Positions 1 through 64,000 of a stretch of 64,000 nucleotides of DNA are shown here, piece by piece. The DNA is from Candidatus Woesearchaeota archaeon (GTDB lineage: Archaea > Nanobdellota > Nanobdellia > Woesearchaeales > JACPBV01). The stretch covers positions 2,952-66,951 of the forward strand of contig JAHWHQ010000036.1 of NCBI GenBank assembly GCA_019323195.1, given 5' to 3'. The notes beneath the pieces are model-generated. The model was not told the DNA's origin and did no database searches. It saw only the letters and a list, made by a program, of their open reading frames with translations. How positions within the stretch are numbered: position 1 is the stretch's first letter; each line of letters opens with the position of its first letter. The position numbers were made by a program, and so were the translations under genes.

Positions 1-1709
1 TTTTGCTCTTCCCCAATAATAAGGATTGCGTTGTCAACAAGATATGCCCTTGGGATAAACCTTTTATTAAGGTAAAGATAAGGCCCGAAATTTTCGTCAC
101 ATATGGGGTTGATATCCCTGTCACACCTCTCGAACTCCCTCACAAGGGCCAGATCTTCCGAGCTGATATTATCGGCTGAATAAAAATACCTGGTGTTATA
201 CATGCCCAATACCTTTGCCGGATTAGAGGCTGCCACGGGATTTATAAATTCGAACAGGTATCTTGCCTCGAAGGTATTTAACTGGCCATGTATCGTAGAA
301 ATCCCCATAGGGATCCATAATGACTGGCCGCTACCCCCAATATGGTTAAAAAGGCCCCATCTGTGGCTCCTGAAAAGCCCGCTTTGTCCAGCTTCATGGA
401 GATAAACCATAAGGGGGTTGCTGTTCATCTCCTCTTCCATATTTATACGAACAAAATTCAGTTTGGGTGATTCATAGGGCAAGGTTATGAAGAGAACCAA
501 AACAAAAACAAAAAAACCGGCATTCCGGGCCTTTTTATTTTTTATCCTGCCAACAAGATTCTCAAACAAGAACTTGGCGCCAAATCCGGCCAATACGCTA
601 AAGCAAAAAGGAGCTAAATGCAAGATCCTTATAATATGGTGCTGCCTGCTAAAACCCGGGAAGAATCGCCATAACAGGTAGAAGAGGTAAGAGCCTGTTG
701 AAATATTAAAAAGCAACAAGACAGAAATTACAAAGAATAAGACATATTTGTTTTTTACCAAAGCAAGGGAGAAGATAGCCAAGATAAGCACAATAAGACC
801 TATCTGCAGGTCATTAGAACCTGACATGGTTTCAGATGTAACAAACGCTTTGATGAGCTTACTTGTCATATCCATCATATTTTCATACCGCACATAATGC
901 TGGCCTCTTGCCCCTTCAAAGGACCTGCCACCACTCAGATCAGTAACCTTGCTGAAATCCATCAAAGGGAGAAGCCGTATAGCAGATAGGCCGAACAGGA
1001 CAACCATTAAAACAAGAGATATCAGAACTATTTTTTTGTATTTTTTCATTCCTGTAAAAAAAAGGTATACAAAAAAAAGAGCAACCAAAAAAAGAATATA
1101 TGTAAATACGGAAACATCTCCTGCATGGAATGAAAGGGCAAGAAATATTCCGGCAAAGACAGAACTCTTAATCCACTCTTTTCTTTTATATGCCCGTAAA
1201 ATAAACAGGAAAACAGCAGGCAGCCATACAATGGAGTCAAAATGCAGTTCACCTCCAGATATCAATGAATTTTGATTATACCTATTGAACATAAATGTGA
1301 AGGCTGCTATCAAAGCATATTTGTAATCCAGTTTAAGTTCAAGAACAAGAAAATACATCGAAATGCCAATGATAAACAACTGAATCATCCCCAGCAGGTT
1401 TATAGCCATATTAAACGAAGGAAGAACTAAAACAAGAAGATTTGCTATGTTGAAGATGGGGTGCTGGGGATACTGAAAAAAAGGGGTTCCGCCATAAACA
1501 TAAGGTATCCATAAAGGGAACTGATGATGATTAATTACAGCATCTCTGATAAAAACAGCACTTACATCGTATTGACCGCGCATATCATAGGTAGGATCGT
1601 ATTTATCAAAACTAAACTTAGAATGCCTTATGCCCCATACCAGAACAATTAGCAGAATCAAAAGGGTTCCAAATAATTTTTTGTTTTTTGTCAGATTATT
1701 TAATTGCAT
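1..1709 (-). CDS. Polytopic membrane protein, YfhO-like or GT-C-like putative glycosyltransferase. 5' end present (ATG at 1707-1709 on the minus strand); 3' end runs off the window start.
   Basis: Manual reverse-complement translation from 1709 to 1 is open throughout (569 aa visible). N-terminus MQLNNLTKNKKLFGTLLILLIVLVWG is followed by many hydrophobic segments, including WIPYVYGGTPFF, and then a large hydrophilic C-terminal domain. It is absent from the ORF track only because it hits the window edge. The family assignment is by resemblance only. Confidence 0.55.
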   Translation of the reverse strand, partial: MQLNNLTKNKKLFGTLLILLIVLVWGIRHSKFSFDKYDPTYDMRGQYDVSAVFIRDAVINHHQFPLWIPYVYGGTPFFQYPQHPIFNIANLLVLVLPSFNMAINLLGMIQLFIIGISMYFLVLELKLDYKYALIAAFTFMFNRYNQNSLISGGELHFDSIVWLPAVFLFILRAYKRKEWIKSSVFAGIFLALSFHAGDVSVFTYILFLVALFFVYLFFTGMKKYKKIVLISLVLMVVLFGLSAIRLLPLMDFSKVTDLSGGRSFEGARGQHYVRYENMMDMTSKLIKAFVTSETMSGSNDLQIGLIVLILAIFSLALVKNKYVLFFVISVLLLFNISTGSYLFYLLWRFFPGFSRQHHIIRILHLAPFCFSVLAGFGAKFLFENLVGRIKNKKARNAGFFVFVLVLFITLPYESPKLNFVRINMEEEMNSNPLMVYLHEAGQSGLFRSHRWGLFNHIGGSGQSLWIPMGISTIHGQLNTFEARYLFEFINPVAASNPAKVLGMYNTRYFYSADNISSEDLALVREFERCDRDINPICDENFGPYLYLNKRFIPRAYLVDNAILIIGEEQ

Positions 1710-2034
1710 ATTGAATATAAACTGCCCAGGGCAAAGTAATTAATGATTGTTTTTAAATATTCTGATTTATATTTTTTGTTTATAGAATCGATACCTTAAT
1801 TTCCAAACGAAATGCTCTGAAACCTAGCAACGTTTTTCCTAAAATTGCGAAAGAAGGGCAAAAAGAATGATTGAAAGAATAAAATATGAAGGCAGGGGTT
1901 TCTGATGGCCTTATAGAAGCCAAAAACAATTATATTTAAATACTTTTCTGATTTATAAAGATTTATAAGTAAAACAATAAAAGGGGCTTTTTTGAGCTCC
2001 AGATTTAAAAAAAGAGGTCATAGGGGGTGTTTTT

Positions 2035-2592
2035 ATGGCTAAGAAGAAGGAATCAAAGAAAAGGGACATAAAAGTGGTCAATATAGTTATTTCTACCTCT
2101 TTAGAGCATGATATTCCGCTTGAAAAGATGGCAGCTACGTTATCCAATACCGAATACAACCCTGAGCAGTTCCCAGGGCTTGTTATAAGGATCAAAGAGC
2201 CTAAGACGAGCGCCCTGATATTCAGCTCCGGCAAGGTGGTCTGCACGGGGGCAAGGTCAATGGACAAGGTTCATGAAAGCATCAAAAAGATCATCAAAAG
2301 CTTAGAGAAGATAAATATCAAGATAACGATAAAGCCCGAAATAAAGATCCAGAACATCGTCGCTTCAGGAAGCGTCGGGATGGACCTTAACCTGAATGTC
2401 CTGGCAATGAAGCTTGAGAATACGGAATATGAGCCTGAGCAGTTCCCAGGGCTTGTCTACAAGCTGGAGGAAGCAAGGGCAACATTCCTTCTGTTCAGCA
2501 ACGGAAAGATCGTATGCACAGGGACAAAAAGCGAGAAAGAGGTACACTCTGCACTGGATAAGCTGATAATAAACCTTAAAAAAGTCAAATAA
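2035..2592 (+). CDS. tbp: TATA-box binding protein (TBP)
   Basis: 185 aa with two direct TBP repeats: ...NTEYNPEQFPGLVIRIKEPKTSALIFSSGKVVCTGA... and ...NTEYEPEQFPGLVYKLEEARATFLLFSNGKIVCTGT... This is the canonical archaeal TBP fold signature. Confidence 0.95.
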   Translation: MAKKKESKKRDIKVVNIVISTSLEHDIPLEKMAATLSNTEYNPEQFPGLVIRIKEPKTSALIFSSGKVVCTGARSMDKVHESIKKIIKSLEKINIKITIKPEIKIQNIVASGSVGMDLNLNVLAMKLENTEYEPEQFPGLVYKLEEARATFLLFSNGKIVCTGTKSEKEVHSALDKLIINLKKVK

Positions 2593-2738
2593 AAGCAAAA
2601 GCAGGGTATGATAACCAGGCCATAACATCGATGTTAGTTGGGGGAAGGGTAGTTCAATTTTTTTCATAAGGTAACCCGGAGGGGGTTTTGTTTTCTAATG
2701 GCTGCTAGCCTGCTTCCCCAATGAGATGCAATCTTTAA

Positions 2739-5700
2739 TTGGTGAAAAGAGTATCTAAGATGGAAGCACAAAAACAGATAGAAAAATTTAAGGACCTTAT
2801 AGAAAAGAGCTATCTGGCGGTATTGAACGATAACCTAAGGAAAGACAGAAAGTTCCTTGTCATAGACTTCAATGAACTGAGCAGGTTTGACCCTGAGTTA
2901 GCAGACATCCTTCTTGAACAGCCTGAAGACACCATAAAGGCAGCTGAGATTGCTGTTGACCAACTGGACATAGAGAATTCTGAAAATACAAAGATAAGGT
3001 TCAACAACCTCCCGGAATCACAGCAGATCATGATAAGGAACATAAGAAGCAGGCATCTAAACAAGCTATACCAGATCGAGGGAGTAGTAAGGCAGAAGTC
3101 AGATGTCAGGCCGCAGGTTACTGCAGCAAAATTTGAGTGCCCTTCATGCGGCAACGTCATAAATGTCCTGCAGCTAGACAGCTCTTTTAAGGAACCTTCA
3201 AGATGCGGCTGCGGGAGAAAGGGAAAATTCAGGCTGGTAAGCAAGGAGCTTGTGGATGCACAGGGGATAGTGTTAGAGGAGTCGCCTGAAAGCCTGGAAG
3301 GGGGGGAGCAGCCAAAAAGGATGAACGTCTTCCTGAAGGATGACCTGGTAAGCCCGATATCCGAGAAAAAGACATCGCCAGGGGCAAAGATAAGGGTGGT
3401 GGGGCTGACAAAAGAGGTCCCTATAATAACAAGGACAGGAACCAAATCCACAAGATTTGACCTGCTGATAGAGGCCAATTATGTTGAGCCTGTGGAAGAG
3501 ACGTTTTACGAGGTGGAGGTTACAGAAGAGGAGGAAAGGCAGATAAGGGAACTGGCAGAGGACCCAAAACTGACACAGAAACTGATCAAGTCAATAGCGC
3601 CATCGATATACGGATATGAAAAGGTTAAAGAGGCAATACTCCTGCAGATGATGGGGGGGGTGCATAAGGTAAGAAAGGACGGGGTAGTAAGCAGAGGGGA
3701 TATGCATGTTTTGCTGGTTGGGGATCCGGGAGCTGGGAAATGCCTAGACGCTTCTTCCAAAATCGTGTTAGAGGATGGTGAAATTACTTCCATTAAATCA
3801 TTTTATGAAAAGAATGTTTCATTCAGTAATTTAAATAGAGGTACAATGAAAATTTTTTCAATAAATGAAGATGGATTAAATTTCACAGCACAGCCGGTAA
3901 GATTTTGGAGCAGGAGATCACCAGAAAAGATGCTGAAAATATTAACTGAAACAGGAAATGAGATCATTGTAACAAAAGAGCATCCTCTTTTCACAACAGA
4001 TGACGGGCTGATATTTGCAAAGGAGGCTTATGAGTATAAAGTTGGTGACTATGTAGCAACACCATCAAGGATTAATGTAGAGGGAGCATTGCAGGTTATT
4101 CCCACAGATGTGGTCAAATCCAAATCAAAGAATAGAGTAAAGTACAAAATAAGGGGCGTTCTTGATGCGGAATTTGCCAGGTTATTAGGGTATCTTGTAG
4201 GAGATGGAAATGTAAGATTTAACAAAACTACAGGGGTAATCAGATTTTCCAATAATAATCAAGAGCTGCTAAGGGATTTTGAAGGATTGATTAAAAAACT
4301 ATTTGATCATAAGGTCACTAAAAACAGAAAAAGGGGAACAGATTGCTGGGATTATCGTTGTTTCTCTATAGAACTTGCAAGAATCCTAGAGAAAATAGAT
4401 ATAAACATAACTAAAAAATCAGATAAGATGTGCATATGCCCATTATTGTGCAAATCTCCAAACTATGTCTTAAAAGAGTTTATCAGGTCTTTATTTGATT
4501 GTGAAGGGCATATTAGAAAAGACAGAAGAGAGATAGAATTCAGCTCTAAAAGCAAAGGGCTGATTTACGACCTGAAGCTTGTGTTACTAAGATTTGGAAT
4601 AATCTCACAAATCTCTTCAGCACTGAAGTGTGCAACAAATACAAAAGACAAAATAAAAAGGCGCTATTATAGGTTAAGGATAAGCGGCAAGGACGTATTA
4701 GATTATTATGATCAGATTGGCTTTGTATCCAGTGAAAAACAAGATAGGTTAAGGGTATGGAAAGAAAGCAAGATAAAATTGAATACGAACCTAAATGTTG
4801 TTCCAGGATTAAAGGATGTTCTAAGAGTAGTAAGAAAAAAATATGGCCTCAGCCAATTTTCATTTGAAGTAAGAAGATCAACTTACCAACACTATGAGAA
4901 GGGAGACAGGTTTCCATCATATGAAAAATTGAGAAGTGTTTGTAAAACATACGATGGATTGAAAATTAAGGATCCATTGATAGGGCTTTTGAATCAAATA
5001 GCAAAAACGGACATATTCTGGGATAAAATTAAAAGCATAGATACAATAGATGCTAATGAAGGTTTTGTCTATGACTTAGAAATTGAGAAGACGCATAATT
5101 TTATTGCCGGGGGGGTTGTGGTCCATAATTCAGCCCTACTTAAAAGGTCCAATAAGATTGCGCCAAAATCGAGGTATATCTCAGGAAAAGGCGTTTCGGG
5201 TGCCGGACTTACTGCGGCTGTTGTGAAGGATGAATTCCTTAAGGGGTGGAGCCTGGAGGCTGGAGCTATGGTGCTGGCGTCAAACGGCCTTGTATGCATA
5301 GATGAGATGGACAAGATAAGCCCCGAGGACAGGAGCGCAATGCATGAGGCTATGGAAAACCAGACAGTAAGCATATCAAAGGCAAACATACAGGCAACAC
5401 TGGTGGCAAAAACAACAGTCCTTGCAGCTGCAAACCCCAAGTTCGGCAGGTTTGACCCTTATGGGATAGTGGCAGAACAGATAGACCTTCCGCCTACACT
5501 GATAAACAGGTTTGACCTGATATTTACGATAAAAGACCTGCCCGACGAAAAAAGGGATTCGCTGCTTGCAACGCACATCCTGAACCTGCACCAAAACCCT
5601 AAGATAGAGGAGCCTGAGCTGAGCACTGACCTGCTCAAAAAGTATATAGGTTATGCAAAAAGAAAAATAAAACCTGTACTTTCTGATGGGGCAATCGAAG

Positions 5701-6164
5701 AGATCAAAAAGTATTACCTTAAGATGAGGGCAAGCGGAGGATCAGAGGAAGGGATAAAAACAATACCAATCTCTGCAAGGCAGCTAGAAGCCCTGGTAAG
5801 GCTAAGCGAGGCTAATGCTAGATTGAGGCTGTCTGAAGAGGTTACAAGGAAAGATGCAAAAAATGCAATAAGCCTTCTTGAATACTCGCTTATGGATGTT
5901 GGGTTCGACAAGGAGACAGGAAAGATAGATATAGACAGGATAGCGACAGGGGTATCTGCCTCTGCAAGGAGCCATATAATTACAATAAAAGAGATAATCA
6001 ATGAGCTGGAAGAGAAGATTGGAAAGACAATCCCAATAGATGATGTTGTCGCCGCAGCAAAGGAAAAAGGGATCAATGAGGACAAGGTTGAAGAGGTTGT
6101 GCAGAAACTTAAGATAAAAGGCGACCTATACGAGCCACGCAGCGGTTTTGTATCGCGCATATAA
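2739..6164 (+). CDS. mcm: MCM replicative helicase carrying a 463-aa intein with a LAGLIDADG homing-endonuclease domain inserted in the Walker A P-loop
   Basis: The N-terminal domain has a Zn finger (CPSCGN...CGCG). The AAA+ region has GDPGAGK, then the intein, then SALLKR. Walker B is DEMDKIS and the arginine-finger region is SARQLEALVRL. The extein junction reconstructs the canonical GDPGxxKS motif. Confidence 0.93.
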   Translation: MVKRVSKMEAQKQIEKFKDLIEKSYLAVLNDNLRKDRKFLVIDFNELSRFDPELADILLEQPEDTIKAAEIAVDQLDIENSENTKIRFNNLPESQQIMIRNIRSRHLNKLYQIEGVVRQKSDVRPQVTAAKFECPSCGNVINVLQLDSSFKEPSRCGCGRKGKFRLVSKELVDAQGIVLEESPESLEGGEQPKRMNVFLKDDLVSPISEKKTSPGAKIRVVGLTKEVPIITRTGTKSTRFDLLIEANYVEPVEETFYEVEVTEEEERQIRELAEDPKLTQKLIKSIAPSIYGYEKVKEAILLQMMGGVHKVRKDGVVSRGDMHVLLVGDPGAGKCLDASSKIVLEDGEITSIKSFYEKNVSFSNLNRGTMKIFSINEDGLNFTAQPVRFWSRRSPEKMLKILTETGNEIIVTKEHPLFTTDDGLIFAKEAYEYKVGDYVATPSRINVEGALQVIPTDVVKSKSKNRVKYKIRGVLDAEFARLLGYLVGDGNVRFNKTTGVIRFSNNNQELLRDFEGLIKKLFDHKVTKNRKRGTDCWDYRCFSIELARILEKIDINITKKSDKMCICPLLCKSPNYVLKEFIRSLFDCEGHIRKDRREIEFSSKSKGLIYDLKLVLLRFGIISQISSALKCATNTKDKIKRRYYRLRISGKDVLDYYDQIGFVSSEKQDRLRVWKESKIKLNTNLNVVPGLKDVLRVVRKKYGLSQFSFEVRRSTYQHYEKGDRFPSYEKLRSVCKTYDGLKIKDPLIGLLNQIAKTDIFWDKIKSIDTIDANEGFVYDLEIEKTHNFIAGGVVVHNSALLKRSNKIAPKSRYISGKGVSGAGLTAAVVKDEFLKGWSLEAGAMVLASNGLVCIDEMDKISPEDRSAMHEAMENQTVSISKANIQATLVAKTTVLAAANPKFGRFDPYGIVAEQIDLPPTLINRFDLIFTIKDLPDEKRDSLLATHILNLHQNPKIEEPELSTDLLKKYIGYAKRKIKPVLSDGAIEEIKKYYLKMRASGGSEEGIKTIPISARQLEALVRLSEANARLRLSEEVTRKDAKNAISLLEYSLMDVGFDKETGKIDIDRIATGVSASARSHIITIKEIINELEEKIGKTIPIDDVVAAAKEKGINEDKVEEVVQKLKIKGDLYEPRSGFVSRI
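3741..5129 (+). mobile_element. Intein (Cys1 to His-Asn) with a LAGLIDADG homing endonuclease, inside mcm
   Basis: Starts CLDASSKIVLEDGE (block A, Cys1). Block B is TKEHPLFT. The LAGLIDADG motifs are LLGYLVGDGNV and LKEFIRSLFDCEGHI. It ends FVYDLEIEKTHNFIAGGVVVHN and is followed by the +1 Ser. The insert is in frame (1389 nt). Confidence 0.9.
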
Positions 6165-6235
6165 TGTCTTTTTTGGGCCAATATCTGTTTTCTTAAAAAC
6201 AAAAAAATATATAAAGAACAGCAGTTACTTTTTTA

Positions 6236-6916
6236 ATGGGGGTTTTATTCATGGAGAAATTACAGAAGAGGCAAGTAGCTTATAAGGTAAGGATCGATGA
6301 TATCATCAAAGGCGAGTATGTAAAGGAAGAGGGTGAATGGGTCCCGAACTACATCAGGATAGGGGACAAGAAGGCTTCAAGGGTTAACTTAATTGCGGTT
6401 GTTGTCTCAAAACATGACCTGGAGAATACCAACTACCAAAGCATGATCATAGATGACGGGTCAGGCAGAATCTCAATAAGAAGCTTTGATGAAGGAAATA
6501 ATTTCAACAATATTGGGGTTGGAGATTTCGTATTGGTGGTGGGAAGGCCAAGGGAATATTTCAATGAGAAATACATAGTCCTGGAGATATTCAAAAAGAT
6601 AAAGGACCCTATGTGGGTAGAGGTAAGAAAATTAGAGCTTGGCGGCAATAAGGAGAGCAAAAAAGAGCCGATAATGAATGAGCGGCCCGAGGAAGCCGGC
6701 AAAGAAGAAGCAATTGATGCAGATAAGACTTCAGGAGAGGATATGGCCAAGAGGATATTCAAGCTTATAAAGGAGGAAGACAGGGGTAGCGGAGTAGATA
6801 CGCAGGAGGTAATAACAAAATCAAATATAAATGAGGCAGAAAGGATCATAACCCGGCTGCTTGAAGAGGGAGAGGTCTTTGAGATCAAGCCAGGAAAACT
6901 TAAGATACTAGAATAA
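6236..6916 (+). CDS. OB-fold ssDNA-binding protein with an acidic linker and a C-terminal winged helix (RPA2/RPA32-like)
   Basis: The OB-fold pattern is VNLIAVVVSK...IDDGSGRISIRSF...GDFVLVVGRPREY. An acidic linker (EPIMNERPEEAGKEEAIDAD) follows, then a wH-like tail (VDTQEVITKS...AERIITRLLEEGEVFEIKPGKLKIL). It lies immediately downstream of mcm. Confidence 0.5.
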   Translation: MGVLFMEKLQKRQVAYKVRIDDIIKGEYVKEEGEWVPNYIRIGDKKASRVNLIAVVVSKHDLENTNYQSMIIDDGSGRISIRSFDEGNNFNNIGVGDFVLVVGRPREYFNEKYIVLEIFKKIKDPMWVEVRKLELGGNKESKKEPIMNERPEEAGKEEAIDADKTSGEDMAKRIFKLIKEEDRGSGVDTQEVITKSNINEAERIITRLLEEGEVFEIKPGKLKILE

Positions 6917-7741
6917 TACAGGCGTAACAAAGGATTCTAGGAGGGCTGCTACCAGGAGGATAACAATGGACAGCAAAAGGAGGTCTGTCGAGTCCAAAAG
7001 GACATTCTGAAATTTTTTCGACCTGAAGTCGTGCTTTATTATGGCTATAGAAACGATGCCGGCAGCAAGACCGCCTATGAAATAAGCCAGGATCTCGGGT
7101 ATGCCGTGGACCATATACCTTAAGATGCCAAGGGATGCTATCTTAAAGTAAACAGTGAAATGGGCCACGCCGGAGACGTTGCTCCTTATAAAATTGCCTA
7201 TGGCAGCACCTATGACCGATGCGTTCCATGCAAGGATAAAAATTGCCCCAAAACCATAGACAAAGGCAAAGACCAGGCAGAGTATCAGGACCTTGATGTT
7301 ATTAAAGAAGATCTTTGAGAATAAAGCAAACTGGTTTACGCTGTGGCCGGTTATCTGGGTATTAATATCTGTAATTGTCTTTGTCTGGATGGAGAACAAG
7401 GTGTTAGTGACATTAGCAGGAAGAAAGACATACCATAGCGTGAAAGAGATAGTAATGCCCAAAAAAAGGAATATGAAAAATGAGAGCGCCCTGCCATGCT
7501 CTTTTATGAGGGCCCTTTCACTGGATATTTCCAGGTCCTTTTTTTCTTCGAGCTTAATTGTCCCATACATGATAGGGACAGAAGCCGTCACTGTCAGAAA
7601 AACCATCACAAGGCTGGCATGGGGCCTGAAGATCCACAGGCTTAAAAGTATGGCTATGGAAGAATAGAACATACCTATAAAGAACATCTCCCATGGCTTT
7701 CTTTCTGCCTTGAACGGCTTTATTAAGGATTCTACGACCAT
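6908..7741 (-). CDS. Polytopic membrane protein (possibly the SpoIIM/DUF95 family)
   Basis: 277 aa with about 6 hydrophobic helices. It is convergent with the upstream gene. The family call is tentative. Confidence 0.35.
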   Translation of the reverse strand: MVVESLIKPFKAERKPWEMFFIGMFYSSIAILLSLWIFRPHASLVMVFLTVTASVPIMYGTIKLEEKKDLEISSERALIKEHGRALSFFIFLFLGITISFTLWYVFLPANVTNTLFSIQTKTITDINTQITGHSVNQFALFSKIFFNNIKVLILCLVFAFVYGFGAIFILAWNASVIGAAIGNFIRSNVSGVAHFTVYFKIASLGILRYMVHGIPEILAYFIGGLAAGIVSIAIIKHDFRSKKFQNVLLDSTDLLLLSIVILLVAALLESFVTPVLF

Positions 7742-7879
7742 CTTTGGATTTTTTAGCTGGTTATTTATATAGTTTTCTATAGGATTTCCCTATATAAAAA
7801 AGATTAAATACCTTTGAATATATAAACATAACTGAAAATAATTAAATTTATATAGGGTTCATGACTTTCACCTGTTAAA

Positions 7880-8287
7880 GTGGAATATAAAGAACTATTA
7901 AAGAAAGCCAGGGAACAATTGCCCAAATCTGTTTTCGAGAAAGAAAGGTTTGAAATACCCAAGGCAAGGGGCCATATACAGGGGAACAGGACTGTATTAA
8001 GCAACTTTCTCCAGATAGCTGATATATTGGGAAGACCAGCAGAACATCTGCTTAAATATATCCTTAAAGAGCTGGCTACGCCGGGAGAGGTTAAGAAAAG
8101 CGGCTCTGTCATAATAGGAACAAAGGTGGGAGCCTCAAGGATAAATGAAAAGATTAGGCAATATGCTAACGAGTTTGTTCTTTGCAGTGAATGCGGAAAG
8201 CCTGACACAAAGATAGAAAAAGAGGATAAGTTTACTTTTTTAAAGTGCCATGCATGCGGAGCAAAACATCCTATAAAGGCCAGATAA
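7880..8287 (+). CDS. eif2b: Translation initiation factor aIF2 beta subunit
   Basis: 135 aa. It has the conserved aIF2-beta core (FLQIADILGRPAEHLLKYILKELATPGE) and a C-terminal C4 zinc ribbon (CSECGKPDT...CHACGA). Confidence 0.9.
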   Translation: MEYKELLKKAREQLPKSVFEKERFEIPKARGHIQGNRTVLSNFLQIADILGRPAEHLLKYILKELATPGEVKKSGSVIIGTKVGASRINEKIRQYANEFVLCSECGKPDTKIEKEDKFTFLKCHACGAKHPIKAR

Positions 8288-8368
8288 AAGCTGCTTATAA
8301 GACAATCTGGACTGATGTTTTGCAGGAGGATGTTTTTGTAATAACCAAATTGTATGCATTTGATATGA

Positions 8369-8671
8369 TTGATGTTCAAAATGATAGTTAAGATACATAA
8401 GACTGCAGAAGGAAGGAAGATAGTGGCTATATGCGACAATAACCTGATAGGGAAGAGGTTTGAAGAAGGAAAACTGCAGCTTGACCTGAATTCTGCTTTC
8501 TATAAAGGAAAAGAGATGGGGAAGGAAGAGGTTAAGGAGCTGCTTAAAGAGCCCTGTATTGTAAATATAGTGGGTGAAGAAAGCGTTAATTTCGCCCTAC
8601 AGGCAGGAATCGCGAATAAGAAAGATGTTCTCAGGATAAGCAATATACCCCATGTAGAGGCAATAATATAG
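8369..8671 (+). CDS. DUF424-family archaeal protein
   Basis: 100 aa with KIHKTAEGRKIVAICDNNLIGKRFEEGKLQLDL...FYKGKE. Size and motif match DUF424, which is typically encoded next to aIF2-beta in archaea. Confidence 0.6.
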   Translation: MMFKMIVKIHKTAEGRKIVAICDNNLIGKRFEEGKLQLDLNSAFYKGKEMGKEEVKELLKEPCIVNIVGEESVNFALQAGIANKKDVLRISNIPHVEAII

Positions 8672-8692
8672 CAAAGTAGAAGCGAATTTGAT

Positions 8693-11600
8693 TCAGCCAA
8701 ACCACTGCCCCAAAGCTATCTGCTTTTCCTTTTCTTTGCCAAAAATACCTTCAACCCTTCTTTTTGTAAGTTCCAGGCTTAGCTTCAGATAGGAAGGAAG
8801 GTCGTATTTGGCTGCAAGGCTTATTGCAGGCTCAAGATACTTTATTATAGAGCCTTCTGAGATAGTAAATATTATCTTCCCCCCGCATTTTGTGCACTTG
8901 CCCACTAATGGCGGCCGGCGGTATTTCTGGTTGCAGTTAACGCACCTGAAGACCTGCTGGGAAAATTTCCTTAGGTTTCCTTTTATGTCGCGTATGAAAT
9001 GCTTCTCTATGACCAGCCTTGCAACATCTCCTGTATCTACGGCCCTTATCTTCTCTGCAAGGTCCATCTGGCCCTTAAGCTTTTCTTCCATCGAGGGAAG
9101 GGTCTTATATGCAGAACACCTCTTGCCGTCATTAAGGTCGCCCAAGTCGTGGGTAAACCAGAAATCTTCATACTGCCCTTCCTTGTTAAGCCGCTTGCCT
9201 AACTGATCTATCTCAACATCCCATGGCTGCTTGTACTGCAAACAGGCCTCATAGAACTCCAAGGGGTACCTTTTTGCCACATCAAGGTCAAAAACCATAT
9301 CATCGACCTCTGCAGGAATCAGGGCAGAGGTCAAGACAAGGGGGGCATCCTGGGTTGCGCCACGGTTGTTGGGGAGGAACTGCCTTGAGAAATTCAGCAG
9401 GATGTCCATTATAAGGGTCACTGATGCCTCATCGCCATCGCAGTCACGCCTAGTAGCAGCGTGAAAGATAGGATGGGCGTAAAAGCCAAGGGTTTTTGAA
9501 AAGCCTATTATCCTGCCAGTTGTTGCTGCTGAGGTATGGGGCGCTAAAGCGATCACCAGCTTGCCTGCAAGATCGGCAGGTGATCTAAGGCTGTAGAACG
9601 GCTTAAGATGGTAGAATTCAACCAAAAGGTCGTCAATAAAGTTTGCCAGCCGGAACAGGATCTGGTCAGCGCCTTCTTCTGGGGACTCGTCACAGGCAGG
9701 CAGTATCAGGTCCTGGGGGCGCAATTCGAGAACCTGGCCAGGATCAACCAGCTCTTTCCCGTATATGTCTTTCACGTACCCCAGCACTTTCAGCTTCTCT
9801 ATGCTTGTCTGTATCTCTTTTGGCTTGAAGTGGGTTATTGCAAGCTGGGTCATATCATACCTTGTTGTTCCGTCTTTATTGACATATATGTCGTGCTTCG
9901 CCCTTAGGATGCCTTTTGCAAGGTGCTCTGGGATATGGTCTTTATTGGATGTTCCCCTAACGCCCTTGATCAAATCAGGCATGGTTTTTTCACCCATATT
10001 GCCCATGATTCTCTTGAAAATGCTGTTTATGTCGATGCTTTTTTTCATGTATGGCCTTGCTGTCCCGTGCTTGCATTCCCCATTTTCCAGAACCCCGCAA
10101 TCCTTGCAGAAATAAAGTTTCTTTGCCTTTTTGCCGCAGCTTTCACAAACGCTGAAAACTGTTTCTTTGCTACAGCCTGGACAGCGGTAAAGGGGAAATT
10201 CTGCGGTTATCTTTCCTGATTCCATGGCTGTCTGGAAACACCTTAGCTTGCCCCCTTCATCCCCGACAGGGAAAAGCACGTGCGGAGAGCCTGTAAGTTT
10301 TCTCATCTTGGCTTTTTCAGGGCGCCCCATCCTGGCGCCTATGAAATAACCTGACTTATCTCTAAGCTTTATGGGGGAAATAAGGTTTATTATCTCAACG
10401 GGCTTCTTTTCCATATTTTTTCTTACAGTTTCCATTAGCCCGGAATGTCCTTTGCCTGCTGATAAGGAGAACATCTCTGAGAGAACAAGAGCATCCTCTT
10501 TTTCTATCAAGACGTATTCGTTGCTTATGAACCTGTGGGGAAGGCCAATGACCTCAAGGGTTCTTTTCTTTTCCTTGTCAAGGGGAAGGACTATCTTATG
10601 AATCTTACCTTCCTGCTCGACTACGCTGGACCTGCTGAGCCATTCAAGGAGACCTAAAAGGTCTTTTGATGATACAAGGTTCCAGTGATAGGTATAATAG
10701 GGGTAAAGAGGGATGCCCAATTTCTTTGAAAGCTGTACAGAAGCGAGGGCAGTCAGCCTCTGGCCCAAAGGGTCTCTAAGGAGGGTATCAAGAGCGTCTG
10801 GAGAGATGCCGGTAATCTCTGAAAGCTTGTCAAGGTCAAGATTTCCAAAGGTGCTTACTGTGGCTTTCTCAAGCTCCTGCACCCACCACTCCTCACAATA
10901 CCCTGGAGGAAGAAGAGGGTGGGCCCTGTTGAAGAAATCGCCATAGCTGAAAAGTATGTCTCCCATGAAAAGAATCTCTTTTATCTGGCCTGCTAATTTC
11001 TTTGCCTGTTTTGTGGTCTCGAGCCTTAGAACGTCCCCGTTAGTTAATTTAACAACCGGCCCTTCGATAGTATCGCAGCAGGACATTGCAGCTGCTTTTC
11101 CAGGGCGCTCTACTTTCAGCTGCGTACCTATGGCTATGTAGCCGTTTAAAGCGTACGTCAATGCCGGATGGATAGAGGCAGAAGAATAACCGCTGGTCCT
11201 TGCCCGGCCGTACCTCAGGCGGAAGCCGCCTTCCCTTAACGGATGCGTCAAAACAGGGCGGCCGGCAACGAGGTCAGAGATATAGGTATAGATGGGGGCT
11301 ACCTTGCCCGTATCCTCTGTCGTGCTTTTGGATTTGACCTTTTTCTGGAGCTTGATGAAATCACCAAGGAAAAGCCATTCGTCAAGCCCGAAGTCCTTTC
11401 CCCACTTGCTGACCTGCTTCCACAGCTTGGGGGCTTTCTGGGCGATCCCCTCCCCAATAACCAGGCAGACACCGGACCTAATCCTATTCGTCTCTATCCT
11501 TTCAAGATCCTTATACCTGGAGACCTCTATCTCCTCTGAAGGATCGCCGGAGACCTGGATTGGGAGGTTCTTTGCCAAAAAGGATATCTCTTCCCTGCTA

Positions 11601-12232
11601 GGGAGGTACTGTAGATTAGTAACACGTTCATGATAATCATAGAGCTCTGTCACCGTCCTGTTGATCTCGTCTTCTGTCGGGTCGTAAGGAAGGTAACCCA
11701 TCTGCTTCCTGACATAGTCTGAGACGATGGTGGAGACGGCAGCAGCTGTCCCCCCTGCAGACCTTATAGGTCCGGAGTACATCAGACAGAAGTATTCCCT
11801 GCCGTCCTTCCTCTTATTCAGCCTGAGCTCGACAAAACCCTCTATGGGGGAAGCGACTATGCCTAAGGTAAGGTAGGCGATACCTACCCTTATCCCTGTC
11901 TCCATGGCCTTTAGCTTAGTGCTGAACCTGCAGAGCTTTTCCTGCGATACCTCAAGTGATATAGTAAGGGCGACCCTCCAGTCAAGGTCTCCAAATTTTT
12001 TCTCCAGCTCCTTTATCCTTTGAGAAAGGCCGGAGTTCTCTATCTCAGGGACTATGGTGGAGATAAGGCCCTCTACCCTCTCCGCCATGTTCTTGGCCAG
12101 AGGAACAGCAGCATCGTCCTCAGGGTCATAGCCGAGGCTTCTTGCCTTTTTTGCAGCTTCATAAGCCGCCTTTACCTGCTGCTCTATCTGCCCAAGGTAT
12201 TTTTTCATTTCCTTGCTTGCTGTCGGCTCCAT
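8693..12232 (-). CDS. polC: DNA polymerase II (family D) large catalytic subunit DP2
   Basis: 1179 aa. It has the characteristic Zn-finger clusters (CPGCSKETVFSVCESCGKK...CKDCG; C-terminal CVNCNQKYRRPPLVGKCTKCGG) and conserved DP2 blocks. No intein is present. Confidence 0.93.
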   Translation of the reverse strand: MEPTASKEMKKYLGQIEQQVKAAYEAAKKARSLGYDPEDDAAVPLAKNMAERVEGLISTIVPEIENSGLSQRIKELEKKFGDLDWRVALTISLEVSQEKLCRFSTKLKAMETGIRVGIAYLTLGIVASPIEGFVELRLNKRKDGREYFCLMYSGPIRSAGGTAAAVSTIVSDYVRKQMGYLPYDPTEDEINRTVTELYDYHERVTNLQYLPSREEISFLAKNLPIQVSGDPSEEIEVSRYKDLERIETNRIRSGVCLVIGEGIAQKAPKLWKQVSKWGKDFGLDEWLFLGDFIKLQKKVKSKSTTEDTGKVAPIYTYISDLVAGRPVLTHPLREGGFRLRYGRARTSGYSSASIHPALTYALNGYIAIGTQLKVERPGKAAAMSCCDTIEGPVVKLTNGDVLRLETTKQAKKLAGQIKEILFMGDILFSYGDFFNRAHPLLPPGYCEEWWVQELEKATVSTFGNLDLDKLSEITGISPDALDTLLRDPLGQRLTALASVQLSKKLGIPLYPYYTYHWNLVSSKDLLGLLEWLSRSSVVEQEGKIHKIVLPLDKEKKRTLEVIGLPHRFISNEYVLIEKEDALVLSEMFSLSAGKGHSGLMETVRKNMEKKPVEIINLISPIKLRDKSGYFIGARMGRPEKAKMRKLTGSPHVLFPVGDEGGKLRCFQTAMESGKITAEFPLYRCPGCSKETVFSVCESCGKKAKKLYFCKDCGVLENGECKHGTARPYMKKSIDINSIFKRIMGNMGEKTMPDLIKGVRGTSNKDHIPEHLAKGILRAKHDIYVNKDGTTRYDMTQLAITHFKPKEIQTSIEKLKVLGYVKDIYGKELVDPGQVLELRPQDLILPACDESPEEGADQILFRLANFIDDLLVEFYHLKPFYSLRSPADLAGKLVIALAPHTSAATTGRIIGFSKTLGFYAHPIFHAATRRDCDGDEASVTLIMDILLNFSRQFLPNNRGATQDAPLVLTSALIPAEVDDMVFDLDVAKRYPLEFYEACLQYKQPWDVEIDQLGKRLNKEGQYEDFWFTHDLGDLNDGKRCSAYKTLPSMEEKLKGQMDLAEKIRAVDTGDVARLVIEKHFIRDIKGNLRKFSQQVFRCVNCNQKYRRPPLVGKCTKCGGKIIFTISEGSIIKYLEPAISLAAKYDLPSYLKLSLELTKRRVEGIFGKEKEKQIALGQWFG

Positions 12233-12233
12233 T

Positions 12234-13808
12234 TTAGATGAATTTCAAGATTTTTATTTCCCTGGTCTTAAGGTTTACAAGAGGTATCCTGCCTGGTTCC
12301 GGGTTATGGCCCACCTTTTCCTGGAAGGATGTCTTTGACTGCCAGCACGAGCCGCTTATCAAAGTTATATTCCTATAGTTTGCAGCTATAGACTTATGGA
12401 TGTGGCCGGTGATAAAGAAATCCGGCTCTCTGGCTATTACTAGGGGGTCCTGCTGCGCGTCAGGGGCGTATAATGTGGAGGTGTGGGTTGGAGCGAGATG
12501 CCTTCTCCTAAGAAGAAACTTCATGATGCGGTCTGCGCGGTTATAGCCGCCGTTGTTCCTTATCGAATCTACGTTCGCAACAAAATAATCGAAAGAGTAG
12601 CCATGGTAAAGCAGCACATCAAAACCGGAGAACTCTTCAGAGGAGTGAATATTGACCAGCGCAGGGTTGGAGACAGAGGTTATATTAGGGAGCCTGTAGA
12701 TGGGCTCTGCAAAATCCCTGTAAAGGGGAGGCTGGGGCTCGGCTATGCGCATGGCATCGTGGTTTCCAGGGCAGATTATAAGGTGTATTCTTGAAGGTAT
12801 CTGCTTCAGCAGACCTGCGCAGGCTTCATACTGGGAGTAAATATCTTTTATGTCGAGTTCCTTTTCCTGCTCAGGGTAGATGCCGCAGCCGTCAACAAGG
12901 TCGCCAACGATGAATATGTACTCAACTTTTGACGCTATTTCCTTCTGTTTTTCGTTGCCGGCCTGCCCGTTTATCCATTTAAGGAACCTGTTGAAGGCTT
13001 CGGGAAGAAAATTATTGGAGCCTACATGCAGGTCTGAAAGGAATAAGGCATAAGCTTCAGACGGGCTTTTTTTAAGCTTCCTGGCGGTGACTTCGGGCCA
13101 GAACAGCTTGTTGGCGAAAACTATGTTGGTGCCGTTAACCCCGCTGATGCCAAGGATCTCGTCAAGGACTATTGACCTGGCCTCTTCGAAGGTGTCCGGC
13201 TTGTTCTTGTTTACCAGGACGTTTATGGAGCCGGTCTGGTCCTCTAACGTCAGGATAAGGTTCTTGTTTTTTGTCAGCTGCTTGTCCGATACCATTCCAA
13301 TCAAGGAGACAGAATCACGGTCTTTCTTGTTTTTTATCCGGTTAATGGTGGTAATGTTCTTAAGGTCGGGCCTTTGACGAAGCAGCTTTTCTATGGCCTT
13401 ATACCGCATATTAAAATACCGGACAAAATCCTGGATGTCCCTTTTTTTTGGGTTCTCGTCATAGGAGTGCACTACTTTAACCTTTTCATCGGTGATTTTT
13501 GCCTTCTTGGTGTAAAGGTATTTTATGAATTTAGGGTAAATCTTGCTTTCTTTCCCTTTTTCCATCTGTGCTTTTGATCTCTCTAGGTCAGGCCAGTTGA
13601 GGTCCAGTACAGAAAGGCTTTGAAGGGCATCATTAATGTCGTTGTTGAGGAAAAGGAAATTCTGAAGGTTTATTTTGCGGGTTATAAGGGAGTAGATCTC
13701 TTCTGCGTGCTTCTGGCTTATATTATCAAGGATGTCTGAGCTTAGGAGGATATCTTTACCAAGAAAAAAATCTACTACCTGCTTTTTTTGGATTGCTTCC
13801 TGCTTCAT
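12234..13808 (-). CDS. polB: DNA polymerase II (family D) small subunit DP1, calcineurin-like phosphoesterase
   Basis: 524 aa. N-terminal DP1 region followed by an OB region. Metallophosphoesterase motifs are LFLSDLHVGS, IFIVGDLVDG, GNHD and GHIH. Confidence 0.9.
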   Translation of the reverse strand: MKQEAIQKKQVVDFFLGKDILLSSDILDNISQKHAEEIYSLITRKINLQNFLFLNNDINDALQSLSVLDLNWPDLERSKAQMEKGKESKIYPKFIKYLYTKKAKITDEKVKVVHSYDENPKKRDIQDFVRYFNMRYKAIEKLLRQRPDLKNITTINRIKNKKDRDSVSLIGMVSDKQLTKNKNLILTLEDQTGSINVLVNKNKPDTFEEARSIVLDEILGISGVNGTNIVFANKLFWPEVTARKLKKSPSEAYALFLSDLHVGSNNFLPEAFNRFLKWINGQAGNEKQKEIASKVEYIFIVGDLVDGCGIYPEQEKELDIKDIYSQYEACAGLLKQIPSRIHLIICPGNHDAMRIAEPQPPLYRDFAEPIYRLPNITSVSNPALVNIHSSEEFSGFDVLLYHGYSFDYFVANVDSIRNNGGYNRADRIMKFLLRRRHLAPTHTSTLYAPDAQQDPLVIAREPDFFITGHIHKSIAANYRNITLISGSCWQSKTSFQEKVGHNPEPGRIPLVNLKTREIKILKFI

Positions 13809-13838
13809 TTTAGGTAAGAAGGACTATTCCTTAGTTGG

Positions 13839-15050
13839 CTAAGATACGGCTAACCCTTCCTCTAAGATCTTTTTTGTTTTTCCTATAAGCGCTTCGGGGA
13901 TCAAAAGTGAGATCTCCCTTGTCCTTCCGTGGCGGCCCTTGGAGATTACCTTGGCGTTTATTATGCCAAGCATGTCCAGTTCAGCTATAACATCAGAGAT
14001 CCTTCTCTGCGTTAACGGCCTGAGGCCTACTCTGGAGGAAACCTGCTTATAGATTTCATAAATATCCCCTGTGAAGATGTTTTCTTTCCTTTTCTGGCTT
14101 AATGAAAGGATAGAGTAAAGTGTTGCCTGGGACTGCTTGGGCTGGTGGGTTATGGCGTCCAGGACGCTGTCTTTCTCTATTTTTTCCTCAGCATGGTCTA
14201 TGTGGGAGATGTCTACCTTTTTTGAACTGTTACGTTCGGCAATCTCGGCTGCAACCCTTAAAAGCTCTAAAGCGCGCCTTGCATCACCGTGCTCCCTGGC
14301 GGCGTAAGCTGCGCATTTTTCAATAACGCCTTCACTGATAGAGTCCTTTTTGAAGGCTTCTGCCGCCCTTTGCTTTAAGATGTCCTGGATCTGTATTGCG
14401 TTGTAAGGAGGGAAAACAAGCTCTTCTTCAGACAGTGAAGAGCGAACCCTTGGGTCTATGTTATCAACAAAGATGAGGTCGTTGGAGATGCCAATAAGAG
14501 AGACCTGTGCATTTTTAAGGTCCTCGTTGATCCTTACAAGGTTGTAAAGTATCTCGTCCCCTGTTTTTTTCACAAGCTGGTCTATCTCGTCAAGGATAAG
14601 AAGAATTAGCTGTTTTTTGGAATCTATAACGTTAAAGAAGGATTTGTAGACTTCGTCTGTAGGCAGGCCGGTAGGAGCTATCTCATGGCCAAATTCACGC
14701 GTCAATTGGGCAATGAGGCGGTATTCTGTGTCTGCCATCTTCTTGAGCTTGCAGTTAAGGTAGACTGTTTTTAACGGGATGCCTTTTTGTTTGGATTTGT
14801 CCAAGAGGTTGTCGGCTATGTGCTTGATGGTAAGGGTTTTGCCAGAACCTGTCTTTCCGTAAATGAACAGGTTAGATGGCTTTTCAAGTTTCAGGCATGG
14901 CGCTAAGATGTTTGCTACCTGCTTTATTTCTGAATCGCGATGTGAGATGGCTTCTGGCGTATAGGAGCTTTGCAGGGCTTTCTTATCTAGAAAAAGGCTT
15001 TCTTTACCTAAAAAGTCCTCAAAAAAGTTGGATAACGCCTCTTTTTCCAT
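13839..15050 (-). CDS. cdc6: Orc1/Cdc6 replication initiator
   Basis: 403 aa. Walker A is IYGKTGSGKT, Walker B is LILDEID, and a C-terminal winged helix follows. It is oriented away from the oriC-like region. Confidence 0.93.
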   Translation of the reverse strand: MEKEALSNFFEDFLGKESLFLDKKALQSSYTPEAISHRDSEIKQVANILAPCLKLEKPSNLFIYGKTGSGKTLTIKHIADNLLDKSKQKGIPLKTVYLNCKLKKMADTEYRLIAQLTREFGHEIAPTGLPTDEVYKSFFNVIDSKKQLILLILDEIDQLVKKTGDEILYNLVRINEDLKNAQVSLIGISNDLIFVDNIDPRVRSSLSEEELVFPPYNAIQIQDILKQRAAEAFKKDSISEGVIEKCAAYAAREHGDARRALELLRVAAEIAERNSSKKVDISHIDHAEEKIEKDSVLDAITHQPKQSQATLYSILSLSQKRKENIFTGDIYEIYKQVSSRVGLRPLTQRRISDVIAELDMLGIINAKVISKGRHGRTREISLLIPEALIGKTKKILEEGLAVS

Positions 15051-15574
15051 ATAGTTTCCATATGAAATGGAGGTATTTAAAGTTTTAGGTGTTATACGGG
15101 AGTAGTGGATTCTTAATTGTATGTAAAGTATGTTCTATGTCGTAGGAGGGGTGTAATAATAGTTGGGTATTTTGGGGTAGATAAGCTCGTTTTACTGTTT
15201 AGAACACACCCCTTGATTTCTTATGGAAAAATGGATTTAAAGATTTTGGCTTTTTTTTGTTTTTTGTTTTTTTATTCTTTTCTATATAGAAAATAATAAT
15301 ATAATAATAAATATAATAAAGATATAAATAAAGAATAAAGAATAAAAATGATAAAGGAGATAATGAGGAATAATAAATAAAGAATAAAAATGATAAAGGA
15401 GATAATGAGGAATAATAAATAAAGAATAAAAATGATAAAGGAGATAATGAGGAATAATAACTAAAAGATAAAGATAATCCGGAAGTAAATATAACTTCCA
15501 TAGGAAAAAGGGGGGTAGCCCTTGCCTAGTAGAAAGAAATATTTATTAAGGCTGGATGTGGGCATTTACTTAAA
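15051..15574. other. Putative replication origin (oriC). ORB-like boxes: 15056-15075 in + orientation, 15205-15229 in inverted orientation, 15495-15520 in + orientation. An AT-rich DUE-like stretch lies at about 15235-15490.
   Basis: The boxes read tTTCCAtatGAAAtGGAGGt (15056-15075), the reverse complement tTCCAtaaGAAAtcaaGGGGtgtg (15205-15229) and cTTCCAtagGAAAaaGGGGGGtagcc (15495-15520). All fit the archaeal ORB pattern TTCCAnnnGAAA followed by a G-string. Two of them in opposite orientation bracket a region of more than 85% A+T. The position next to orc1/cdc6 is also typical. Confidence 0.65.
15334..15459. repeat. Perfect 42-bp tandem direct repeat x3 (aataaagaataaaaatgataaaggagataatgaggaataata) inside the AT-rich origin region
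   Basis: Read directly. Copies are at 15334-15375, 15376-15417 and 15418-15459, with a partial copy upstream. The repeat generates the spurious in-frame ORF 15199..15501 on the minus strand. Confidence 0.9.
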
Positions 15575-16387
15575 TTGCCGGAATTTACCAATGGGACAAG
15601 GAATATGCCTCAAAAAAACCTAAAGGATTATGTTAAGGATAAGCTGGGTAAGGGGTATAGTACTTTTACTATTAAGAAGGCCCTGCTTAAATGGGGGTAT
15701 AAGGAAGAAAATGTTGATATGGTCTTTTCTTCTTTGCTGCCTTTAGGGAAGCAAAAGGCTGCTGAGGAACATCATAAGGGGCAGTTTAGCTTATTTGTCA
15801 GACCTGGCAGTTTTTTTTCCGAACGATCTGATCTGGGGATCCATAAGGCTGTTAGGTATTTTCTGCATGCTTTTTTGATTTTCTTTGCCATTCAGTTTCT
15901 TATAACGCTTTTAGCAGGGATTTTTGCAAGGGGGGAAGGATATTTTATCCCTGCTGCGCTTTTGGCTAATGTTTTGACAAGCCTGCTTTTTTTGCTGTCA
16001 ATACTTATCTTTTCTTCTTTATTGGCAGGGTTATGCTTTTTTTCATCTAAATATATATTTCAGGAAAGGATGGATTTTCTTCTGATTCTTACTATCCTGC
16101 TCTTTGCTTTGGTGCCTTATGTACTGATAAGCTCTTTAAGGAGCCTTGAGGTATATGGCATCATTTCACTTTTAGGCGTCTCGATCGGGGTCTTGGACAT
16201 AAACATATTCTTTTTGTGGTCATTGTTTTTGTTTTCTTTAGGGATGTCTAAGAGTTTGGGGTTGAGCGTTAAGAAAGGGGTGCTTTTTGTTCTTGTTCCT
16301 TTTGCTTTTCTTATGGCTGCCCTGGCCTTTGCTTCGTACGGGGCTTTGAGGGCAAGGTTTTTGTGGCTGGTTTTTGAGAGGTTTTGA
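15575..16387 (+). CDS. Membrane protein: about 60-aa soluble N-terminal domain plus about 6 TM helices
   Basis: 270 aa. The hydrophobic helices begin at HAFLIFFAIQFLITLLAGIF... There is no recognisable catalytic motif. A T-rich stretch follows the gene. Confidence 0.5.
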   Translation: MPEFTNGTRNMPQKNLKDYVKDKLGKGYSTFTIKKALLKWGYKEENVDMVFSSLLPLGKQKAAEEHHKGQFSLFVRPGSFFSERSDLGIHKAVRYFLHAFLIFFAIQFLITLLAGIFARGEGYFIPAALLANVLTSLLFLLSILIFSSLLAGLCFFSSKYIFQERMDFLLILTILLFALVPYVLISSLRSLEVYGIISLLGVSIGVLDINIFFLWSLFLFSLGMSKSLGLSVKKGVLFVLVPFAFLMAALAFASYGALRARFLWLVFERF

Positions 16388-16446
16388 GGGTTTTTTCTTT
16401 TAGTCTGGAAATTGTTTTTTGACTGAAGGGTTTTCTTTTTATGGGA

Positions 16447-16475
16447 CTACATACTAAGTATGTAGTAGTATGTAG
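16447..16475. promoter_or_regulatory. Palindromic operator-like element ctacatact-a-agtatgtag plus a third half-site agtatgtag
   Basis: A perfect 9-bp inverted repeat with an extra direct half-site, about 120 bp upstream of the RHH gene. A second perfect palindrome cttagttaactaag (16559-16572) and a TATA-like tatatata (about 16530) lie closer to the start. Confidence 0.5.
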
Positions 16476-16590
16476 TTTAAAAGGGAAATCTTTATATACC
16501 AGTTATTTCAGGAATAACTTATATACTTAAATATATATAACTAACCGAACTTATTAAGCTTAGTTAACTAAGTTACTTGGATTGTTCCAA

Positions 16591-16725
16591 ATGACAAGGG
16601 TAAACGTAGAGATCGACAATGAGCTGCACAAGAAAGCTAAGCTGAACGCTCTTCTTAAGAACCAGACTTTAATCGAGTATATTCATGAGGCTCTGAGGGA
16701 AAAGGTAAAGAAAGATGGTAAATAA
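16591..16725 (+). CDS. Ribbon-helix-helix (CopG/Arc/VapB-like) small DNA-binding protein, 44 aa
   Basis: MTRVNVEIDNELHKKAKLNALLKNQTLIEYIHEALREKVKKDGK. The layout is a beta-strand (RVNVEID), helix, helix, which is typical of RHH. It is not in the ORF track because it is under 60 aa. Its last 11 nt overlap the ATG of the giant gene at 16715. Confidence 0.6.
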   Translation: MTRVNVEIDNELHKKAKLNALLKNQTLIEYIHEALREKVKKDGK

Positions 16726-19700
16726 GAAAATATTTGTCTTTTTGGTCATGGCTGTTTTTTTGGCTAGTCTGGTCAGGTCCATAGTTCTTTTACCGGAAAA
16801 CCCATTATATGGTTGTAAATTAGATGTACAATATTCAGATGGGGGCCAAATAGACACTAACCCCACCCAGCCATGGAGCGGAGGGGTCAGGTTTGATGGC
16901 AGCAGCAAAAGGATATCCTTTGTAGGCTATGTAAACGGGGACGATGCGATTGATTTGAAGGTGACGTGTTCCGACCCAGGATTACAATCATGCATTTTGA
17001 GAGCAAGAGACGCAGACTCGGTGATATGGAAGTCTGGCAGGTTTGATGGAACCCCTGTAAGGATATCTTTTACAGGCCCGGTGGGCAGCGGTGATGCTAT
17101 TGAGGTTAAGATATACTGCCCCTCTCCTGGGGTGAGAAACAATTGTAAGCTATATGGCAGATACTCAGATTTAGGTCAAATAGATTCTAAGTCGTGGGGG
17201 GATGGGGTTAAGTTCGATAACTCACCATTGGAGATATCGTTTACAGGGGTGGTTAGTAATGATGATGATATAGACCTGAAGATCGAATGCGACTGCCCAT
17301 GCCCTTTTGGCTTGTGTTGTGATAACTGCCAGTTCAGGGATGCGGGAGAGGTATGCGGGAATGTTCCAAGTGATTGTTTGAGTAAGACAGGGGCTGACTA
17401 TTGTTGCGATAAACCAGAGGTATGTGATGGGGCAACGCCTGGCTGCCCTCCAGATAACGATGTCCAAGACAGCAACTATGTTTGCAGGAACCCAAAGGCA
17501 TGTACCGAGCCGGAATGCTGCGACTTACCTGAAAAATGTGACGGCTTAACTAAATACTGCCCTACAGAAGATAAAGTTAAGGATGAAGGGGTACTTTGCA
17601 AGACAGATACAAGGGCATGCTATGATGATGGGTATTGTGACGGGGAATTCCCTGTTTGCTTGCCAAACCCTGCCCCCAAGGATACTCCATGCACTACCGA
17701 CGATGGCAAATCAGGCTATTGCGACCTTGATGGGAACTGTAATGCCGGATGCAGCTCTGATCAGACCTCTCTTTCAAGAAAATCTTCAATGACCGGCTCT
17801 TCAGACACAAATGATATCCCGCAAGATCTCAACGATCAGGCGTGCTGTGACAGTGCAGAGATGTGCGTATATGCCGGAGCGTGTTATCTTGGCACTTCAG
17901 ATAGGTCATATTATCTAAATGCCCTGGGCATTAATGATGTTATCTGCAGATCGAATACCTGGCATGACTGCGATTACAAGGAGGACTATTGTACTGGCTG
18001 GGGTGTGTGCAGTATAGGTATTGGGCGCTGGATAAAAAACGGGGAGGAACAAACAATAGGGGAGTATAATACAGCCTATCCCAATCCAACAGAGAAGTGC
18101 TGCGGTGATGATGCCGGGGAGAAATACGTATCAAGAAATGTTGTAGGTTCAGACTCTGACATTCCGGCAGATGCAGATGACGTGGCCTGTTGTTCCAGCA
18201 GCACTGATTGCGTCTATGACGGCAAGTGCTATGATGCTGGCTCTACAGACCCTGGCAGTTACTGCAAGGGACAAAAGTGGAATGGAGGGGATGATTTACC
18301 AGAGGCATGCCCTCTCTTGGGCGGAACATGGGATGCAGCCATGGCGGCGGGTAGCCAATGCTGCGGCGATGATGAAGGAGAGACGCCAAAATCCCGGGAG
18401 GGGGATTATGCTGACCTTAATGATGAAGCCTGCTGCGGTAGCGATGAATGCGTCCTTAGTGGGGGATGTAAGCCGTATCTTGCTACCTATGACCTGAGCA
18501 GCTACAGCGTTTTAGACGATTCTGCTGACCTAGAGGTGTGCATGTCATCCGGGTGGAAGGATCCAGATTTTAGCCAGGAAGCGTGCCAGGCCGTAAATAA
18601 CAAAAGAACAGATGGAGGGGGAAACTTAATCCCTACATTATGGATGGCGGGGGGGGAGTGCGGATATGGCACTGGGCAATGTGATGATGCCCCTAATTCC
18701 CCAAATAAGATGAATTTCTGCTGCGGTGACGACCCTTGGGAGCTTTTTAACCCTGCCAGGAGCGGAACTAAGTGTTTTATCCACCCGGATTACGGGTGTT
18801 CCCATGATGGTGTGGACTATATATATAAGCCGATGGTAAATGGGAAGTATACTGATGATGACTGCTGTAAAGGCACATGCCCTGAAGGGGGATGTTGCGA
18901 TAAGAACTGCAATTATCTGCCTGATACCCATATATGCAGGGAAGCGGCGTCAGAATGTGATGTGGCTGAAAAATGCACAGGAACGAGCCCAGACTGCCCA
19001 GACAACGCCTTTGAACCAATCGGTACAGAACCTCCTTGCGGGAAGTGCGACGGGGCAGGGAACTGCGGGGAATGCCTTCCTACCGAGTTTAATAACCACC
19101 GAGAATCAATAAAACCTGCTATACCTATAGATGATAAATATCCTTATTTCCCAACACTTACTACAGACAAGGCATGCTGCTCAGAAATAGATGATTGCGT
19201 GTATGACGGCAAGTGCTATGCCAGCAACAGCGGCAGGCCAGAGGGCAGCCCCCCTGTTGATATTATGGGCGCTGTCTGTTATATCCCTGAATCACAAAAG
19301 TGCCCCACCTGCATAAGGGGCGGAACATGGTATGACTGCGACAATGACCAGAGCTTTTGCACGAATAATGAGTGGGGATGTTCCCTGAACTGGGTGGCCA
19401 GCGGGGAGGCTGGTGTCGGGGAGTACGGCGCTGAGGGAACGATGGAATGCTGCGGGGATGATTTTGATACTGACGGCAACCCCCAGGAGTTCTTTAAGGT
19501 AATCAAGCTGGGCAGCGATTCTACACTTTCGGTTTCAGGAACAGACAAGGCATGCTGCAATTCAGGCAATGACTGCGTTGAGAATTATGAATGCTATGAT
19601 CCAGGAAGGCTGCATAAGGGTGGGAAGGATTACTGCAATGCAACAGGAGGATGGGAGGGAGGGGATAATTCAGAGGCTGCATGCACGGCAATAACAAAAG

Positions 19701-22700
19701 CTGCAGGAAGGTGGGATATAGACTTTGAATCTTCCGTTGCTGCAACAGGACCGTGCTGCGGTGATGATGATGCTACAGAGAGGTTTGTTACCTGTGACAT
19801 TGATGATTTTTGCAGCGATACAGCAAAAACAGCGTGCTGCGACAATACGCATGACTGCGTATTTGACGGGGTATGCCATCCTGCCTATGATGCCAGCAAT
19901 CCAAAGCCGGAATCTTTCCTTGATATGAAGAATGGCCTTCCTCTATGGGACACATCTTCTGACATGGAGGTCTGCATCGATGATCCGGTGGCAGGGAGGC
20001 TGGGTTGGAAAGACCCTGATGATTATGATGGTGCCTGCTCTGCCGTGAACAACAGGCCGAACCCTACTAGGTGGATGTCCGGGGCAGATACAAGCTGCGG
20101 CCTTGAGAGGGAAGGGAGGGTATGCGATGATTCTCCCAGCGGGCTAAACACGGCAGATTTCTGCTGCGGCGATGATGAGGGGGAGGTTTTTAGGGAAGAG
20201 GAAGGTTTTGAGAATGCGTGCCTTGTCAAGGGCGGATGCTATTTTGAGGGACAACACTTCCTGGACGGGGAATATTCAGGGGATAATTACTGCCAGAACG
20301 GTGAGGTCATACAGAGAACGAAGCTTATTGCCCTACAGCTGTTGGACATAGCAAACAAGGAAAGCCCTTCGCATTATACATTATTCTGCGACAGCTATGA
20401 GAATGCCCTTAACTATTATAGCTACGACCTTAATCCGCCGTATTCAACTTCAGCCTTTCCTTATACAGATAAAATCAATAATGTATGCCTCTTAAGGCTA
20501 AAAGACCAGGTAATATTCGGGACATCCTTAGATGACCCTATAGACGAAGGGGCTTACCCTTTCATTAACGTACTAAAGGATATAAAAAGCAATCTTGACT
20601 GCAGCAGCGTGCAAGGTGTAGGGGACTGGCAGTTCCATAGCTGCAATACTCTTAAGGTATGGTATAATGATAAGATACAGAGCGTAATATACAGCAATAA
20701 GGACCTAAACCTTGGGAACCTTGATTTTGATGAGAAGTTCTTATTGTTCCTGAAGAACCCGTTCCAGAACATATTTGATTCAATTATCAGCTTATTTGGG
20801 GAGTCGAAGGTTGATCCCGAGGATTATGGGTTCCTGAAAGACAGCAAGAAGTTTTCAAGGATATACCTTGACAGGACAGGGGTCAAGTCCATAAAAGGTG
20901 TTATAGAGGATGATGCAGAAGCAGGAGAGTACCTTTCTATAGCCTATAACTGCTATACTGATGATATATGCGAGACAGTAGAGGCTGCGCAGGAGAGATT
21001 TGGGGCCAAAGGGATATTTGGAGGGGATGAGATCAGCTGCAGTTATAAGCCGGATATCTCCACTTATTATGTTGCAAGCAGATCACCTACCCGGCTGGAC
21101 ATGTGGCCGCAGCTGACAGCAGGCTTGAGGACGAAGAATGTAAAGCTTCCTACAGGGCTTACAATAACCCCGCGCATAAAGGCGCCGGAAAAGGCTATAA
21201 AGGGCTATCCTGTAGAGTTCCAGGCAGATGTTGAGGGGGCCTGCATCTCACCCCCTTATACCTATTCCTGGACTTTTGGGGATGCAGGAACAGGCTCAGG
21301 AGAGGCGCCAACACATGCCTATACTGCAACAGGCAGCTATATTGTGGGCTTAACAGTTGAGGAACAGAAAGATGCTTCAAACCATGGAAGCGGCACCCAT
21401 AGCCTGGAGGTTATTGACATTAAAGATTGTGAAATAAGGGATAAATCAGTTGGATGTGATGCTGGAGCCCTTGAGCAGTGCATCATGTCATTATCCGCAG
21501 GGGCAGATGCTACAGCAGACGAGGCATGCGACAGCGTCTCGCCATACGAGCTTTGCTGCCAGAATATATTCCAGGTGGATACTGCCCCGGGGGGGTGCGG
21601 GGAGGCGGGGCTTATCTCATTGTCACAGACCTTTAACGGCAGGGCAGACGGGTATAACCAGGGGACGTTTGCAAACGACATCTGCATAAGGTCGGCTGTG
21701 GAGGGGATGAAGGCCAGCTGCAGGCCTGTACTTAAAGGAGATACTTTCAATAACCTTGGTGGCGAGGTGTGCGTCCTTTCATTATCTGCTTTTAAGGGGG
21801 GCGTAATCTCGGGATGCGACCCCAATGCTGAAGTGAATATCTACTGCAGGATTATCGATGAGGCTGTAAATGTTGAAAACTGTGAGAACGGCGAGAATGA
21901 TGATGGAAGCGGCCTTGATGACTGCGAGAACGCGGCCTACTGCCCGACAGGGACATTCTGCAATGCGGAGCATACGCAAAGATGCACAAAAGACGCATCT
22001 GACAATCGCCTGTGTGAATGCATCGATAATGATGGTGACGGCTATGGCGCTTGCGCTGGTGCGGATTGTAATGATCCTGCTACATGTGACTGCAATGATG
22101 GTGATCCCTCAATACATCCAGGTGCAGCTGAAACCTGCGATAATGTAGATGAGGACTGTGACAAGCTAGTTGATGAGGGTGTAACAAAACAAGAGGCATG
22201 CAGTGTCGGCTGTCCTGGAAACAAATGCACTTTTACATGCTCAGCAGGGGCGTGGACTGAAGACCTTTCTAACGCTTATAATGGGGCTACTCTAGAGGTG
22301 TGTGATGCTTTGGATAATGACTGCGACGGGGAGATTAATGAGGGTGTAACAAGAATGGTTTTCTGCGGCGACTATGGAGTCTGCAAACTCCAAAGCCATA
22401 CTCAAACATGCAACATAGCTGGTGAATGGGTTCCTGCTACCTGTGATACAACTACAATCCCTAATTATAACACTAATGATGATTGTAGTGATACCTTAGA
22501 TAATGACTGCGATAATTCTGTAAATGAGGATGGGTTGGAGACATTCTATAAAGATGGCGATTCAGACGGGTATGGGCTGCAGACAGATTTACAGGAGGCA
22601 TGTGCAGGTTCGCTGCCTGCTGGCTATGTCGCTTCTAAACCCGACGGTTATGACTGTAATGATGGCGATTGGAGGATTAATCCTGGGAAGACCGAGACCT

Positions 22701-25021
22701 GCGACGGGCTGGATAATGACTGTGACTCAACAACAGCGGACGGCTCTGATGAATCCTGGTTTGGTGCTGCCTGTGACGGCACAGACGCAGATCAATGCGC
22801 TGACGGATTCTATGTATGCACTGCAGAGGTAAAGGCATGTACAGACGATGCTGCCAATAGGATTGAGGTATGTGACGGCGATGATAATGACTGTGATGGT
22901 TTAACGGACGAAAATGTTCTGACTACATACTATCAGGATGCAGATGGAGATGGCTATGGAAAATATTCCAGCACAAAACAGGATTGTACACCACCTGTAG
23001 GTTATGTCGCTTCTAAGCCCGATGGTTATGACTGTGATGACACCAAGCCAGGTATTCATCCAGGAGCCACTGAAACCTGTGATGGCCTAGATAATAATTG
23101 CGTGGATGGAACGGATGAAGGGTGTGATTGTGTAACCGGAGCCACGCGAGACTGCGGGGCAAGCAATACAGCACCATGTAAATATGGCAAAGAAACCTGT
23201 GTAAATGGCGCGTGGAGCGGCAGCTGCATCGGCAATATAGACCCCGCCACTGAAATCTGCGATGGTGTGGATAATGACTGTGACGGCTCAACAGACGAAA
23301 CATATTCAAACTGCCCTGCCGCTTATATTGATGCTCCTAATTGTAAGTCCTATGCAGCCAGCACCTGTAGTAGCGGGAGCTGCACTGCTCAAGCAGCTTC
23401 TGATGCTCCTGATAACACCATATGTGAAGTTAGCACAGGCAGGGTCTGCAAAGGGGGCACTTGTTGTGTTGCTAATCTGGGCCAGCCATGCTTAAATGGT
23501 TATGGCAGTTCCTGCGTTAATCCAGGGACTATACAATGCGACGGAAGCTGCACAGGCTGGACTTTTAAGGATAAAGGTACCTCTTGTGGCGGTTATCTCC
23601 ACCAGTGTAATGGTGCTGGAAGTTGTTGTACAGGCCCTGAGTTAAATGTAGATTGCATCTCTACTTGCGGGAACGGCGTCTGTGATTCTACAGAATCCTG
23701 CAATAAATGCCCTGAAGATTGCCCTATTGCAGCATTTTCTGCCAGCGGAACAGGATGCGCAGCATGCCCCTTAGGATCCTATGCTGGGGAGGGAGGCGTC
23801 ACATACTGCAAGACTCCGATTGACTCCTGCCTAACTGCCTCATTTAGGTATCGTTGTACTGGTTGCGCAGGATCAGCCTGTTGTACCTGGGTTAAAGCAA
23901 GCTGTTTTGTTCCTTACTCTGAAGGCGTCCCCTGCCGAAGTTATACCGAGGATCTTATGTGGAAGATTTCCAGCGACCCATCTATAATTAACGGTCTTTC
24001 ATGCGCCCCTACCTGCCCACAGCTCCTTATCAAATCAGAAGATGGAACCCTAACTTACCAAAACAATATCATTAAGGGAAATATCCTGCCAAACCTGGAA
24101 ACACTAAGGTTTGATAAATTCAGGCAAAGGATTCAGCCTGGCGACAAGATTGTAATACACGAGGCCGGTGCAGGGGATGTTACTTACCTGAACTCTCTTG
24201 AGTTGGTGGGCTATAAGAGCTTAGAGGGAAAGACAGAGGTCCTTCTTGACCAGAGCTTCAACCCTGTAGGGTTTAATCAAGGGGATTTAGTGTCCACCCT
24301 CCCTGAAACTGAGATACAGGATTACCTTGAATACAACGAGATAAATCTTGATGGGGAAGAGGCATACCTTTACCTGACAGGAGGGATAACATCCCAATGG
24401 ACCACCAATCTGCGCGAGGTCGTAATGAAGAAGCTTGCGCACCCTAAACTGTATGAGCTGGCTCCGGGATTTGTGGATCTTGTAGGGACAAACCTTTCCT
24501 TCTATGCCAATATTGTTGTGGAGGTGGAGAAAAATGGTGTCTGGCAGAGATTAAACATGCCTAAGGTTTTGATCATGGAGAATCATGAAACAGCTGTTGT
24601 AAGATTACCTGCAGGGGCATCCAGAGTGCGGACCCGAACAATTTTGGGGATGTACCAGTTCGACAGGTTTGCATTGCTTCCGGTTTCAGATGCAGACCCT
24701 GATATAGAACAAAAAACATTCACATTAAAGGATAATGCCCAATTAGCAGAGACTGACGGCCTATACAGCGAAATTGAGAAGGACCCGCTTGAGATTGACC
24801 TTGCTGATTTTAATGATGCGGAAGAGATACAGAACTACGACAATTTTTACCTTAAGACAAGCGGATATTACCTTTACGGGAAACGGGCAATGGAAGATAT
24901 GGAGAGCACACTTATGGATGATTTAGTTCTGGCCTATAGGCTGAATAAGATTAAAAAATGGCTCAGTTCCCCTGAAGAATATATGGAAGAGATAATGGAT
25001 TTTGCAGGAATGAAGTCGTGA
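16715..25021 (+). CDS. Giant secreted Cys-rich surface protein (2768 aa)
   Basis: Signal/anchor is MVNKKIFVFLVMAVFLASLV. Three N-terminal repeats of about 55 aa (YSDGGQIDTN...ISFVGYVNGDDAIDLKVTC) are encoded at about 16820-17290. At least six Cys-rich modules of the form CCGDDxGE ... ACCxSxxDCVxDGxCY follow. A PKD-like domain (YTYSWTFGDAGTGSGEAPTHAYTATGSYIVGLTV) is encoded at about 21150-21420. MopE-like putative metal-binding motifs (CxDxDxDGYG, DNDCDGxxDE, HPGAxETCDGxDN) at about 21990-23320 recur at least six times. The C-terminal approximately 450 aa are Cys-poor. Confidence 0.85.
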   Translation: MVNKKIFVFLVMAVFLASLVRSIVLLPENPLYGCKLDVQYSDGGQIDTNPTQPWSGGVRFDGSSKRISFVGYVNGDDAIDLKVTCSDPGLQSCILRARDADSVIWKSGRFDGTPVRISFTGPVGSGDAIEVKIYCPSPGVRNNCKLYGRYSDLGQIDSKSWGDGVKFDNSPLEISFTGVVSNDDDIDLKIECDCPCPFGLCCDNCQFRDAGEVCGNVPSDCLSKTGADYCCDKPEVCDGATPGCPPDNDVQDSNYVCRNPKACTEPECCDLPEKCDGLTKYCPTEDKVKDEGVLCKTDTRACYDDGYCDGEFPVCLPNPAPKDTPCTTDDGKSGYCDLDGNCNAGCSSDQTSLSRKSSMTGSSDTNDIPQDLNDQACCDSAEMCVYAGACYLGTSDRSYYLNALGINDVICRSNTWHDCDYKEDYCTGWGVCSIGIGRWIKNGEEQTIGEYNTAYPNPTEKCCGDDAGEKYVSRNVVGSDSDIPADADDVACCSSSTDCVYDGKCYDAGSTDPGSYCKGQKWNGGDDLPEACPLLGGTWDAAMAAGSQCCGDDEGETPKSREGDYADLNDEACCGSDECVLSGGCKPYLATYDLSSYSVLDDSADLEVCMSSGWKDPDFSQEACQAVNNKRTDGGGNLIPTLWMAGGECGYGTGQCDDAPNSPNKMNFCCGDDPWELFNPARSGTKCFIHPDYGCSHDGVDYIYKPMVNGKYTDDDCCKGTCPEGGCCDKNCNYLPDTHICREAASECDVAEKCTGTSPDCPDNAFEPIGTEPPCGKCDGAGNCGECLPTEFNNHRESIKPAIPIDDKYPYFPTLTTDKACCSEIDDCVYDGKCYASNSGRPEGSPPVDIMGAVCYIPESQKCPTCIRGGTWYDCDNDQSFCTNNEWGCSLNWVASGEAGVGEYGAEGTMECCGDDFDTDGNPQEFFKVIKLGSDSTLSVSGTDKACCNSGNDCVENYECYDPGRLHKGGKDYCNATGGWEGGDNSEAACTAITKAAGRWDIDFESSVAATGPCCGDDDATERFVTCDIDDFCSDTAKTACCDNTHDCVFDGVCHPAYDASNPKPESFLDMKNGLPLWDTSSDMEVCIDDPVAGRLGWKDPDDYDGACSAVNNRPNPTRWMSGADTSCGLEREGRVCDDSPSGLNTADFCCGDDEGEVFREEEGFENACLVKGGCYFEGQHFLDGEYSGDNYCQNGEVIQRTKLIALQLLDIANKESPSHYTLFCDSYENALNYYSYDLNPPYSTSAFPYTDKINNVCLLRLKDQVIFGTSLDDPIDEGAYPFINVLKDIKSNLDCSSVQGVGDWQFHSCNTLKVWYNDKIQSVIYSNKDLNLGNLDFDEKFLLFLKNPFQNIFDSIISLFGESKVDPEDYGFLKDSKKFSRIYLDRTGVKSIKGVIEDDAEAGEYLSIAYNCYTDDICETVEAAQERFGAKGIFGGDEISCSYKPDISTYYVASRSPTRLDMWPQLTAGLRTKNVKLPTGLTITPRIKAPEKAIKGYPVEFQADVEGACISPPYTYSWTFGDAGTGSGEAPTHAYTATGSYIVGLTVEEQKDASNHGSGTHSLEVIDIKDCEIRDKSVGCDAGALEQCIMSLSAGADATADEACDSVSPYELCCQNIFQVDTAPGGCGEAGLISLSQTFNGRADGYNQGTFANDICIRSAVEGMKASCRPVLKGDTFNNLGGEVCVLSLSAFKGGVISGCDPNAEVNIYCRIIDEAVNVENCENGENDDGSGLDDCENAAYCPTGTFCNAEHTQRCTKDASDNRLCECIDNDGDGYGACAGADCNDPATCDCNDGDPSIHPGAAETCDNVDEDCDKLVDEGVTKQEACSVGCPGNKCTFTCSAGAWTEDLSNAYNGATLEVCDALDNDCDGEINEGVTRMVFCGDYGVCKLQSHTQTCNIAGEWVPATCDTTTIPNYNTNDDCSDTLDNDCDNSVNEDGLETFYKDGDSDGYGLQTDLQEACAGSLPAGYVASKPDGYDCNDGDWRINPGKTETCDGLDNDCDSTTADGSDESWFGAACDGTDADQCADGFYVCTAEVKACTDDAANRIEVCDGDDNDCDGLTDENVLTTYYQDADGDGYGKYSSTKQDCTPPVGYVASKPDGYDCDDTKPGIHPGATETCDGLDNNCVDGTDEGCDCVTGATRDCGASNTAPCKYGKETCVNGAWSGSCIGNIDPATEICDGVDNDCDGSTDETYSNCPAAYIDAPNCKSYAASTCSSGSCTAQAASDAPDNTICEVSTGRVCKGGTCCVANLGQPCLNGYGSSCVNPGTIQCDGSCTGWTFKDKGTSCGGYLHQCNGAGSCCTGPELNVDCISTCGNGVCDSTESCNKCPEDCPIAAFSASGTGCAACPLGSYAGEGGVTYCKTPIDSCLTASFRYRCTGCAGSACCTWVKASCFVPYSEGVPCRSYTEDLMWKISSDPSIINGLSCAPTCPQLLIKSEDGTLTYQNNIIKGNILPNLETLRFDKFRQRIQPGDKIVIHEAGAGDVTYLNSLELVGYKSLEGKTEVLLDQSFNPVGFNQGDLVSTLPETEIQDYLEYNEINLDGEEAYLYLTGGITSQWTTNLREVVMKKLAHPKLYELAPGFVDLVGTNLSFYANIVVEVEKNGVWQRLNMPKVLIMENHETAVVRLPAGASRVRTRTILGMYQFDRFALLPVSDADPDIEQKTFTLKDNAQLAETDGLYSEIEKDPLEIDLADFNDAEEIQNYDNFYLKTSGYYLYGKRAMEDMESTLMDDLVLAYRLNKIKKWLSSPEEYMEEIMDFAGMKS

Positions 25022-25056
25022 TGCTGAAATATTTAAACACATTGATGTTTTTATTG

Positions 25057-25077
25057 AAAATCCCTAATGGGATTTTT
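25057..25077 (+). terminator. Hairpin aaaatccc-taat-gggatttt followed by a T-run, 36 nt after the giant-gene stop (possible terminator or attenuator)
   Basis: An 8-bp perfect stem, 4-nt loop and 3' U-tract read directly. Archaeal termination normally needs only T-tracts, so the functional role is inferred. Confidence 0.4.
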
Positions 25078-25174
25078 AATCCCTTAAAGGCAAACGACCT
25101 TAACTTTAGTGAAGTGATTTCCTTAAGCACGAACCATCACTGAGCCGGATAAAGAACCTTTGCAATAAAAACCT

Positions 25175-26653
25175 TTGGAAATGAAAAAAGCCCAGATAAC
25201 AGTCTTCATAGTCCTAGGGGTAGTGGTTATGGTAATAGCCGGGATGGTGTTCTTTATCAACAGCAGGACATCAGAGGCAGGCCTTGAGAACAGGGTCAAT
25301 AAGATCTATACGGATTTTCTTGGCAGTACAGGCATCAAGGGATATGTCACCAACTGCCTTGAGAGGTCTACAAAGGAGGCTGTAAGGCTGGCAGCGCTGC
25401 AGGGAGGGAAGATATATGATTACCAGGCTGGGGGGGGCTATAGCCTTCCTTCTGTTAACCAGCATGAGAAGATAATGCCTTTTGAGGTTGATGGGGTTGT
25501 GTATAATGTGAGCTATGGTATAAGGGCCCCTAACAGGCTGTTAAGCATCTACCCTAAGTATAATTATTACCCTTATCCAGGCATGCTGGTCAATAATCCC
25601 CAAGCCCAGAAAGCACCTAAGAATGCATACAGTTCTGTTTTTGCACTTCTGGAAAATGATATCCATAACAGGTATTCATTAACCAGCCTGTGCAACTATT
25701 ACGGCCCTAATACCTATGACCTCTCGCCGGATGCAGCCTATACCTGCGAGACAACTACCCTGACAAACATCTCTTTCCAGCAGTACCTCTCTGCCTTTAT
25801 ATTCAACATGACAAAGGAATGCGTCAACTTCCCGCAGTTCAGGTCGCAGACAAAATATAACATCTCTGATGAAAATATAAAGGGTTTTGTCCTGATAGGC
25901 AATGATGATATCTTTGTCAACATAAGGTACCCTATAACTATATCGATAAAGAACTATCCGCCTGTAACAAAGTTCCTGGAGTTTACATACCGGCCTAAGA
26001 TAAGGCTGAAGAAGATGCATGAGCTGGCAGTGCACCTTATAGGGTACAGGCCGGTAGGTGAGAAGGTCAGGGCAGAGGCGGATAATATATTCTTTAATAT
26101 AACCAAGAACGACTCTAATGACTGCTTCGGGGATGATGATATTGGAAGCCAGCCATGCATACTCAAGGGGATGAATGTAACTAAGGTAAGGGATTACTGC
26201 CTTGGAAATGCGCTTTGCGATGAGCAGCTTCCAGGCATGCCTGAGCATTACATGTATACAGATATAATAAACATAACAGACAGGAACTCCTCAATAGACG
26301 GCAGGCCATTAACACTTCTTTTTGCGGTAGAGAACAGGGATCCTGCCCTGAATAATACCAACCCAGACCTGTCTGACCCTTCTTTTGACCCCTCTATGGG
26401 AAAAATAGTTGTTAAGAAGGACGATACTATCACTTTTTTTGCGCTTGACCCTGATGAGGATAATGCGGTCTGTAAGCTAGGGGATGATGAGGATTATTCA
26501 CCTGATGATATTTCTCTTGGTGATTTTACAGATAATGGGGAGTGCGGGTTCAAGGCAAACAAGATCGGCACTTATAGGGGGATAATAAACGTTTCAGACG
26601 ATGAAGGGCTTTATGATTATCAGTATCTGGAGATTACTGTTAATTCTCCTTAG
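25175..26653 (+). CDS. Secreted or surface protein with an N-terminal class-III-like (prepilin-type) signal peptide, 492 aa
   Basis: The N-terminus is MEMKKA|QITVFIVLGVVVMVIAGMVFFI, i.e. basic residues, Ala, Gln at +1, then a long hydrophobic helix. The rest is hydrophilic with many N-x-S/T sequons. There is no enzyme motif. Confidence 0.5.
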   Translation: MEMKKAQITVFIVLGVVVMVIAGMVFFINSRTSEAGLENRVNKIYTDFLGSTGIKGYVTNCLERSTKEAVRLAALQGGKIYDYQAGGGYSLPSVNQHEKIMPFEVDGVVYNVSYGIRAPNRLLSIYPKYNYYPYPGMLVNNPQAQKAPKNAYSSVFALLENDIHNRYSLTSLCNYYGPNTYDLSPDAAYTCETTTLTNISFQQYLSAFIFNMTKECVNFPQFRSQTKYNISDENIKGFVLIGNDDIFVNIRYPITISIKNYPPVTKFLEFTYRPKIRLKKMHELAVHLIGYRPVGEKVRAEADNIFFNITKNDSNDCFGDDDIGSQPCILKGMNVTKVRDYCLGNALCDEQLPGMPEHYMYTDIINITDRNSSIDGRPLTLLFAVENRDPALNNTNPDLSDPSFDPSMGKIVVKKDDTITFFALDPDEDNAVCKLGDDEDYSPDDISLGDFTDNGECGFKANKIGTYRGIINVSDDEGLYDYQYLEITVNSP

Positions 26654-26730
26654 TATTTTAATTGCTCAAGAAGGCGTTTGATTATTCTTGATTGTTGACA
26701 TTTAGAAATTGCCCCAAAACCAAAAATCTT

Positions 26731-26753
26731 AAATACATACTTAATATGTATTT
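26731..26753. promoter_or_regulatory. Palindromic operator-like element aaatacata-cttaa-tatgtattt
   Basis: A perfect 9-bp inverted repeat. Its core ACATACT..(A)GTATGT is related to the palindrome at 16447-16465. It lies about 160 bp upstream of the second RHH gene. Confidence 0.45.
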
Positions 26754-26912
26754 ATCTTATTATTTCATACTAAGTAATCCTTATTGCTGGTGACCTTTAA
26801 AATCGTAACTTTTAAATATTACTTACTAAATAATACAACATAATCTAGGGTATGCAATAGTAATCACCACAAGGGCTAAGATCGTTTTGGGGAAAATGTA
26901 AGAGGAGAGAGA

Positions 26913-27053
26913 GTGAAAGAGAGGATTACGATTACTATTGATAAGGAACTTCTTAATTGGTTAGATAAGAAAATAGATGAAAAGGTTTTTGCAAACAGGT
27001 CTCACGGCCTAGAGTTTCTTATAAAACGGAGGATGGAGGGGGAGAATGAATAA
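26913..27053 (+). CDS. Ribbon-helix-helix (CopG-family) small DNA-binding protein, about 46 aa, GTG start
   Basis: VKERITITIDKELLNWLDKKIDEKVFANRSHGLEFLIKRRMEGENE. It shows the CopG-type signature (RITITIDxELxxxLD...NRSxxIxxLI). The stop TAA at 27051-27053 overlaps the ATG of the giant gene at 27046 (sequence gagAATGAATAAgg). The start codon is uncertain and could be GTG at 26913. Confidence 0.55.
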   Translation: MKERITITIDKELLNWLDKKIDEKVFANRSHGLEFLIKRRMEGENE

Positions 27054-30000
27054 GGCAGCCAGATACAGCCTTGTTCTTGTTGTTATAGTATTGATGGCTA
27101 TGCTGAGCTTTAAGCTTGCTTTGGCAGATGAGGGATGCTGTTATGCTAAGGCAACCCATCAATGCACTTATTCCATTAAAGGAACCCCCCAGGAGACAAC
27201 AGAAACTGCATGTTTAGTGAGCTCTAATAATATCTGGGATGATGACCCTACATGCGCAGGCATACCTGAATGCGAGATGGGATGCTGCTGCCAATCAAAC
27301 CAGCCGCTTTATACGATAAGGGGGGAGTGCGATGTAAGGAAGCTGGAATGGGTCAAGACAAATGAGGAAGGGTGTAATTATCATTGCATAAGCGGAATAC
27401 CAGCTTGCAAGCCAAACTGCGAGGTCAATGGTGGCGAGTGTGTAGGGGTAGGAGGCAAGCTTGCTGCTGCCGGGAAGAGATACTGCGGGGCAGACGGCAG
27501 CTTGTATGACAACTGGGCAGATTGCCTGCAATGCATGGAGGAAGCCTCTCTCCCTGAATGCGGGCTAGATGCCGCGATAACAGTAAAATGCACCTATGAT
27601 GATATTATATATCCTCCTGAGAATGGGGGTTATCTATGCTTAAATGGAGTATATGTTCCTGGCGATAAAAGTGCCTGTGTTGGTGATTGTTCTACAGGCG
27701 GAACGATGATAACGGCAGACTGCTTTTGCGGAGGTGTCAAGAAGTCAGACGGCTATTGCTGCGTGGATGGGATGCATTATCCTACACAGGCAGGATGGAA
27801 AGCGTGCAATGATGCTGCAGGAAGCACCTGTGAAGGGGTTGGCTTTGTGTGCTCGGATGCCTGCGATACAGCCGAAGACAGAAATGCTGCTTTTGATTAT
27901 GGCAGCTGTACAGATGCAACAAAATGCTGCCCCACTGACCTTCCTTACTGCTGCGAGAAAGAGGCTGTCTCTTATGCATACTGCTGCGACCAGTATGAGG
28001 AATGCACCGGAACTGACCTATATAATGAGCCCGAATCTGACCCTTATAGGTATATCTATAAGTCCTGCAATGCAGGTGACCTGTCAAAAAAGCCATGCAC
28101 TGCAGAATGCAAGAGGTTAGAATGCTCGCAGGGAAACTGGAGGATAAACAGCGGGGCTAATACACATCCAACACTTACACACTGTTACTGTGACGGAAGC
28201 CCAAGGGACATATCCTTTGACGGGGGATATTGCTGCGCAGACGGCGGAGATGGAAAATATCAGACCACTCCGTGCATCATTGAGACAGGAGACGTATTAG
28301 GCTATGTTTATAATCTGCTTGATAATGCCCGGATAGCAGATGCAGATATAAATGCCTATAGGTTCGGGACGAAAATAGGCTATACTGTCACCAACAATAA
28401 TGGGGAATATACACTTTCAAACATGCCTTATGGCGGGTATAAGATATATGCTTCAAAAGATGGCTTTAAGGCAAATAGTATAGATGTTGACCTTATTGCC
28501 CCCCAGCTGCAAAACAAGAACATAGGCTTAATACCTTATACTGAGGGACCGTGCGATTCCTGCAGCCCGCCAGCACCCGTCATCACCGCAGAGCCTGTAA
28601 GGGGGAAGGAGGGAATAGAGCTTTCATGGAACATACCTGAGGATACTTCTTTTTGCAGTTCTTCTTTGACTGACAGCTTTGTTATAGAAAAGAAAGAGGC
28701 TGCAAAGAAATTGGCAGAGATGAGGACTGACCAGGCCATTTTAATTGATAATGATGTTTCATGGGATACCACTTATACCTATTCAACAACTGCGCATTAT
28801 ACGACCAATGCCATAAGCACATCTCAAGATTCCTTTCCAGTATCCCCTGGAAGCGCATTTTGCGAGGGCATATACAGCGATGATATGGAGTTCTGCCTTT
28901 CAGACGGCTTTATACAGGCAGACACCAATAATTACAGGTACAGGTGCGACCATAACAATAATCTTGTTAATGTCTATCTCAGTTCACCATCTTCGCAGAT
29001 GGGGCCGAGCTGCACTGATGAGGGCAAGGATGTTTGCGTCGGGCCCGATACAACAGGGGAGACAGAATGCATAGAACAGCCAGACTGCAGGGAGATGGGG
29101 GATTTTAAGCCGTTCGGGCTGTATTATGATGAAGACAGCTGCCTTGACAACGGGGACAGCTGGTGCTATTATGATTCCTCCACTACAATAATAGACAAGT
29201 GCGACAACTGCAGGGCAAAGAGCTGCTATGATTATAAGAGCAAGGAGGCATGCGAAGCTGATAACTGCAGGGCAGGGGGGCTTTATATTGACAGGGAGAC
29301 AGGGGCCAACAATGGATGCAAATGGATACATACATGGGAGGAGTATGGGAAGGGGATATGCTATGACCCTGACTTCAACGGCCAGGAATGCGGCTTATGC
29401 AGCAATGAGGGAGACCTTTTCTTCAATACCGGCTGTACACAAACAATATGCTCGGCTTTAGGAAAATGCTATTCCAGCTCAGATGGATGCATGGAATGCG
29501 CGGAAGGGACAGCATGTGAAGATTATGAGAATGAAGAGGCGTGTGTTGGCATAGTCGGTAATGAACAGGAGATTGATTTTGTGAACAATGCTGGCTGCGG
29601 CATTAATAATATACCTCTTGAAATACAGCCCAGCAATGATGCCTGCGGACTTGGGGTGTGCAAGTGGGACAGCACAATGAAAAGCTGTTACAAGGATGCG
29701 GATGATGATCTTGTTGAAGACTGCGGTGAAGGAGAGGTAATCTGCATGAAGGATTCAAAACCTCCTGTGACAAGCCCGGAGATGAGCATACCTAACATTG
29801 GGCTTTCAGGACATCATATACAGTTTATTGTGCCATATCAGGGGTGGTCTTATGCAGAAAAATTCTATTATTGTGTGGATGCATCCAATACGTGCTGCCC
29901 TACTTCTGAGAAAAACCTTGACTGTGTTGTTAATACAGGGAAGTGTACGGTTATAGGTGGGGTAAACCCTGTGGAAGACCTGGCAGATTCAGAATATACA

Positions 30001-33000
30001 TCCAAGGGCCCTGGCATATATTACATAAGGTATTATTCTGTTGATAATTATAAAAATACTGAAGAGGTAAAAAGCCTTGCCTTTTACCTTGATAAGGACC
30101 CCCCTGATTATTCTTTAACCTACGAGACTGAAAAAGAGGGGGAGAAAGAAGGGCAGGCAATATCCAGCCTGGAGATCAACCTTGAATCTGATGAATGCAT
30201 AAGCTGCTCTTATATGATGGTTGTTCCTTTGATAGGGGATCCAGTTAAAAGCGGCGGTTTTGTTTTAGGAGAGGCAGATAAGGTATCCAAACTGGAATTT
30301 AGCGGCCTTGAGGATGGGATATATACCTGCACAACCAACTGTTTTGATGATGTCGGGAATGAGATGAAGAAGGACTGGCAGATAGTGGTCGATGCTATGC
30401 AGGAGATAACACAGTTCTACCCCTATGATAAGACATTGAAGAAAACACAGATAGACTTTTCTGTCAATACGACCGATGATTCGACATGCACTGCAACGGG
30501 CATCCTTGGGTATTCAGGAGCTGACATAACCTTCACTCAGGAGCAGATATCAAGGAATAAGTTCGCACATACCTATTCAGGGACGTTCGGAGACGGGACA
30601 TACCATCTTGAGGTTGACTGCGAGCCTGTCCTTGGCGTTAAAAAGCCAGACTCTGTCTTCCTTTCATTTACAGTAGACGCAATACCTCCAGCTACTGTGG
30701 TCAAGAGCGGAGGGGAGGTTTTTGACTTCTCAGCCTGGCACAGGACAGATACAGAACCCCCTTTAAAACTAAGCCTGGAATGCGATGACCCTGATCTTGG
30801 TGACCAGCCAGGGGAGTTTGGCTGTGAGCATACAAGCGAATATATAAAATACTGCCTTGGGCCTTCATGCACGCTTAGCGATGACGACCCTTCTTCAATC
30901 CCTATAACAGGGGACTATTCTACCTACATCAGCTATTATTCTGTCGATAAGGGGGGGAATATAGAAACAACACAGACCAAGCTGGTAAAGGTTGATAATG
31001 GGGTGCCTCAATTGAATTTAAACCCGCCAGCCAATGATGTGGTCAATACCCCTGAGATAACAATAACAGGGACCTATTCTGACGGGCTTTCAGGCGTCAA
31101 GGAGGTTGTCATATTCATTATAGATTATGATGATGTTTCTTTTAAGTCTATCAAGATTGCTCCTGCTCCCAGCGGTTTGCTTTCATATAATACTCAGCTG
31201 TTTGGAGGCAGGAACATTATACTTGTCTCTGTAGAGGATAATGCCGGCAATAAGATAGAGGATTCATTTGAGGTGTTCTATGATCTGGATGCTCCTTTGA
31301 TAGATGCAGAGGTATTTAACCATGAGGGCTATGGGATAAGGAATAAGTCCGGAGGTCGATACGCAGAATACGGGAAGGATATAACCTTAGGAGCGGGGAT
31401 CACTGATGATTCATCAATCAGCAGCGCCAAGGTTACACTCGAGTGCAATACTGAATCTTCATTTTCCAGGTGCTCCTCCTATACCAAAACTACTTTCGAT
31501 CTTGAGCAGGATCCTTATGATGCTAAAATCTTTGGGAAGGTCCTTTCAGGCAGTTTGCCAATCGGCAATTATACGGCAACCTTTGAGGCATGGGACAATT
31601 TTAACCAGTACGGCAAGACAAACTTATGGTTCTTGGTAAATGATACAGCTAAGGTAAGCTTCCAATTAAGGCCGGATGCCCCTCCTGTAACCTATTCCCC
31701 TTCCCTTACACTTACAGGGACTGCCAGTGAAGCAGGCATACTGGTAAGCGCTTACCTGTGCGATGAGAACTGTTTAAACTGCGGGGATACTGCAGCTTCT
31801 TCAGATTACGGGGATGCAACAAATGACCCCAAGGAGGGGTTTAGGGATGTCGCTTTAGTTGATCTTGTCTATCTTGATCCTCCTAAAGAGGGGGAAACGA
31901 CCATCCTATGGAAGGGGAGCGCATTTGATTCTATCACAAGGCATATCGGGGCAGGGGATTTCCTTAGGTTTTCAGATGATGCCACTGGAACATTTTATGA
32001 GATACTTTCTATTAACTCTGCATACCATCCTCTTGGGTTTTATATCAATACTATAGAATTGCGTAACGAAATAAAGCAGAATATAAACAGGGGAACTGTC
32101 TCAGCATATGACTATGGCACGCCGACAGGATGGTTTGAATTAGGGCTTGCCCTTAGTTCTGGTACCCAGTGCGTGGTCGTTGCAGCAGAAAGGATTGCTA
32201 CAGGGGTAAGGGCGAAAAGCATAGCCCGGAAGATAACATACGACACCAGCGGTTTTGACATAACCCTTGAAGAGCCGTCTGACGGAGTCGTCAATTATGT
32301 TGATTTTGATGCTGCTGGCAATTCTATGCCTATCAGGATAAAGACAGAAAGAGGAGGTTCTGGCTTTAGGGCGGACTGCGTAATAAGCCATACAGCAGAT
32401 ATCATTGCAGGGGGATTTGCAGGAAAGGTTATGGGTACGACAGATAAGATAACGCATATATTTACTCTCAATTCTGATTCCTGCAAGGAGAACGGAGGGG
32501 ATTACTGCCTTATTGGCGGGACATCTGCTTACCCTGTCAATCACCACCATTATGCGGTTGAATGCACGCCTTCTGATCCTTCTTATGCCAATATGGCTTC
32601 CCAGACCACAGAGGTGTGCTTTACTGCGGCAACTTACGGGCTGCAGACAGGAGGGCTTCCAAGAGGGGTTAATATCTGCCAGGCTTCGACAGGGTGCGGC
32701 TCTTCAGTTCCTGTGGCATGCGGCGGAGCAGTAGACTGCACAGATACAGACCATAGCTCCAGCCAATCTGACTGCATAGAAGAAGACATATGCAAGTGGA
32801 GCGGCAGCTATGGATGCGGCACATCATGCCATCCTGGTTTTGAAGACAATGATAATGATGGGGTCTGTATAGATGCTTCTGTTGTATGCTCAAACAATGA
32901 TAATGACCAGACTAACTGCTTGGCACAAAATGCCTGCAAATGGTGCCCTGCAGGAGCCACATCCAATGCGAACAAATGCCTGCAGGAGAGTTGCGATACC

Positions 33001-33084
33001 TGTAGCGGGCTTGAGCATGATTCAAACCCTTCAGACGGCATGTGCGATACCGGAGAGGAAGGACAGGGAGGATGGGGTGATTAG
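27046..33084 (+). CDS. Giant secreted Cys-rich surface protein (2012 aa) with a CarboxypepD_reg-like domain
   Basis: Sec signal with ALA|DEG. The N-terminal 400 aa are full of CC doublets (GCCY, GCCCQ, YCCVDG, YCCEKE...YCCDQY, GYCCADG). A carboxypeptidase-regulatory-like beta-sandwich (GYVYNLLDNARIADADINAYRFGTKIGYTVTNNNGEYTLSNMPYGGYKIYASKDGF) follows, then multiple Ig/Fn3-like beta domains, and a second Cys-rich C-terminal region. TAG stop is immediately followed by the ATG of the next gene. Confidence 0.85.
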   Translation: MNKAARYSLVLVVIVLMAMLSFKLALADEGCCYAKATHQCTYSIKGTPQETTETACLVSSNNIWDDDPTCAGIPECEMGCCCQSNQPLYTIRGECDVRKLEWVKTNEEGCNYHCISGIPACKPNCEVNGGECVGVGGKLAAAGKRYCGADGSLYDNWADCLQCMEEASLPECGLDAAITVKCTYDDIIYPPENGGYLCLNGVYVPGDKSACVGDCSTGGTMITADCFCGGVKKSDGYCCVDGMHYPTQAGWKACNDAAGSTCEGVGFVCSDACDTAEDRNAAFDYGSCTDATKCCPTDLPYCCEKEAVSYAYCCDQYEECTGTDLYNEPESDPYRYIYKSCNAGDLSKKPCTAECKRLECSQGNWRINSGANTHPTLTHCYCDGSPRDISFDGGYCCADGGDGKYQTTPCIIETGDVLGYVYNLLDNARIADADINAYRFGTKIGYTVTNNNGEYTLSNMPYGGYKIYASKDGFKANSIDVDLIAPQLQNKNIGLIPYTEGPCDSCSPPAPVITAEPVRGKEGIELSWNIPEDTSFCSSSLTDSFVIEKKEAAKKLAEMRTDQAILIDNDVSWDTTYTYSTTAHYTTNAISTSQDSFPVSPGSAFCEGIYSDDMEFCLSDGFIQADTNNYRYRCDHNNNLVNVYLSSPSSQMGPSCTDEGKDVCVGPDTTGETECIEQPDCREMGDFKPFGLYYDEDSCLDNGDSWCYYDSSTTIIDKCDNCRAKSCYDYKSKEACEADNCRAGGLYIDRETGANNGCKWIHTWEEYGKGICYDPDFNGQECGLCSNEGDLFFNTGCTQTICSALGKCYSSSDGCMECAEGTACEDYENEEACVGIVGNEQEIDFVNNAGCGINNIPLEIQPSNDACGLGVCKWDSTMKSCYKDADDDLVEDCGEGEVICMKDSKPPVTSPEMSIPNIGLSGHHIQFIVPYQGWSYAEKFYYCVDASNTCCPTSEKNLDCVVNTGKCTVIGGVNPVEDLADSEYTSKGPGIYYIRYYSVDNYKNTEEVKSLAFYLDKDPPDYSLTYETEKEGEKEGQAISSLEINLESDECISCSYMMVVPLIGDPVKSGGFVLGEADKVSKLEFSGLEDGIYTCTTNCFDDVGNEMKKDWQIVVDAMQEITQFYPYDKTLKKTQIDFSVNTTDDSTCTATGILGYSGADITFTQEQISRNKFAHTYSGTFGDGTYHLEVDCEPVLGVKKPDSVFLSFTVDAIPPATVVKSGGEVFDFSAWHRTDTEPPLKLSLECDDPDLGDQPGEFGCEHTSEYIKYCLGPSCTLSDDDPSSIPITGDYSTYISYYSVDKGGNIETTQTKLVKVDNGVPQLNLNPPANDVVNTPEITITGTYSDGLSGVKEVVIFIIDYDDVSFKSIKIAPAPSGLLSYNTQLFGGRNIILVSVEDNAGNKIEDSFEVFYDLDAPLIDAEVFNHEGYGIRNKSGGRYAEYGKDITLGAGITDDSSISSAKVTLECNTESSFSRCSSYTKTTFDLEQDPYDAKIFGKVLSGSLPIGNYTATFEAWDNFNQYGKTNLWFLVNDTAKVSFQLRPDAPPVTYSPSLTLTGTASEAGILVSAYLCDENCLNCGDTAASSDYGDATNDPKEGFRDVALVDLVYLDPPKEGETTILWKGSAFDSITRHIGAGDFLRFSDDATGTFYEILSINSAYHPLGFYINTIELRNEIKQNINRGTVSAYDYGTPTGWFELGLALSSGTQCVVVAAERIATGVRAKSIARKITYDTSGFDITLEEPSDGVVNYVDFDAAGNSMPIRIKTERGGSGFRADCVISHTADIIAGGFAGKVMGTTDKITHIFTLNSDSCKENGGDYCLIGGTSAYPVNHHHYAVECTPSDPSYANMASQTTEVCFTAATYGLQTGGLPRGVNICQASTGCGSSVPVACGGAVDCTDTDHSSSQSDCIEEDICKWSGSYGCGTSCHPGFEDNDNDGVCIDASVVCSNNDNDQTNCLAQNACKWCPAGATSNANKCLQESCDTCSGLEHDSNPSDGMCDTGEEGQGGWGD

Positions 33085-36000
33085 ATGAAGAAGAGATACC
33101 TCGCCTTAACATCATTCCTTGTTTTGGTCAGCCTAGTCCCTTTTGCGTTATCCTATAACTGGATGAAATCATCACAGGGAACAGATATAACCAACAACCC
33201 TTCTCCTACTCCCTGGGTGAAGTATTATCCTGATAATTACAGGCCGTTAATGGGGGAGACCTATATAAAGGATAAAAGCACCAACCATAAGATAGTCTTA
33301 GGTAGCGGATTTGAGAATCCTGTCGATACATACAGCTCTGATGCAACCGGCAGCTATGTAAAATGGGAATATCCCTTTTCCGCGAATCTGCCAACAGGCA
33401 AATACGCATTCCATACAAAAGCAGCAGACCTTTATAGCAACGAATTTGAGTATGATATGGATATTATCATCGAGACAGTCCCTCCAACTGTAAAACCTTA
33501 TTCAAATCCAACTGAAGGTGCCAGCGGATTTATCTTTGAAGGAAATACGCAGACAGACCAGATAGAGCTGGGAAGCGATGTAACGATAAAAGCCAAGGTG
33601 GAGGATAAGGATAATGGGGTGGATATTAAGGATACGGTAGTTACGCTTGTTAATGTTGTTGTCAGCGGAACGGCTGCTGATGGCACTCCAATTACTCCTG
33701 TTACTTACGAGATGGAGGATGGGAATAACGATGGGGTCTACGGGCTTACTATCCCTTCCCCAACTGGGGGGGATTATATGGCTTCTTTTACAGCCTATGA
33801 CAGCCTTTCTGACACTGTTTCAGGAACAGGGAATATAAACGATACAGTCAGTGTCAGCTTTACTGTGGGGGATACGATAAAGCCGGCTAAGCCTGTAATA
33901 TGGCCATTGCCGCAATACACACAGAAAGGGGATGCAGACAATCAGCTTACGGTTGTCGGATATATTGGGGAACAAGGTACTGTAGATGCCCATGTTTTCC
34001 AGCCAGGAGAATCCATCCTTTCCTTCTCTACAACAGCACAGGATGGTGCTATGCCATTAGAGAATATAGCCCTGCAGGAGAAGTATCTTGCAGGCGGGGG
34101 GTATTATGAAGAAGATACAGAGATATACATTCCAGATTATGATGCAGGCAAGATAACCTCTGGGGATTACCTTGCCTTCTATAACCACCAGAGGACAAAT
34201 TTTGCAAGATACGGCGTGGCATCTAAAGATAATGTTCCCGGGGATAGAACAAAGGTCGTTCTTGTACAGGGGCTGGAGAAGGACGTTCCTGTCAATCCAA
34301 CATCATACATCAGCGTGGCAGATAAGCCTTTGCCTCCAGGCTATTTTGAGATTGGCCTTACCTTATACCATGGCCAGAATAAGGTACAGCTGCTCAGTTA
34401 TGACGCAGCAGGGAATTTCGATGATATAGAATTCAGCATAATAAGCGATTCAGTAAAACCAAAAGGAAGGATCATATCTCCCTATGATGAGATAACGAAT
34501 AATGATAAGACGCCTGTGAGCTTAGAGCTTGACGGGACAGGATCAGATATCGACCCGGATTCGATTGTTATGGACATCAATGGGCCATGCAATATGCTTG
34601 ACCTTGCTGTCGGAGAAGATCTGGCCTTTGAGGGGGAGATAGCCACATTTGAAATAACCGGCAAGAATTACTGCAAAGGAAAGGACCAATACCTTAATGG
34701 TGATTATACAGTGACTTTATCCGCAACAGACATGGCCGGCAATGAGAATACCTCTATTGAATTTGGCTTTAAGGTAGATACTTCAGCATCTTCGGGCCCG
34801 GAATTAACTATAATTAATGGTAATTCACTGGAGCTAGAGGGAACATTATATACGAGCGAGACAATGCCTGAAATAAAGGCTTCCTTCCCAAAAGATACCC
34901 AGGTAAACAGCTATTCTCTCAAGGATAAGACAAGCGGAACAGAACACCAACTGGAATATACTAAGCTGGATGATAAACATTTCACGTTTGAGGTTCTCTT
35001 TCCTGCCCTTGCTGAGGGAAGTTATGTATTTGAAATCAATGCAAAAGAAGATCGTCCTGGAGCGGTCTCTACCTCGTTCTCTTTTGACATAATCGTGGAT
35101 ACAACAGCGCCTAATCTGGAGAATATTATCGTTCCGTCAACAGTAGAATATGGCTCAGAGGATGTTGTTAAGCTGAAAGCGACAGACCCTGTTGGTGTTG
35201 ACAGCGTCAGGATAAAGATAGGGGACAGTTATTATAGCCTGGACAGATATGAAAATGGCCTATTCAATATATCCACAGAAGATTTCCTGCCTCATGAGCC
35301 GCCTTTTACTTATGCTATCTTGTTCGAGGCTAAAGACCTGCTGGGAAATGAGCAGCTGACTGATCATGGCGAGATCGAATTTACAGACTCAACGCCTCCT
35401 GAAGTTACTGTCTTAGAGCCTGAGACTGGCTATACTAATAAGGCCCCAAATACAATAAAGATAGGGACAGATGACCCCTCATACTGCAGGTTCTCCTGGA
35501 GAGGGGATTTCCTTGAATCGTTTGTCTATGACTTTAGCTCATCTGACAAGCTGACACATAGTTATGACATTGACATTTCAACCCATGATGATGAATGGGA
35601 CCAGGATCCTCCCAATACATTCAACTATTATGTCGAATGCAGCAATATATTTGACCTAAGCACAGGAATCCTTAAGATGCAGATAATAGTTGATACTGAT
35701 TCGCTCAATATAATAAGCGCTGATTCTGCCAAATTGTCCTATTACAGCGATAATTCTGAGAATACCATAACAGTAAAGACCAATAAGCCAGCAAGGTGCA
35801 GGTATTCAGATAATACAGATGAGGATTATGAGAATATGGACAACTCTATGGGGGAAGAATTTGTAACGGAAAACTCTGTAACAGAAGAATTTGATAACGG
35901 GGATCATCAGCTTTTCATAGACTGCAGGGACAAGGCAGGAAATACTGCAGACAATCCTACATCTGTAAGCTTTACAGTTGATGTTGATGAGGATGTTTCT

Positions 36001-39000
36001 ATATTATCTTCAGGGCCGGGAGGGGTGCTCAATGACAATACCCCTACCTTATGGGCAAAGCTCAACAAGGATGCAGAATGCACATTTGAGGAAATGCAGC
36101 CGACATCACATACAACTATAAGAGAGGGAGGAAGGATATATTATCTCTATTACCATGATGTTGCCAGCCAGCTGGATGAAGGGCTGCATGAGTATAAGGT
36201 TAGGTGCTTTAATGTAAAGGCAGTTTATGATGATATCTCCTTTACCTTAGATACAGAACCTCCAGAAAAACCGGAGATAACCTCTCCTGCAGATGACAGC
36301 CTTGCAGGGGACAGCCTAACAGTGACAGGAACAACCGATGATGATGCAAGAAAGGTTTTCTTTTATGTTGACAATGCTTATCTTGGGTATGCGGATGTTG
36401 ATGGCCAAGGCTTTGCAAAAACATTGGACTTATCTGGCTTTGATGACGGGGATCTAGTCATCATGGTTAATGCAGAGGATGAATTCCGGCAGAATGGAAG
36501 GAGCGGGGAGGATTCTGTTACGGTTGTTAAGGATACAGTCTCGGAGCAGCCAAGACTGGATGAACTTCCACAATATACTAATAGCGGTTTTGCTGAAGTT
36601 TTAGGAAGCGCTGAGCCAGGTTCTACTGTCTACTTTTATAGGTTTTACCTTCCAGGGCAGGAAGGAGATTCTGTTGCAACTACAACCGCAACTTCGGATG
36701 TTGATGGCCCATTTTCATCCTCCCTTAGCTTAAATGAAGGAAGCAATTATATCTATGCCAGAGCAACAGACACAATGGGCAATCCATTAAGCGAAAGCTC
36801 GAATGAGGTATTTATGATCTATGATGCTCAAAGCCCTTCATTCACCGGCATGAGCCCTGCTGATGGAGACACTGGCGTTTATGGAGAGAAGCTGATAATT
36901 AGCGTTTTGGTTTCTGATAATTACGAAATTAATGAAGACAGCGTAAGCTTCCTTATAGACAACAATGAGGCTGTATATGAAAAGGCTCATGAGCAGGGGG
37001 GGATAAGGCTAACTGTGGAGGCTGACCTTGATGATGGCCAGCATACCGCTTATGTAAGCGCTGAGGATGCTTCCGGCATCCTTGGGTATGCGGAATGGAG
37101 CTTTGATACTTTTATCCCTGTCTCATGCCTTTCCTGGGCCTGTGACAAGGAGGCAGACAGGTGGTGCGACAATGGCGCCTGGAACACCGCAGATTACTGC
37201 ACATATTGCGGCATAGAGGATTCTGATTGTGAATCTGAAGTTACATGCGCAGCTGACGAGTGCGATACATCAGCTAACGAATGGTGCGACAGCGGGGTAT
37301 GGAACACCGCAGATTACTGCATACACTGTGGCATGGAGGATTACCAATGCGGCGCTTTGCCTCCAAACTTAATAGGATTTTCAATTAACGGGGATGCAGC
37401 AGAACAGGGGGATTATGCAGATAATTTAGAGATAGAGGCAGGGTTTGAATATGGCAGGGAGGCTGTCCTGGAGGATATCCAGCTTGATGATCAGACCATA
37501 GCCAACTGGCAGGACATTTATGAGACTGAAGACAACATAAGGTTCTATTATGACCTTGGAAGCCTGCAGGAAGGTGGGCCTTATAAGCTTACTATCAGGG
37601 CCTCTAATGAAGGGTTTGCCCAGAGCACAGATTCCCTTCTGTTTTATGTCGATACCTCAGCCCCTACAATAGACATAGATGATTCAATTGATACCTTAGT
37701 CAGCAGCCCTTATGTCCCTATCTACGGGACTTATGCAGAACCTAATCTCAGGCATATTAAGCTGAACAATATCCTGTTAGATAAGGCAGATATAGGGATA
37801 GGCAGCTTCAGCAGGAACCTTAACCTCCCTGTTGATGCTGTGACTGATGTCCAGGCCGTCATTGAGGATAAGGCAGGAAATACAGGGCAGGATAGCATCT
37901 CTATAGAGGTCAGGACAGGAGAACTTCTATTGGAGATAGAAGAGCTGCCTGCAATTACAAAAGAGGATTCTTTCACTTTGGAAGGAACGACCATGCCTGA
38001 TATTGATGTTGAAATAGATGTCAATGGAGATGAAATTCTAACTCTTAATTCTGACAGCAACGGGGACTTTTCACAGCAGCTGGATATGGATAACGGGCTG
38101 CATGACGGGAATAACATGATCATCGTAACGGCAGAGGATGGTGCAGGAAGAACAGCATCTGTAAAAAAATATGTGCATATAGACAGGGAAGGGCCTGCCA
38201 TAATATCAAGAAACCCTGATGCTGGCGAGCAGGGTGATTTCAGCAGGATAACCCTTACACTAGAGGATATAAGCGGGATAGCAGAGGATTCTGTCGTCCT
38301 GAAGCTGGACGGTGAAACAGTTCAACATAATTTCAATGCCCTCATAGGGAGCCTTTCATATGGCATCTCTTCCCTGGAGAAAGGAAGCCATACCCTTGAG
38401 ATAAGCTCGGAAGATAACCTTGGCAATTCGATGAGCAGCTCATGGGATTTTACGATAAACAGGGGTGCTCCGCTTATTGTTATGGTATCTCCTGCAACTG
38501 ATTTTGTGGATGAGCTGCAGCCTGTCTTTGAGCTTGAGATAGATAACTATGATTCTGTTGAGCAGCCAACTTTAGTTGACTCTGATGAGAATGCTGTTGA
38601 TTTAATCTTATTGTCTAAAGACCCATTCAGGTACATGAGTGCCGCTTTGTTGGATGATGGCCAGACATATAAATTCTGGATAAAGGCTGCAAAAGAAGGG
38701 AATGTTGCTGAGCTGAATAAGTATATCACAGTGGATACTACCCTGCCCGAGATAAGGATCGACAGGAAAGCCCTTCCTGATGCTACAGGAAAAGAGATTG
38801 TTGATGTGGAAGGGACGTTTGCAGAGGATAATCTTGAAATAATAACAGTAAACGGCATTGAGGTTTCCCCGCTTGACATGGCACGGGGGAGGTTTATTGT
38901 AAGGGATGTTCCTTTGGGCGAGACAACTACAGAGATAAGTGCGGTCATAAGGGATAAGGCAGGGAATGAAGGGAGTGACACTACCTATGTAGAGGTGGAC

Positions 39001-41892
39001 AGGGATGCCCCTCCTCTTACGATAAGCAGCCCTGCAGAAGGGCAGGTGTTCGGAGACAGCACCCTTATAGTATCTGGCGAGACAGAGCCTGATGCTTTAC
39101 TTTCTATCAACGGCTATTATTACAGCAAATCTGCCGTTTTAGATGACGGGTCATTCACTGTTAAGTATACTATGGCGCCAGGAGATAATGCCCTTCTTAT
39201 TACTGCTTTGGACAAGGCAGGCAATGTCGGATCTGAATTGTTAAATGCCTATTATGATGTTGTATCTCCTGAGATAACGGCTATCAAGCCGGATAAGAAT
39301 ATGAACAAGGCTCCTGTTGAGATCAGGGCAAATCTTAAGGACAGGTCGCAGATAACTAGGGTTGCTATATCTATATCTGATGATAATGGTTATTATTATA
39401 ATTATATCCTGCCTCATGATGAATTAGAATCAAGCCAGGAAAGCCTTTTATACCTATATTCCCCTCCAGAGGATGATACCTATACGATAACAATAACAGC
39501 TGAGGATGAATTCGGAAACAGGAACAGTAAGAGCAAAGAATTCCTTTTTGATACTGACATACCTTCAGAGCCGGCTTTTAACCTTAATGGGATGGTAATA
39601 AGCGATGATTCTCCGCAGCTCATATTCCAGTTCGAGGAAGAGGTCAACGAGCCTTCTTTGAGCATAAGCGCATCCCTTGAAAGCTCACCAGACCATAAAC
39701 AGTTCGTGTATTCAACAAGCGTGCTTACCGACGGGATATACCCTTTAGAGATAACGGCCTCTAAGACTGTAGGGAAAGGCTCGGAAGCAAGCTATTCTTT
39801 TGAGTTTACAGTCGATACAACCCCTCCTGTGATTACAATAGACGATTCTGTGCCTGACTTTGTTGGCCTTCCGCCCTTGGTTGATATAAGCGGTGACTGC
39901 TCTGACGCTAACCTGGAGGGAATAGGCTTATCTGTTGACGACGATTCAATATATGTCAACTGCGAGGATGGAAGATACCTGGCTGAGGGTGTTTCACTTG
40001 GATCAGATAAGGGTATTGATGATGGGGATAAGCAGATAATTGTCATGGCTTTGGACAAGGCAGGAAATACCAATTCTGCCTCTAAGGTGATAGAGCTGGA
40101 TACAGGATACCCTGATATTGAGATAACCGGAATAACCAATAATGATGATATAAAATTTGTTTCTGAGATTGATACTTATAAGACAAATGAGGAATCACTT
40201 ACTATCCTGGGGACATACCAGGACAGCAATTTTGATACGATAGTTGTAGAAGTCAACGGCATAGTGCTCGATTACCCCAGCCTTACGCTGGATGAGGCCT
40301 TAGGAACATTTGAGCTTGATCTAGAGCTGGATGGAGATGACGGAGAGGAGTTCGAGAATAATATAGTCCTGACAGCAAGGGACAGCTCAGGGCTGGAGGG
40401 CATGGCAGACATTACAATAATAAAGGACATGAAAGGGCCTTCTATAGCAGAGTTTGAGCCCGCTACCAGGGTTGTGGATAATCAAATGCCCTTAATAACT
40501 ATAACCACCAACGAGTATGCAAGTATGTGTACATTAACTTACATTACTGATGTAAACTTCTTAAAAACAGAGCCATTTAACATGGTGGAGGACAATACCA
40601 AGTTTTCTGTCCAGATACCTGTCAATCTTAAGGATATAACAGAAGCACAAAACCTGGACATAACCTGTCTTGACGCTTTTTCAAATGTGGGAAAAGAGAC
40701 CATCCCCCTGACAGTTGACCTTTTAGACCCTTCGATAGACAGTTTTGATCTTTTCTATACTATGAAGATACCATGGGAGACCACTTCTGACTACAAGAAA
40801 TATCTTATCAAGGGACTGAATTCTCTTGGAGGGACAGCAGCAAGCATAGCCCTGAACGTCAAGCCTAGCGAAGATGCAAGATGCGCCTATTCCGGCTCAG
40901 AGGCCGGCTATTTTAATAATCATGAATATGCCTCAGGCCTGATGCTCTCAGACAGCACACATACACTGGACGACGGAACAGAGTATACTTTTAACATAAT
41001 CTGCGAAGACAAGGCAGGAAGGCTGTCCGAGGTAAAGGTTATTGATGTATTGGTGGACAGCGACCACCCTGTCACTGCCCCTTCAATAGACCTGGACTCA
41101 CCTCCAGATTTGGAAGGGCATGTTTTCATTACAAGAAGCCCCACCTTTGAGGGCTCGATAATATCTTTAACACCCGGGACCGATATCACAAGAAGCCAGC
41201 TTATAATCAACGGGACAACCTATGACCTGGCCCTTGATGAGGACGGTATGTTTTCTCAGACTATAAATACGTTGCCTGCTGATGCTGTCTACCCCTTTGT
41301 GATCCAGGCCGATGTCTCGGAAGATGTGCCTTCTTCAGTAATCGAAGGGTGGATCAAAGTGGATACTACAGGGCCAGGCGGCTGCGGGACTGTTGCTGGC
41401 GTCACTTCCTGCACCGGTGAGCCAGCACAATCAACAACACCTGTTACAGGAATTATTTGCGGGGATGACCAATGTGACTACAGGGAGAACTGCGTAGAGG
41501 ACTGCATACTGAGGGTTGACCAATACAGCCTCTTAACCATGTCTTCATTAACCAGAAAGAACCTCATTGACATATACGGCTATCCAGAGACAGAACAGCT
41601 TCCTTTTATCCTGCATTCGGCCTATTATTATTATCCTGATGATACATACCTGCTTGTCGGGATCCATCTATTTGAGTCTTCCAAGGAATCGGCCGGCTTT
41701 TTAGCCGAAACCCTTGAGGAAGAAGGGGCAACATCATATAAGATAGGCACAAATACTGTTTATAGGACTTCAGACTCAATATTCTGGTTAAGCGACAATA
41801 AGATAATAATAATATGGACCTATTACGGATCCTCAGATTATCTTGACCTGGCTTCTGCTTATCTTGCGAGGTATCCAAGCACAACGGTCTAA
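33085..41892 (+). CDS. Giant secreted protein (2935 aa) made of about 25 tandem Ig-like (Big/cadherin-like) domains plus a C-terminal Cys cluster and globular domain
   Basis: Sec signal is MKKRYLALTSFLVLVSLVPFALS. Domain boundaries recur as VDTTAPNL, VDTSAPTIDIDD, VDRDAPPLTISSP, VDTTPPVITIDD and VDTTGPGG. An internal near-identical duplication lies at about 37141-37350. The start is directly adjacent to the upstream gene's stop. Confidence 0.85.
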   Translation: MKKRYLALTSFLVLVSLVPFALSYNWMKSSQGTDITNNPSPTPWVKYYPDNYRPLMGETYIKDKSTNHKIVLGSGFENPVDTYSSDATGSYVKWEYPFSANLPTGKYAFHTKAADLYSNEFEYDMDIIIETVPPTVKPYSNPTEGASGFIFEGNTQTDQIELGSDVTIKAKVEDKDNGVDIKDTVVTLVNVVVSGTAADGTPITPVTYEMEDGNNDGVYGLTIPSPTGGDYMASFTAYDSLSDTVSGTGNINDTVSVSFTVGDTIKPAKPVIWPLPQYTQKGDADNQLTVVGYIGEQGTVDAHVFQPGESILSFSTTAQDGAMPLENIALQEKYLAGGGYYEEDTEIYIPDYDAGKITSGDYLAFYNHQRTNFARYGVASKDNVPGDRTKVVLVQGLEKDVPVNPTSYISVADKPLPPGYFEIGLTLYHGQNKVQLLSYDAAGNFDDIEFSIISDSVKPKGRIISPYDEITNNDKTPVSLELDGTGSDIDPDSIVMDINGPCNMLDLAVGEDLAFEGEIATFEITGKNYCKGKDQYLNGDYTVTLSATDMAGNENTSIEFGFKVDTSASSGPELTIINGNSLELEGTLYTSETMPEIKASFPKDTQVNSYSLKDKTSGTEHQLEYTKLDDKHFTFEVLFPALAEGSYVFEINAKEDRPGAVSTSFSFDIIVDTTAPNLENIIVPSTVEYGSEDVVKLKATDPVGVDSVRIKIGDSYYSLDRYENGLFNISTEDFLPHEPPFTYAILFEAKDLLGNEQLTDHGEIEFTDSTPPEVTVLEPETGYTNKAPNTIKIGTDDPSYCRFSWRGDFLESFVYDFSSSDKLTHSYDIDISTHDDEWDQDPPNTFNYYVECSNIFDLSTGILKMQIIVDTDSLNIISADSAKLSYYSDNSENTITVKTNKPARCRYSDNTDEDYENMDNSMGEEFVTENSVTEEFDNGDHQLFIDCRDKAGNTADNPTSVSFTVDVDEDVSILSSGPGGVLNDNTPTLWAKLNKDAECTFEEMQPTSHTTIREGGRIYYLYYHDVASQLDEGLHEYKVRCFNVKAVYDDISFTLDTEPPEKPEITSPADDSLAGDSLTVTGTTDDDARKVFFYVDNAYLGYADVDGQGFAKTLDLSGFDDGDLVIMVNAEDEFRQNGRSGEDSVTVVKDTVSEQPRLDELPQYTNSGFAEVLGSAEPGSTVYFYRFYLPGQEGDSVATTTATSDVDGPFSSSLSLNEGSNYIYARATDTMGNPLSESSNEVFMIYDAQSPSFTGMSPADGDTGVYGEKLIISVLVSDNYEINEDSVSFLIDNNEAVYEKAHEQGGIRLTVEADLDDGQHTAYVSAEDASGILGYAEWSFDTFIPVSCLSWACDKEADRWCDNGAWNTADYCTYCGIEDSDCESEVTCAADECDTSANEWCDSGVWNTADYCIHCGMEDYQCGALPPNLIGFSINGDAAEQGDYADNLEIEAGFEYGREAVLEDIQLDDQTIANWQDIYETEDNIRFYYDLGSLQEGGPYKLTIRASNEGFAQSTDSLLFYVDTSAPTIDIDDSIDTLVSSPYVPIYGTYAEPNLRHIKLNNILLDKADIGIGSFSRNLNLPVDAVTDVQAVIEDKAGNTGQDSISIEVRTGELLLEIEELPAITKEDSFTLEGTTMPDIDVEIDVNGDEILTLNSDSNGDFSQQLDMDNGLHDGNNMIIVTAEDGAGRTASVKKYVHIDREGPAIISRNPDAGEQGDFSRITLTLEDISGIAEDSVVLKLDGETVQHNFNALIGSLSYGISSLEKGSHTLEISSEDNLGNSMSSSWDFTINRGAPLIVMVSPATDFVDELQPVFELEIDNYDSVEQPTLVDSDENAVDLILLSKDPFRYMSAALLDDGQTYKFWIKAAKEGNVAELNKYITVDTTLPEIRIDRKALPDATGKEIVDVEGTFAEDNLEIITVNGIEVSPLDMARGRFIVRDVPLGETTTEISAVIRDKAGNEGSDTTYVEVDRDAPPLTISSPAEGQVFGDSTLIVSGETEPDALLSINGYYYSKSAVLDDGSFTVKYTMAPGDNALLITALDKAGNVGSELLNAYYDVVSPEITAIKPDKNMNKAPVEIRANLKDRSQITRVAISISDDNGYYYNYILPHDELESSQESLLYLYSPPEDDTYTITITAEDEFGNRNSKSKEFLFDTDIPSEPAFNLNGMVISDDSPQLIFQFEEEVNEPSLSISASLESSPDHKQFVYSTSVLTDGIYPLEITASKTVGKGSEASYSFEFTVDTTPPVITIDDSVPDFVGLPPLVDISGDCSDANLEGIGLSVDDDSIYVNCEDGRYLAEGVSLGSDKGIDDGDKQIIVMALDKAGNTNSASKVIELDTGYPDIEITGITNNDDIKFVSEIDTYKTNEESLTILGTYQDSNFDTIVVEVNGIVLDYPSLTLDEALGTFELDLELDGDDGEEFENNIVLTARDSSGLEGMADITIIKDMKGPSIAEFEPATRVVDNQMPLITITTNEYASMCTLTYITDVNFLKTEPFNMVEDNTKFSVQIPVNLKDITEAQNLDITCLDAFSNVGKETIPLTVDLLDPSIDSFDLFYTMKIPWETTSDYKKYLIKGLNSLGGTAASIALNVKPSEDARCAYSGSEAGYFNNHEYASGLMLSDSTHTLDDGTEYTFNIICEDKAGRLSEVKVIDVLVDSDHPVTAPSIDLDSPPDLEGHVFITRSPTFEGSIISLTPGTDITRSQLIINGTTYDLALDEDGMFSQTINTLPADAVYPFVIQADVSEDVPSSVIEGWIKVDTTGPGGCGTVAGVTSCTGEPAQSTTPVTGIICGDDQCDYRENCVEDCILRVDQYSLLTMSSLTRKNLIDIYGYPETEQLPFILHSAYYYYPDDTYLLVGIHLFESSKESAGFLAETLEEEGATSYKIGTNTVYRTSDSIFWLSDNKIIIIWTYYGSSDYLDLASAYLARYPSTTV

Positions 41893-41901
41893 AACCATAA
41901 A

Positions 41902-44697
41902 ATGAAAAAGGCAATAATCGCAGTGGTCTTGTTTTTACTTGTCTTGTCCATAGCCTATTCCCTGGTTGACCTCAGGCCGGATATTGAGATAACGTTTAGC
42001 GAACTGGTCGAAGAGTCTACGATCAACATCAACCTTACTAACCAGTCAGGGGTCCTTTTCGACCTGGACTTAATAACTTCAGACAACCCTACTTTCGTGT
42101 ATAAGCCGGCAGAAGACCTGAAGGAGGGGTTTTATACTGTAAGGGCCCAGGCAGAGGACCTGTTTGGAATACTAGGGGAGGTTATTGAGGTTAGCTTTTT
42201 GCTGCAGATATCCCCCCTGGATGTAAACATCACAAAACCAAGGTTAGGGGTCACCCCTACCCATGTACTTAACCTTACACTGAAGACAGACAGGGATGCG
42301 GTCTGCAACTACAGTTTTATAGGCTTTGAGGAGCTTTATGAGTTCGATTCTACCGGATCACTTGAGCATGACAAAGAGGAGATCTCCATAGCTGACACTA
42401 CTTACCTTTATATACAGTGCCTTGACGGGTATGGCAAGGTCTACCAGGAGATAAAGCAGCTTTTCCTTGACTTAAATAACCCTTCCATAAGCGTATATGC
42501 AGAGGATGTTACCGAGCCACCGCTTGAGACAACACTTAATGTCAATTCCAATGAGGAGGTGATATGCAGGTTTGACAACGACTCTACGGTTTTTGGGGGG
42601 ATGCAGGAGTTTGACAATTATGATGAGATGGATGAGGATGCTTATGAGCTTAACCCGCAGCAGGTCTTGGACGGGGAACACCTTACTGACGGAAAGCCAC
42701 ATACCTTTTTTGTAATGTGCAGGGATAAGGCCGGGAGGCTGTCCAATGCGGCATCTGCAACCTTTAACGTGGATACTGAACAGCCCGCAGCTGTAACCAT
42801 ACATTACCCTACAGGGCAGCTGTCATCTTCTCTCTTATGGTTCAATGTAAGCACCAATAAAGTCGCTGACTACTGCCAGTACACCAACAGGTCTGATAAG
42901 ACGGGATATATCACGTTCAGCGTCCAGGGAAAGACGCACATAAGCTCAGGGCTGGACCTGCTCCATGACGGGGCATATACCTATCATGTCCGGTGCAGGT
43001 TCCATGATGAATCAATAGGGACATGGTATGTCGAGGCAAGCACCAATTGTGTCATTGACAACACGAAACCACAACTGCCTTATGTCAATATGGACCCTCC
43101 GGCTGCCCTTAAAGACCTCAATATAACAGACAGGACCTATAAGGACTACCAGTTATGCGGGGAATGGGAGGGGGAGGACAACCAGAGCTCTATCTCCCAA
43201 TACGCCTATTATGCCTATTGGGACAGGAGCACGGACATAATGATAGGCAAGGACGTGACATCAGGCACTAGCGACTGCATAGACCTTGACCTTAACGATT
43301 CAGAAAAATATTACTTTAAGGTAAGTGCGCGGAATTCCGTAGGGCTATGGAGCGACAATATGAGCAGCTCACCTATCACGGTTGATGTAAGCCTTACACC
43401 CAAGGGCTGTGATAATGGCCTCAAGGATGGGGATGAGACAGACGAGGACTGCGGAGGAAGCTGCGACAGCTGCTCGAACGGGATGAACTGCATCATCAAT
43501 TCCGACTGCGACAGCAGGTACTGCAATTCAAGCAATAAGTGCGCAAAGCCAAGATGCGATGACGGGATAAGGAACGGTGCAGAAACCAGCACCGACTGCG
43601 GGGGAAACTGCGACAAATGCAGCGTTGGCAAAACATGCAACGAGAATAGGGACTGCAAAAGCAACAACTGCGATAAAAGCACAGGCAAATGCGAGGAGAT
43701 GCTGGACAAGTGCGAGAATAATGAGCTGGATCCAGGAGAGACGGACGAGGACTGCGGAGGGGACTGCCCTGCCTGCGGGATAGGAAAGAGCTGCGATTTT
43801 GATTCTGACTGCATAGAAGGGGCAAAATGCGAGGAAGGGGCCTGCTTACTTGACTCTGACGGGGACGGGATAGTGGACAGCAAGGATAACTGCCCGGACC
43901 TTGCTAATGAGGAGCAGGCGGATGTTGACGGAGATGACCTTGGGGATATGTGCGACCCTGACTCTGACAATGACGAGCTTCCTGACTCTTTTGAGCAGCA
44001 GTATTTTGAGTGCGTCACGTGCGCAAACCCTAACGATGATCCTGATAAGGACGGGCTTATGAATAAGGAGGAATATACCTATAATACAAACCCCATGAGG
44101 AAGGATACGGATGAGGACGGCTATGCTGACAGGGAGGAGATTGACAAAGGGACAGACCCCCTTGACCCACGCTCCCATCCTGGGGGAGGATTCCTTAAAT
44201 CTATGGTGATACTCTCTATCGTTGCTGCTCTTGGTGGAGGGGGGTATTTTGCATATACGAAGCTTGTCGTTAAGGGGAAGCCTTTCATACCTCCAAGGGC
44301 GCCTGCTGCAAGGGGTGCTGTAAGGAAGGAGATCAGAAGGCCGGTTGCACTAAAAGGCCCGGTCCCAAAGCCACCCCTAAAGCCGGAACAGCCCCCTTTG
44401 AAACGCCCGATGCCAAGGGCCCCAATGAAGAAGCCCGTAGCACCTGCAACGATGAAAACTGTCAGGCCTGCACCTATGCTTAAAAAACCCGCAATAGGCA
44501 GGGATCTTGGAGCAGAACCGAAGATAAGGAACAAAGTAAAGGCAAAAGAGGAGGGGAATATCTTCAGCAGGCTGTCTGAGATAGCGGAAAAGGATAAGGT
44601 TAAGCAGATTGAGAAGAAGATGGAATTTTCACACCTGAGCGATAAGGAGCTTAATGACAGGATCAGGAACCTGAAGAAGGAGCTGAAGGTAAAGTAA
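41902..44697 (+). CDS. Surface protein (931 aa) with Ig-like domains, three Cys repeats, thrombospondin-type-3-like Ca-binding repeats, a C-terminal TM anchor and a Pro/Lys-rich cytoplasmic tail
   Basis: Signal is MKKAIIAVVLFLLVLSIAYS. There are three repeats of about 48 aa of form DxDCGGxCxxC...C...C. The TSP3-like region is DSDGDGIVDSKDNCPD...DVDGDDLGDMCDPDSDNDELPD...DPDKDGLMN...DTDEDGYADREEIDKGTDPLDPRS. The TM helix is FLKSMVILSIVAALGGGGYFAY. The tail is PPRAPAARG...PVPKPPLKPEQPPLKRPMPRAP... and ends in a coiled-coil-like segment. Confidence 0.8.
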   Translation: MKKAIIAVVLFLLVLSIAYSLVDLRPDIEITFSELVEESTININLTNQSGVLFDLDLITSDNPTFVYKPAEDLKEGFYTVRAQAEDLFGILGEVIEVSFLLQISPLDVNITKPRLGVTPTHVLNLTLKTDRDAVCNYSFIGFEELYEFDSTGSLEHDKEEISIADTTYLYIQCLDGYGKVYQEIKQLFLDLNNPSISVYAEDVTEPPLETTLNVNSNEEVICRFDNDSTVFGGMQEFDNYDEMDEDAYELNPQQVLDGEHLTDGKPHTFFVMCRDKAGRLSNAASATFNVDTEQPAAVTIHYPTGQLSSSLLWFNVSTNKVADYCQYTNRSDKTGYITFSVQGKTHISSGLDLLHDGAYTYHVRCRFHDESIGTWYVEASTNCVIDNTKPQLPYVNMDPPAALKDLNITDRTYKDYQLCGEWEGEDNQSSISQYAYYAYWDRSTDIMIGKDVTSGTSDCIDLDLNDSEKYYFKVSARNSVGLWSDNMSSSPITVDVSLTPKGCDNGLKDGDETDEDCGGSCDSCSNGMNCIINSDCDSRYCNSSNKCAKPRCDDGIRNGAETSTDCGGNCDKCSVGKTCNENRDCKSNNCDKSTGKCEEMLDKCENNELDPGETDEDCGGDCPACGIGKSCDFDSDCIEGAKCEEGACLLDSDGDGIVDSKDNCPDLANEEQADVDGDDLGDMCDPDSDNDELPDSFEQQYFECVTCANPNDDPDKDGLMNKEEYTYNTNPMRKDTDEDGYADREEIDKGTDPLDPRSHPGGGFLKSMVILSIVAALGGGGYFAYTKLVVKGKPFIPPRAPAARGAVRKEIRRPVALKGPVPKPPLKPEQPPLKRPMPRAPMKKPVAPATMKTVRPAPMLKKPAIGRDLGAEPKIRNKVKAKEEGNIFSRLSEIAEKDKVKQIEKKMEFSHLSDKELNDRIRNLKKELKVK

Positions 44698-44698
44698 A

Positions 44699-45193
44699 AT
44701 GATGGCTAAGAAAGGACAGATACCAGGCCAGATATTTATCTACCTCATCGCTCTTATCTTGTTTTCACTTATCCTGCTCTACGGCTATAACTCAATAAGG
44801 GGGTTCAAGGAAAAGTCCGAGCAGGTGTCCTATATCAAGTTTAAGACAGACCTTACCTCAATGGTGAAAAGGGTTTCGCCGGATTATAACACGCTGAAGA
44901 GGGAGAAGCTCTTTATAGGAGGGGATTATACAGAGGTCTGTTTTGTGCAGAGCTATAAGAAGGAGGATAATTTTGATTTTATAAGGACCCATATAGGAAA
45001 TCTCATAATACAGGACAGTTTTGAGAGCAGGGTGGACAAGAACGTGTTTTTGTTCAAGAAAGGGATTGCGGAGTCCTTTGATGTAGGAAATATAAATGTT
45101 ACTGGCGGTTCTGTCTGCATACCGGTAATAAGCGGCAAGGCAAGGATAGAGTTTAAGGGCATGGGGGACCATGTTTTTATATCTGGCTGGTGA
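44699..45193 (+). CDS. Archaeal type-IV-pilin-like protein (class III signal peptide), 164 aa
   Basis: The N-terminus is MMAKKG|QIPGQIFIYLIALILFSLILLYG, i.e. basic residues, Gly, Gln at +1, then a hydrophobic helix. This is the classical prepilin-peptidase substrate layout. It starts 1 nt after the upstream stop. Confidence 0.6.
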   Translation: MMAKKGQIPGQIFIYLIALILFSLILLYGYNSIRGFKEKSEQVSYIKFKTDLTSMVKRVSPDYNTLKREKLFIGGDYTEVCFVQSYKKEDNFDFIRTHIGNLIIQDSFESRVDKNVFLFKKGIAESFDVGNINVTGGSVCIPVISGKARIEFKGMGDHVFISGW

Positions 45194-45274
45194 ATATTTT
45201 TCTGAGGAAGGCATATTCTTTTTTAGAGCAAAAAATTTATAACCTGTATCCTATTACATGATTAACGTCATAAA

Positions 45275-45790
45275 ATGCAGGCGCATATTTCTGCCTGTGT
45301 ATCTTGGGTGAGAAACATCAACTGCGAGATGTGCGGAAGGGAATCAATGCTTTTCAGGGCAGATGTAGAAGGAACGATGCTTAACCTGTGCGAAAACTGC
45401 TCCAGGTTCGGGAAGGTCATATCTGCTGTGAGGGAAGTGCCTAAGGAAAAAAAGAGGGTTAGGGCAAGGCATGAGGCATACAGCCCAGGGAAGCCAAGGG
45501 CGGAGGAGTTTGTCTTAACTGTCATCCCTGATTACGGGGATGTAATAAAGAGAAAAAGGGAGCAATCAGGCATGAAACAGGAGGATTTTGCCAAGAAAAT
45601 AAATGAGAAGGCATCCTTGCTCCATAAGATAGAAACAGGGCAGTTTGAGCCTTCTTTCGGCCTGGCAAGAAAGATAGAGAGGGCTTTGCATATAAGGCTG
45701 ATAGAGCAGAAAGAGGTCAGGCCAGGGGAAGTGAGGAAAACAAAAGAGGATCATTTTACCATCGGAGATTTTATCAAGGTCAAAAAATGA
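45275..45790 (+). CDS. aMBF1-type transcription factor (N-terminal Zn ribbon plus C-terminal XRE-family HTH)
   Basis: The Zn ribbon is CEMCGRE...CENC. The HTH_3 region is KRKREQSGMKQEDFAKKINEKASLLHKIETGQFEPSFGLARKIERALHIRL. The architecture matches archaeal MBF1 (TIGR00270-like). The true start may be internal (MCGRES...). Confidence 0.75.
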   Translation: MQAHISACVSWVRNINCEMCGRESMLFRADVEGTMLNLCENCSRFGKVISAVREVPKEKKRVRARHEAYSPGKPRAEEFVLTVIPDYGDVIKRKREQSGMKQEDFAKKINEKASLLHKIETGQFEPSFGLARKIERALHIRLIEQKEVRPGEVRKTKEDHFTIGDFIKVKK

Positions 45791-46824
45791 ATATTCTAGT
45801 AACGGGGGGGAAGGGCTTTATAGGGAGCCATATCGCAGAGTTTTTTGCCGGGAAGGGAAATAACATAACAGTGGTGGATAATTCTTCAAGGATGAGGATG
45901 CTTGGGGGCTTTGCAAGGTATGACTTTAATGAAAGATACCTTCAGAGCCTTAAGAATGTAAGGGTAGCAGAAGGGGATGTGGCGGATTCCGCATTAATGG
46001 ACAGGCTTTCACAGGGTGTTGATGCAGTCTTCCATACGGCTGCCCAGGTGACTGTTACAAAGTCTATATCAGACCCTTTCTCGGACTTTAATGCAAATGC
46101 AGCAGGAACCTTTAATGTTCTGGAAGCAGCCAGAAAGAATGATGTTAAGACAGTGGTCTACTGCTCAACAAACAAGGTTTACGGTGAGAATGTTAACAAG
46201 GCAGGGCTTGTAGAAGGGGAAAATAGGTACGGCTTTGACTCTGAATTCAAGGACGGCATACCTGAGAGCTTTTCAACTGACCTATGCAGCCATACGCCTT
46301 ACGGCTCGTCAAAATTATGCGGCGACATATACTGCCAGGATTATGCCAAGCTTTACGGGCTTAAGACAGGGGTTTTCAGGATGTCATGCATATACGGGCC
46401 TAGGCAGCTTGGGATGGCTGACCAGGGATGGGTCGCTTGGTTTATAATAGCAACACTGCTAGGAAAGGAGATAACCATACACGGAGACGGAAAGCAGATA
46501 AGGGATGTTCTCTATATATCTGACCTGCTGGAGCTGTTTGACAGGTTCCTTAAGAGCCAGATCAAGAGGGGGGTCTTTAATATAGGGGGCGGGAAGGAGA
46601 ACTGCCTTTCTTTGCTTGAGCTGCTTGGGCTGCTGCAGGGGCTTACAGGAAAAAGAAGCAGGGTTGATTACACCGGCTGGAGGGCCTCTGACCAGAGGGT
46701 TTACATATCTGATATATCAAAGGCAAGAAATGAACTTGGATGGAGCCCTAAGGTCAATCCGGCAGAAGGCGTTAGGAAAGTGGTTGGCTGGGCAAGGGAT
46801 AATCTTGACCTATTTGCCAGGTAA
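45787..46824 (+). CDS. NAD-dependent epimerase/dehydratase (extended SDR)
   Basis: It has the Rossmann motif ILVTGGKGFIGSHI and the catalytic motif YGSSKLCGD (YxxxK) in a 345-aa protein. The size fits the UDP-sugar 4-epimerase / 4,6-dehydratase class. Confidence 0.85.
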   Translation: MNILVTGGKGFIGSHIAEFFAGKGNNITVVDNSSRMRMLGGFARYDFNERYLQSLKNVRVAEGDVADSALMDRLSQGVDAVFHTAAQVTVTKSISDPFSDFNANAAGTFNVLEAARKNDVKTVVYCSTNKVYGENVNKAGLVEGENRYGFDSEFKDGIPESFSTDLCSHTPYGSSKLCGDIYCQDYAKLYGLKTGVFRMSCIYGPRQLGMADQGWVAWFIIATLLGKEITIHGDGKQIRDVLYISDLLELFDRFLKSQIKRGVFNIGGGKENCLSLLELLGLLQGLTGKRSRVDYTGWRASDQRVYISDISKARNELGWSPKVNPAEGVRKVVGWARDNLDLFAR

Positions 46825-47682
46825 AACATTAGGGTATAGGATAAGGAAGGTCGTCAGCGCATATATGGCTGAAGCAAGGAGTATTCTCTTATCTTTTATG
46901 ATGCGGCTTGGGAACCTTGTCTTGTCCGAGCCTGAATAAATCAGGTAAAGATACCTGAGAAGGATGTAAAGGACAAAGGGAAGGGTCAGCAGCAGCTTCT
47001 GGTTATTGCCTAGGAAGCAGTATAATGAATAGGATAATAACAGGGTTGTGGTGCTTATCTGCATTAGGCAGCTTAACAGATCATCGGAATAGAAACGCAT
47101 GGCAGGCCGGTGCTTTTCAGCCTTTTTCCTGAGAAAGACGGATTCTGACTTTCTCTTGCCTGTAGCCAGGAAAAGGGCGAGGAAGAATGTTCCGATGATA
47201 AGCCAGGGAGAGACCCAGACCCTTATTATATAGGCGCCTGAAAGGGCCCGTATCACGAAATTGGATGATATCACAATTACGTCAATGAAAGGCTCTTTTT
47301 TCAGGAAAAGGGAATATGCAGAGGAGAGGATGAAGAATAAAAGGTCTGCTGCCAGGAAATAAAGGGCAAGGGAGTAGGCAAGGATTATTGATATAATAAA
47401 AAGGAAGGATGCAAGAAGGATGCTGCTTTTTACTGTAACTTCTCCTGTGACTAAAGGCCGTTTTGACTTTTCTTTGTTGTGCCTGTCATTTTCCCTGTCT
47501 GTTATGTCGTTTATGATGTAATTAACAGAGGACATCAGGGATAATGAGATAAAGCCAAGGATGACTGAGAAGAGGTAGTTGATTTGTAGGATATTTCCTG
47601 AAAAGAATACTGCCAGAAAGATAACCAGGTTTTTGTAGTATTGTTCAGGACGGCAGAGCCTTATAAGCGCTTTTATCTTCAT
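46810..47682 (-). CDS. UbiA-family prenyltransferase, decaprenyl-phosphate phosphoribosyltransferase-like subfamily
   Basis: 290 aa with about 8 TM helices. The N-terminal motif CRPEQYYKNLVIF is RPxQxxKN-like. The Asp-rich motif is NDITDRENDRHNKEKSKRPLVTG. The subfamily call is by motif resemblance only. Confidence 0.6.
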   Translation of the reverse strand: MKIKALIRLCRPEQYYKNLVIFLAVFFSGNILQINYLFSVILGFISLSLMSSVNYIINDITDRENDRHNKEKSKRPLVTGEVTVKSSILLASFLFIISIILAYSLALYFLAADLLFFILSSAYSLFLKKEPFIDVIVISSNFVIRALSGAYIIRVWVSPWLIIGTFFLALFLATGKRKSESVFLRKKAEKHRPAMRFYSDDLLSCLMQISTTTLLLSYSLYCFLGNNQKLLLTLPFVLYILLRYLYLIYSGSDKTRFPSRIIKDKRILLASAIYALTTFLILYPNVLPGK

Positions 47683-47725
47683 TGGGCAACTAAATGATAC
47701 GTATTATAAATATTTAACTTTTTTA

Positions 47726-48889
47726 TTATCTGGATATCCTGAACAGCTTTTCATAGAAGTCAACAGTTTTTCTTATGCTGAACTCTTTTATGATGTCTTT
47801 CCTGTCTTTTACATACTTTTTTTTGTTTTTCAGGACTTTAAGGATGGCTGTTGCAATCTCTTTTTCATCCCTTTGCCTTATGATAATCCCCATTCCTGTT
47901 CTTTTTATTGGAATCCTTACACCATATAGGTCAGTGGCAATAATGGGTGTTGAACAGTACATCGATTCTATCTGGACAATGCCGAAGGCTTCAAGAGGGT
48001 CTATGCTCGGCAGGACAAGGACATCGCAGGCAGAGTAGAAATCAGGGAGGTCTTTGTAGTCAATCCTGCCTGTCAGTATGATATTTTTTTTGTACTTGCC
48101 TATTAGAGGCTTTAGCTCATTTATCGTGCTTCCTCCGGCAACCTCTTTATATTCGCCGGCAAGGATGAACCTTGCTCCAGGGTATTTTTTTAATACATAA
48201 GGGATGGACCTTAGAAGATAGGGAAGGCCTTTTTCATAAACAAACCTGCCGCTAAAGCCTATAACCTTTTCCTGTTTTTTTATGCTGTAGGTTTTTCTTA
48301 GGTTTTTTTTCTTATAACTGAAATCATTTTCGTTTATAGGGGGGTAGGTGATCTTTATCTTCTTCAAGAAATATTTTAGCAGTCTTGAATGGACAGCATA
48401 ATCCCTTGTGTATGTTATTATATTCCTGCTTTTTTTAAGGGCTGTTCCTGCAGAAAGGTAATATATCCTTTCCAGGAATCTTCCTGTTATTGTCCTTTCT
48501 AGTTTAAGGTCGCAGTGGTAGGTGGAGAATAATTTCTTTTTTTTAATGAATAATGAGATAAGGCCCGATTCTATCATCGGAAGATGGATGTTCACTATAT
48601 CATAGCCCGGGGAGAGAGACCAGGCCTTTAATACGAATGAAGGCATGAAGACGCCCTTGTTCAGGCGGAAAAGAACTCTACTCCTTATCACATTGACATT
48701 TTTTATCTTTTCTTTCTTGTTGAGGTTTTTATCGTGCCTTGAGGTCAATACTGTGACAGAATGCCCTTTTTTTACCAGCTGTTCTGACAGCCGTTTTACA
48801 TATTCGGAAATACCGCTGCAGTAAGGGTAGTAGTATGGGGTAATCATCAGTATTCTCATTTTTTTTCCTGGTATATCTTTAATTCGCAT
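47726..48889 (-). CDS. Glycosyltransferase family 4 (GT-B)
   Basis: The N-terminus is MRILMITPYYYPYCSGISEYV. The C-terminal motif is EAFGIVQIESMYCSTPIIATD (E-x7-E). Confidence 0.85.
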   Translation of the reverse strand: MRIKDIPGKKMRILMITPYYYPYCSGISEYVKRLSEQLVKKGHSVTVLTSRHDKNLNKKEKIKNVNVIRSRVLFRLNKGVFMPSFVLKAWSLSPGYDIVNIHLPMIESGLISLFIKKKKLFSTYHCDLKLERTITGRFLERIYYLSAGTALKKSRNIITYTRDYAVHSRLLKYFLKKIKITYPPINENDFSYKKKNLRKTYSIKKQEKVIGFSGRFVYEKGLPYLLRSIPYVLKKYPGARFILAGEYKEVAGGSTINELKPLIGKYKKNIILTGRIDYKDLPDFYSACDVLVLPSIDPLEAFGIVQIESMYCSTPIIATDLYGVRIPIKRTGMGIIIRQRDEKEIATAILKVLKNKKKYVKDRKDIIKEFSIRKTVDFYEKLFRISR

Positions 48890-50256
48890 CCATTGACAGT
48901 GCTGTTGAAAACCAATTCGAAACTTTCTGATATCAGGCTGAAAAATTTTTTTGATCTTTCGGGGCAGTCAGGATCATACCTTACGCAGGGGAGGTCGCAG
49001 GAGTTTATAAATATGTATTGGATGTTATTACCTGTCTTTTTGCTTAGCTCTTCTATCCTTTTATTGTCCCATACCTCATAGTACATCAACTCATCTATTT
49101 TTATGTCGTGTACAGCAGAAATAACAGGTGTCGAAGACCAGATATCTCCTTTTACATGCCTGCCTTCCAGGTAGCTATAGAACGCCTTGTATTCTGCAGG
49201 CATAGGGCTTCTTTTGAGGGCATAGCTTACTCCTGCCAGAGAGATTATGCTCTGGAGAATTATGGCAGATATCAGGGCATATCTTAAGGGTTTTTTTAAT
49301 ATTTTTGATACCTCTTCAAATCCACTTCCTGAAAGTATATAGAGAAACGGAAGGAAGATGAGGGAATAGCGCATGTCCTTGCAGTTAAGCATAAAGGAGT
49401 GGTATAGGAAAGGTACCAAGAATGCCAAGAGAAAGATATTCTTTTTTTCTAAAGGATGCTTGAATGCAAGCAGTATAGGGATTACTGCTAGGATTATTAT
49501 GAAGCTGGTTATTAACAGGTTAGATATGTAGAAAAAGGCGCTTGTCGGGCAGTAGTAGTTCCCTACGACGCGGGAGATAAGGTCATTGGCAAATATGAAG
49601 GGGGCAAACAGGTTATTATACAGCACTATATTAGAGATTAGAAAAGGAATAATTAAAACCGAAAAACCCACCATAAATAAAACAGATTTTTTTATTTTAT
49701 CTTTCTTTTCAATTAAGCAGCCCAATATCAATATGGGTATAAGCCAGAGGTATGTAAACTTTGTTAGTACAGCAAGACCCATGAATATTCCGCTTAGTAA
49801 AAACCTTTGCTTTTTTATGAGAAAATAGAATGCCAATAAAGAAAGGAACATTGCAGCTATGTCAACAGCCATCTTATTTGTGAAATAAATTATGCTTATG
49901 TTAATAGAGAAAAGGAAACAGAACAAAAGGGCGGTTTTATCATCATTTAGGCAGTTTATTAACTCATACAGCAGGTAAATTGAGGAAGATGCTAATAAAA
50001 TATTTATTAGTGAACTAAAAAGAAGAGCATTTAATCCGATCTTCCATACAAAACCCATCAAAATAGGCCAGAGAAGAGGTCTTGCAGGCTCCCATAGGCC
50101 TATTTTGCCTAAGGAGAATATATATTTTCCCATGCCTATGTAAACTGCAGAATCCCATAGAATATCTTTTTGGTTAAATGAATAAAAAATGTTTATTAAT
50201 AAGAAACCTAAGAGAATTATATAAATAATAATTCTTTTGGTTTTGCGTAGTTTCAT
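48856..50256 (-). CDS. GT-C fold membrane glycosyltransferase (PMT/ArnT-like, PMT_2 family), paralog 1
   Basis: 466 aa with about 11 TM helices. The first-loop motif is ILWDSAVYIGMGKYIFS. It has a C-terminal soluble domain. It is paralogous to the next gene. Confidence 0.55.
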   Translation of the reverse strand: MKLRKTKRIIIYIILLGFLLINIFYSFNQKDILWDSAVYIGMGKYIFSLGKIGLWEPARPLLWPILMGFVWKIGLNALLFSSLINILLASSSIYLLYELINCLNDDKTALLFCFLFSINISIIYFTNKMAVDIAAMFLSLLAFYFLIKKQRFLLSGIFMGLAVLTKFTYLWLIPILILGCLIEKKDKIKKSVLFMVGFSVLIIPFLISNIVLYNNLFAPFIFANDLISRVVGNYYCPTSAFFYISNLLITSFIIILAVIPILLAFKHPLEKKNIFLLAFLVPFLYHSFMLNCKDMRYSLIFLPFLYILSGSGFEEVSKILKKPLRYALISAIILQSIISLAGVSYALKRSPMPAEYKAFYSYLEGRHVKGDIWSSTPVISAVHDIKIDELMYYEVWDNKRIEELSKKTGNNIQYIFINSCDLPCVRYDPDCPERSKKFFSLISESFELVFNSTVNGCELKIYQEKK

Positions 50257-50295
50257 ATTGTATTGAAAAAACTTTTATAACTAAAGGTAATTTTC

Positions 50296-51810
50296 TTATT
50301 TCTGCCTTTTGCTTAAATAAATATGATAGGCTCTATCTCCATATATCTCAGAAAATACAAGTTCATTTTCATCTTCTATAAGCTTGAACAAACTGTTCAA
50401 TCTTTTCTTACATTCTTTATCTCCGTTGGAACAATAAAATGATTCTGGAATAAGAATTATGGCGAAGGTTTCATTCCTGTGGAGGGCATAGACCTTATGT
50501 CCTAGATCAGGGGAAAAAAAGAATGGCACAAATTTAGCATCTACATAAACTGCAGGAACAGGATCTGTTGTTAATATTGCTCCTTTAATCTCTTTATCCA
50601 CAAAAAACTTATAGTAATCTCCTACAATTGGCAATTCCTCTTTTAGTCTCCAATTATAGTAATTTAAGTCCCTGTTAATAACTCCAACTAAGGATATAAT
50701 GACAAAAATAACTATCGCAATTCTTATCCTATCTTTTTTTGAATGAAGAAACGAGTAATAAAAACCATAGGCTGCGATTAAAGATGCATAAGGCAAAAAG
50801 ACAATCAAAAACCTTGTTTGCTTGTTTGATATATATGTAAAATAGAGGAAATAAATAAAAAATGTTGCTACAATAACATTAAAGGATTCCCTCTTTTTAA
50901 TCTTTTTACTTAAAATAAATATTAAACCGGGGATTATGAAAATGAATAATGTATTTTCTTTTAATAGCTCGATAACATAATAAAAAATATTATAAAGATA
51001 TGAAACCCATGTTCCGGTGATTATACTTTCTGCAGGATTAAATTGCGCCCATGTACCAAGTATCCATGGCCTAAATAAAGCATGATAAATCCTCGAAGTT
51101 TCTTTGTTATAAATGAAATAATTAAAGATCAGGAAAGGGATATGGCTCAATAAAAAACCAAATGAGAATAAGGAAGATTTTTTTAAGAAGGATTTCATAT
51201 CTCTATCCCTTAATAAAGAAATAAAAAGTGCTAGAATAAAAGATATGCCTATAAGGGCCTGTGGAAATCTGAATAAAGCACCTATCCCGCATAAAATGCC
51301 TGCTACTAACAGATTGTGCTTTTTCAAATAAACATATATTCCAAATAAGACAAAAAATGTTGAAGGTATTCCTGTAAGGATATAATTTGTGTAAAGGAAA
51401 AATACTGATGTGATTGCTAAAATTGATGATGAAATAACTCCAACCTCTTTATTAACCATCTCTTTGCCGATTAGGTAAGTGAAAATGATACAACCTACTG
51501 AGAATAAGATAGAAATAAATTCTGAAAAAAGAACATAATTAAATCCTGATTTCCATATTAGTCCTAAGATTAAAGGGAGGCCAATCGGTCTTACAATCTC
51601 CCAAAAACCAAGATTGCCGGAAGAAAAAAGATATTTGCCCATCCCCATATATACTGCTTCATCCCATATGATGTTATGGGCTTTTAATAGATAAGGGGCC
51701 TTAATCAGGAAAAACAGGATTACCAGTACTAGGATTAGATAATTATCTTTTATGAAATCCTTTACCTTCTCCCTAAGAACAGATATCCTCTTCATCTTTA
51801 AAAGAATCAC
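50296..51810 (-). CDS. GT-C fold membrane glycosyltransferase (PMT/ArnT-like), paralog 2
   Basis: 504 aa. The first-loop DE motif is IIWDEAVYMGMGKYLFSS. It has about 11 TM helices and a C-terminal soluble domain. The region is very AT-rich. Confidence 0.55.
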   Translation of the reverse strand: MILLKMKRISVLREKVKDFIKDNYLILVLVILFFLIKAPYLLKAHNIIWDEAVYMGMGKYLFSSGNLGFWEIVRPIGLPLILGLIWKSGFNYVLFSEFISILFSVGCIIFTYLIGKEMVNKEVGVISSSILAITSVFFLYTNYILTGIPSTFFVLFGIYVYLKKHNLLVAGILCGIGALFRFPQALIGISFILALFISLLRDRDMKSFLKKSSLFSFGFLLSHIPFLIFNYFIYNKETSRIYHALFRPWILGTWAQFNPAESIITGTWVSYLYNIFYYVIELLKENTLFIFIIPGLIFILSKKIKKRESFNVIVATFFIYFLYFTYISNKQTRFLIVFLPYASLIAAYGFYYSFLHSKKDRIRIAIVIFVIISLVGVINRDLNYYNWRLKEELPIVGDYYKFFVDKEIKGAILTTDPVPAVYVDAKFVPFFFSPDLGHKVYALHRNETFAIILIPESFYCSNGDKECKKRLNSLFKLIEDENELVFSEIYGDRAYHIYLSKRQK

Positions 51811-52471
51811 AAATAATTTTTTTTAATTCTTTGTTATTAACTATACCCGTATATTTTTTACCTTCAATAATCAGTGTTGGATACTCTGTTATTTTATATT
51901 GATTTTTTAAAATGTTTATTACTGGTTCAGTTGTTCCATAGTCACAATCTATGGGAAAAACCAATAATTTATCGCCAAAAGTCTTTTTAAAATAAGTAAG
52001 AATAATTCCTTGATCCGGGCATATTGGGCAGTTTTTTTCAGAATAAAGATATACTATATTGACTACATCCAAATCACATTCTTCTTTTGTTTTTTTAGCC
52101 AGTAGCCAATATTTAAGATTATCCAGGATGTACCTCCTACCTGCCAATTCGTATTCTTTCTTATTAATTTTTGTGTTTTCCTTGTATTTTATAAATGTCT
52201 GTAATGATTCACTAAGATCTCTTACTGATTTTTCCATGGTAGCATGCAGAACAGAACAACTCTCATTTTTATCTTCCAATGTTGTTAAATATAAATATTG
52301 AAACTGAAGACTTAGGTAATCAACCTCATGTTCTCTATTCTCGCTTTCTACCCATTTAACCCTTAAGTTATCGAACAACATACCAGATGTAAGCCCCAAT
52401 ATAAATATAATTGAAGTTAGAATAAAAGCGATAATGTATTTATCCTTGCTAACCTTTCTTTCAACAGCCAT
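51773..52471 (-). CDS. Membrane-anchored thioredoxin-fold CxxC protein
   Basis: One N-terminal TM helix (IIAFILTSIIFILGLTSGMLF) followed by a soluble domain with NCPICPD (CxxC) and a second Cys pair (CDYG...C). The family is not firmly identified. Confidence 0.4.
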   Translation of the reverse strand: MAVERKVSKDKYIIAFILTSIIFILGLTSGMLFDNLRVKWVESENREHEVDYLSLQFQYLYLTTLEDKNESCSVLHATMEKSVRDLSESLQTFIKYKENTKINKKEYELAGRRYILDNLKYWLLAKKTKEECDLDVVNIVYLYSEKNCPICPDQGIILTYFKKTFGDKLLVFPIDCDYGTTEPVINILKNQYKITEYPTLIIEGKKYTGIVNNKELKKIICDSFKDEEDICS

Positions 52472-52510
52472 TTTTATATAACAATTTTTTTACTTATTAT
52501 TTAAAGTTAA

Positions 52511-53791
52511 CTAAAATTTCCATTTATGCTTTTTCTCTAAAAATGTCTCGAAGAAGACTACAACAATAATAAAAGACATTATTATGTAATAAACAAAAAA
52601 ATAGCCTAAAAGAGCCAGGAAATTTCTTTTTTTAATCTTTTCATTAGCATTTTTGAGGGATAAATATATGACACCAAAGGATATTACCAACAATAAGTAT
52701 AAGATTATTATCTTCTCCAAATCAAGATTTAACAGCACAAACTTAAAATTTGTTAAGTCTATTATAAAATGCCTTATGTCAAAGTTTAATAAATAAATTT
52801 TTTTAATAAATTCATAGATAGGTTTTAATATATAGAAACTAAAAAAGAACAGGGTTGTTATGCTTACAAAGAAAATAATTATGTTAATGCTCATTTGCAT
52901 AAAACCAAAATCCCCGTATTCCTTATTCCAAATCAATTTTTTGTATTTCAAAATGTTCAAAAAGCTTCCTTTTAACCACCTGTTTCTCTGTTTGTACAAT
53001 CCCCTTAAATTTTTAGGTGTAACCGTATACACATAGCCGTCATAACACTGTTTTATCCTGTAATTATATTTCTGTATCCTGTAAGCTATTTCCTGGTCCT
53101 CTGTTATATTTTTTGTATCAAAACCACCTATCTTTTTAATTACACTCGTTCTATACAGGGAGAAGGGGCCCGGCGCAACATAAATACAGTCAAGATGACT
53201 CATCAATCGGGCAATAAGCAATGAAATTAGGTATTCCAGCCATTGTATCTTCTGTAGAAATGTTTTTGGTGACTTTACTTTCATAGCAGGGGTTACAATA
53301 GCTAAATTCTTATCTTCTTTTTCATATATACTTAACATCTTTTTAGGCGTTTGGGATTCAACAAAAGAATCAGCATCCAAACAAGCAAAAAACTCTCCCT
53401 TTGCTGTTTTTAATGCATTATTGAGCGATTGCGCTTTTCCTTGATTTTTCTGGTTTATTACTCTAATGTTGAACTTTTTATTCTCTTTTATGAATTTACT
53501 TGCTTTCTCTCCAGTTTTGTCTGTACTGCCATCATTAATTATAATAATCTCAAACTTATCTGGAGGGTAATCAATATTTATAACAGATTCTAATGAAGGT
53601 ATGATCGTATCTTCTTCATTAAATGCAGGTATCAAAACAGAGATAAAAGGGAATCTTGAAAGACTAACTTCTTTTTTTTCTTCAACTTTGAAATCCTCTT
53701 TTTTTGCTAGGAATATAATTAACCAATAGATCGTAATATACAAAGATAATGCATATGTTATCCATAATAAGGTGGTTAGCAGGATGTTCAT
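52511..53791 (-). CDS. Membrane-integrated glycosyltransferase family 2 (processive-type: N-terminal TM, GT-A domain, C-terminal TM bundle)
   Basis: It carries VLIPAFNEEDTI, the DxD motif (LDADS) and QRNRW (QxxRW). TM helices flank both sides. The layout is similar to chitin/cellulose-synthase-like GT2. Confidence 0.8.
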   Translation of the reverse strand: MNILLTTLLWITYALSLYITIYWLIIFLAKKEDFKVEEKKEVSLSRFPFISVLIPAFNEEDTIIPSLESVINIDYPPDKFEIIIINDGSTDKTGEKASKFIKENKKFNIRVINQKNQGKAQSLNNALKTAKGEFFACLDADSFVESQTPKKMLSIYEKEDKNLAIVTPAMKVKSPKTFLQKIQWLEYLISLLIARLMSHLDCIYVAPGPFSLYRTSVIKKIGGFDTKNITEDQEIAYRIQKYNYRIKQCYDGYVYTVTPKNLRGLYKQRNRWLKGSFLNILKYKKLIWNKEYGDFGFMQMSINIIIFFVSITTLFFFSFYILKPIYEFIKKIYLLNFDIRHFIIDLTNFKFVLLNLDLEKIIILYLLLVISFGVIYLSLKNANEKIKKRNFLALLGYFFVYYIIMSFIIVVVFFETFLEKKHKWKF

Positions 53792-53827
53792 TTGGCTAAT
53801 ATTATTTTTTTACTTATTTAAATTTTT

Positions 53828-54613
53828 TTAATTCAGGAACTTTTTAATTATATCTGCCTTCTTTTTGTCAATACCCCCTAACCTATAGAGAATTACATTT
53901 CCAACTCTATGTTTTTTTGCTATTCCTAAATCCCTTTTTAATTCCCTGTTTGTCAGCTCTTTTTCATTATTTAGGATGCCTTTTCCTATGACGCCCAATC
54001 CTGCGCAGTAGCTTGTACCGTACTCCTCCCTGCCTTTTGCTATCTGGCTTTCCAGGTAATGCCCTACTGCCCGGTTTTGGACCATGCTGGTGTAGACCAT
54101 GCCTATCTTCTTATGCTTAAACCTTTTAGGGTTAAAGGAAAGCGCCATGAACCTGAACAGAAACCTGAAGAAAAAGCCTTCAAGCGGGTATTCGGCGGTT
54201 ATTATCTCCTTATTGTAGCTGGAGGCCTTTTTTATGAACCCCCTTATAAGAATCCTGTTCCTAAGGAAGTTATGCAGCTCTTTTTTCCAGTTCTCTTTTT
54301 TTATCGGGAATTCAGCATCCCATAGGACTTTTATCTTTTCTTTGCTGTTTTTTAGCTCATCAATGATCCTCTTTAAGGCCTTCCTTCTGGAGAGAGGGCT
54401 CATCCAATAGCCTTCATCTTCTTCCAGGACAGGCCAGTAGATAATGCTCCTTATCTTCTTCCCAAAGCTTTTTTTATCCAAGAGCTGTTTTCTTATCTTC
54501 CTGAAATCTGACAGGCTTTTGGCGGCTATATAAAGGTCTATCGGGAAGCCTATGAGCCTTAGCCTGCCTAGATTTTTTTCATCAGGAAATTCCTCGAAAA
54601 AGCCAATCCTCAT
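53828..54613 (-). CDS. Hypothetical protein (261 aa) in the glycosylation cluster
   Basis: Open frame, co-directional and overlapping the stop of the upstream GT2 by 4 nt. No recognisable motif. Confidence 0.4.
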   Translation of the reverse strand: MRIGFFEEFPDEKNLGRLRLIGFPIDLYIAAKSLSDFRKIRKQLLDKKSFGKKIRSIIYWPVLEEDEGYWMSPLSRRKALKRIIDELKNSKEKIKVLWDAEFPIKKENWKKELHNFLRNRILIRGFIKKASSYNKEIITAEYPLEGFFFRFLFRFMALSFNPKRFKHKKIGMVYTSMVQNRAVGHYLESQIAKGREEYGTSYCAGLGVIGKGILNNEKELTNRELKRDLGIAKKHRVGNVILYRLGGIDKKKADIIKKFLN

Positions 54614-55326
54614 TTTTTATAGTTGAAACTGTAGTGAAAGATGTCCTTTTTTATGGGGCCGAACAAGGTTTTATAAGCAGCAGACAGGACAAGTGCAGAG
54701 CCGACCTTTATCCTGCCGAACTCGTCAAACCTTCTTACAGATGTGTCTATCTTTCTGCTGATTATCCTGAACCTTCCATATCTGCGGCATCTTTTTACGT
54801 AATCATGCTCTTCAAGCAGCCTTATATCCTCATCAAAACCGCCAATCTTCCTGTGGATATCCCTCTTTACCAGGATGCAGCATCCGCCCAATGAGGGGGA
54901 TGTTTTTTCAGAAAGCTTTGTGAAGGTGTTGAATATGCTGAAATATGCCCTGTCAACCAGCCGGTCGCTCATTGGCCTTAAAAAACAGCCGGCAACACCA
55001 AGATCCTTTTTCCTGAATTCCTTAAGAATCCCCCTTATAAAGCCTGGCTTTAGGCAACAGTCAGCGTCAAGAAAAAGAAGAAGGCTGCCTTTTGCTATCT
55101 TGGCGCCGTTGTTCCTGCCTATCCCTGGCCTTTTGCCGCCTTTGACGACCCTGCAGCCGAACTTCCTTGCAATCTGCCTTGTCCTGTCCCTTGAGCTGTT
55201 GTCAGCCACTATTATCTCTATGTTTTTCAGGTTCTGCTTTTTTATTGAGCTGAGCAGAGCAGGGAGGTAATGCTCTTCGTTATATGCAGGTATTATGATG
55301 CTTAGCATGGGGTTTATATCGTGCAT
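54610..55326 (-). CDS. Glycosyltransferase family 2 (Dpm1/GtrB-like, soluble GT-A)
   Basis: Motifs LSIIIPAYNEE, ADNSSRDRT and FLDADC (DxD). Confidence 0.85.
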   Translation of the reverse strand: MHDINPMLSIIIPAYNEEHYLPALLSSIKKQNLKNIEIIVADNSSRDRTRQIARKFGCRVVKGGKRPGIGRNNGAKIAKGSLLLFLDADCCLKPGFIRGILKEFRKKDLGVAGCFLRPMSDRLVDRAYFSIFNTFTKLSEKTSPSLGGCCILVKRDIHRKIGGFDEDIRLLEEHDYVKRCRRYGRFRIISRKIDTSVRRFDEFGRIKVGSALVLSAAYKTLFGPIKKDIFHYSFNYKK

Positions 55327-55366
55327 GGGGGTATATAAATCTATTGGGCAAGATTTATAATATTCT

Positions 55367-56092
55367 TTGCATTACCTTCCTATTATGCCTAATACAATCC
55401 CTACTGGCTCTAAAATCCTGGACAGGATGCTTAACGGGGGGTATGAGAAAGACATAATCACTACAATATACGGGCCTGCAGGGTCAGGGAAGACCATATT
55501 GTGCATGCTCTGCAGCATTAATCTCTGCCGCAACGGCAAGAAGGTAATATATGTCGATACTGAGAATAATTTTTCTGCAGAGAGGCTGAAACAGGTAGCT
55601 GCTTATGATTATAACAAGATACTGGACAGGATAATATTCCTTAAGCCTACATCTTTTGAGGAGCAGATGAAGGCTTTTGACAAGCTAAGGAATGTTGTTG
55701 ACAAGAACATAGGGCTTATAGTTGTCGATACTATAGGGATGCTCTACAGGATAGAGCTGGGGAAGAACGAGGATGTCTATAATGTAAACAGGGAGCTGGG
55801 AAGGCAGATATCCTGCCTTAGCGAGATAGCAAGGAAGAAGCACATACCTGTCTTGTTAGCCAACCAGGTCTATGCGGATTTTGAGAACAAGGGAAAAGTG
55901 AACATAGTAGGGGGGGATCTGCTGAAGTACAGCTCAAAGTGCATGATAGAGCTGCAGGCTACACCTGCAGGGAACAGGAGGGCTCTGCTGAGGAAGCACA
56001 GGTCTATACAGGCTGACCAGGAAATCACCTTTAAGATAGTTGAGGGCGGCATCATAGGGACAAGGGAGGGGAAGGGGTTCAGGCTTTTTTGA
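55367..56092 (+). CDS. radB: RadB (RecA/RadA-paralog ATPase)
   Basis: IPTGSKILDRMLNGGYEKDIITTIYGPAGSGKT (Walker A) and LIVVDT (Walker B). It is about 235 aa with no N-terminal HhH domain. KaiC-like is the alternative. Confidence 0.7.
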   Translation: MHYLPIMPNTIPTGSKILDRMLNGGYEKDIITTIYGPAGSGKTILCMLCSINLCRNGKKVIYVDTENNFSAERLKQVAAYDYNKILDRIIFLKPTSFEEQMKAFDKLRNVVDKNIGLIVVDTIGMLYRIELGKNEDVYNVNRELGRQISCLSEIARKKHIPVLLANQVYADFENKGKVNIVGGDLLKYSSKCMIELQATPAGNRRALLRKHRSIQADQEITFKIVEGGIIGTREGKGFRLF

Positions 56093-56148
56093 ACATAAGT
56101 TTTTTAAACAAAACTCTATTTTCATAGCATATAAACAGAGGCATTAAC

Positions 56149-57705
56149 ATGGCAGGAAACGGCAAAATAAAGGAATTTAATGAGAAGAAGAGAGAGCTTG
56201 CTCCTAACAAGGAGCTTGTCAAGAAGCAGCATGAGAAAGGCAAGCTTACTGCATCAGAAAGGCTGGGATTGCTGCTGGATGAGGGCTCTTTTACAGAGAT
56301 AGATGAGTTTGTAGAGCTTAAAAGCCATGATTTTAACCTGCAGGATAAGAAAAGGGCAGGAGACGGCGTCATTGTCGGATACGGCACTGTCAATAAGAGG
56401 CCTGTCTGCGTGTATGCGCAGGACTTTACCTTTATGGGCGGCTCTATGGGGGAGATGCATAATAGGAAGATAGCTAAGGTTATGGATTTGGCTTTGAAAA
56501 CAGGCTGTCCGCTGGTAGGGCTGTTTGATTCCGGCGGTGCAAGGATACAGGAGGGCATCAACGGGTTAGACGGAGGGGGAAGCATCTTCAGGATGAATAC
56601 ATTATGCAGCGGCGTCATCCCGCAGATAAGCGCGATCATGGGGCCGTGCGCAGGGATTGCTGTCTACTCGCCTGCATTGACTGATTTTGTTTTTATGGTC
56701 GATAAGACCAGCTATATGTTCATAACAGGGCCTGATGTTGTTAAGAGCGTCACAGGAGAAAAGGTGGATTTTATCGGCCTTGGAGGGGCGGACGTGCATA
56801 ATAAGAAAAGCGGGGCAGCGCATTTCTCGGCATCTAATGAGAAGGAGTGCATACTGAAGATCAAAAGGCTGCTGAGCTACCTGCCGCAGAATAATCTTGA
56901 CAACCCTCCTGCGATCGATATGGGGGATTCACCCGAAAGGCTGAACAATACCCTGAATGATATAATACCTTCTGATTCCAGGAAGAGCTATGATGTTAAG
57001 GATGTTATAAGCGAGATAGCTGACAAAAGATCCTTTTTTGAGATACATCCAGAGTATGCGCAGAACTGCGTAGTGGGGCTTGCAAGGCTTAATAATAATG
57101 TAGTGGGGATAGTTGCAAACCAGCCAAAGGTCCTTGCAGGATGCCTGGACATAAACAGCTCCAACAAGATATCGAGGTTTGTAAGGTTCTGCGACTCTTT
57201 TAACATACCGCTGATAAACCTGGTCGATGTTACAGGATACCTGCCAGGGACAGAGCAGGAGTATAACGGGATAATAAAGAACGGAGCCAAGATACTTTAT
57301 GCATACTCTGAAGCTACAGTCCCTAAGATAAGCCTGGTAGTAAGGAAGGCCTATGGGGGGGCTTATATAGCCATGGTGAGCAAGGACATGGCCTATGATT
57401 ATGCGATGGCATACCCTATGGCAGAGATTGCTGTGATGGGTGCTGAGCAGGCGGTCAATATACTTAACAGGAAAGAGATGGGGTCAAAGCAGTGGGATAA
57501 TATAAGGAAGAAAAGGGTTGATGAGTTCTCTGAGAAATTCCTTAACCCCTACTTGGCTGCAAAAGAGGGAAGGATAGACAAGGTAATAGAGCCAAAGGAG
57601 ACAAGGGTTGCCCTGATCAAGGCGCTTGAGATGCTGCTTTCAAAAAGAGATATCCTTAAGGGCAAGAAGGCAATGCCTAGAAAGCATGGGAATATCCCAT
57701 TGTAA
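56149..57705 (+). CDS. Acyl-CoA carboxylase carboxyltransferase subunit (propionyl-CoA carboxylase beta / methylmalonyl-CoA decarboxylase alpha family)
   Basis: 518 aa. Conserved carboxyltransferase blocks are RLGLLLDEGSF, AQDFTFMGGSMGE, GGARIQEG and AYGGAYIAM. Confidence 0.9.
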   Translation: MAGNGKIKEFNEKKRELAPNKELVKKQHEKGKLTASERLGLLLDEGSFTEIDEFVELKSHDFNLQDKKRAGDGVIVGYGTVNKRPVCVYAQDFTFMGGSMGEMHNRKIAKVMDLALKTGCPLVGLFDSGGARIQEGINGLDGGGSIFRMNTLCSGVIPQISAIMGPCAGIAVYSPALTDFVFMVDKTSYMFITGPDVVKSVTGEKVDFIGLGGADVHNKKSGAAHFSASNEKECILKIKRLLSYLPQNNLDNPPAIDMGDSPERLNNTLNDIIPSDSRKSYDVKDVISEIADKRSFFEIHPEYAQNCVVGLARLNNNVVGIVANQPKVLAGCLDINSSNKISRFVRFCDSFNIPLINLVDVTGYLPGTEQEYNGIIKNGAKILYAYSEATVPKISLVVRKAYGGAYIAMVSKDMAYDYAMAYPMAEIAVMGAEQAVNILNRKEMGSKQWDNIRKKRVDEFSEKFLNPYLAAKEGRIDKVIEPKETRVALIKALEMLLSKRDILKGKKAMPRKHGNIPL

Positions 57706-57706
57706 A

Positions 57707-58090
57707 ATGCAGGACCTAAAGGTTAATATAAACGGCGAGGAATACAGGGTTAAGGTAGAAGAGGCTTCTTCAGGAAAACTTAATGTTTATTTTGACGGAG
57801 AGAAATTCGAGGTAGAGACAAAGTCCGACATAGAAAAGCAGCTGTTTGATGAGATCGAAAGGCAGGAGAAGGGAAAGGATAAAGGCGTCATAACAGCGCC
57901 GATGCCAGGGGTCGTGTTTTCTGTTGATGTTAAGGTAGGGGATGATGTCAAGAAAGGGCAGAAGGTTATCGGCCTTATGGCGATGAAGATGGAGAATGAG
58001 GTATGCGCTCCTGCAAGCGGAAAGGTCAAACAGGTTAAGGTCAGGAAAGGGGATTCTGTAAATAAAGGGGACATACTTGTTGTCTTATGA
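57707..58090 (+). CDS. Biotin carboxyl carrier protein (biotinyl domain)
   Basis: The C-terminal biotinylation motif is GLMAMKMENEV within a hammerhead domain (APMPGVVFSVDVKVGDDVKKGQKV...GDILVVL). The ATG at 57707 is 1 nt after the carboxyltransferase stop. The track ORF 57626.. is an upstream extension. Confidence 0.85.
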   Translation: MQDLKVNINGEEYRVKVEEASSGKLNVYFDGEKFEVETKSDIEKQLFDEIERQEKGKDKGVITAPMPGVVFSVDVKVGDDVKKGQKVIGLMAMKMENEVCAPASGKVKQVKVRKGDSVNKGDILVVL

Positions 58091-58224
58091 TGCTGCTAAT
58101 TCATTCCACTTGAATTCCCGTATCTTTATGCCCCTTTTTCTTAAGTGCGTCGAAATCTCCCTGTTCAGCTGGAGGATGTTCTCTGATTCTGCCATATAGG
58201 CAAGCTCTTCCATTTGTTCGAGGT

Positions 58225-58464
58225 TCATTTTTCTTTTTCTCCTGAGGTTTTTCCGAATAAGATGCCTGTAAGGACGTTCAATGCCCATGCCTGGAAAACG
58301 TTTATCTGAAGCAGCTGGAAGTTCTTGAAGACATAGTTCCAGAGCCACATGACAGGGAAGGCAAGGATCAGTCCGACTAATGCAGACAGAAGTATGATCA
58401 GAAACATTGTATAGCCAAGCTCGAAAATCCTTTTTAGCAAAGGCGTGTTGTCTAAAAACCCCAT
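58225..58464 (-). CDS. Small 2-TM membrane protein (79 aa), hypothetical
   Basis: Two clear hydrophobic helices (MFLIILLSALVGLILAFPVMWLW and AWALNVLTGILF). It overlaps an Arg-rich ORF (58085..58348) that is probably spurious. Confidence 0.35.
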   Translation of the reverse strand: MGFLDNTPLLKRIFELGYTMFLIILLSALVGLILAFPVMWLWNYVFKNFQLLQINVFQAWALNVLTGILFGKTSGEKEK

Positions 58465-58515
58465 CTTTACCGGTAATTTATGCTAATTTATACATGTTAT
58501 TGAAAATAAATTGGT

Positions 58516-59535
58516 TTATTCTGTTTTATCTGGCAACATTTTTTTTAAATTATTATTATCTATCTCATAAGCCCTGATAAATGAATCATCAATATGGGCA
58601 AATACTAATGCTTTTTCTTTATCCTTCTCTATTACATCGCTTACAAAGGTTATTGATTTTGCTTCAGGATCATCAATTAGAGGTTTGGGCGAGATCCATG
58701 GGATATCTCCTGTCTTAGGATTAAATAAGAATATGCCCCCACAAAATTTTCCATAAATCTTTTTATTCTTAACTGTCCTTGGAGGGGACCTTCCGTTTAA
58801 AATACCTACTAATAAATTTTTATGTGTGATAAATTTAGGGTTAAGGATCGGCCCAGGAGATAAACCGCCTTTTACCCAGGAATATTTCATCTTGCCAGGG
58901 TCTGCGACGGTCTTTATAGGTTTCCAGTCCTTACCCCCATCCTTGACCAATGCTGCATCAATTGAGGTATTTCCAAGGCCATAACCTTTTTCAACCAGAT
59001 TTATCCTTCCAAAGACGTATCTCTTAGGGGATATTGTAAGCTCTTTAAACCCGGCAGACCAGATTCTGTTTTTTTTAACAGGAGAAAGCACTGGTTTAGT
59101 AGCGTTTAATGCCCATATACTTTTTCCCTCTGCATGGCCTAAAAAAATGCCAAAACCTTTTTGCTTTATCAGTCTGTAAGCAATAGTGAAATATAGATGG
59201 ATTGTTTTTTTAGAATCGATGCATATTGTCGGATCTTCCAACCCTATAAACTCCATGTCCCTTTTATTTACTTCGTTTATGATCTTATTGATACCTCTTA
59301 TCTTTAATTCTTTTTTACGCTTCCAATTCAGGCCGTCTTTGCTTTCCAGGATGAATAATTTACTCCTGTCTACAAAACCTTCTATACCAGGATTTCCTTT
59401 TCTTTTGATGATTTCTCTGGCAACCCCTTTAAAGCCTTTAGGATATCTTAAAACAGATAAAGACATGACAGGATGGTCTGTTTTGTATACCGGGGGAACA
59501 TGCATAGAAATAATAGGGTTTAGTTTTTTTATCAT
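58516..59535 (-). CDS. Hypothetical protein (339 aa), possibly a beta-propeller glycosidase-like (GH130/DUF377-like) fold
   Basis: Open frame downstream of the 508-aa gene on the same strand. Secondary-structure character looks beta-rich. The family call is weak. Confidence 0.3.
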   Translation of the reverse strand: MIKKLNPIISMHVPPVYKTDHPVMSLSVLRYPKGFKGVAREIIKRKGNPGIEGFVDRSKLFILESKDGLNWKRKKELKIRGINKIINEVNKRDMEFIGLEDPTICIDSKKTIHLYFTIAYRLIKQKGFGIFLGHAEGKSIWALNATKPVLSPVKKNRIWSAGFKELTISPKRYVFGRINLVEKGYGLGNTSIDAALVKDGGKDWKPIKTVADPGKMKYSWVKGGLSPGPILNPKFITHKNLLVGILNGRSPPRTVKNKKIYGKFCGGIFLFNPKTGDIPWISPKPLIDDPEAKSITFVSDVIEKDKEKALVFAHIDDSFIRAYEIDNNNLKKMLPDKTE

Positions 59536-59638
59536 ATTATAGATGATGATAACGGGGTTATAAAAGTTTTTTTATTTTGTAGGGTATTCTGCTTAGGGCT
59601 GTCTGAACATCAAATTCTGGCGGCTAGAATTTCTTCTA

Positions 59639-61165
59639 TTATGGGCTGTCTGTAACCAGACCAGTTCCTACAAAACATCTTATCTTTCTTATCCCGAACA
59701 TGGAGTAGGACATCGCCCTATGATTTCCATCTTCAATATCAAATTGAGTTATTTTATACCCAAAACCAAGATTTTCTTTAGCCCATTCATTGGCATTGAC
59801 CCTTCTGGTTCTGAGCCCTTTCTCTGTTAATATGATCGGAAAAAGCCTATAGATTATGTCTGCATGCTTTCTTATTGAAATTAATTTTGAAATTCTATTT
59901 TCCTTGAGGTTTGGCCTGCTTTTTTTAGGCCATTGGAACCTATGCGTCTTATGTATCAGATCATTGATCTTGGCTCCGGTTTCTAAAAGATTACCGCATG
60001 TTGTAAAATGGTCAATACCCCCAAATGCAGGCCAGACACCAATGTTTTTGGTGTCAATAATTCGGACTGTCCAACTGCATAGGTTTATTCTTTTCAGCCT
60101 TGTTTTATCTTTTATCTTACTGTCCAATTCCTTTTCAGAGTACCCCGATATTTCCCGGTATATCTCCCTGTATGCCCTTATAAAAAGGCTTCTGCTTATA
60201 TCAAACCTTTTATCCAGACCCAGCTTATCCTTCATTTTATTTGCCATAACAAAGGACCTTTTTACAGCAATAGACGGGGGTTCTCTTTTGTTATAGATAA
60301 TTCCTGAGTTTTCTATTCTCTCTACTAAATCCCTATAAAATTTCCTGATTTTATCACTAAAGCCATAAATCTTATTCTCCCCAGATATATTCCTGCCTAT
60401 TGAGATATTGAATCTTTTTTTTAGCTCTTTTAGCTCACTTAGCTCTTCCTGTATGCCATAATTTTCTGCAACCCTTTTGAATGCATGGATATAATAATCC
60501 AGCAGGAACAATCTTTTTGTCTGGAGTTTTGAAAGCTGTACCTGAATCTCTTCTGAATATTTTAATATCTGTTCTAATATGATCAACAGGGAGATGATTT
60601 CCTCCTCTACCTGTCTTCTGCTTTTTTGTTGTAGGTTGACCAGTAAGAATATTATATATGGTTCCAGTTTTAATTCTTCACGAGACTTCATTTCCTGGAG
60701 TCTTGCATCAGGTTCGATGATCCTTTCTATTTTTCTTATGTTTACTACAGGCTTTAGAAGGCTAAATATGCTTTGATGATTCAGTTTTTTTTGATTTCTT
60801 ATCGTTTTCTTAATATCTGAATCTATCTTATAGATAATCTCTTTTTCTTTTTGTAAAAATCTCCTGCTAAATAAGCTATCTGATCCTATCTCTTTTAAGA
60901 CTATCTCCCTCAGGTCTTTCAGTTTTTGAAAATCCTGTTTTTGTTCTGTTCCTATTGTTTTTTCAATATCATCCAGGATTTTTTGAACAGCAGCGATATA
61001 TTCTCTTATTTTTTTAGCTATGTGAAATCCTATTTTATTTCTTGTTCCTTCAAGAAACAGATTGAACTCTTTTTCTATCGATTCGAGTGACTGCTCTTCC
61101 TGGAATAAGTCTTCAGGATTGATTGTTAGTATATTCCCTGCCAATGTTGTCTTTATGAGAGCCAT
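59639..61165 (-). CDS. Hypothetical protein (508 aa): helical/coiled-coil N-terminal half, globular C-terminal half
   Basis: Long open frame. The N-terminal half is Lys/Glu-rich and helical. The C-terminal region contains GVWPAFGGIDHFTTCGN. No family is recognised. Confidence 0.45.
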   Translation of the reverse strand: MALIKTTLAGNILTINPEDLFQEEQSLESIEKEFNLFLEGTRNKIGFHIAKKIREYIAAVQKILDDIEKTIGTEQKQDFQKLKDLREIVLKEIGSDSLFSRRFLQKEKEIIYKIDSDIKKTIRNQKKLNHQSIFSLLKPVVNIRKIERIIEPDARLQEMKSREELKLEPYIIFLLVNLQQKSRRQVEEEIISLLIILEQILKYSEEIQVQLSKLQTKRLFLLDYYIHAFKRVAENYGIQEELSELKELKKRFNISIGRNISGENKIYGFSDKIRKFYRDLVERIENSGIIYNKREPPSIAVKRSFVMANKMKDKLGLDKRFDISRSLFIRAYREIYREISGYSEKELDSKIKDKTRLKRINLCSWTVRIIDTKNIGVWPAFGGIDHFTTCGNLLETGAKINDLIHKTHRFQWPKKSRPNLKENRISKLISIRKHADIIYRLFPIILTEKGLRTRRVNANEWAKENLGFGYKITQFDIEDGNHRAMSYSMFGIRKIRCFVGTGLVTDSP

Positions 61166-61269
61166 GCAGATTTGTACTACGTATAGTTAATATATAATTA
61201 TTTCTGTTATACCCCTGTTTCCTTTTCTTAAGCAAAAAACATAAATACTAAGATGAAATACCTATCCTT

Positions 61270-61656
61270 ATGAACAAGACAGAGCATAGGGTAAGGTATT
61301 CTGACACAGACCATTTTGGCGTGGTGTACTATGCAAGGTACCTTGACTGGTTCGAGGCAGGAAGGACAGAGATATTAAGGGAGAAAGGCGTTACTTACGC
61401 TGAGCTGGAGAAGAAGGGGTTTTTTGCTCCTGTTGTCGAGATAAAGGTCAACTATAAGAAGCCTGCAAGGTATGATGATGTTGTCGAGGTGGAGACAAGC
61501 GTCTCGCATGTTGGCAACTCAAGCATAAGGTTTGATTATAAGGTGTTTAACAAGAAGACAAAGGAGCTGTTGGCTGAGGCTTATACTGTCAATGTTTTTA
61601 TCAATAAAGATATGGAGTCTGTGAGGATACCTGATGAGGTTAGGGATGTTTTGTGA
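61270..61656 (+). CDS. Acyl-CoA thioesterase, hotdog fold (YbgC/4HBT family)
   Basis: The core is HRVRYSDTDHFGVVYYARYLDWFEAGRTEILRE...PVVEIKVNYKKPARYDDVVEVETSV, a canonical 4HBT signature with the catalytic Asp in SDTD. Confidence 0.85.
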   Translation: MNKTEHRVRYSDTDHFGVVYYARYLDWFEAGRTEILREKGVTYAELEKKGFFAPVVEIKVNYKKPARYDDVVEVETSVSHVGNSSIRFDYKVFNKKTKELLAEAYTVNVFINKDMESVRIPDEVRDVL

Positions 61657-61721
61657 ATAAATTGGATAATAATGTTTTGAAGATAAAATAGACATCTTTT
61701 AGTAAGTTTTTTATATTTGGT

Positions 61722-62798
61722 ATGAATATTATATCTTATATTGGGGTTATGCATTTAATGAAAAAATTATATTATTTAATTATACCTTTTCTATTGATTT
61801 TTATTATTGGATGTTCTACATGTAGAAAACCATATATTGAATTCAAAAAAGGAGATTGTTGTTTGGATTCTAATAGTAATGGTATATGTGATAATGATGA
61901 AAAACTTAACACCAAAGAAGTACCAGATATACAAGGGATGGTTGTAAAAGAAATTGAAAAAGAAAATTGCCCCCATGAGTGTTGTAATGGTATTAACTTT
62001 AAAATTAAATTTTGTAATGATGAAGATGAATGTATAAACCATAAGTGTATTTTGATTGATACAGATAAAGACGGCTTAGGAGATAGTGAAGAAATAAGAT
62101 TAGGGACTAATCCAAACTTAGAAGATACTGATGGGGATTCCTTAAATGATGCTGTTGAATTAAATATTAGAAAAACATCACCCCTAAATCCAAATACAGA
62201 TAATGATAGATATGATGATTATGAAGATCAGAATCCTTTAATGATAAACTCAGCTAATATAAATATTAATGTAGAGAAAGTTGAAGATGAAGAAGATGTT
62301 GATTTTCTTGAGTTTATTACTTCAGATTCTGCCACAAAAGGAGTTACTGAAGCATCTGCAGTTGGAGGTACTATTGGAAGTATATTCCCTGGTATAGGAA
62401 CAGCCACTGGTGCATCTGCTGGAGGAGGTATTATTTATTTTAAGAATCTTATTGATTATTTTAAACCTAGTGATATAAGGACATTAAAGTTTACTATTTC
62501 AAATAATGGTGATGATTATACTTCTTTTTTAAACTTCAAATTATATGTTAAAATAGCATATTCCAAAGATAATGAAATAATTTCTCAAAAAGATGTATTG
62601 ATTGATGGTTTTAGTTTAGGGAAAATTGAAGTAAAAGAGATAACCGAAAAAGTAACTTCTTTTTCAATAAAAAAATTAGAAAACCATATTAGTTCAATAT
62701 TTCCTGAGCCAAATGAATGTGAGGGAATTATATTTTCATCTTGTAAAGTATCTTATAATTATTTTATTGATAATATTGATTTTGAAAGATTTAATTAA
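61722..62798 (+). CDS. Secreted or lipoprotein-like protein with thrombospondin-type-3-like Ca-binding repeats (358 aa), very AT-rich
   Basis: Signal plus Cys is LLIFIIGCSTC. The TSP3-like repeats are DTDKDGLGDSEEIRLGTNPNLEDTDGDSLNDAVELNIRKTSPLNPNTDNDRYDDYEDQNP. A Gly-rich segment follows. Confidence 0.55.
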   Translation: MNIISYIGVMHLMKKLYYLIIPFLLIFIIGCSTCRKPYIEFKKGDCCLDSNSNGICDNDEKLNTKEVPDIQGMVVKEIEKENCPHECCNGINFKIKFCNDEDECINHKCILIDTDKDGLGDSEEIRLGTNPNLEDTDGDSLNDAVELNIRKTSPLNPNTDNDRYDDYEDQNPLMINSANININVEKVEDEEDVDFLEFITSDSATKGVTEASAVGGTIGSIFPGIGTATGASAGGGIIYFKNLIDYFKPSDIRTLKFTISNNGDDYTSFLNFKLYVKIAYSKDNEIISQKDVLIDGFSLGKIEVKEITEKVTSFSIKKLENHISSIFPEPNECEGIIFSSCKVSYNYFIDNIDFERFN

Positions 62799-62865
62799 AA
62801 AAAGCCAAAATAACAAAATCTACTAAGTGGGATTATCTGGACCTATAATTATCAAAAATAGATCT

Positions 62866-62940
62866 CTTACCAATATCTACCAATATCTACCAAATTGGTA
62901 GAAAGATTTATATACTACCAATTTATCTCTAATTGGTAGA
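62866..62940. promoter_or_regulatory. Operator-like repeat array (CTACCAA direct x4, TTGGTAG inverted x2) around a TATA-like box, upstream of the Fic gene
   Basis: The array contains ttaccaatat, ctaccaatat, ctaccaaAttggtag (a 7-bp-arm palindrome), tttatata, and ctaccaa-tttatctctaa-ttggtag. It ends 3 nt before ATG 62944. Confidence 0.5.
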
Positions 62941-62943
62941 ATA

Positions 62944-64000
62944 ATGAAGATACCTGAAAAACCGCCTAAAGTCAGGGATATATTGAAAAATTATGAAACT
63001 AATATCTTTAAGATAGTTAGAGATTCGTCTGTTAGGGAATTTATAAATAAATGCAATGCAGATTATGTTCCTTGGGATAAGCTAAGATATAAAAATATAC
63101 CACATGATGTTAAGCCCGAATATATCTGGGTATTCTTAAAGTTTTTTAGGGATGGCCAGTCTAAGCCTTTTCATTTTAACGGCTGGAATTTTAGGTTTAT
63201 GCTAACAGATGAATCTCAAAGAAGATTACATCTATTAGATAAAGGTGCTGCAGGAAATCTTGAGACTGGATTGGAGTCTATGAATACTTCTGGACGTGAA
63301 AGGTACATAATTAGCTCTTTGATGGAAGAAGCTATAGCTTCCAGCCAGCTTGAAGGGGCAGCTACAACCAGGAAAATTGCCAAGGAACTTCTGAGAAAGA
63401 AAAAGAAGCCCAGAAACTATTCTGAACAGATGATTGTCAATGGATTCAAAACAATCCAAAAAACAGTGAAGATGAAGGATAAGAAGATGACACCTCAGCT
63501 AATAATAGAACTCCAAAAAGAAATTACAAAGGATACTCTTAAAGATAAAAATTATTCAGGTAAACTTAGAGATAATGATGAAATTGTTGTAGGGGATCCC
63601 CTTGAAGCAGAAAAAATATACCACCAGCCTCCAGCTTATCAGGATATACCAAAATTAATTGAAGAATTTTGCGAATTTGCAAATGATGATAACCATGCCT
63701 TTATTCATCCAATAATCAAGGGAATATTATTGCATTTTTTAATTGGTTACATACACCCGTTTAATGATGGTAATGGCAGAACAGCACGAACTATTTTTTA
63801 TTGGTATGTATTATCCAGGGGGTATTGGTTATTTGAGTTTATGGCAGTATCCCGGATTATATTAAGATCAAAAAAGAAATATGGCTTGGCTTATCTTTAT
63901 ACTGAAACTGATGATAATGATTTGACCTATTTTATTAATTACAACCTTGGAGCAATTGAAGAGTCTTTGCATGACATGGAAGAGCATATTGCTAAGAAGC
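62944..64000 (+). CDS. Fic-family protein (AMPylase / phosphocholine-transferase family). 3' end is outside the window.
   Basis: The canonical Fic motif HPFNDGNGRTAR (HxFx[D/E]GNGRxxR) is at about 63745-63780. An N-terminal extension of about 270 aa precedes it. Confidence 0.85.
   Translation, partial: MKIPEKPPKVRDILKNYETNIFKIVRDSSVREFINKCNADYVPWDKLRYKNIPHDVKPEYIWVFLKFFRDGQSKPFHFNGWNFRFMLTDESQRRLHLLDKGAAGNLETGLESMNTSGRERYIISSLMEEAIASSQLEGAATTRKIAKELLRKKKKPRNYSEQMIVNGFKTIQKTVKMKDKKMTPQLIIELQKEITKDTLKDKNYSGKLRDNDEIVVGDPLEAEKIYHQPPAYQDIPKLIEEFCEFANDDNHAFIHPIIKGILLHFLIGYIHPFNDGNGRTARTIFYWYVLSRGYWLFEFMAVSRIILRSKKKYGLAYLYTETDDNDLTYFINYNLGAIEESLHDMEEHIAKK

What the first reader, a model, noticed from the sequence alone, without database searches (positions are those of the whole stretch)
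41902..44697. The 931-aa protein combines extracellular TSP3 Ca-binding repeats, a single C-terminal TM helix and a Pro/Lys-rich cytoplasmic tail
This is the only protein in the cluster with a clear C-terminal membrane anchor (FLKSMVILSIVAALGGGGYFAY). After the anchor comes an intracellular tail of about 160 aa. The tail has PxxP-rich basic repeats (PPRAPAARG...PVPKPPLKPEQPPLKRPMPRAPMKKPVAP) and a terminal coiled-coil-like segment (EKDKVKQIEKKMEF...LNDRIRNLKKELKVK). Extracellular parts include Ig-like domains, three repeats of about 48 aa with the form DxDCGGxCxxC, and thrombospondin-type-3-like Asp-rich calcium loops. The topology resembles a eukaryote-like transmembrane receptor or anchor. 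It could tether the secreted giants to the membrane or signal across it. PGGGF precedes the TM helix, but the long tail argues against a PGF-CTERM archaeosortase signal.
Basis: partly seen in the sequence, partly recalled or inferred. Interest (0 to 1): 0.55.

Follow-up and report, generated by a model that had tools for sequence, protein, structure and literature searches.

The report
Membrane anchor of split giant adhesin
This gene encodes the membrane-anchored end piece of a giant calcium-binding surface protein of a tiny DPANN archaeon (Woesearchaeota), and its intracellular tail carries a short conserved motif, shared by about a hundred related giant proteins, that may link attachment outside the cell to something inside it.

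Summary
ORF 41902-44697 encodes a 931-aa type I membrane protein. It has a signal peptide, five beta-sandwich domains, three 8-Cys repeats, genuine thrombospondin type-3 repeats, one TM helix (aa 764-788) and a 146-aa basic, Pro-rich, Cys-free tail.

The source is a Ca. Woesearchaeota (DPANN) MAG. The "anchor" reading is supported and the "eukaryote-like signalling receptor" reading is not.

Fusion/fission evidence is the key result. The three consecutive genes g2012, g2935 and the 931-aa gene match the N-terminal, middle and C-terminal parts of single anchored giants (1600-6200 aa) in other DPANN. Closer relatives have two genes. All versions are bracketed by the same two genes with pilin-like N-termini (p492 upstream, p164 downstream).

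The C-terminal module consists of a last TSP3 repeat, a TM helix ending G-G-Y-x-x-Y, a Pro/basic linker and the motif D-[VI]-F-x-[KR]-L-x-x-[IL]. It recurs at the C-terminus of 103 representative proteins. The motif occurs 100 times against about 1 expected, and 21 tails have two or more copies.

No Pfam, NCBIfam or PGF-CTERM model covers the module, and I found no paper describing it. What the tail binds remains unknown.

The parts
41902..44697 (+). 931-aa type I membrane protein, the anchored C-terminal piece of the split giant
   Evidence: ORF. 100% identical to NCBI KY366_02830, Ca. Woesearchaeota. Orthologs are aligned.
41902..41961 (+). Sec-type signal peptide (aa 1-20, MKKAIIAVVLFLLVLSIAYS)
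   Evidence: Hydropathy 2.87. Helix 3-19, followed by a beta domain from aa 26. The ortholog consensus is ..VVLA|AD. The cleavage site is inferred.
41977..43383 (+). Five tandem beta-sandwich (Ig/FN3-like) domains, aa 26-494, each with a conserved Cys pair
   Evidence: AF2 pLDDT 75-92. Big_13 hit. Foldseek matches tandem Ig/FN3 rods such as GhpA, SiiE, RTX adhesins and gp130. Invariant Cys at 135/173, 222/273 and 325/365.
43408..43851 (+). Three 8-Cys repeats (aa 503-650), C-x-N-G-x-x-D-x-x-E-T-D-x-D-C-G-G-x-C-x-x-C...
   Evidence: Repeats are 45-49% identical to one another. All 24 Cys are invariant in 14 orthologs. No Pfam or PDB sequence match. 37-48% identical relatives occur in Myxococcota.
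43852..44169 (+). Ca-binding thrombospondin type-3 repeats (aa 651-756): a eukaryote-type Cys-containing T3 pair, then TSP3_bac repeats ending in DPLDP
   Evidence: Pfam TSP3_bac and TSP_3. Family profile versus COMP 1.5e-41 and TSP-2 8e-35. The Asp ladder is invariant.
44179..44265 (+). PGGGF plus TM helix (aa 760-788) ending G-G-G-G-Y-F-A-Y
   Evidence: Translation. Helix 764-788. G[YF]x(1,2)[YFW] at the TM end in 92 of 104 modules.
44266..44556 (+). Disordered Pro/Lys/Arg-rich cytoplasmic linker (aa 789-885)
   Evidence: pLDDT about 30-40 with no secondary structure. Net positive and Pro-rich. Length and sequence vary among orthologs.
44557..44592 (+). Conserved tail motif NIFSRLSEIAEK (aa 886-897), family consensus D-[VI]-F-x-[KR]-L-x-x-[IL]-[SA]-K
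   Evidence: Translation. F888 and L891 are, with P825, the only invariant tail residues in 14 orthologs. 100 occurrences in 104 tails against 1.1 expected. Amphipathic, muH 0.57 against 0.32 background.
44641..44685 (+). Terminal K/E-rich helix (aa 914-928, DKELNDRIRNLKKEL), conserved only in the ~930-aa orthologs
   Evidence: Alignments. Low-confidence helix. Weak sub-threshold DUF1192 hit only.
44699..45193 (+). p164, a 164-aa partner with a pilin-like N-terminus (MMAKKG|QIPGQIFIYLIAL...), 1 nt after the target's stop
   Evidence: A homolog directly follows the target-family gene in L001, L003, L005, L007 and L008, and follows after one intervening gene in L006. It also follows in 12 further archaeal genome loci. 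AF2 pLDDT 90: helix 7-59 plus a beta head. No Pfam, NCBIfam or Foldseek pilin match.
33085..41892 (+). g2935, an unanchored giant (2935 aa of Ig-like repeats), the middle piece of the split giant
   Evidence: Signal peptide and no C-terminal TM. Big_13 and Glucodextran_B repeats. Fused to a g2012-like part in the L003 3055-aa protein, 30-33% identity over about 1400 aa. The target starts 9 nt after its stop.
27046..33084 (+). g2012, an unanchored Cys-rich giant (2012 aa), the N-terminal piece of the split giant
   Evidence: Signal peptide and no TM. 25-31% identity over 1000-1700 aa to the N-terminal parts of the L001/L003/L005 giants and of anchored giants P0021, P0044, P0050, P0091 and P0112. 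The g2935 ATG follows its stop codon directly.
26913..27053 (+). 46-aa RHH-like ORF overlapping the g2012 start, a possible operon regulator
   Evidence: Translation. Conserved in L001 and L003. Only weak RHH_1 and RHH_3 hits, E 0.08-0.12, below cut-off.
25175..26653 (+). p492, a protein with a pilin-like N-terminus (MKKA|QITVFIVLG...), the upstream bracket of the locus
   Evidence: Homologs lie upstream of the giants in L001, L005, L007 and L008 (blastp 1e-12 to 1e-35 for L005, L007 and L008). No Pfam or NCBIfam family.

Best explanation
The 931-aa protein is the membrane-anchored C-terminal subunit of a giant surface adhesin/fibre of a Woesearchaeota (DPANN) archaeon. In this genome the giant is split into three co-transcribed genes: g2012, g2935 and this gene.

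It is exported by a Sec signal peptide and held in the membrane by one C-terminal helix, so the N-terminus is outside and the C-terminus inside.

Outside, five Ig/FN3-like domains form a stalk. Three disulfide-knotted repeats and a Ca2+-loaded TSP3 wire sit next to the membrane. The unanchored giants are held on this base by non-covalent association, which is inferred.

Inside, a roughly 100-aa disordered Pro/Lys/Arg linker presents a short N-capped amphipathic helix (D-[VI]-F-x-[KR]-L-x-x-[IL]). I take this helix to be a docking peptide for a cytoplasmic partner or for the inner membrane leaflet, coupling or positioning the adhesin.

Shown: the architecture, the topology indicators, the fusion/fission series, the reuse of the module and the motif enrichment. 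Inferred: physical tethering of the giants, a host-adhesion role and what the tail binds.
For: Architecture and topology:
- Domain architecture.
- Topology indicators across 104 modules: tails have a median length of 144 aa and a median net charge of +20, with 23 Cys in 17,067 aa. Ectodomains carry -0.09 charge per aa, with 5,202 Cys in 109,402 aa.
- The ectodomain has 13 N-glycosylation sequons against 6.9 +/- 2.3 expected. The tail has none.

Split giant:
- The whole target aligns at 25-33% identity to the last ~850 aa of 1600-6200-aa proteins. The N-terminal parts of the same proteins match g2012.
- L003's single 3055-aa upstream giant equals g2012 plus g2935.
- The one-, two- and three-gene versions are bracketed by the same p492-like and p164-like genes.
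- Gene junctions are 0, 9 and 1 nt. T-runs and a TATA-like box appear only after p164.
- Each piece has its own signal peptide.

Tail module:
- 103 representative proteins match the tail profile, nearly all at their extreme C-terminus.
- The motif occurs 100 times against 1.1 expected, and 21 tails have two or more copies against 0.01 expected. Motif density is 58-fold higher in tails than in ectodomains.
- F888 and L891 are invariant in the orthologs.

Taxonomy: all named members are Woesearchaeota, Nanoarchaeota/Nanoarchaeia or 'DPANN group' archaea.
Against: - No direct evidence shows that the pieces bind each other. No interaction prediction was possible with these tools.
- The g2935 similarity to fused giants outside the close relatives is weak (22-28%) and involves repeated Ig domains.
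- The 103 hits were selected with a profile that contains the motif, so first-copy enrichment is partly circular. Only the second copies are independent.
- The TM hydropathy of this particular protein is modest (1.56) because the segment is Gly-rich.
- No dedicated topology predictor was available.
- The partner of the tail is unknown, and no cytoplasmic candidate is encoded in the conserved locus.
- The organism is uncultured, so adhesion to a host is inferred from what is reported for other DPANN (PMC6792436, PMC6642349).
Confidence: 0.65

Rival explanations
1. The tail motif is an in-plane membrane-binding amphipathic helix, like the membrane-targeting sequences of MinD or FtsA, and not a protein-docking peptide. 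The basic linker and helix would lie on the anionic inner leaflet and stabilise, cluster or sense curvature around the anchor.
For: The motif is amphipathic (muH 0.57 against 0.32 background) and flanked by Lys runs. Multi-copy tails have copies about 16-30 aa apart. No partner gene was found in the locus.
Against: - The hydrophobic face is small (V/I, F, L, I/L) and mean hydrophobicity is negative.
- Strict conservation of F and L with a preferred D N-cap and K/R at +3 looks more like a specific recognition peptide.
- A protein already held by a TM helix needs no targeting helix.
Confidence: 0.3
2. The protein is an S-layer stalk or anchor like SlaB of Sulfolobales. It would be a constitutive envelope component that carries a large outer subunit encoded upstream, rather than a host adhesin.
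For: - The logic matches the slaA-slaB operon (from my own knowledge): a large unanchored protein followed by a smaller one with a Sec signal, beta-sandwich domains and a C-terminal TM.
- One ortholog per locus, in conserved synteny next to aMBF1 and glycosylation genes.
- Sequons are enriched.
Against: - No sequence or fold match to solved S-layer proteins appears among the listed PDB hits.
- The upstream partner varies from 1825 to 3055 aa, is split or fused freely, and is made of adhesin-like Ig repeats.
- SlaB-type anchors, as far as I know, lack a long conserved cytoplasmic tail.
- The locus is embedded among genes with pilin-like N-termini.
Confidence: 0.15
3. The protein is a transmembrane signalling receptor. 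Ligand or host binding outside would be transmitted by the tail to a cytoplasmic signalling pathway, or by regulated intramembrane cleavage at the Gly-rich TM.
For: The topology is type I with a conserved cytoplasmic peptide motif. The conserved Gly-rich TM end (L-G-G-G-G-Y) could permit helix packing or intramembrane proteolysis.
Against: - The tail contains no kinase, HisKA, HAMP, GGDEF or other signalling domain.
- No signalling genes lie in the conserved locus.
- The same tail sits on structural giants of up to 6163 aa.
Confidence: 0.1
4. The C-terminal region is a sorting signal (PGF-CTERM/archaeosortase-like or similar) that is cleaved off, with the protein transferred to a lipid or the envelope.
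For: PGGGF lies directly before a C-terminal TM helix. The TM is Gly-rich.
Against: - No PGF-CTERM or other CTERM model matches, even at E<=10 on the isolated segment.
- The orthologs read PSGNF, PIGNF or PKRSF at this position.
- The tail is 146 aa with invariant residues and repeated motifs, unlike the few basic residues of known sorting signals.
Confidence: 0.05

Closest known systems
Large Cys-rich, Ca-binding, membrane-anchored surface proteins reported for DPANN archaea (Ca. Huberarchaeum, Probst et al. 2018, PMC6792436; SPEARE proteins of Nanohaloarchaeota, Hamm et al. 2019, PMC6642349)
   Same: These are DPANN giant extracellular proteins that are Cys-rich, predicted to bind Ca and membrane-anchored. 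They are proposed to mediate host contact.
   Different: Those reports do not describe this domain order, the split-gene series, the partner with a pilin-like N-terminus or the conserved cytoplasmic tail motif. No homology to SPEARE was tested or seen here.
Thrombospondin / COMP type-3 repeats (PDB 3fby, 1yo8, 1ux6)
   Same: The family profile matches the T3 'wire' at E=1.5e-41. The match includes the DNCP...GDxCD cysteines and the Asp ladder that binds Ca2+.
   Different: Only about 100 aa of repeats are shared. There is no TSP C-terminal lectin-like domain and no EGF or coiled-coil oligomerisation domain. The context is a prokaryotic type I membrane protein.
SlaA/SlaB S-layer pair of Sulfolobales (from my own knowledge)
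   Same: A large unanchored outer protein is encoded just upstream of a smaller Sec-exported protein that has beta-sandwich domains and a C-terminal TM and holds it on the membrane.
   Different: No sequence relationship was detected. Here there are Cys-knot and TSP3 modules, a long conserved cytoplasmic tail, free fusion and fission with the giant, and neighbouring genes with pilin-like N-termini.
Giant bacterial repeat adhesins (SiiE, RTX adhesins, Aureispira grappling-hook GhpA)
   Same: They are rods of tandem Ig-like domains stiffened by Ca2+, and they are the best Foldseek matches of the stalk.
   Different: Those are T1SS- or T9SS-secreted and retained in an outer membrane or fibre. None has a C-terminal TM with a cytoplasmic tail.
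Myxococcota Cys-rich repeat / TSP3 proteins
   Same: They are 37-48% identical over the Cys-repeat plus first TSP3 part, aa ~460-730.
   Different: The matches end before the TM. No tail module or p164 neighbour is present in the myxobacterial loci.

Membership tests
Thrombospondin type-3 repeat (Pfam TSP3_bac PF18884 / TSP_3 PF02412) | Score above the curated cut-off, plus the Asp-rich Ca-binding consensus DxDxDGxxDxxDNCPxxxNxxQxDxDxDGxGDxCD | tested here: met
   TSP3_bac scores 30.8 bits, above 25. TSP_3 scores 23.2 bits, just below 25, for the single sequence. The family profile hits COMP at 1.5e-41 and TSP-2 at 8e-35 with the full consensus aligned.
PGF-CTERM / archaeosortase sorting signal | Match to the curated CTERM model: a PGF motif, a TM helix and only a few basic residues at the extreme C-terminus | tested here: not met
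   No NCBIfam CTERM model hits the tail or the isolated 37-aa segment at E<=10. 146 aa follow the TM. PGF is not conserved in orthologs.
Bacterial Ig-like domain (Big_13) / tandem beta-sandwich stalk | Pfam score above cut-off and a beta-sandwich fold | tested here: met
   Big_13 scores 30.1 bits, above 27. Five beta-sandwich domains have pLDDT 75-92. Foldseek E reaches 1e-13 against Ig/FN3 arrays.
ESCRT-III MIM1 (MIT-interacting motif), considered for the tail motif | Consensus [DE]xxLxxRLxxL[KR] | tested here: not met
   A relaxed regex fits 1 of 100 motif instances. The acidic residue and the terminal K are out of register.
Type IV pilin-like protein (class III signal peptide), for the partner p164 and for p492 | A short basic N-terminus, [KR][GAS] then Q/A at +1, a ~20-aa hydrophobic helix continuing into a long alpha-1, a beta-sheet head, and a match to a curated pilin model or solved pilin fold | tested here: inconclusive
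   The sequence pattern is present and conserved. The AF2 model shows helix 7-59 plus a beta head at pLDDT 90. No Pfam or NCBIfam pilin model matches and Foldseek finds no PDB hit with E<0.1. My crude detector also fires on Sec signal peptides.
Transmembrane signalling receptor | A cytoplasmic catalytic or adaptor domain of a known signalling family | tested here: not met
   Pfam and NCBIfam scans of the tail at E<=10 return only a sub-threshold DUF1192 hit and chance-level hits. The tail is modelled as disordered plus two short helices.
SlaB-like S-layer anchor | Sec signal, beta-sandwich domains, C-terminal TM, a gene adjacent to the large outer subunit, and lattice formation | not testable with these tools
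   The architectural features are present and gene adjacency is conserved. No sequence similarity to solved S-layer proteins was seen. Lattice formation cannot be assessed.

The most novel reading that the evidence does not exclude
The D-[VI]-F-x-[KR]-L-x-x-[IL] peptides on the disordered tails are multivalent docking sites. They would recruit a cytoplasmic machine (a cytoskeletal filament, the pilus assembly platform or a membrane-remodelling system) to the place where the giant adhesin engages a host cell. This would amount to an integrin-like outside-inside adhesion complex in DPANN archaea. The Gly-rich TM end would pack against the TM helix of the p164 partner.
Probability: 0.2. Interest if true: 0.8.

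Novelty: new variant of a known kind. Interest (0 to 1): 0.55.

Why it matters
DPANN archaea make up a large share of archaeal diversity and are thought to live attached to hosts, but how their giant surface proteins are held and controlled is unknown.

This locus contributes three things:
- A clear gene-level model. One adhesin exists as one, two or three genes, always ending in the same anchor and always followed by the same gene with a pilin-like N-terminus.
- A recognisable C-terminal module that can be used to annotate about 100 families of 'hypothetical' giants.
- A short cytoplasmic motif that is a concrete handle for finding the intracellular partner by peptide pull-down, AF screens or phylogenetic profiling.

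If a partner exists, it would be the first outside-to-inside link described for archaeal episymbiont adhesins.

Tried and rejected
- An exact look-up of the protein's contig found nothing on record.
- PGF-CTERM or another sorting signal: no model hit.
- MIM1/ESCRT reading of the motif: the regex fits 1 of 100 instances. A literature check on ESCRT in Woesearchaeota was uninformative.
- A WH2-like or MinD-MTS-like reading was considered from memory only. The spacing differs from WH2. The MTS reading is kept as a rival.
- Pfam and PDB sequence searches for the Cys-rich repeats found nothing.
- Foldseek of the p164 model against the PDB gave no significant match, so the pilin fold is not confirmed.
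It was redone with database homologs.
- Literature searches for this family or the tail motif found only general statements on DPANN giant surface proteins.
- A six-frame scan of the window with the stricter pattern [DE][VAI]Fx[KR]Lxx[ILVM] found no copy. The target's own motif has N at position -1 and also escapes this pattern.
- My crude class III signal detector proved unspecific, because it also fires on the Sec signal peptides of g2012 and the target.
- No tRNA or Rfam feature lies in the window.
Full report
**What is there**

The ORF at 41902-44697 (+) encodes 931 aa exactly as described. The window is an archaeal chromosome segment. It carries TBP, an intein-containing MCM, PolD DP1/DP2, Cdc6 and aMBF1. 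The protein is 100% identical to NCBI KY366_02830 of a Candidatus Woesearchaeota MAG.

Hydropathy shows two hydrophobic segments, aa 1-20 and aa 761-786. The ectodomain has net charge -96 and 37 Cys.

Pfam gives TSP3_bac at 30.8 bits and Big_13 at 30.1 bits, both above their cut-offs, and TSP_3 at 23.2 bits, just below its cut-off. A profile of 14 orthologs hits the type-3 repeats of COMP (E=1.5e-41) and thrombospondin-2 (E=8e-35), with the full DNCP...GDxCD consensus aligned.

The AlphaFold2 model (14 sequences, mean pLDDT 70.9) shows these elements:
- a signal helix;
- five beta-sandwich domains at aa 26-494, pLDDT 75-92;
- three Cys-rich repeats;
- the TSP3 region;
- a TM helix at 764-788;
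- a disordered stretch at 789-886;
- two low-confidence helices at 887-908 and 914-928.

Foldseek matches the stalk to tandem Ig/FN3 rods of adhesins and receptors. The three 48-52-aa repeats have 8 Cys each and are 45-49% identical to one another. They have no Pfam or PDB sequence relative.

**Is it the only anchored protein?**

Yes. The giants at 16715-25021, 27046-33084 and 33085-41892 have signal peptides and no C-terminal TM helix.

**Conservation**

About 13 orthologs at 37-51% identity keep the whole architecture. In the tail the linker varies. F888 and L891 are, with P825, the only invariant tail residues.

**The C-terminal module is reusable**

I searched a profile of aa 752-931 plus five ortholog tails against 1.84 billion representative proteins. 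It found 103 proteins at E<=1e-3, and nearly all matches lie at the extreme C-terminus of proteins of 600-6163 aa. Reading 20 of them and analysing all of them gives the following module:
- A last TSP3 repeat ending DPLDP, then a few residues and a Pro, in 87 of 98 modules.
- A TM helix ending L-G-G-G-G-Y-x-x-Y. The pattern G[YF]x(1,2)[YFW] is present in 92 of 104.
- A basic tail with a median length of 144 aa and a median net charge of +20.
- The motif D-[VI]-F-x-[KR]-L-x-x-[IL]-[SA]-K.

The core pattern [VAI]FxxLxx[ILVMF] occurs 100 times in 104 tails, against 1.1 expected from shuffling (maximum 7 in 500 shuffles). Twenty-one tails have two or more copies, against 0.01 expected. Motif density is 5.9 per 1000 aa in tails and 0.10 in ectodomains.

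Cys makes up 0.13% of tail residues and 4.8% of ectodomain residues. N-glycosylation sequons number 13 in the target's ectodomain against 6.9 +/- 2.3 expected, and none in the tail. These partitions, together with the positive-inside rule, support an outside ectodomain and an inside tail.

One caveat applies. The hits were selected with a profile that contains the motif, so only the extra copies are fully independent evidence.

All members that carry an organism name are Woesearchaeota, Nanoarchaeota/Nanoarchaeia or 'DPANN group' archaea.

**Fusion and fission**

Local BLASTP shows that nearly the whole target (aa ~20-930) aligns at 25-33% identity to the last ~850 aa of many 1600-6200-aa proteins. 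The N-terminal parts of the same proteins align at 25-29% over about 1000 aa to g2012, the gene two positions upstream.

In closer relatives the gene upstream of the target ortholog is a single giant. The L003 giant (3055 aa) equals g2012 (31% identity over aa 1-1744) plus g2935 (30-33% over about 1400 aa). The L001 and L005 giants are likewise g2012-like followed by g2935-like.

So the unit exists in three forms:
- three genes in the window;
- two genes in L001, L003 and L005;
- one gene, for example P0020, P0021, P0081 and P0091.

Each window piece has its own signal peptide, and the junctions are 0, 9 and 1 nt. The split is therefore real and not a frameshift artefact. This is Rosetta-stone evidence that g2012, g2935 and the 931-aa protein act together, with the 931-aa protein as the membrane anchor.

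**Locus brackets**

In every context examined the unit is preceded by a homolog of p492 (25175-26653). A homolog of p164 (44699-45193) comes next after the anchor, often with a 1-4 nt gap or overlap; in L006 one other gene intervenes. p164 homologs also follow the target-family gene in 12 further archaeal genome loci, and in none of the myxobacterial loci.

Both brackets have N-termini of the form [KR][GAS]|Q followed by a long hydrophobic helix. In L005, L006 and L008 they are followed by 7-11 more small proteins with such N-termini.

The p164 AF2 model (pLDDT 90) is a 53-residue N-terminal helix plus a beta head, which is pilin-like in outline. However, no curated pilin model and no solved pilin matches it, and my detector is unspecific. 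I therefore call these genes 'pilin-like' at the N-terminus only.

A 46-aa ORF at 26913-27053 overlaps the g2012 start. It is conserved in L001 and L003 and has only weak RHH similarity.

**Mechanism**

Shown:
- a type I architecture;
- an anchor module reused across DPANN giants;
- a conserved amphipathic, N-capped helix motif on a disordered basic tail (muH 0.57 against 0.32 background).

Inferred:
- The unanchored giants are held on this base.
- The assembly mediates attachment, as proposed for other DPANN giants (PMC6792436, PMC6642349).
- The tail motif docks a cytoplasmic partner or the inner leaflet.

I rejected a MIM1 reading, which fits 1 of 100 instances, and a PGF-CTERM reading. The tail contains no signalling domain.

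**Comparison with known systems**

The protein works like an anchor subunit, in the manner of SlaB, for a giant Ca-stiffened Ig-repeat adhesin in the manner of SiiE or GhpA. It contains true TSP3 repeats. Its Cys-repeat/TSP3 block is shared with Myxococcota at 37-48% identity.

It is not a PGF-CTERM protein, and there is no evidence that it is a eukaryote-like receptor.

**Novelty**

The general class of large Cys-rich, Ca-binding, anchored DPANN surface proteins has been noted before (PMC6792436). Three things appear undescribed in Pfam, NCBIfam and the searched literature: the C-terminal module with its cytoplasmic motif, the 1/2/3-gene series, and the obligatory p164 partner.

My verdict is a new variant of a known kind, of moderate interest.

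Noticed in passing
window 27046-41892; L003 829-9996: g2012 and g2935 are two separate genes here. The ATG of g2935 follows the g2012 stop codon directly, and g2935 has its own signal peptide. In L003 they form one 3055-aa gene, so this is a natural fission or fusion of a giant gene.
   Followed up: yes
window 44699-45193 and 25175-26653; L005 14325-24273, L006 19725-27594, L008 22535-28962: In other DPANN the locus continues into runs of 7-11 small Pfam-less proteins with KK[GAS]Q plus hydrophobic N-termini, possibly a pilin-like gene battery. No pilus ATPase or platform gene is in the window.
   Followed up: partly
window 26913-27053: A 46-aa ORF with a GTG start overlaps the start of g2012. 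It is conserved in L001 and L003 and has weak ribbon-helix-helix similarity (E 0.08), so it may regulate the operon.
   Followed up: partly
window 43408-44000; L023-L087: The Cys-rich repeat plus first TSP3 block has 37-48% identical relatives in many Myxococcota genomes (Polyangia, Sandaracinaceae, Nannocystaceae). No Pfam model covers the repeat. This is either a shared or transferred extracellular module, or an unmodelled widespread domain.
   Followed up: partly
L009, L010, L013, L015 (genome contigs): Records titled 'uncultured Methanosarcinales archaeon (binchicken)' carry 28-47% identical orthologs. L009 and L010 keep the same p164 and aMBF1 synteny as this Woesearchaeota window, so the taxon labels are probably wrong.
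   Followed up: partly
window 2739-6164: The MCM helicase gene is interrupted by an intein with a LAGLIDADG homing-endonuclease domain (1141 aa in total).
   Followed up: no
window 16715-25021: A third giant (2768 aa, 211 Cys) has MopE-type metal-binding motifs, a PKD domain and a sub-threshold disintegrin-like hit. It lies upstream of p492, outside the split unit. A weakly similar 1175-aa protein occupies the same position in L007.
   Followed up: partly
window 61722-62798: A 358-aa lipoprotein-like protein has TSP3_bac repeats and a Cys-rich N-terminal part but lacks the TM-plus-tail module.
   Followed up: partly
window 50001-54000 and 60001-64000: GC content drops to about 0.30, against about 0.44-0.49 in the giant-gene region. 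The drop spans the PMT_2/GT2 glycosylation genes and the window's right end.
   Followed up: no
window 44699-44704: p164 has two adjacent ATG codons. NCBI's record starts at the second one (163 aa), while the ORF from the first gives 164 aa with only a 1-nt gap after the target's stop.
   Followed up: no

What the first reader, a model, noticed from the sequence alone, without database searches (positions are those of the whole stretch)
45787..55326. Glycosylation island with a polyprenyl-phosphate pentose-donor logic (UbiA phosphoribosyltransferase-like, SDR and 2 x GT-C)
A minus-strand run contains a UbiA enzyme with RPxQxxKN and NDxxDxxxD motifs typical of decaprenyl-phosphate 5-phosphoribosyltransferases. 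It also contains a GT4, two GT-C (PMT/ArnT-like, WDEAVY loop) paralogs, a processive membrane GT2, a Dpm1-like GT2 and a thioredoxin-like protein. An extended-SDR epimerase/dehydratase sits just upstream. The UbiA, SDR and GT-C combination parallels the actinobacterial decaprenyl-phospho-arabinose pathway (DPPR synthase, then epimerisation by a two-component system whose second enzyme is an SDR, then GT-C arabinosyltransferases). That parallel suggests lipid-linked ribose or arabinose-type sugars are transferred on the outer face. The adjacent giant proteins, which are rich in N-x-S/T sequons, are possible targets. Such a pathway is not commonly described for DPANN-type archaea.
Basis: inference. 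Interest (0 to 1): 0.6.

Follow-up and report, generated by a model that had tools for sequence, protein, structure and literature searches.

The report
Archaeal lipid-linked ribose glycosylation locus
A tiny uncultured archaeon (Woesearchaeota) carries a surface-sugar operon whose UbiA-type enzyme looks like the bacterial enzyme that makes a lipid-linked ribose donor. This hints that some archaea decorate their surface with five-carbon sugars, although the proposed arabinose pathway and protein targets are not supported.

Summary
The genes exist as described: an eight-gene minus-strand operon (55326→46810) in a Candidatus Woesearchaeota chromosome.

**Supported**
- The UbiA protein is a polyprenyl-phosphate 5-phosphoribosyltransferase (DPPRS/PPPRS) relative, not a DGGGP synthase. 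It scores 193 bits against NCBIfam DPPRS and about 41 against DGGGPS. Its best PDB match is Rv3806c. Nine of 11 PRPP-contacting residues are identical across 199 archaeal homologs.
- The two GT-C proteins are paralogs with a confident GT-C fold. They have no WWDYG motif, and their profile is closest to enzymes that use polyprenyl-monophosphate sugars.
- From the UbiA side, 41 of 78 related loci have a GT-C within three genes. Relatives also carry PAP2/PHP phosphoesterases and ArnE/F-like flippase subunits.

**Not supported**
- The SDR is a CDP-tyvelose-2-epimerase-like enzyme for nucleotide sugars. It lies on the opposite strand behind aMBF1 and is not a conserved partner.
- The window has no DprE1/DprE2, phosphatase or flippase.
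- The three giant proteins are strongly depleted in sequons, not rich in them.
- In 80 loci centred on the GT-C, the constant partners are a PgaC-like synthase and a membrane thioredoxin-like protein. UbiA follows in only 9 of 59.

**Verdict:** partly supported. This is probably an archaeal variant of the bacterial pentofuranose system, added to a conserved synthase cassette.

The parts
46810..47682 (-). UbiA-superfamily polyprenyl-phosphate 5-phosphoribosyltransferase-like enzyme (290 aa). Last gene of the operon.
   Evidence: Pfam UbiA 91 bits. The NCBIfam best hits are the three DPPRS models (193.5, 162.9 and 111.4 bits, all below their cutoffs) and the HAD-UbiA fusion model, against about 41 bits for DGGGPS. 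PDB 8j8j Rv3806c matches at E 8.7e-26. PRPP-contacting residues R11, K17, Y55, N58, D62, K72, R75, Y123 and K128 are conserved. Q135 is replaced by S120 and Y157 by F142 (residues from PMC10994848).
47726..48889 (-). GT4 Leloir glycosyltransferase (387 aa, soluble).
   Evidence: Pfam Glycos_transf_1 116 bits and Glyco_transf_4. No TM segment. The order GT-C, GT4, UbiA recurs in L003, L004 and L006.
48856..50256 (-). GT-C glycosyltransferase a (466 aa, WDSAVY loop).
   Evidence: Pfam PMT_2 33.7 bits, above the cutoff of 26.1. It is a paralog of GT-C b: 28% identity, E 5e-48. In the neighbour-joining tree it groups with GT-C proteins that sit directly before (GT4)-UbiA in L003, L004, L006 and L008.
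50296..51810 (-). GT-C glycosyltransferase b (504 aa, WDEAVY loop, small Cys-containing C-terminal domain).
   Evidence: Pfam PMT_2 37.2 bits and PMT 27.4 bits. AlphaFold2 model has pLDDT 95.5. Foldseek finds the general GT-C fold: ArnT TM 0.62/0.58, ALG12 0.58/0.60, STT3, AftD, Pmt4. The family profile's best PDB hit is ALG12, E 1.3e-5. W49 and D50 are invariant; C460 and C467 are at least 90% conserved. No WWDYG. It belongs to the clade that always follows 'synthase, Trx'. GC3 is 0.29.
51773..52471 (-). Membrane-anchored thioredoxin-fold protein (232 aa), probably facing outward.
   Evidence: One N-terminal TM segment. Weak TIGR00411 match (E 2.9e-4) and weak PDB 1nho match. Across 76 homologs, C148xxC151 is 92% conserved, P198 97%, and there are further conserved Cys pairs. 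It lies directly upstream of the GT-C in 60 of 80 GT-C-centred loci, and its gene overlaps the GT-C b gene by 38 bp.
52511..53791 (-). Processive membrane GT2 synthase (426 aa), PgaC/BcsA/HAS-like.
   Evidence: NCBIfam PgaC_IcaA 199 bits, below the cutoff of 422. PDB BcsA matches over residues 11-318 at E 1.5e-14, and hyaluronan synthase also matches. Motifs DAD139, TED230 and QRNRW268 are present, with one N-terminal and three C-terminal TM segments. It is near the GT-C in 65 of 80 GT-C-centred loci.
53828..54613 (-). Unannotated 261-aa protein: cytoplasmic (beta/alpha)8 barrel resembling glycoside hydrolases.
   Evidence: No Pfam or NCBIfam hit. The family has 24 members, in Woesearchaeota and CPR bacteria. 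The AlphaFold2 model has pLDDT 91.7. Foldseek hits are GH164, the PgaB C-terminal GH153 domain (TMq 0.63) and GH18 enzymes, at 10-15% identity. The same position is occupied in L083.
54610..55326 (-). Small soluble GT2 (238 aa), first gene of the operon. Possible maker of a polyprenyl-phosphate hexose or another Leloir step.
   Evidence: Pfam Glycos_transf_2 110 bits. TIGR04283 scores 135 bits, below the cutoff of 182. PDB hits are generic GT2 enzymes, with DPMS 5mlz at E 4.7e-7. A small GT2 is a frequent neighbour of the GT-C cassette in loci without UbiA.
45787..46824 (+). Extended SDR, CDP-tyvelose 2-epimerase-like (345 aa). Convergent with UbiA and transcriptionally linked to aMBF1.
   Evidence: PDB 9rl0 matches at E 2.6e-74 and 1orr at 6e-68, both over the full length. 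It overlaps aMBF1 by 4 bp and the UbiA 3' end by 15 bp. Only L033 has an ortholog (44% identity) near UbiA.
45275..45790 (+). aMBF1. A housekeeping gene that marks one edge of the conserved interval, not part of the pathway.
   Evidence: TIGR00270 scores 140 bits, above the cutoff of 110. It is convergent with UbiA or the GT-C in many relatives.
55367..56092 (+). RadB/Rad51-like ATPase. A housekeeping gene that marks the other edge of the interval.
   Evidence: Pfam Rad51 101 bits. A RadB homolog flanks the cassette in 43 hits among 80 GT-C-centred loci, and in L083.

Best explanation
The eight-gene minus-strand operon is a composite cell-surface glycan locus. It sits in the RadB...aMBF1 interval of a Woesearchaeota chromosome.

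**Part 1, the conserved core.** This comprises the small GT2, the TIM-barrel protein, the PgaC/BcsA-like synthase, the outward-facing thioredoxin-like protein and GT-C b. It most likely polymerises and exports a beta-linked glycan. An extracytoplasmic GT-C then uses a polyprenyl-monophosphate sugar.

**Part 2, the accessory module.** This comprises GT-C a, the GT4 and UbiA.
1. The UbiA enzyme transfers 5-phosphoribose from PRPP to a polyprenyl (dolichyl) phosphate on the cytoplasmic face.
2. The product is dephosphorylated and flipped by proteins not encoded in this window.
3. The lipid-linked ribofuranose then serves as donor for a GT-C on the outer face, most plausibly GT-C a.

This is the archaeal counterpart of the bacterial polyprenyl-phosphoribose / flippase / GT-C systems.

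**The SDR.** It is a nucleotide-sugar C2-epimerase. It probably feeds the Leloir enzymes (GT4, GT2). It does not epimerise the lipid-linked pentose.

**Shown:** gene content, family assignments, conserved PRPP-site residues, the GT-C fold and the synteny statistics.
**Inferred:** the enzyme activity, the sugar identity (ribose), which GT-C consumes the donor, and the acceptor.
For: **UbiA assignment**
- The top NCBIfam matches are all DPPRS models, for the window protein and for all 25 archaeal relatives tested.
- The best solved structure is Rv3806c.
- The residues that PMC10994848 shows contacting PRPP are essentially invariant in 199 archaeal homologs. They include the 5'-phosphate ligands K28 and Y70, which that paper says are not shared with the rest of the UbiA superfamily.

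**Context from the UbiA side (78 species-level loci)**
- A GT-C lies within three genes in 41 loci. Among loci with no aMBF1 nearby, the figure is 24 of 58. The GT-C frequency per gene is 18-29% at positions -1, -2 and -5, against about 3% at eight or more genes away.
- PAP2 is found in 11 loci, mostly immediately downstream. PAP2 or PHP is found in 23.
- ArnE/F-like half-transporters or DUF2304 are found in 18.
- These match the roles of Rv3807c, Rv3789 and the flippase described in PMC11127046.

**GT-C proteins**
- GT-C a groups with GT-C proteins found as 'GT-C, GT4, UbiA' in the closest UbiA relatives.
- The GT-C model is confident and has a GT-C_A fold.
- Its profile hits only enzymes that use polyprenyl-monophosphate sugars: ALG12, PIG-M, Pmt1 and ArnT.

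**Operon structure:** the genes are tightly spaced or overlapping.
Against: - UbiA scores below NCBI's equivalog cutoffs (193.5 < 234 and 162.9 < 207).
- The 64-kb window has no phosphatase, no flippase and no PRPP synthetase.
- The reciprocal test is weak. In 80 metagenome loci centred on this GT-C family, UbiA follows in 9 of the 59 loci with at least two downstream genes. aMBF1 follows directly in 17, and a small GT2 is the common neighbour.
- A close relative with the same flanks (L083; RadB and carboxyltransferase 80% identical) has the core cassette but no UbiA, GT4, second GT-C or SDR.
- Both UbiA and the cassette tend to sit next to aMBF1. Some of their adjacency may therefore reflect a shared hot spot rather than a shared pathway.
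- The GT-C profile is closest to mannosyltransferases.
Confidence: 0.55

Rival explanations
1. Classical hexose three-component system. The GT-C proteins use a polyprenyl-phosphate hexose (for example dolichyl-P-mannose or -glucose) made by the small GT2. They decorate the polymer made by the PgaC-like synthase, or they decorate surface proteins. UbiA is a neighbour in a glycan hot spot, and its product is used by something else or only marginally here.
For: - The GT-C family occurs mostly without UbiA but with the synthase, the Trx-like protein and often a small GT2.
- L083 has the cassette without UbiA.
- The GT-C profile is closest to Dol-P-Man-dependent ALG12, PIG-M and Pmt1. Pfam Glyco_transf_22 is precomputed on many homologs.
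Against: - The small GT2 has no TM segment and is not specifically DPMS/GtrB-like.
- From the UbiA side, GT-C proteins of several subfamilies are enriched next to UbiA even away from aMBF1.
- The arrangement GT-C a, GT4, UbiA recurs.
- This rival and the main explanation can both be true, one for each GT-C paralog.
Confidence: 0.3
2. Arabinose pathway. Polyprenyl-P-ribose is 2'-epimerised to polyprenyl-P-arabinose, with the adjacent SDR acting as the epimerase, and the GT-C proteins are arabinofuranosyltransferases.
For: - The SDR belongs to a family that epimerises at C2, which is the position that distinguishes ribose from arabinose.
- A GalE-like SDR is inferred to epimerise undecaprenyl-P-Ribf to Xylf in Citrobacter youngae O2 (PMC11127046).
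- A haloarchaeal locus lists PHP, DPPRS and an NAD-dependent epimerase together (PMC4866403).
- L083 lacks the SDR, UbiA, the GT4 and GT-C a together.
Against: - The SDR aligns over its full length with CDP-sugar enzymes.
- It lies on the opposite strand, translationally coupled to aMBF1.
- An ortholog lies near UbiA in only one of 78 loci, and in none of 80 GT-C-centred loci.
- The window has no DprE1-like FAD oxidase and no classical-SDR DprE2.
- Emb and Aft proteins are only distant fold matches.
Confidence: 0.08
3. The UbiA protein is an ordinary prenyltransferase (a DGGGP synthase for membrane lipids, or a quinone or haem prenyltransferase) that merely lies beside glycosylation genes.
For: It is a UbiA-superfamily member. 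JGI labels many homologs '4-hydroxybenzoate polyprenyltransferase'.
Against: DGGGPS, UbiA, CyoE and MenA-type models score 20-43 bits, against 193 for DPPRS. The PRPP-specific ligands are conserved. PAP2 and ArnE/F-like genes are neighbours in relatives.
Confidence: 0.03
4. The GT-C proteins are AglB-type oligosaccharyltransferases that N-glycosylate the adjacent giant surface proteins.
For: The Foldseek top E-values are to STT3, AglB and PglB. JGI names some homologs 'Stt3'.
Against: - There is no WWDYG motif.
- The C-terminal domain is only about 100 aa.
- The profile gives no OST hit.
- TM-scores are no better than for ArnT or ALG12.
- The giant proteins are 4- to 10-fold depleted in sequons.
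Confidence: 0.02

Closest known systems
Bacterial three-component pentofuranose systems (Citrobacter youngae O1/O2 ORF15 PPPRS, MATE flippase, GT136 GT-C, optional SDR epimerase; Kelly et al. 2024, PMC11127046). Pseudomonas aeruginosa PA7 pilin arabinosylation is a related example.
   Same: A UbiA-type phosphoribosyltransferase with the same Asp-rich motif and PRPP-site residues is encoded beside GT-C glycosyltransferases in a surface-glycan locus. An extended SDR is nearby. The predicted logic is cytoplasmic loading of a lipid carrier followed by transfer on the outer face.
   Different: - The organism is an archaeon, so the carrier is presumably a dolichyl phosphate.
- There is no fused HAD phosphatase domain and no MATE flippase. 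Relatives instead carry PAP2 or PHP phosphoesterases and ArnE/F-like half-transporters.
- The GT-C belongs to Pfam PMT_2 and was not compared with GT136.
- The SDR is of the CDP-tyvelose-2-epimerase type and lies on the other strand.
- The module is attached to a cassette of PgaC-like synthase, thioredoxin-like protein and GT-C.
Mycobacterial decaprenyl-phospho-arabinose pathway (Rv3806c, Rv3807c, DprE1/DprE2, Rv3789, Emb/Aft)
   Same: UbiA is homologous to Rv3806c (E 8.7e-26), with conserved PRPP ligands. In relatives a PAP2 gene follows UbiA directly, as Rv3807c follows Rv3806c. Small SMR/EamA-type candidate flippases and GT-C transferases are also present in relatives.
   Different: The window has no DprE1 or DprE2 homolog. 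The GT-C proteins are about 470-500 aa and lack the carbohydrate-binding modules of Emb and AftD. Their fold similarity to Emb and AftD is only distant. The sugar is therefore predicted to remain ribose.
Synthase-dependent exopolysaccharide systems (PgaC/PgaB PNAG, BcsA cellulose, hyaluronan synthase)
   Same: The 426-aa GT2 has the D, D, D, QxxRW signature and the TM layout of processive synthases. A barrel protein resembling the PgaB C-terminal domain is encoded next to it.
   Different: The synthase scores well below the PgaC cutoff (199 against 422). The barrel protein has no signal peptide and only 10-15% identity to its structural matches. The constant partners (an outward-facing thioredoxin-like protein and a GT-C) have no counterpart in the Pga or Bcs systems.
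GtrA/GtrB/Gtr(type), ArnC/ArnE-F/ArnT and CsbB/GtcA/YfhO systems (polyprenyl-phosphate sugar, flippase, GT-C)
   Same: A small GT2 and a GT-C are encoded in one operon. The GT-C profile is nearest to enzymes that use polyprenyl-monophosphate sugars.
   Different: The small GT2 lacks the C-terminal TM helices of GtrB and ArnC. No flippase is encoded in the window.

Membership tests
Polyprenyl/decaprenyl-phosphate 5-phosphoribosyltransferase (Rv3806c / ORF15-C clade of the UbiA superfamily) | UbiA-superfamily membrane protein with the first Asp-rich motif NDxxDxxxD | tested here: met
   Pfam PF01040 scores 91 bits. N58, D59, D62 and D66 are invariant in 199 archaeal homologs.
Polyprenyl/decaprenyl-phosphate 5-phosphoribosyltransferase (Rv3806c / ORF15-C clade of the UbiA superfamily) | Closer to DPPRS than to any other UbiA subfamily (DGGGPS, UbiA, MenA, CyoE, ChlG) | tested here: met
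   DPPRS models score 193.5, 162.9 and 111.4 bits, and the HAD-UbiA fusion model 152.9. DGGGPS scores about 41, CyoE 43 and UbiA 42. The order is the same in 25 of 25 relatives. PDB Rv3806c matches at E 8.7e-26, against 3.5e-9 for AfUbiA. No formal tree with reference sequences was built.
Polyprenyl/decaprenyl-phosphate 5-phosphoribosyltransferase (Rv3806c / ORF15-C clade of the UbiA superfamily) | Reaches NCBIfam's curated equivalog cutoff | tested here: not met
   193.5 < 234, 162.9 < 207 and 111.4 < 474. It is a divergent relative, not an equivalog by NCBI's criterion.
Polyprenyl/decaprenyl-phosphate 5-phosphoribosyltransferase (Rv3806c / ORF15-C clade of the UbiA superfamily) | PRPP-contacting residues of Rv3806c (R22, K28, Y70, N73, D77, K87, R90, Q135, Y138, K143, Y157; PMC10994848) | tested here: met
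   Nine are identical. Q135 is replaced by Ser or Thr. Y157 is replaced by Phe, a change that PMC10994848 also reports in some mycobacteria.
Polyprenyl/decaprenyl-phosphate 5-phosphoribosyltransferase (Rv3806c / ORF15-C clade of the UbiA superfamily) | Catalyses PRPP + polyprenyl phosphate to polyprenyl-phospho-5-phosphoribose | not testable with these tools
   Needs a membrane assay or genetic complementation.
Three-component pentofuranose system / DPA pathway | Dedicated 5'-phosphatase (HAD PRP domain or PAP2 Rv3807c) | tested here: not met
   UbiA has no fused domain (290 aa). HMMs built from relatives' PAP2 and PHP proteins find nothing in the six-frame translation of the window. PAP2 or PHP lies within four genes of UbiA in 23 of 78 related loci.
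Three-component pentofuranose system / DPA pathway | Flippase for the lipid-linked pentose (MATE, SMR or ArnE/F type) | tested here: not met
   No EamA, DUF2304 or MATE protein is found in the window. ArnE/F-like or DUF2304 genes are found near UbiA in 18 of 78 related loci.
Three-component pentofuranose system / DPA pathway | GT-C transferase functionally coupled to the phosphoribosyltransferase | tested here: inconclusive
   Two GT-C genes lie in the same operon. From the UbiA side, 41 of 78 loci have a GT-C within three genes. From the GT-C side, only 9 of 59 loci have UbiA downstream.
Three-component pentofuranose system / DPA pathway | DprE1 (FAD oxidase, VAO type) and DprE2 (classical SDR) for 2'-epimerisation | tested here: not met
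   No ORF of the window scanned against Pfam hits FAD_binding_4 or adh_short. The only SDR is an extended, nucleotide-sugar type.
AglB/STT3/PglB oligosaccharyltransferases | WWDYG motif in a large C-terminal extracytoplasmic domain | tested here: not met
   Neither GT-C contains WW or WWD. The C-terminal domain is about 100 aa. The family profile gives no OST hit in the PDB. The only similarity is at the general fold level.
Pfam PMT_2 (ArnT/PMT-like GT-C) | Score above the gathering threshold, and a conserved acidic residue in the first outer loop | tested here: met
   Scores are 33.7 and 37.2 bits against a cutoff of 26.1. W49 and D50 are invariant in 48 homologs.
CDP-tyvelose 2-epimerase-like extended SDR | Full-length similarity to solved TyvE enzymes | tested here: met
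   9rl0 matches at E 2.6e-74 over residues 1-337, and 1orr at 6e-68. Substrate specificity was not tested.

The most novel reading that the evidence does not exclude
Woesearchaeota, and possibly other archaea such as haloarchaea, make dolichyl-phospho-ribofuranose with a Rv3806c-like enzyme and use it for pentofuranosylation on the outer face. No paper found in the searches made here describes such a pathway in archaea.

In some lineages the lipid-linked ribose would be converted to arabinose or xylose by enzymes unrelated to DprE1/DprE2. In this strain that would be the TyvE-like C2-epimerase. In relatives it would be a flavin amine-oxidase-like protein paired with an HpnA/OleD-like lipid-acting SDR, or with DUF362.
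Probability: 0.12. Interest if true: 0.7.

Novelty: new variant of a known kind. Interest (0 to 1): 0.45.

Why it matters
- **A new sugar donor for archaea.** If the UbiA enzyme is active as predicted, lipid-linked pentofuranose donors are not confined to Actinobacteria and a few Gram-negative bacteria. They would be widespread in DPANN archaea: relatives occur in 292 species-level genomes.
- **Host attachment.** These organisms depend on cell-surface contact with hosts. Their envelope glycans are essentially uncharacterised.
- **Metabolic reconstructions.** This UbiA gene should not be counted as DGGGP synthase or as 4-hydroxybenzoate prenyltransferase, which is how JGI labels it.
- **Testable units.** The work separates two modules: the core of synthase, thioredoxin-like protein and GT-C, and the facultative UbiA module.
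- **Limits on surprise.** NCBI's pipeline already names some of these proteins DPPRS, and the bacterial paradigm was published in 2024. This is an extension to a new domain with a new gene context, not a new principle.

Tried and rejected
- **Single-sequence PDB search with GT-C b:** nothing relevant. The family profile and Foldseek were needed instead.
- **Accessory genes in the window:** I searched its six-frame translation with HMMs built from relatives' PAP2, PHP, EamA, DUF2304, DUF362 and amine-oxidase neighbours. There were no hits.
- **Mobile-island signatures:** no tRNA and no meaningful flanking repeats.
- **Literature:** the searches made (DPPRS plus archaea; Woesearchaeota plus UbiA plus glycosyltransferase; DPANN plus UbiA plus lipid biosynthesis; polyprenyl phosphoribose plus archaeal; DPANN plus GT-C, glycosylation, S-layer; DprE1/DprE2 plus archaea) found no paper describing such a system. 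One haloarchaeal genome table lists an annotated homolog.
- **PDB searches with the amine-oxidase-like and DUF362 neighbours:** nothing useful.
- **Rejected ideas:**
  - The SDR as a DprE2 analog.
  - The giant proteins as sequon-rich targets.
  - The GT-C proteins as AglB.
  - UbiA as DGGGPS.
  - My initial impression that the GT-C family is tightly tied to UbiA, which the reciprocal, GT-C-centred sampling did not bear out.

Full report
**Source and layout**

The window is part of a 71.6-kb contig of a Candidatus Woesearchaeota archaeon (a 100% match to an NCBI protein). It is ordinary chromosome. It carries TBP, an intein-containing MCM, both PolD subunits, Cdc6, RadB and aMBF1.

The finding's coordinates hold eight tightly packed or overlapping minus-strand genes plus one plus-strand gene. 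In transcription order the minus-strand genes are:
- small GT2 (54610-55326)
- an unannotated 261-aa protein (53828-54613)
- membrane GT2 synthase (52511-53791)
- thioredoxin-like membrane protein (51773-52471)
- GT-C b (50296-51810)
- GT-C a (48856-50256)
- GT4 (47726-48889)
- UbiA (46810-47682)

The SDR (45787-46824) is on the plus strand. It overlaps the stop of aMBF1 by 4 bp and the 3' end of UbiA by 15 bp. It is therefore convergent with the operon, not upstream of it.

**UbiA**

The three NCBIfam DPPRS models and the HAD-UbiA fusion model (the architecture of the characterised Citrobacter ORF15) are the top four hits, at 193.5, 162.9, 111.4 and 152.9 bits. DGGGP synthase, haem O synthase and 4-hydroxybenzoate prenyltransferase score 20-43 bits. 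All 25 archaeal relatives tested behave the same way. None of the DPPRS cutoffs is reached, so this is a divergent relative.

The best solved structure is M. tuberculosis Rv3806c (E 8.7e-26). The Rv3806c structure paper (PMC10994848) lists the PRPP ligands. It states that the phosphoribose-binding positions are not shared with the rest of the UbiA superfamily. I aligned the Rv3806c segment printed with 199 archaeal homologs. Three results follow:
- R22, K28, Y70, N73, D77, K87, Y138 and K143 are essentially invariant, and R90 is Arg or Lys.
- Q135 is replaced by Thr or Ser.
- Y157 is replaced by Phe, a substitution the paper also reports in some mycobacteria.

I rate the assignment as a polyprenyl-phosphate phosphoribosyltransferase at about 0.8.

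**GT-C proteins**

Both pass Pfam PMT_2 and are paralogs (28% identity, E 5e-48). An AlphaFold2 model of GT-C b built on 48 homologs is very confident (pLDDT 95.5).

Foldseek against the PDB returns the whole GT-C_A class at 9-15% identity. This includes STT3/AglB/PglB, ALG9/ALG12, ArnT (best mutual TM, 0.62/0.58), DPY19, AftD, Pmt4 and, more distantly, Emb.

A profile of the family searched against PDB sequences hits only enzymes that use polyprenyl-monophosphate sugars: ALG12 (1.3e-5), GPI mannosyltransferase 1, Pmt1 and ArnT. It hits no oligosaccharyltransferase and no Emb or Aft protein.

There is no WWDYG motif, and the C-terminal domain is about 100 residues. The proteins are therefore not AglB, and the second refutation condition is not met either. 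Nothing distinguishes a pentose donor from a hexose donor.

**Other operon members**

- **The 426-aa GT2.** It has DAD, TED and QRNRW motifs and the TM layout of a processive synthase. It aligns with BcsA and hyaluronan synthase, and its best NCBIfam hit is PgaC.
- **The 261-aa protein.** It has no family hit, but it models confidently (pLDDT 91.7) as a (beta/alpha)8 barrel. Its neighbours are glycoside hydrolases, including the PgaB C-terminal domain. It has no signal peptide or TM segment.
- **The thioredoxin-like protein.** It has one N-terminal TM helix. Across 76 homologs it has a conserved CxxC, a cis-Pro and two further Cys pairs. By inference it faces outward. The GT-C family has two nearly invariant Cys residues in its C-terminal domain, which are possible clients.
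- **The small GT2.** It is generic and not specifically Dpm1-like.

**The SDR**

It aligns end to end with two solved CDP-tyvelose 2-epimerases (E 2.6e-74 and 6e-68). It is an extended, nucleotide-sugar SDR and not a DprE2-type classical SDR.

Among 78 UbiA-centred loci, only L033 has an ortholog nearby (44% identity). The other SDRs there are less than 31% identical and belong to other subfamilies. None of 80 GT-C-centred loci has an ortholog.

**Context from the UbiA side**

A scan of one genome per species found relatives in 292 genomes. The best 80 are nearly all Woesearchaeota or Nanoarchaeota. I used my own ORF calls and iterated HMMs.
- A GT-C lies within three genes of UbiA in 41 of 78 loci, and directly adjacent in 19 of 79 (a count that includes the window).
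- The per-gene GT-C frequency is 18-29% at positions -1, -2 and -5, against about 3% at eight or more genes away.
- The association holds where aMBF1 is not nearby (24 of 58 loci).
- Other recurrent neighbours are a 159-aa PAP2 phosphatase, usually immediately downstream (11 loci); a PHP phosphoesterase (12); a 128-aa ArnE/ArnF-like half-transporter and DUF2304 (18 together); DUF362 (29); and a flavin amine-oxidase-like protein (17-20).

PAP2 after UbiA mirrors Rv3807c after Rv3806c. ArnE/F-like proteins mirror the small flippases of lipid-linked pentoses. Together with the 2024 description of bacterial systems built from PPPRS, a flippase and a GT-C, plus an optional SDR epimerase (PMC11127046), this supports the donor logic for the family.

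**Context from the GT-C side**

To remove ascertainment bias, I fetched 80 metagenome loci centred on the GT-C family and annotated them the same way.
- The constant partners are the PgaC-like synthase (65 of 80) and the thioredoxin-like protein (60 of 80). The cassette is usually bracketed by RadB and aMBF1.
- UbiA follows the GT-C in only 9 of the 59 loci with at least two downstream genes.
- aMBF1 follows directly in 17, and a small GT2 is a common neighbour.
- A close relative (L083) shares the flanks: RadB and carboxyltransferase at 80% identity, the small GT2 at 71%, and the 261-aa protein at 65%. It has the order small GT2, barrel, synthase, Trx, GT-C, aMBF1, with no UbiA, GT4, second GT-C or SDR.

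A neighbour-joining tree of the GT-C family separates two clades. One always follows 'synthase, Trx' and contains GT-C b. The other is found as 'GT-C, (GT4), UbiA' in the closest UbiA relatives and contains GT-C a.

The block of synthase, Trx and GT-C b has GC3 of 0.25-0.32, against 0.41-0.58 in the adjacent genes. This suggests the cassette was recently replaced from a lower-GC relative.

I therefore read the locus as a conserved core plus a facultative UbiA module. The hexose-donor rival stays open for GT-C b.

**What is missing**

The 64-kb window has no phosphatase, flippase, DprE1/DprE2-like pair or PRPP synthetase. Ribofuranose is therefore the default prediction, and arabinose is unsupported.

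**The proposed targets**

The giant plus-strand proteins are surface proteins with Ig-like, PKD, MopE and TSP3 repeats. The three largest avoid N-x-S/T strongly: 2, 4 and 4 sites against about 20, 16 and 25 expected. None of 2000 shuffles was as low, and the reverse S/T-x-N control counts were 15, 15 and 28, showing no comparable depletion. The 492- and 931-aa proteins in the same run are enriched about two-fold. Sequons are in any case irrelevant to GT-C proteins that are not oligosaccharyltransferases.

**Novelty**

No paper in the searchable library describes an archaeal polyprenyl-phosphoribose system. However, NCBI already names some Woesearchaeota homologs DPPRS. A haloarchaeal genome table also lists PHP, DPPRS and an epimerase side by side.

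I classify this as a new variant of a known kind, with moderate interest (0.45).

Noticed in passing
window 16715-25021, 27046-33084, 33085-41892 (and 25175-26653, 41902-44697): The three giant Cys-rich surface proteins are 4- to 10-fold depleted in N-x-S/T sequons (2, 4 and 4 sites against about 20, 16 and 25 expected; none of 2000 shuffles was as low). The 492- and 931-aa proteins in the same gene run are about two-fold enriched. This suggests selection against N-glycosylation of the giants specifically.
   Followed up: partly
window 50296-53791: The cassette of synthase, Trx-like protein and GT-C b has GC3 of 0.25-0.32, while the adjacent operon genes and flanks have 0.41-0.58. It is only 36-44% identical to the cassette of L083, whereas the flanks are 57-80% identical. 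This looks like a recent replacement of the cassette by recombination with a lower-GC relative.
   Followed up: partly
L018, L023, L030, L041, L057, L065, L076 (next to UbiA at about 10001-10849 in each): In these relatives UbiA is flanked by a flavin amine-oxidase/CrtI-like protein (about 425 aa) and by extended SDRs. In the sampled loci (L019, L023, L041) the SDRs' best matches are lipid-acting enzymes (HpnA, OleD, SdmB). DUF362 (355 aa) is the commonest UbiA neighbour (29 of 78 loci). These could be non-homologous stand-ins for DprE1/DprE2.
   Followed up: partly
window 53828-54613; L085 and L086 6001-6771: The 261-aa TIM-barrel family is tiny (24 clusters). It is shared between Woesearchaeota and CPR bacteria (Woesebacteria, Levybacteria). 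In the CPR genomes it is not in a glycosylation context.
   Followed up: partly
window 3-1709 (-): This partial 569-aa membrane protein has a weak YfhO match (E 6e-5, below the cutoff). It may be another GT-C-type glycosyltransferase at the window edge.
   Followed up: no
window 2739-6164 (+): The MCM helicase gene carries an intein with a LAGLIDADG endonuclease domain inside the P-loop domain.
   Followed up: no
window 61722-62798 (+) and 15199-15501: The 358-aa ORF with a TSP3 repeat has an extremely low GC3 of 0.13. The stretch at 15199-15501 has 19.5% GC and is probably non-coding. Both are sharp compositional outliers.
   Followed up: no
L007, L014, L017, L018 and others; L031: Many records titled 'uncultured Methanosarcinales archaeon', and one titled 'Aminicenantes bacterium', carry Woesearchaeota-type loci (UbiA 44-51% identical, convergent aMBF1). 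These are probably taxonomic mislabels or mis-binned contigs in the public records.
   Followed up: no
Halanaeroarchaeum sulfurireducens HLASA_2009-2012 (PMC4866403): A haloarchaeal genome table lists, side by side, a PHP-domain protein, a 'decaprenyl-phosphate phosphoribosyltransferase', a hypothetical protein and an NAD-dependent epimerase/dehydratase, within a phage-like region. This hints that the same trio exists outside DPANN.
   Followed up: no
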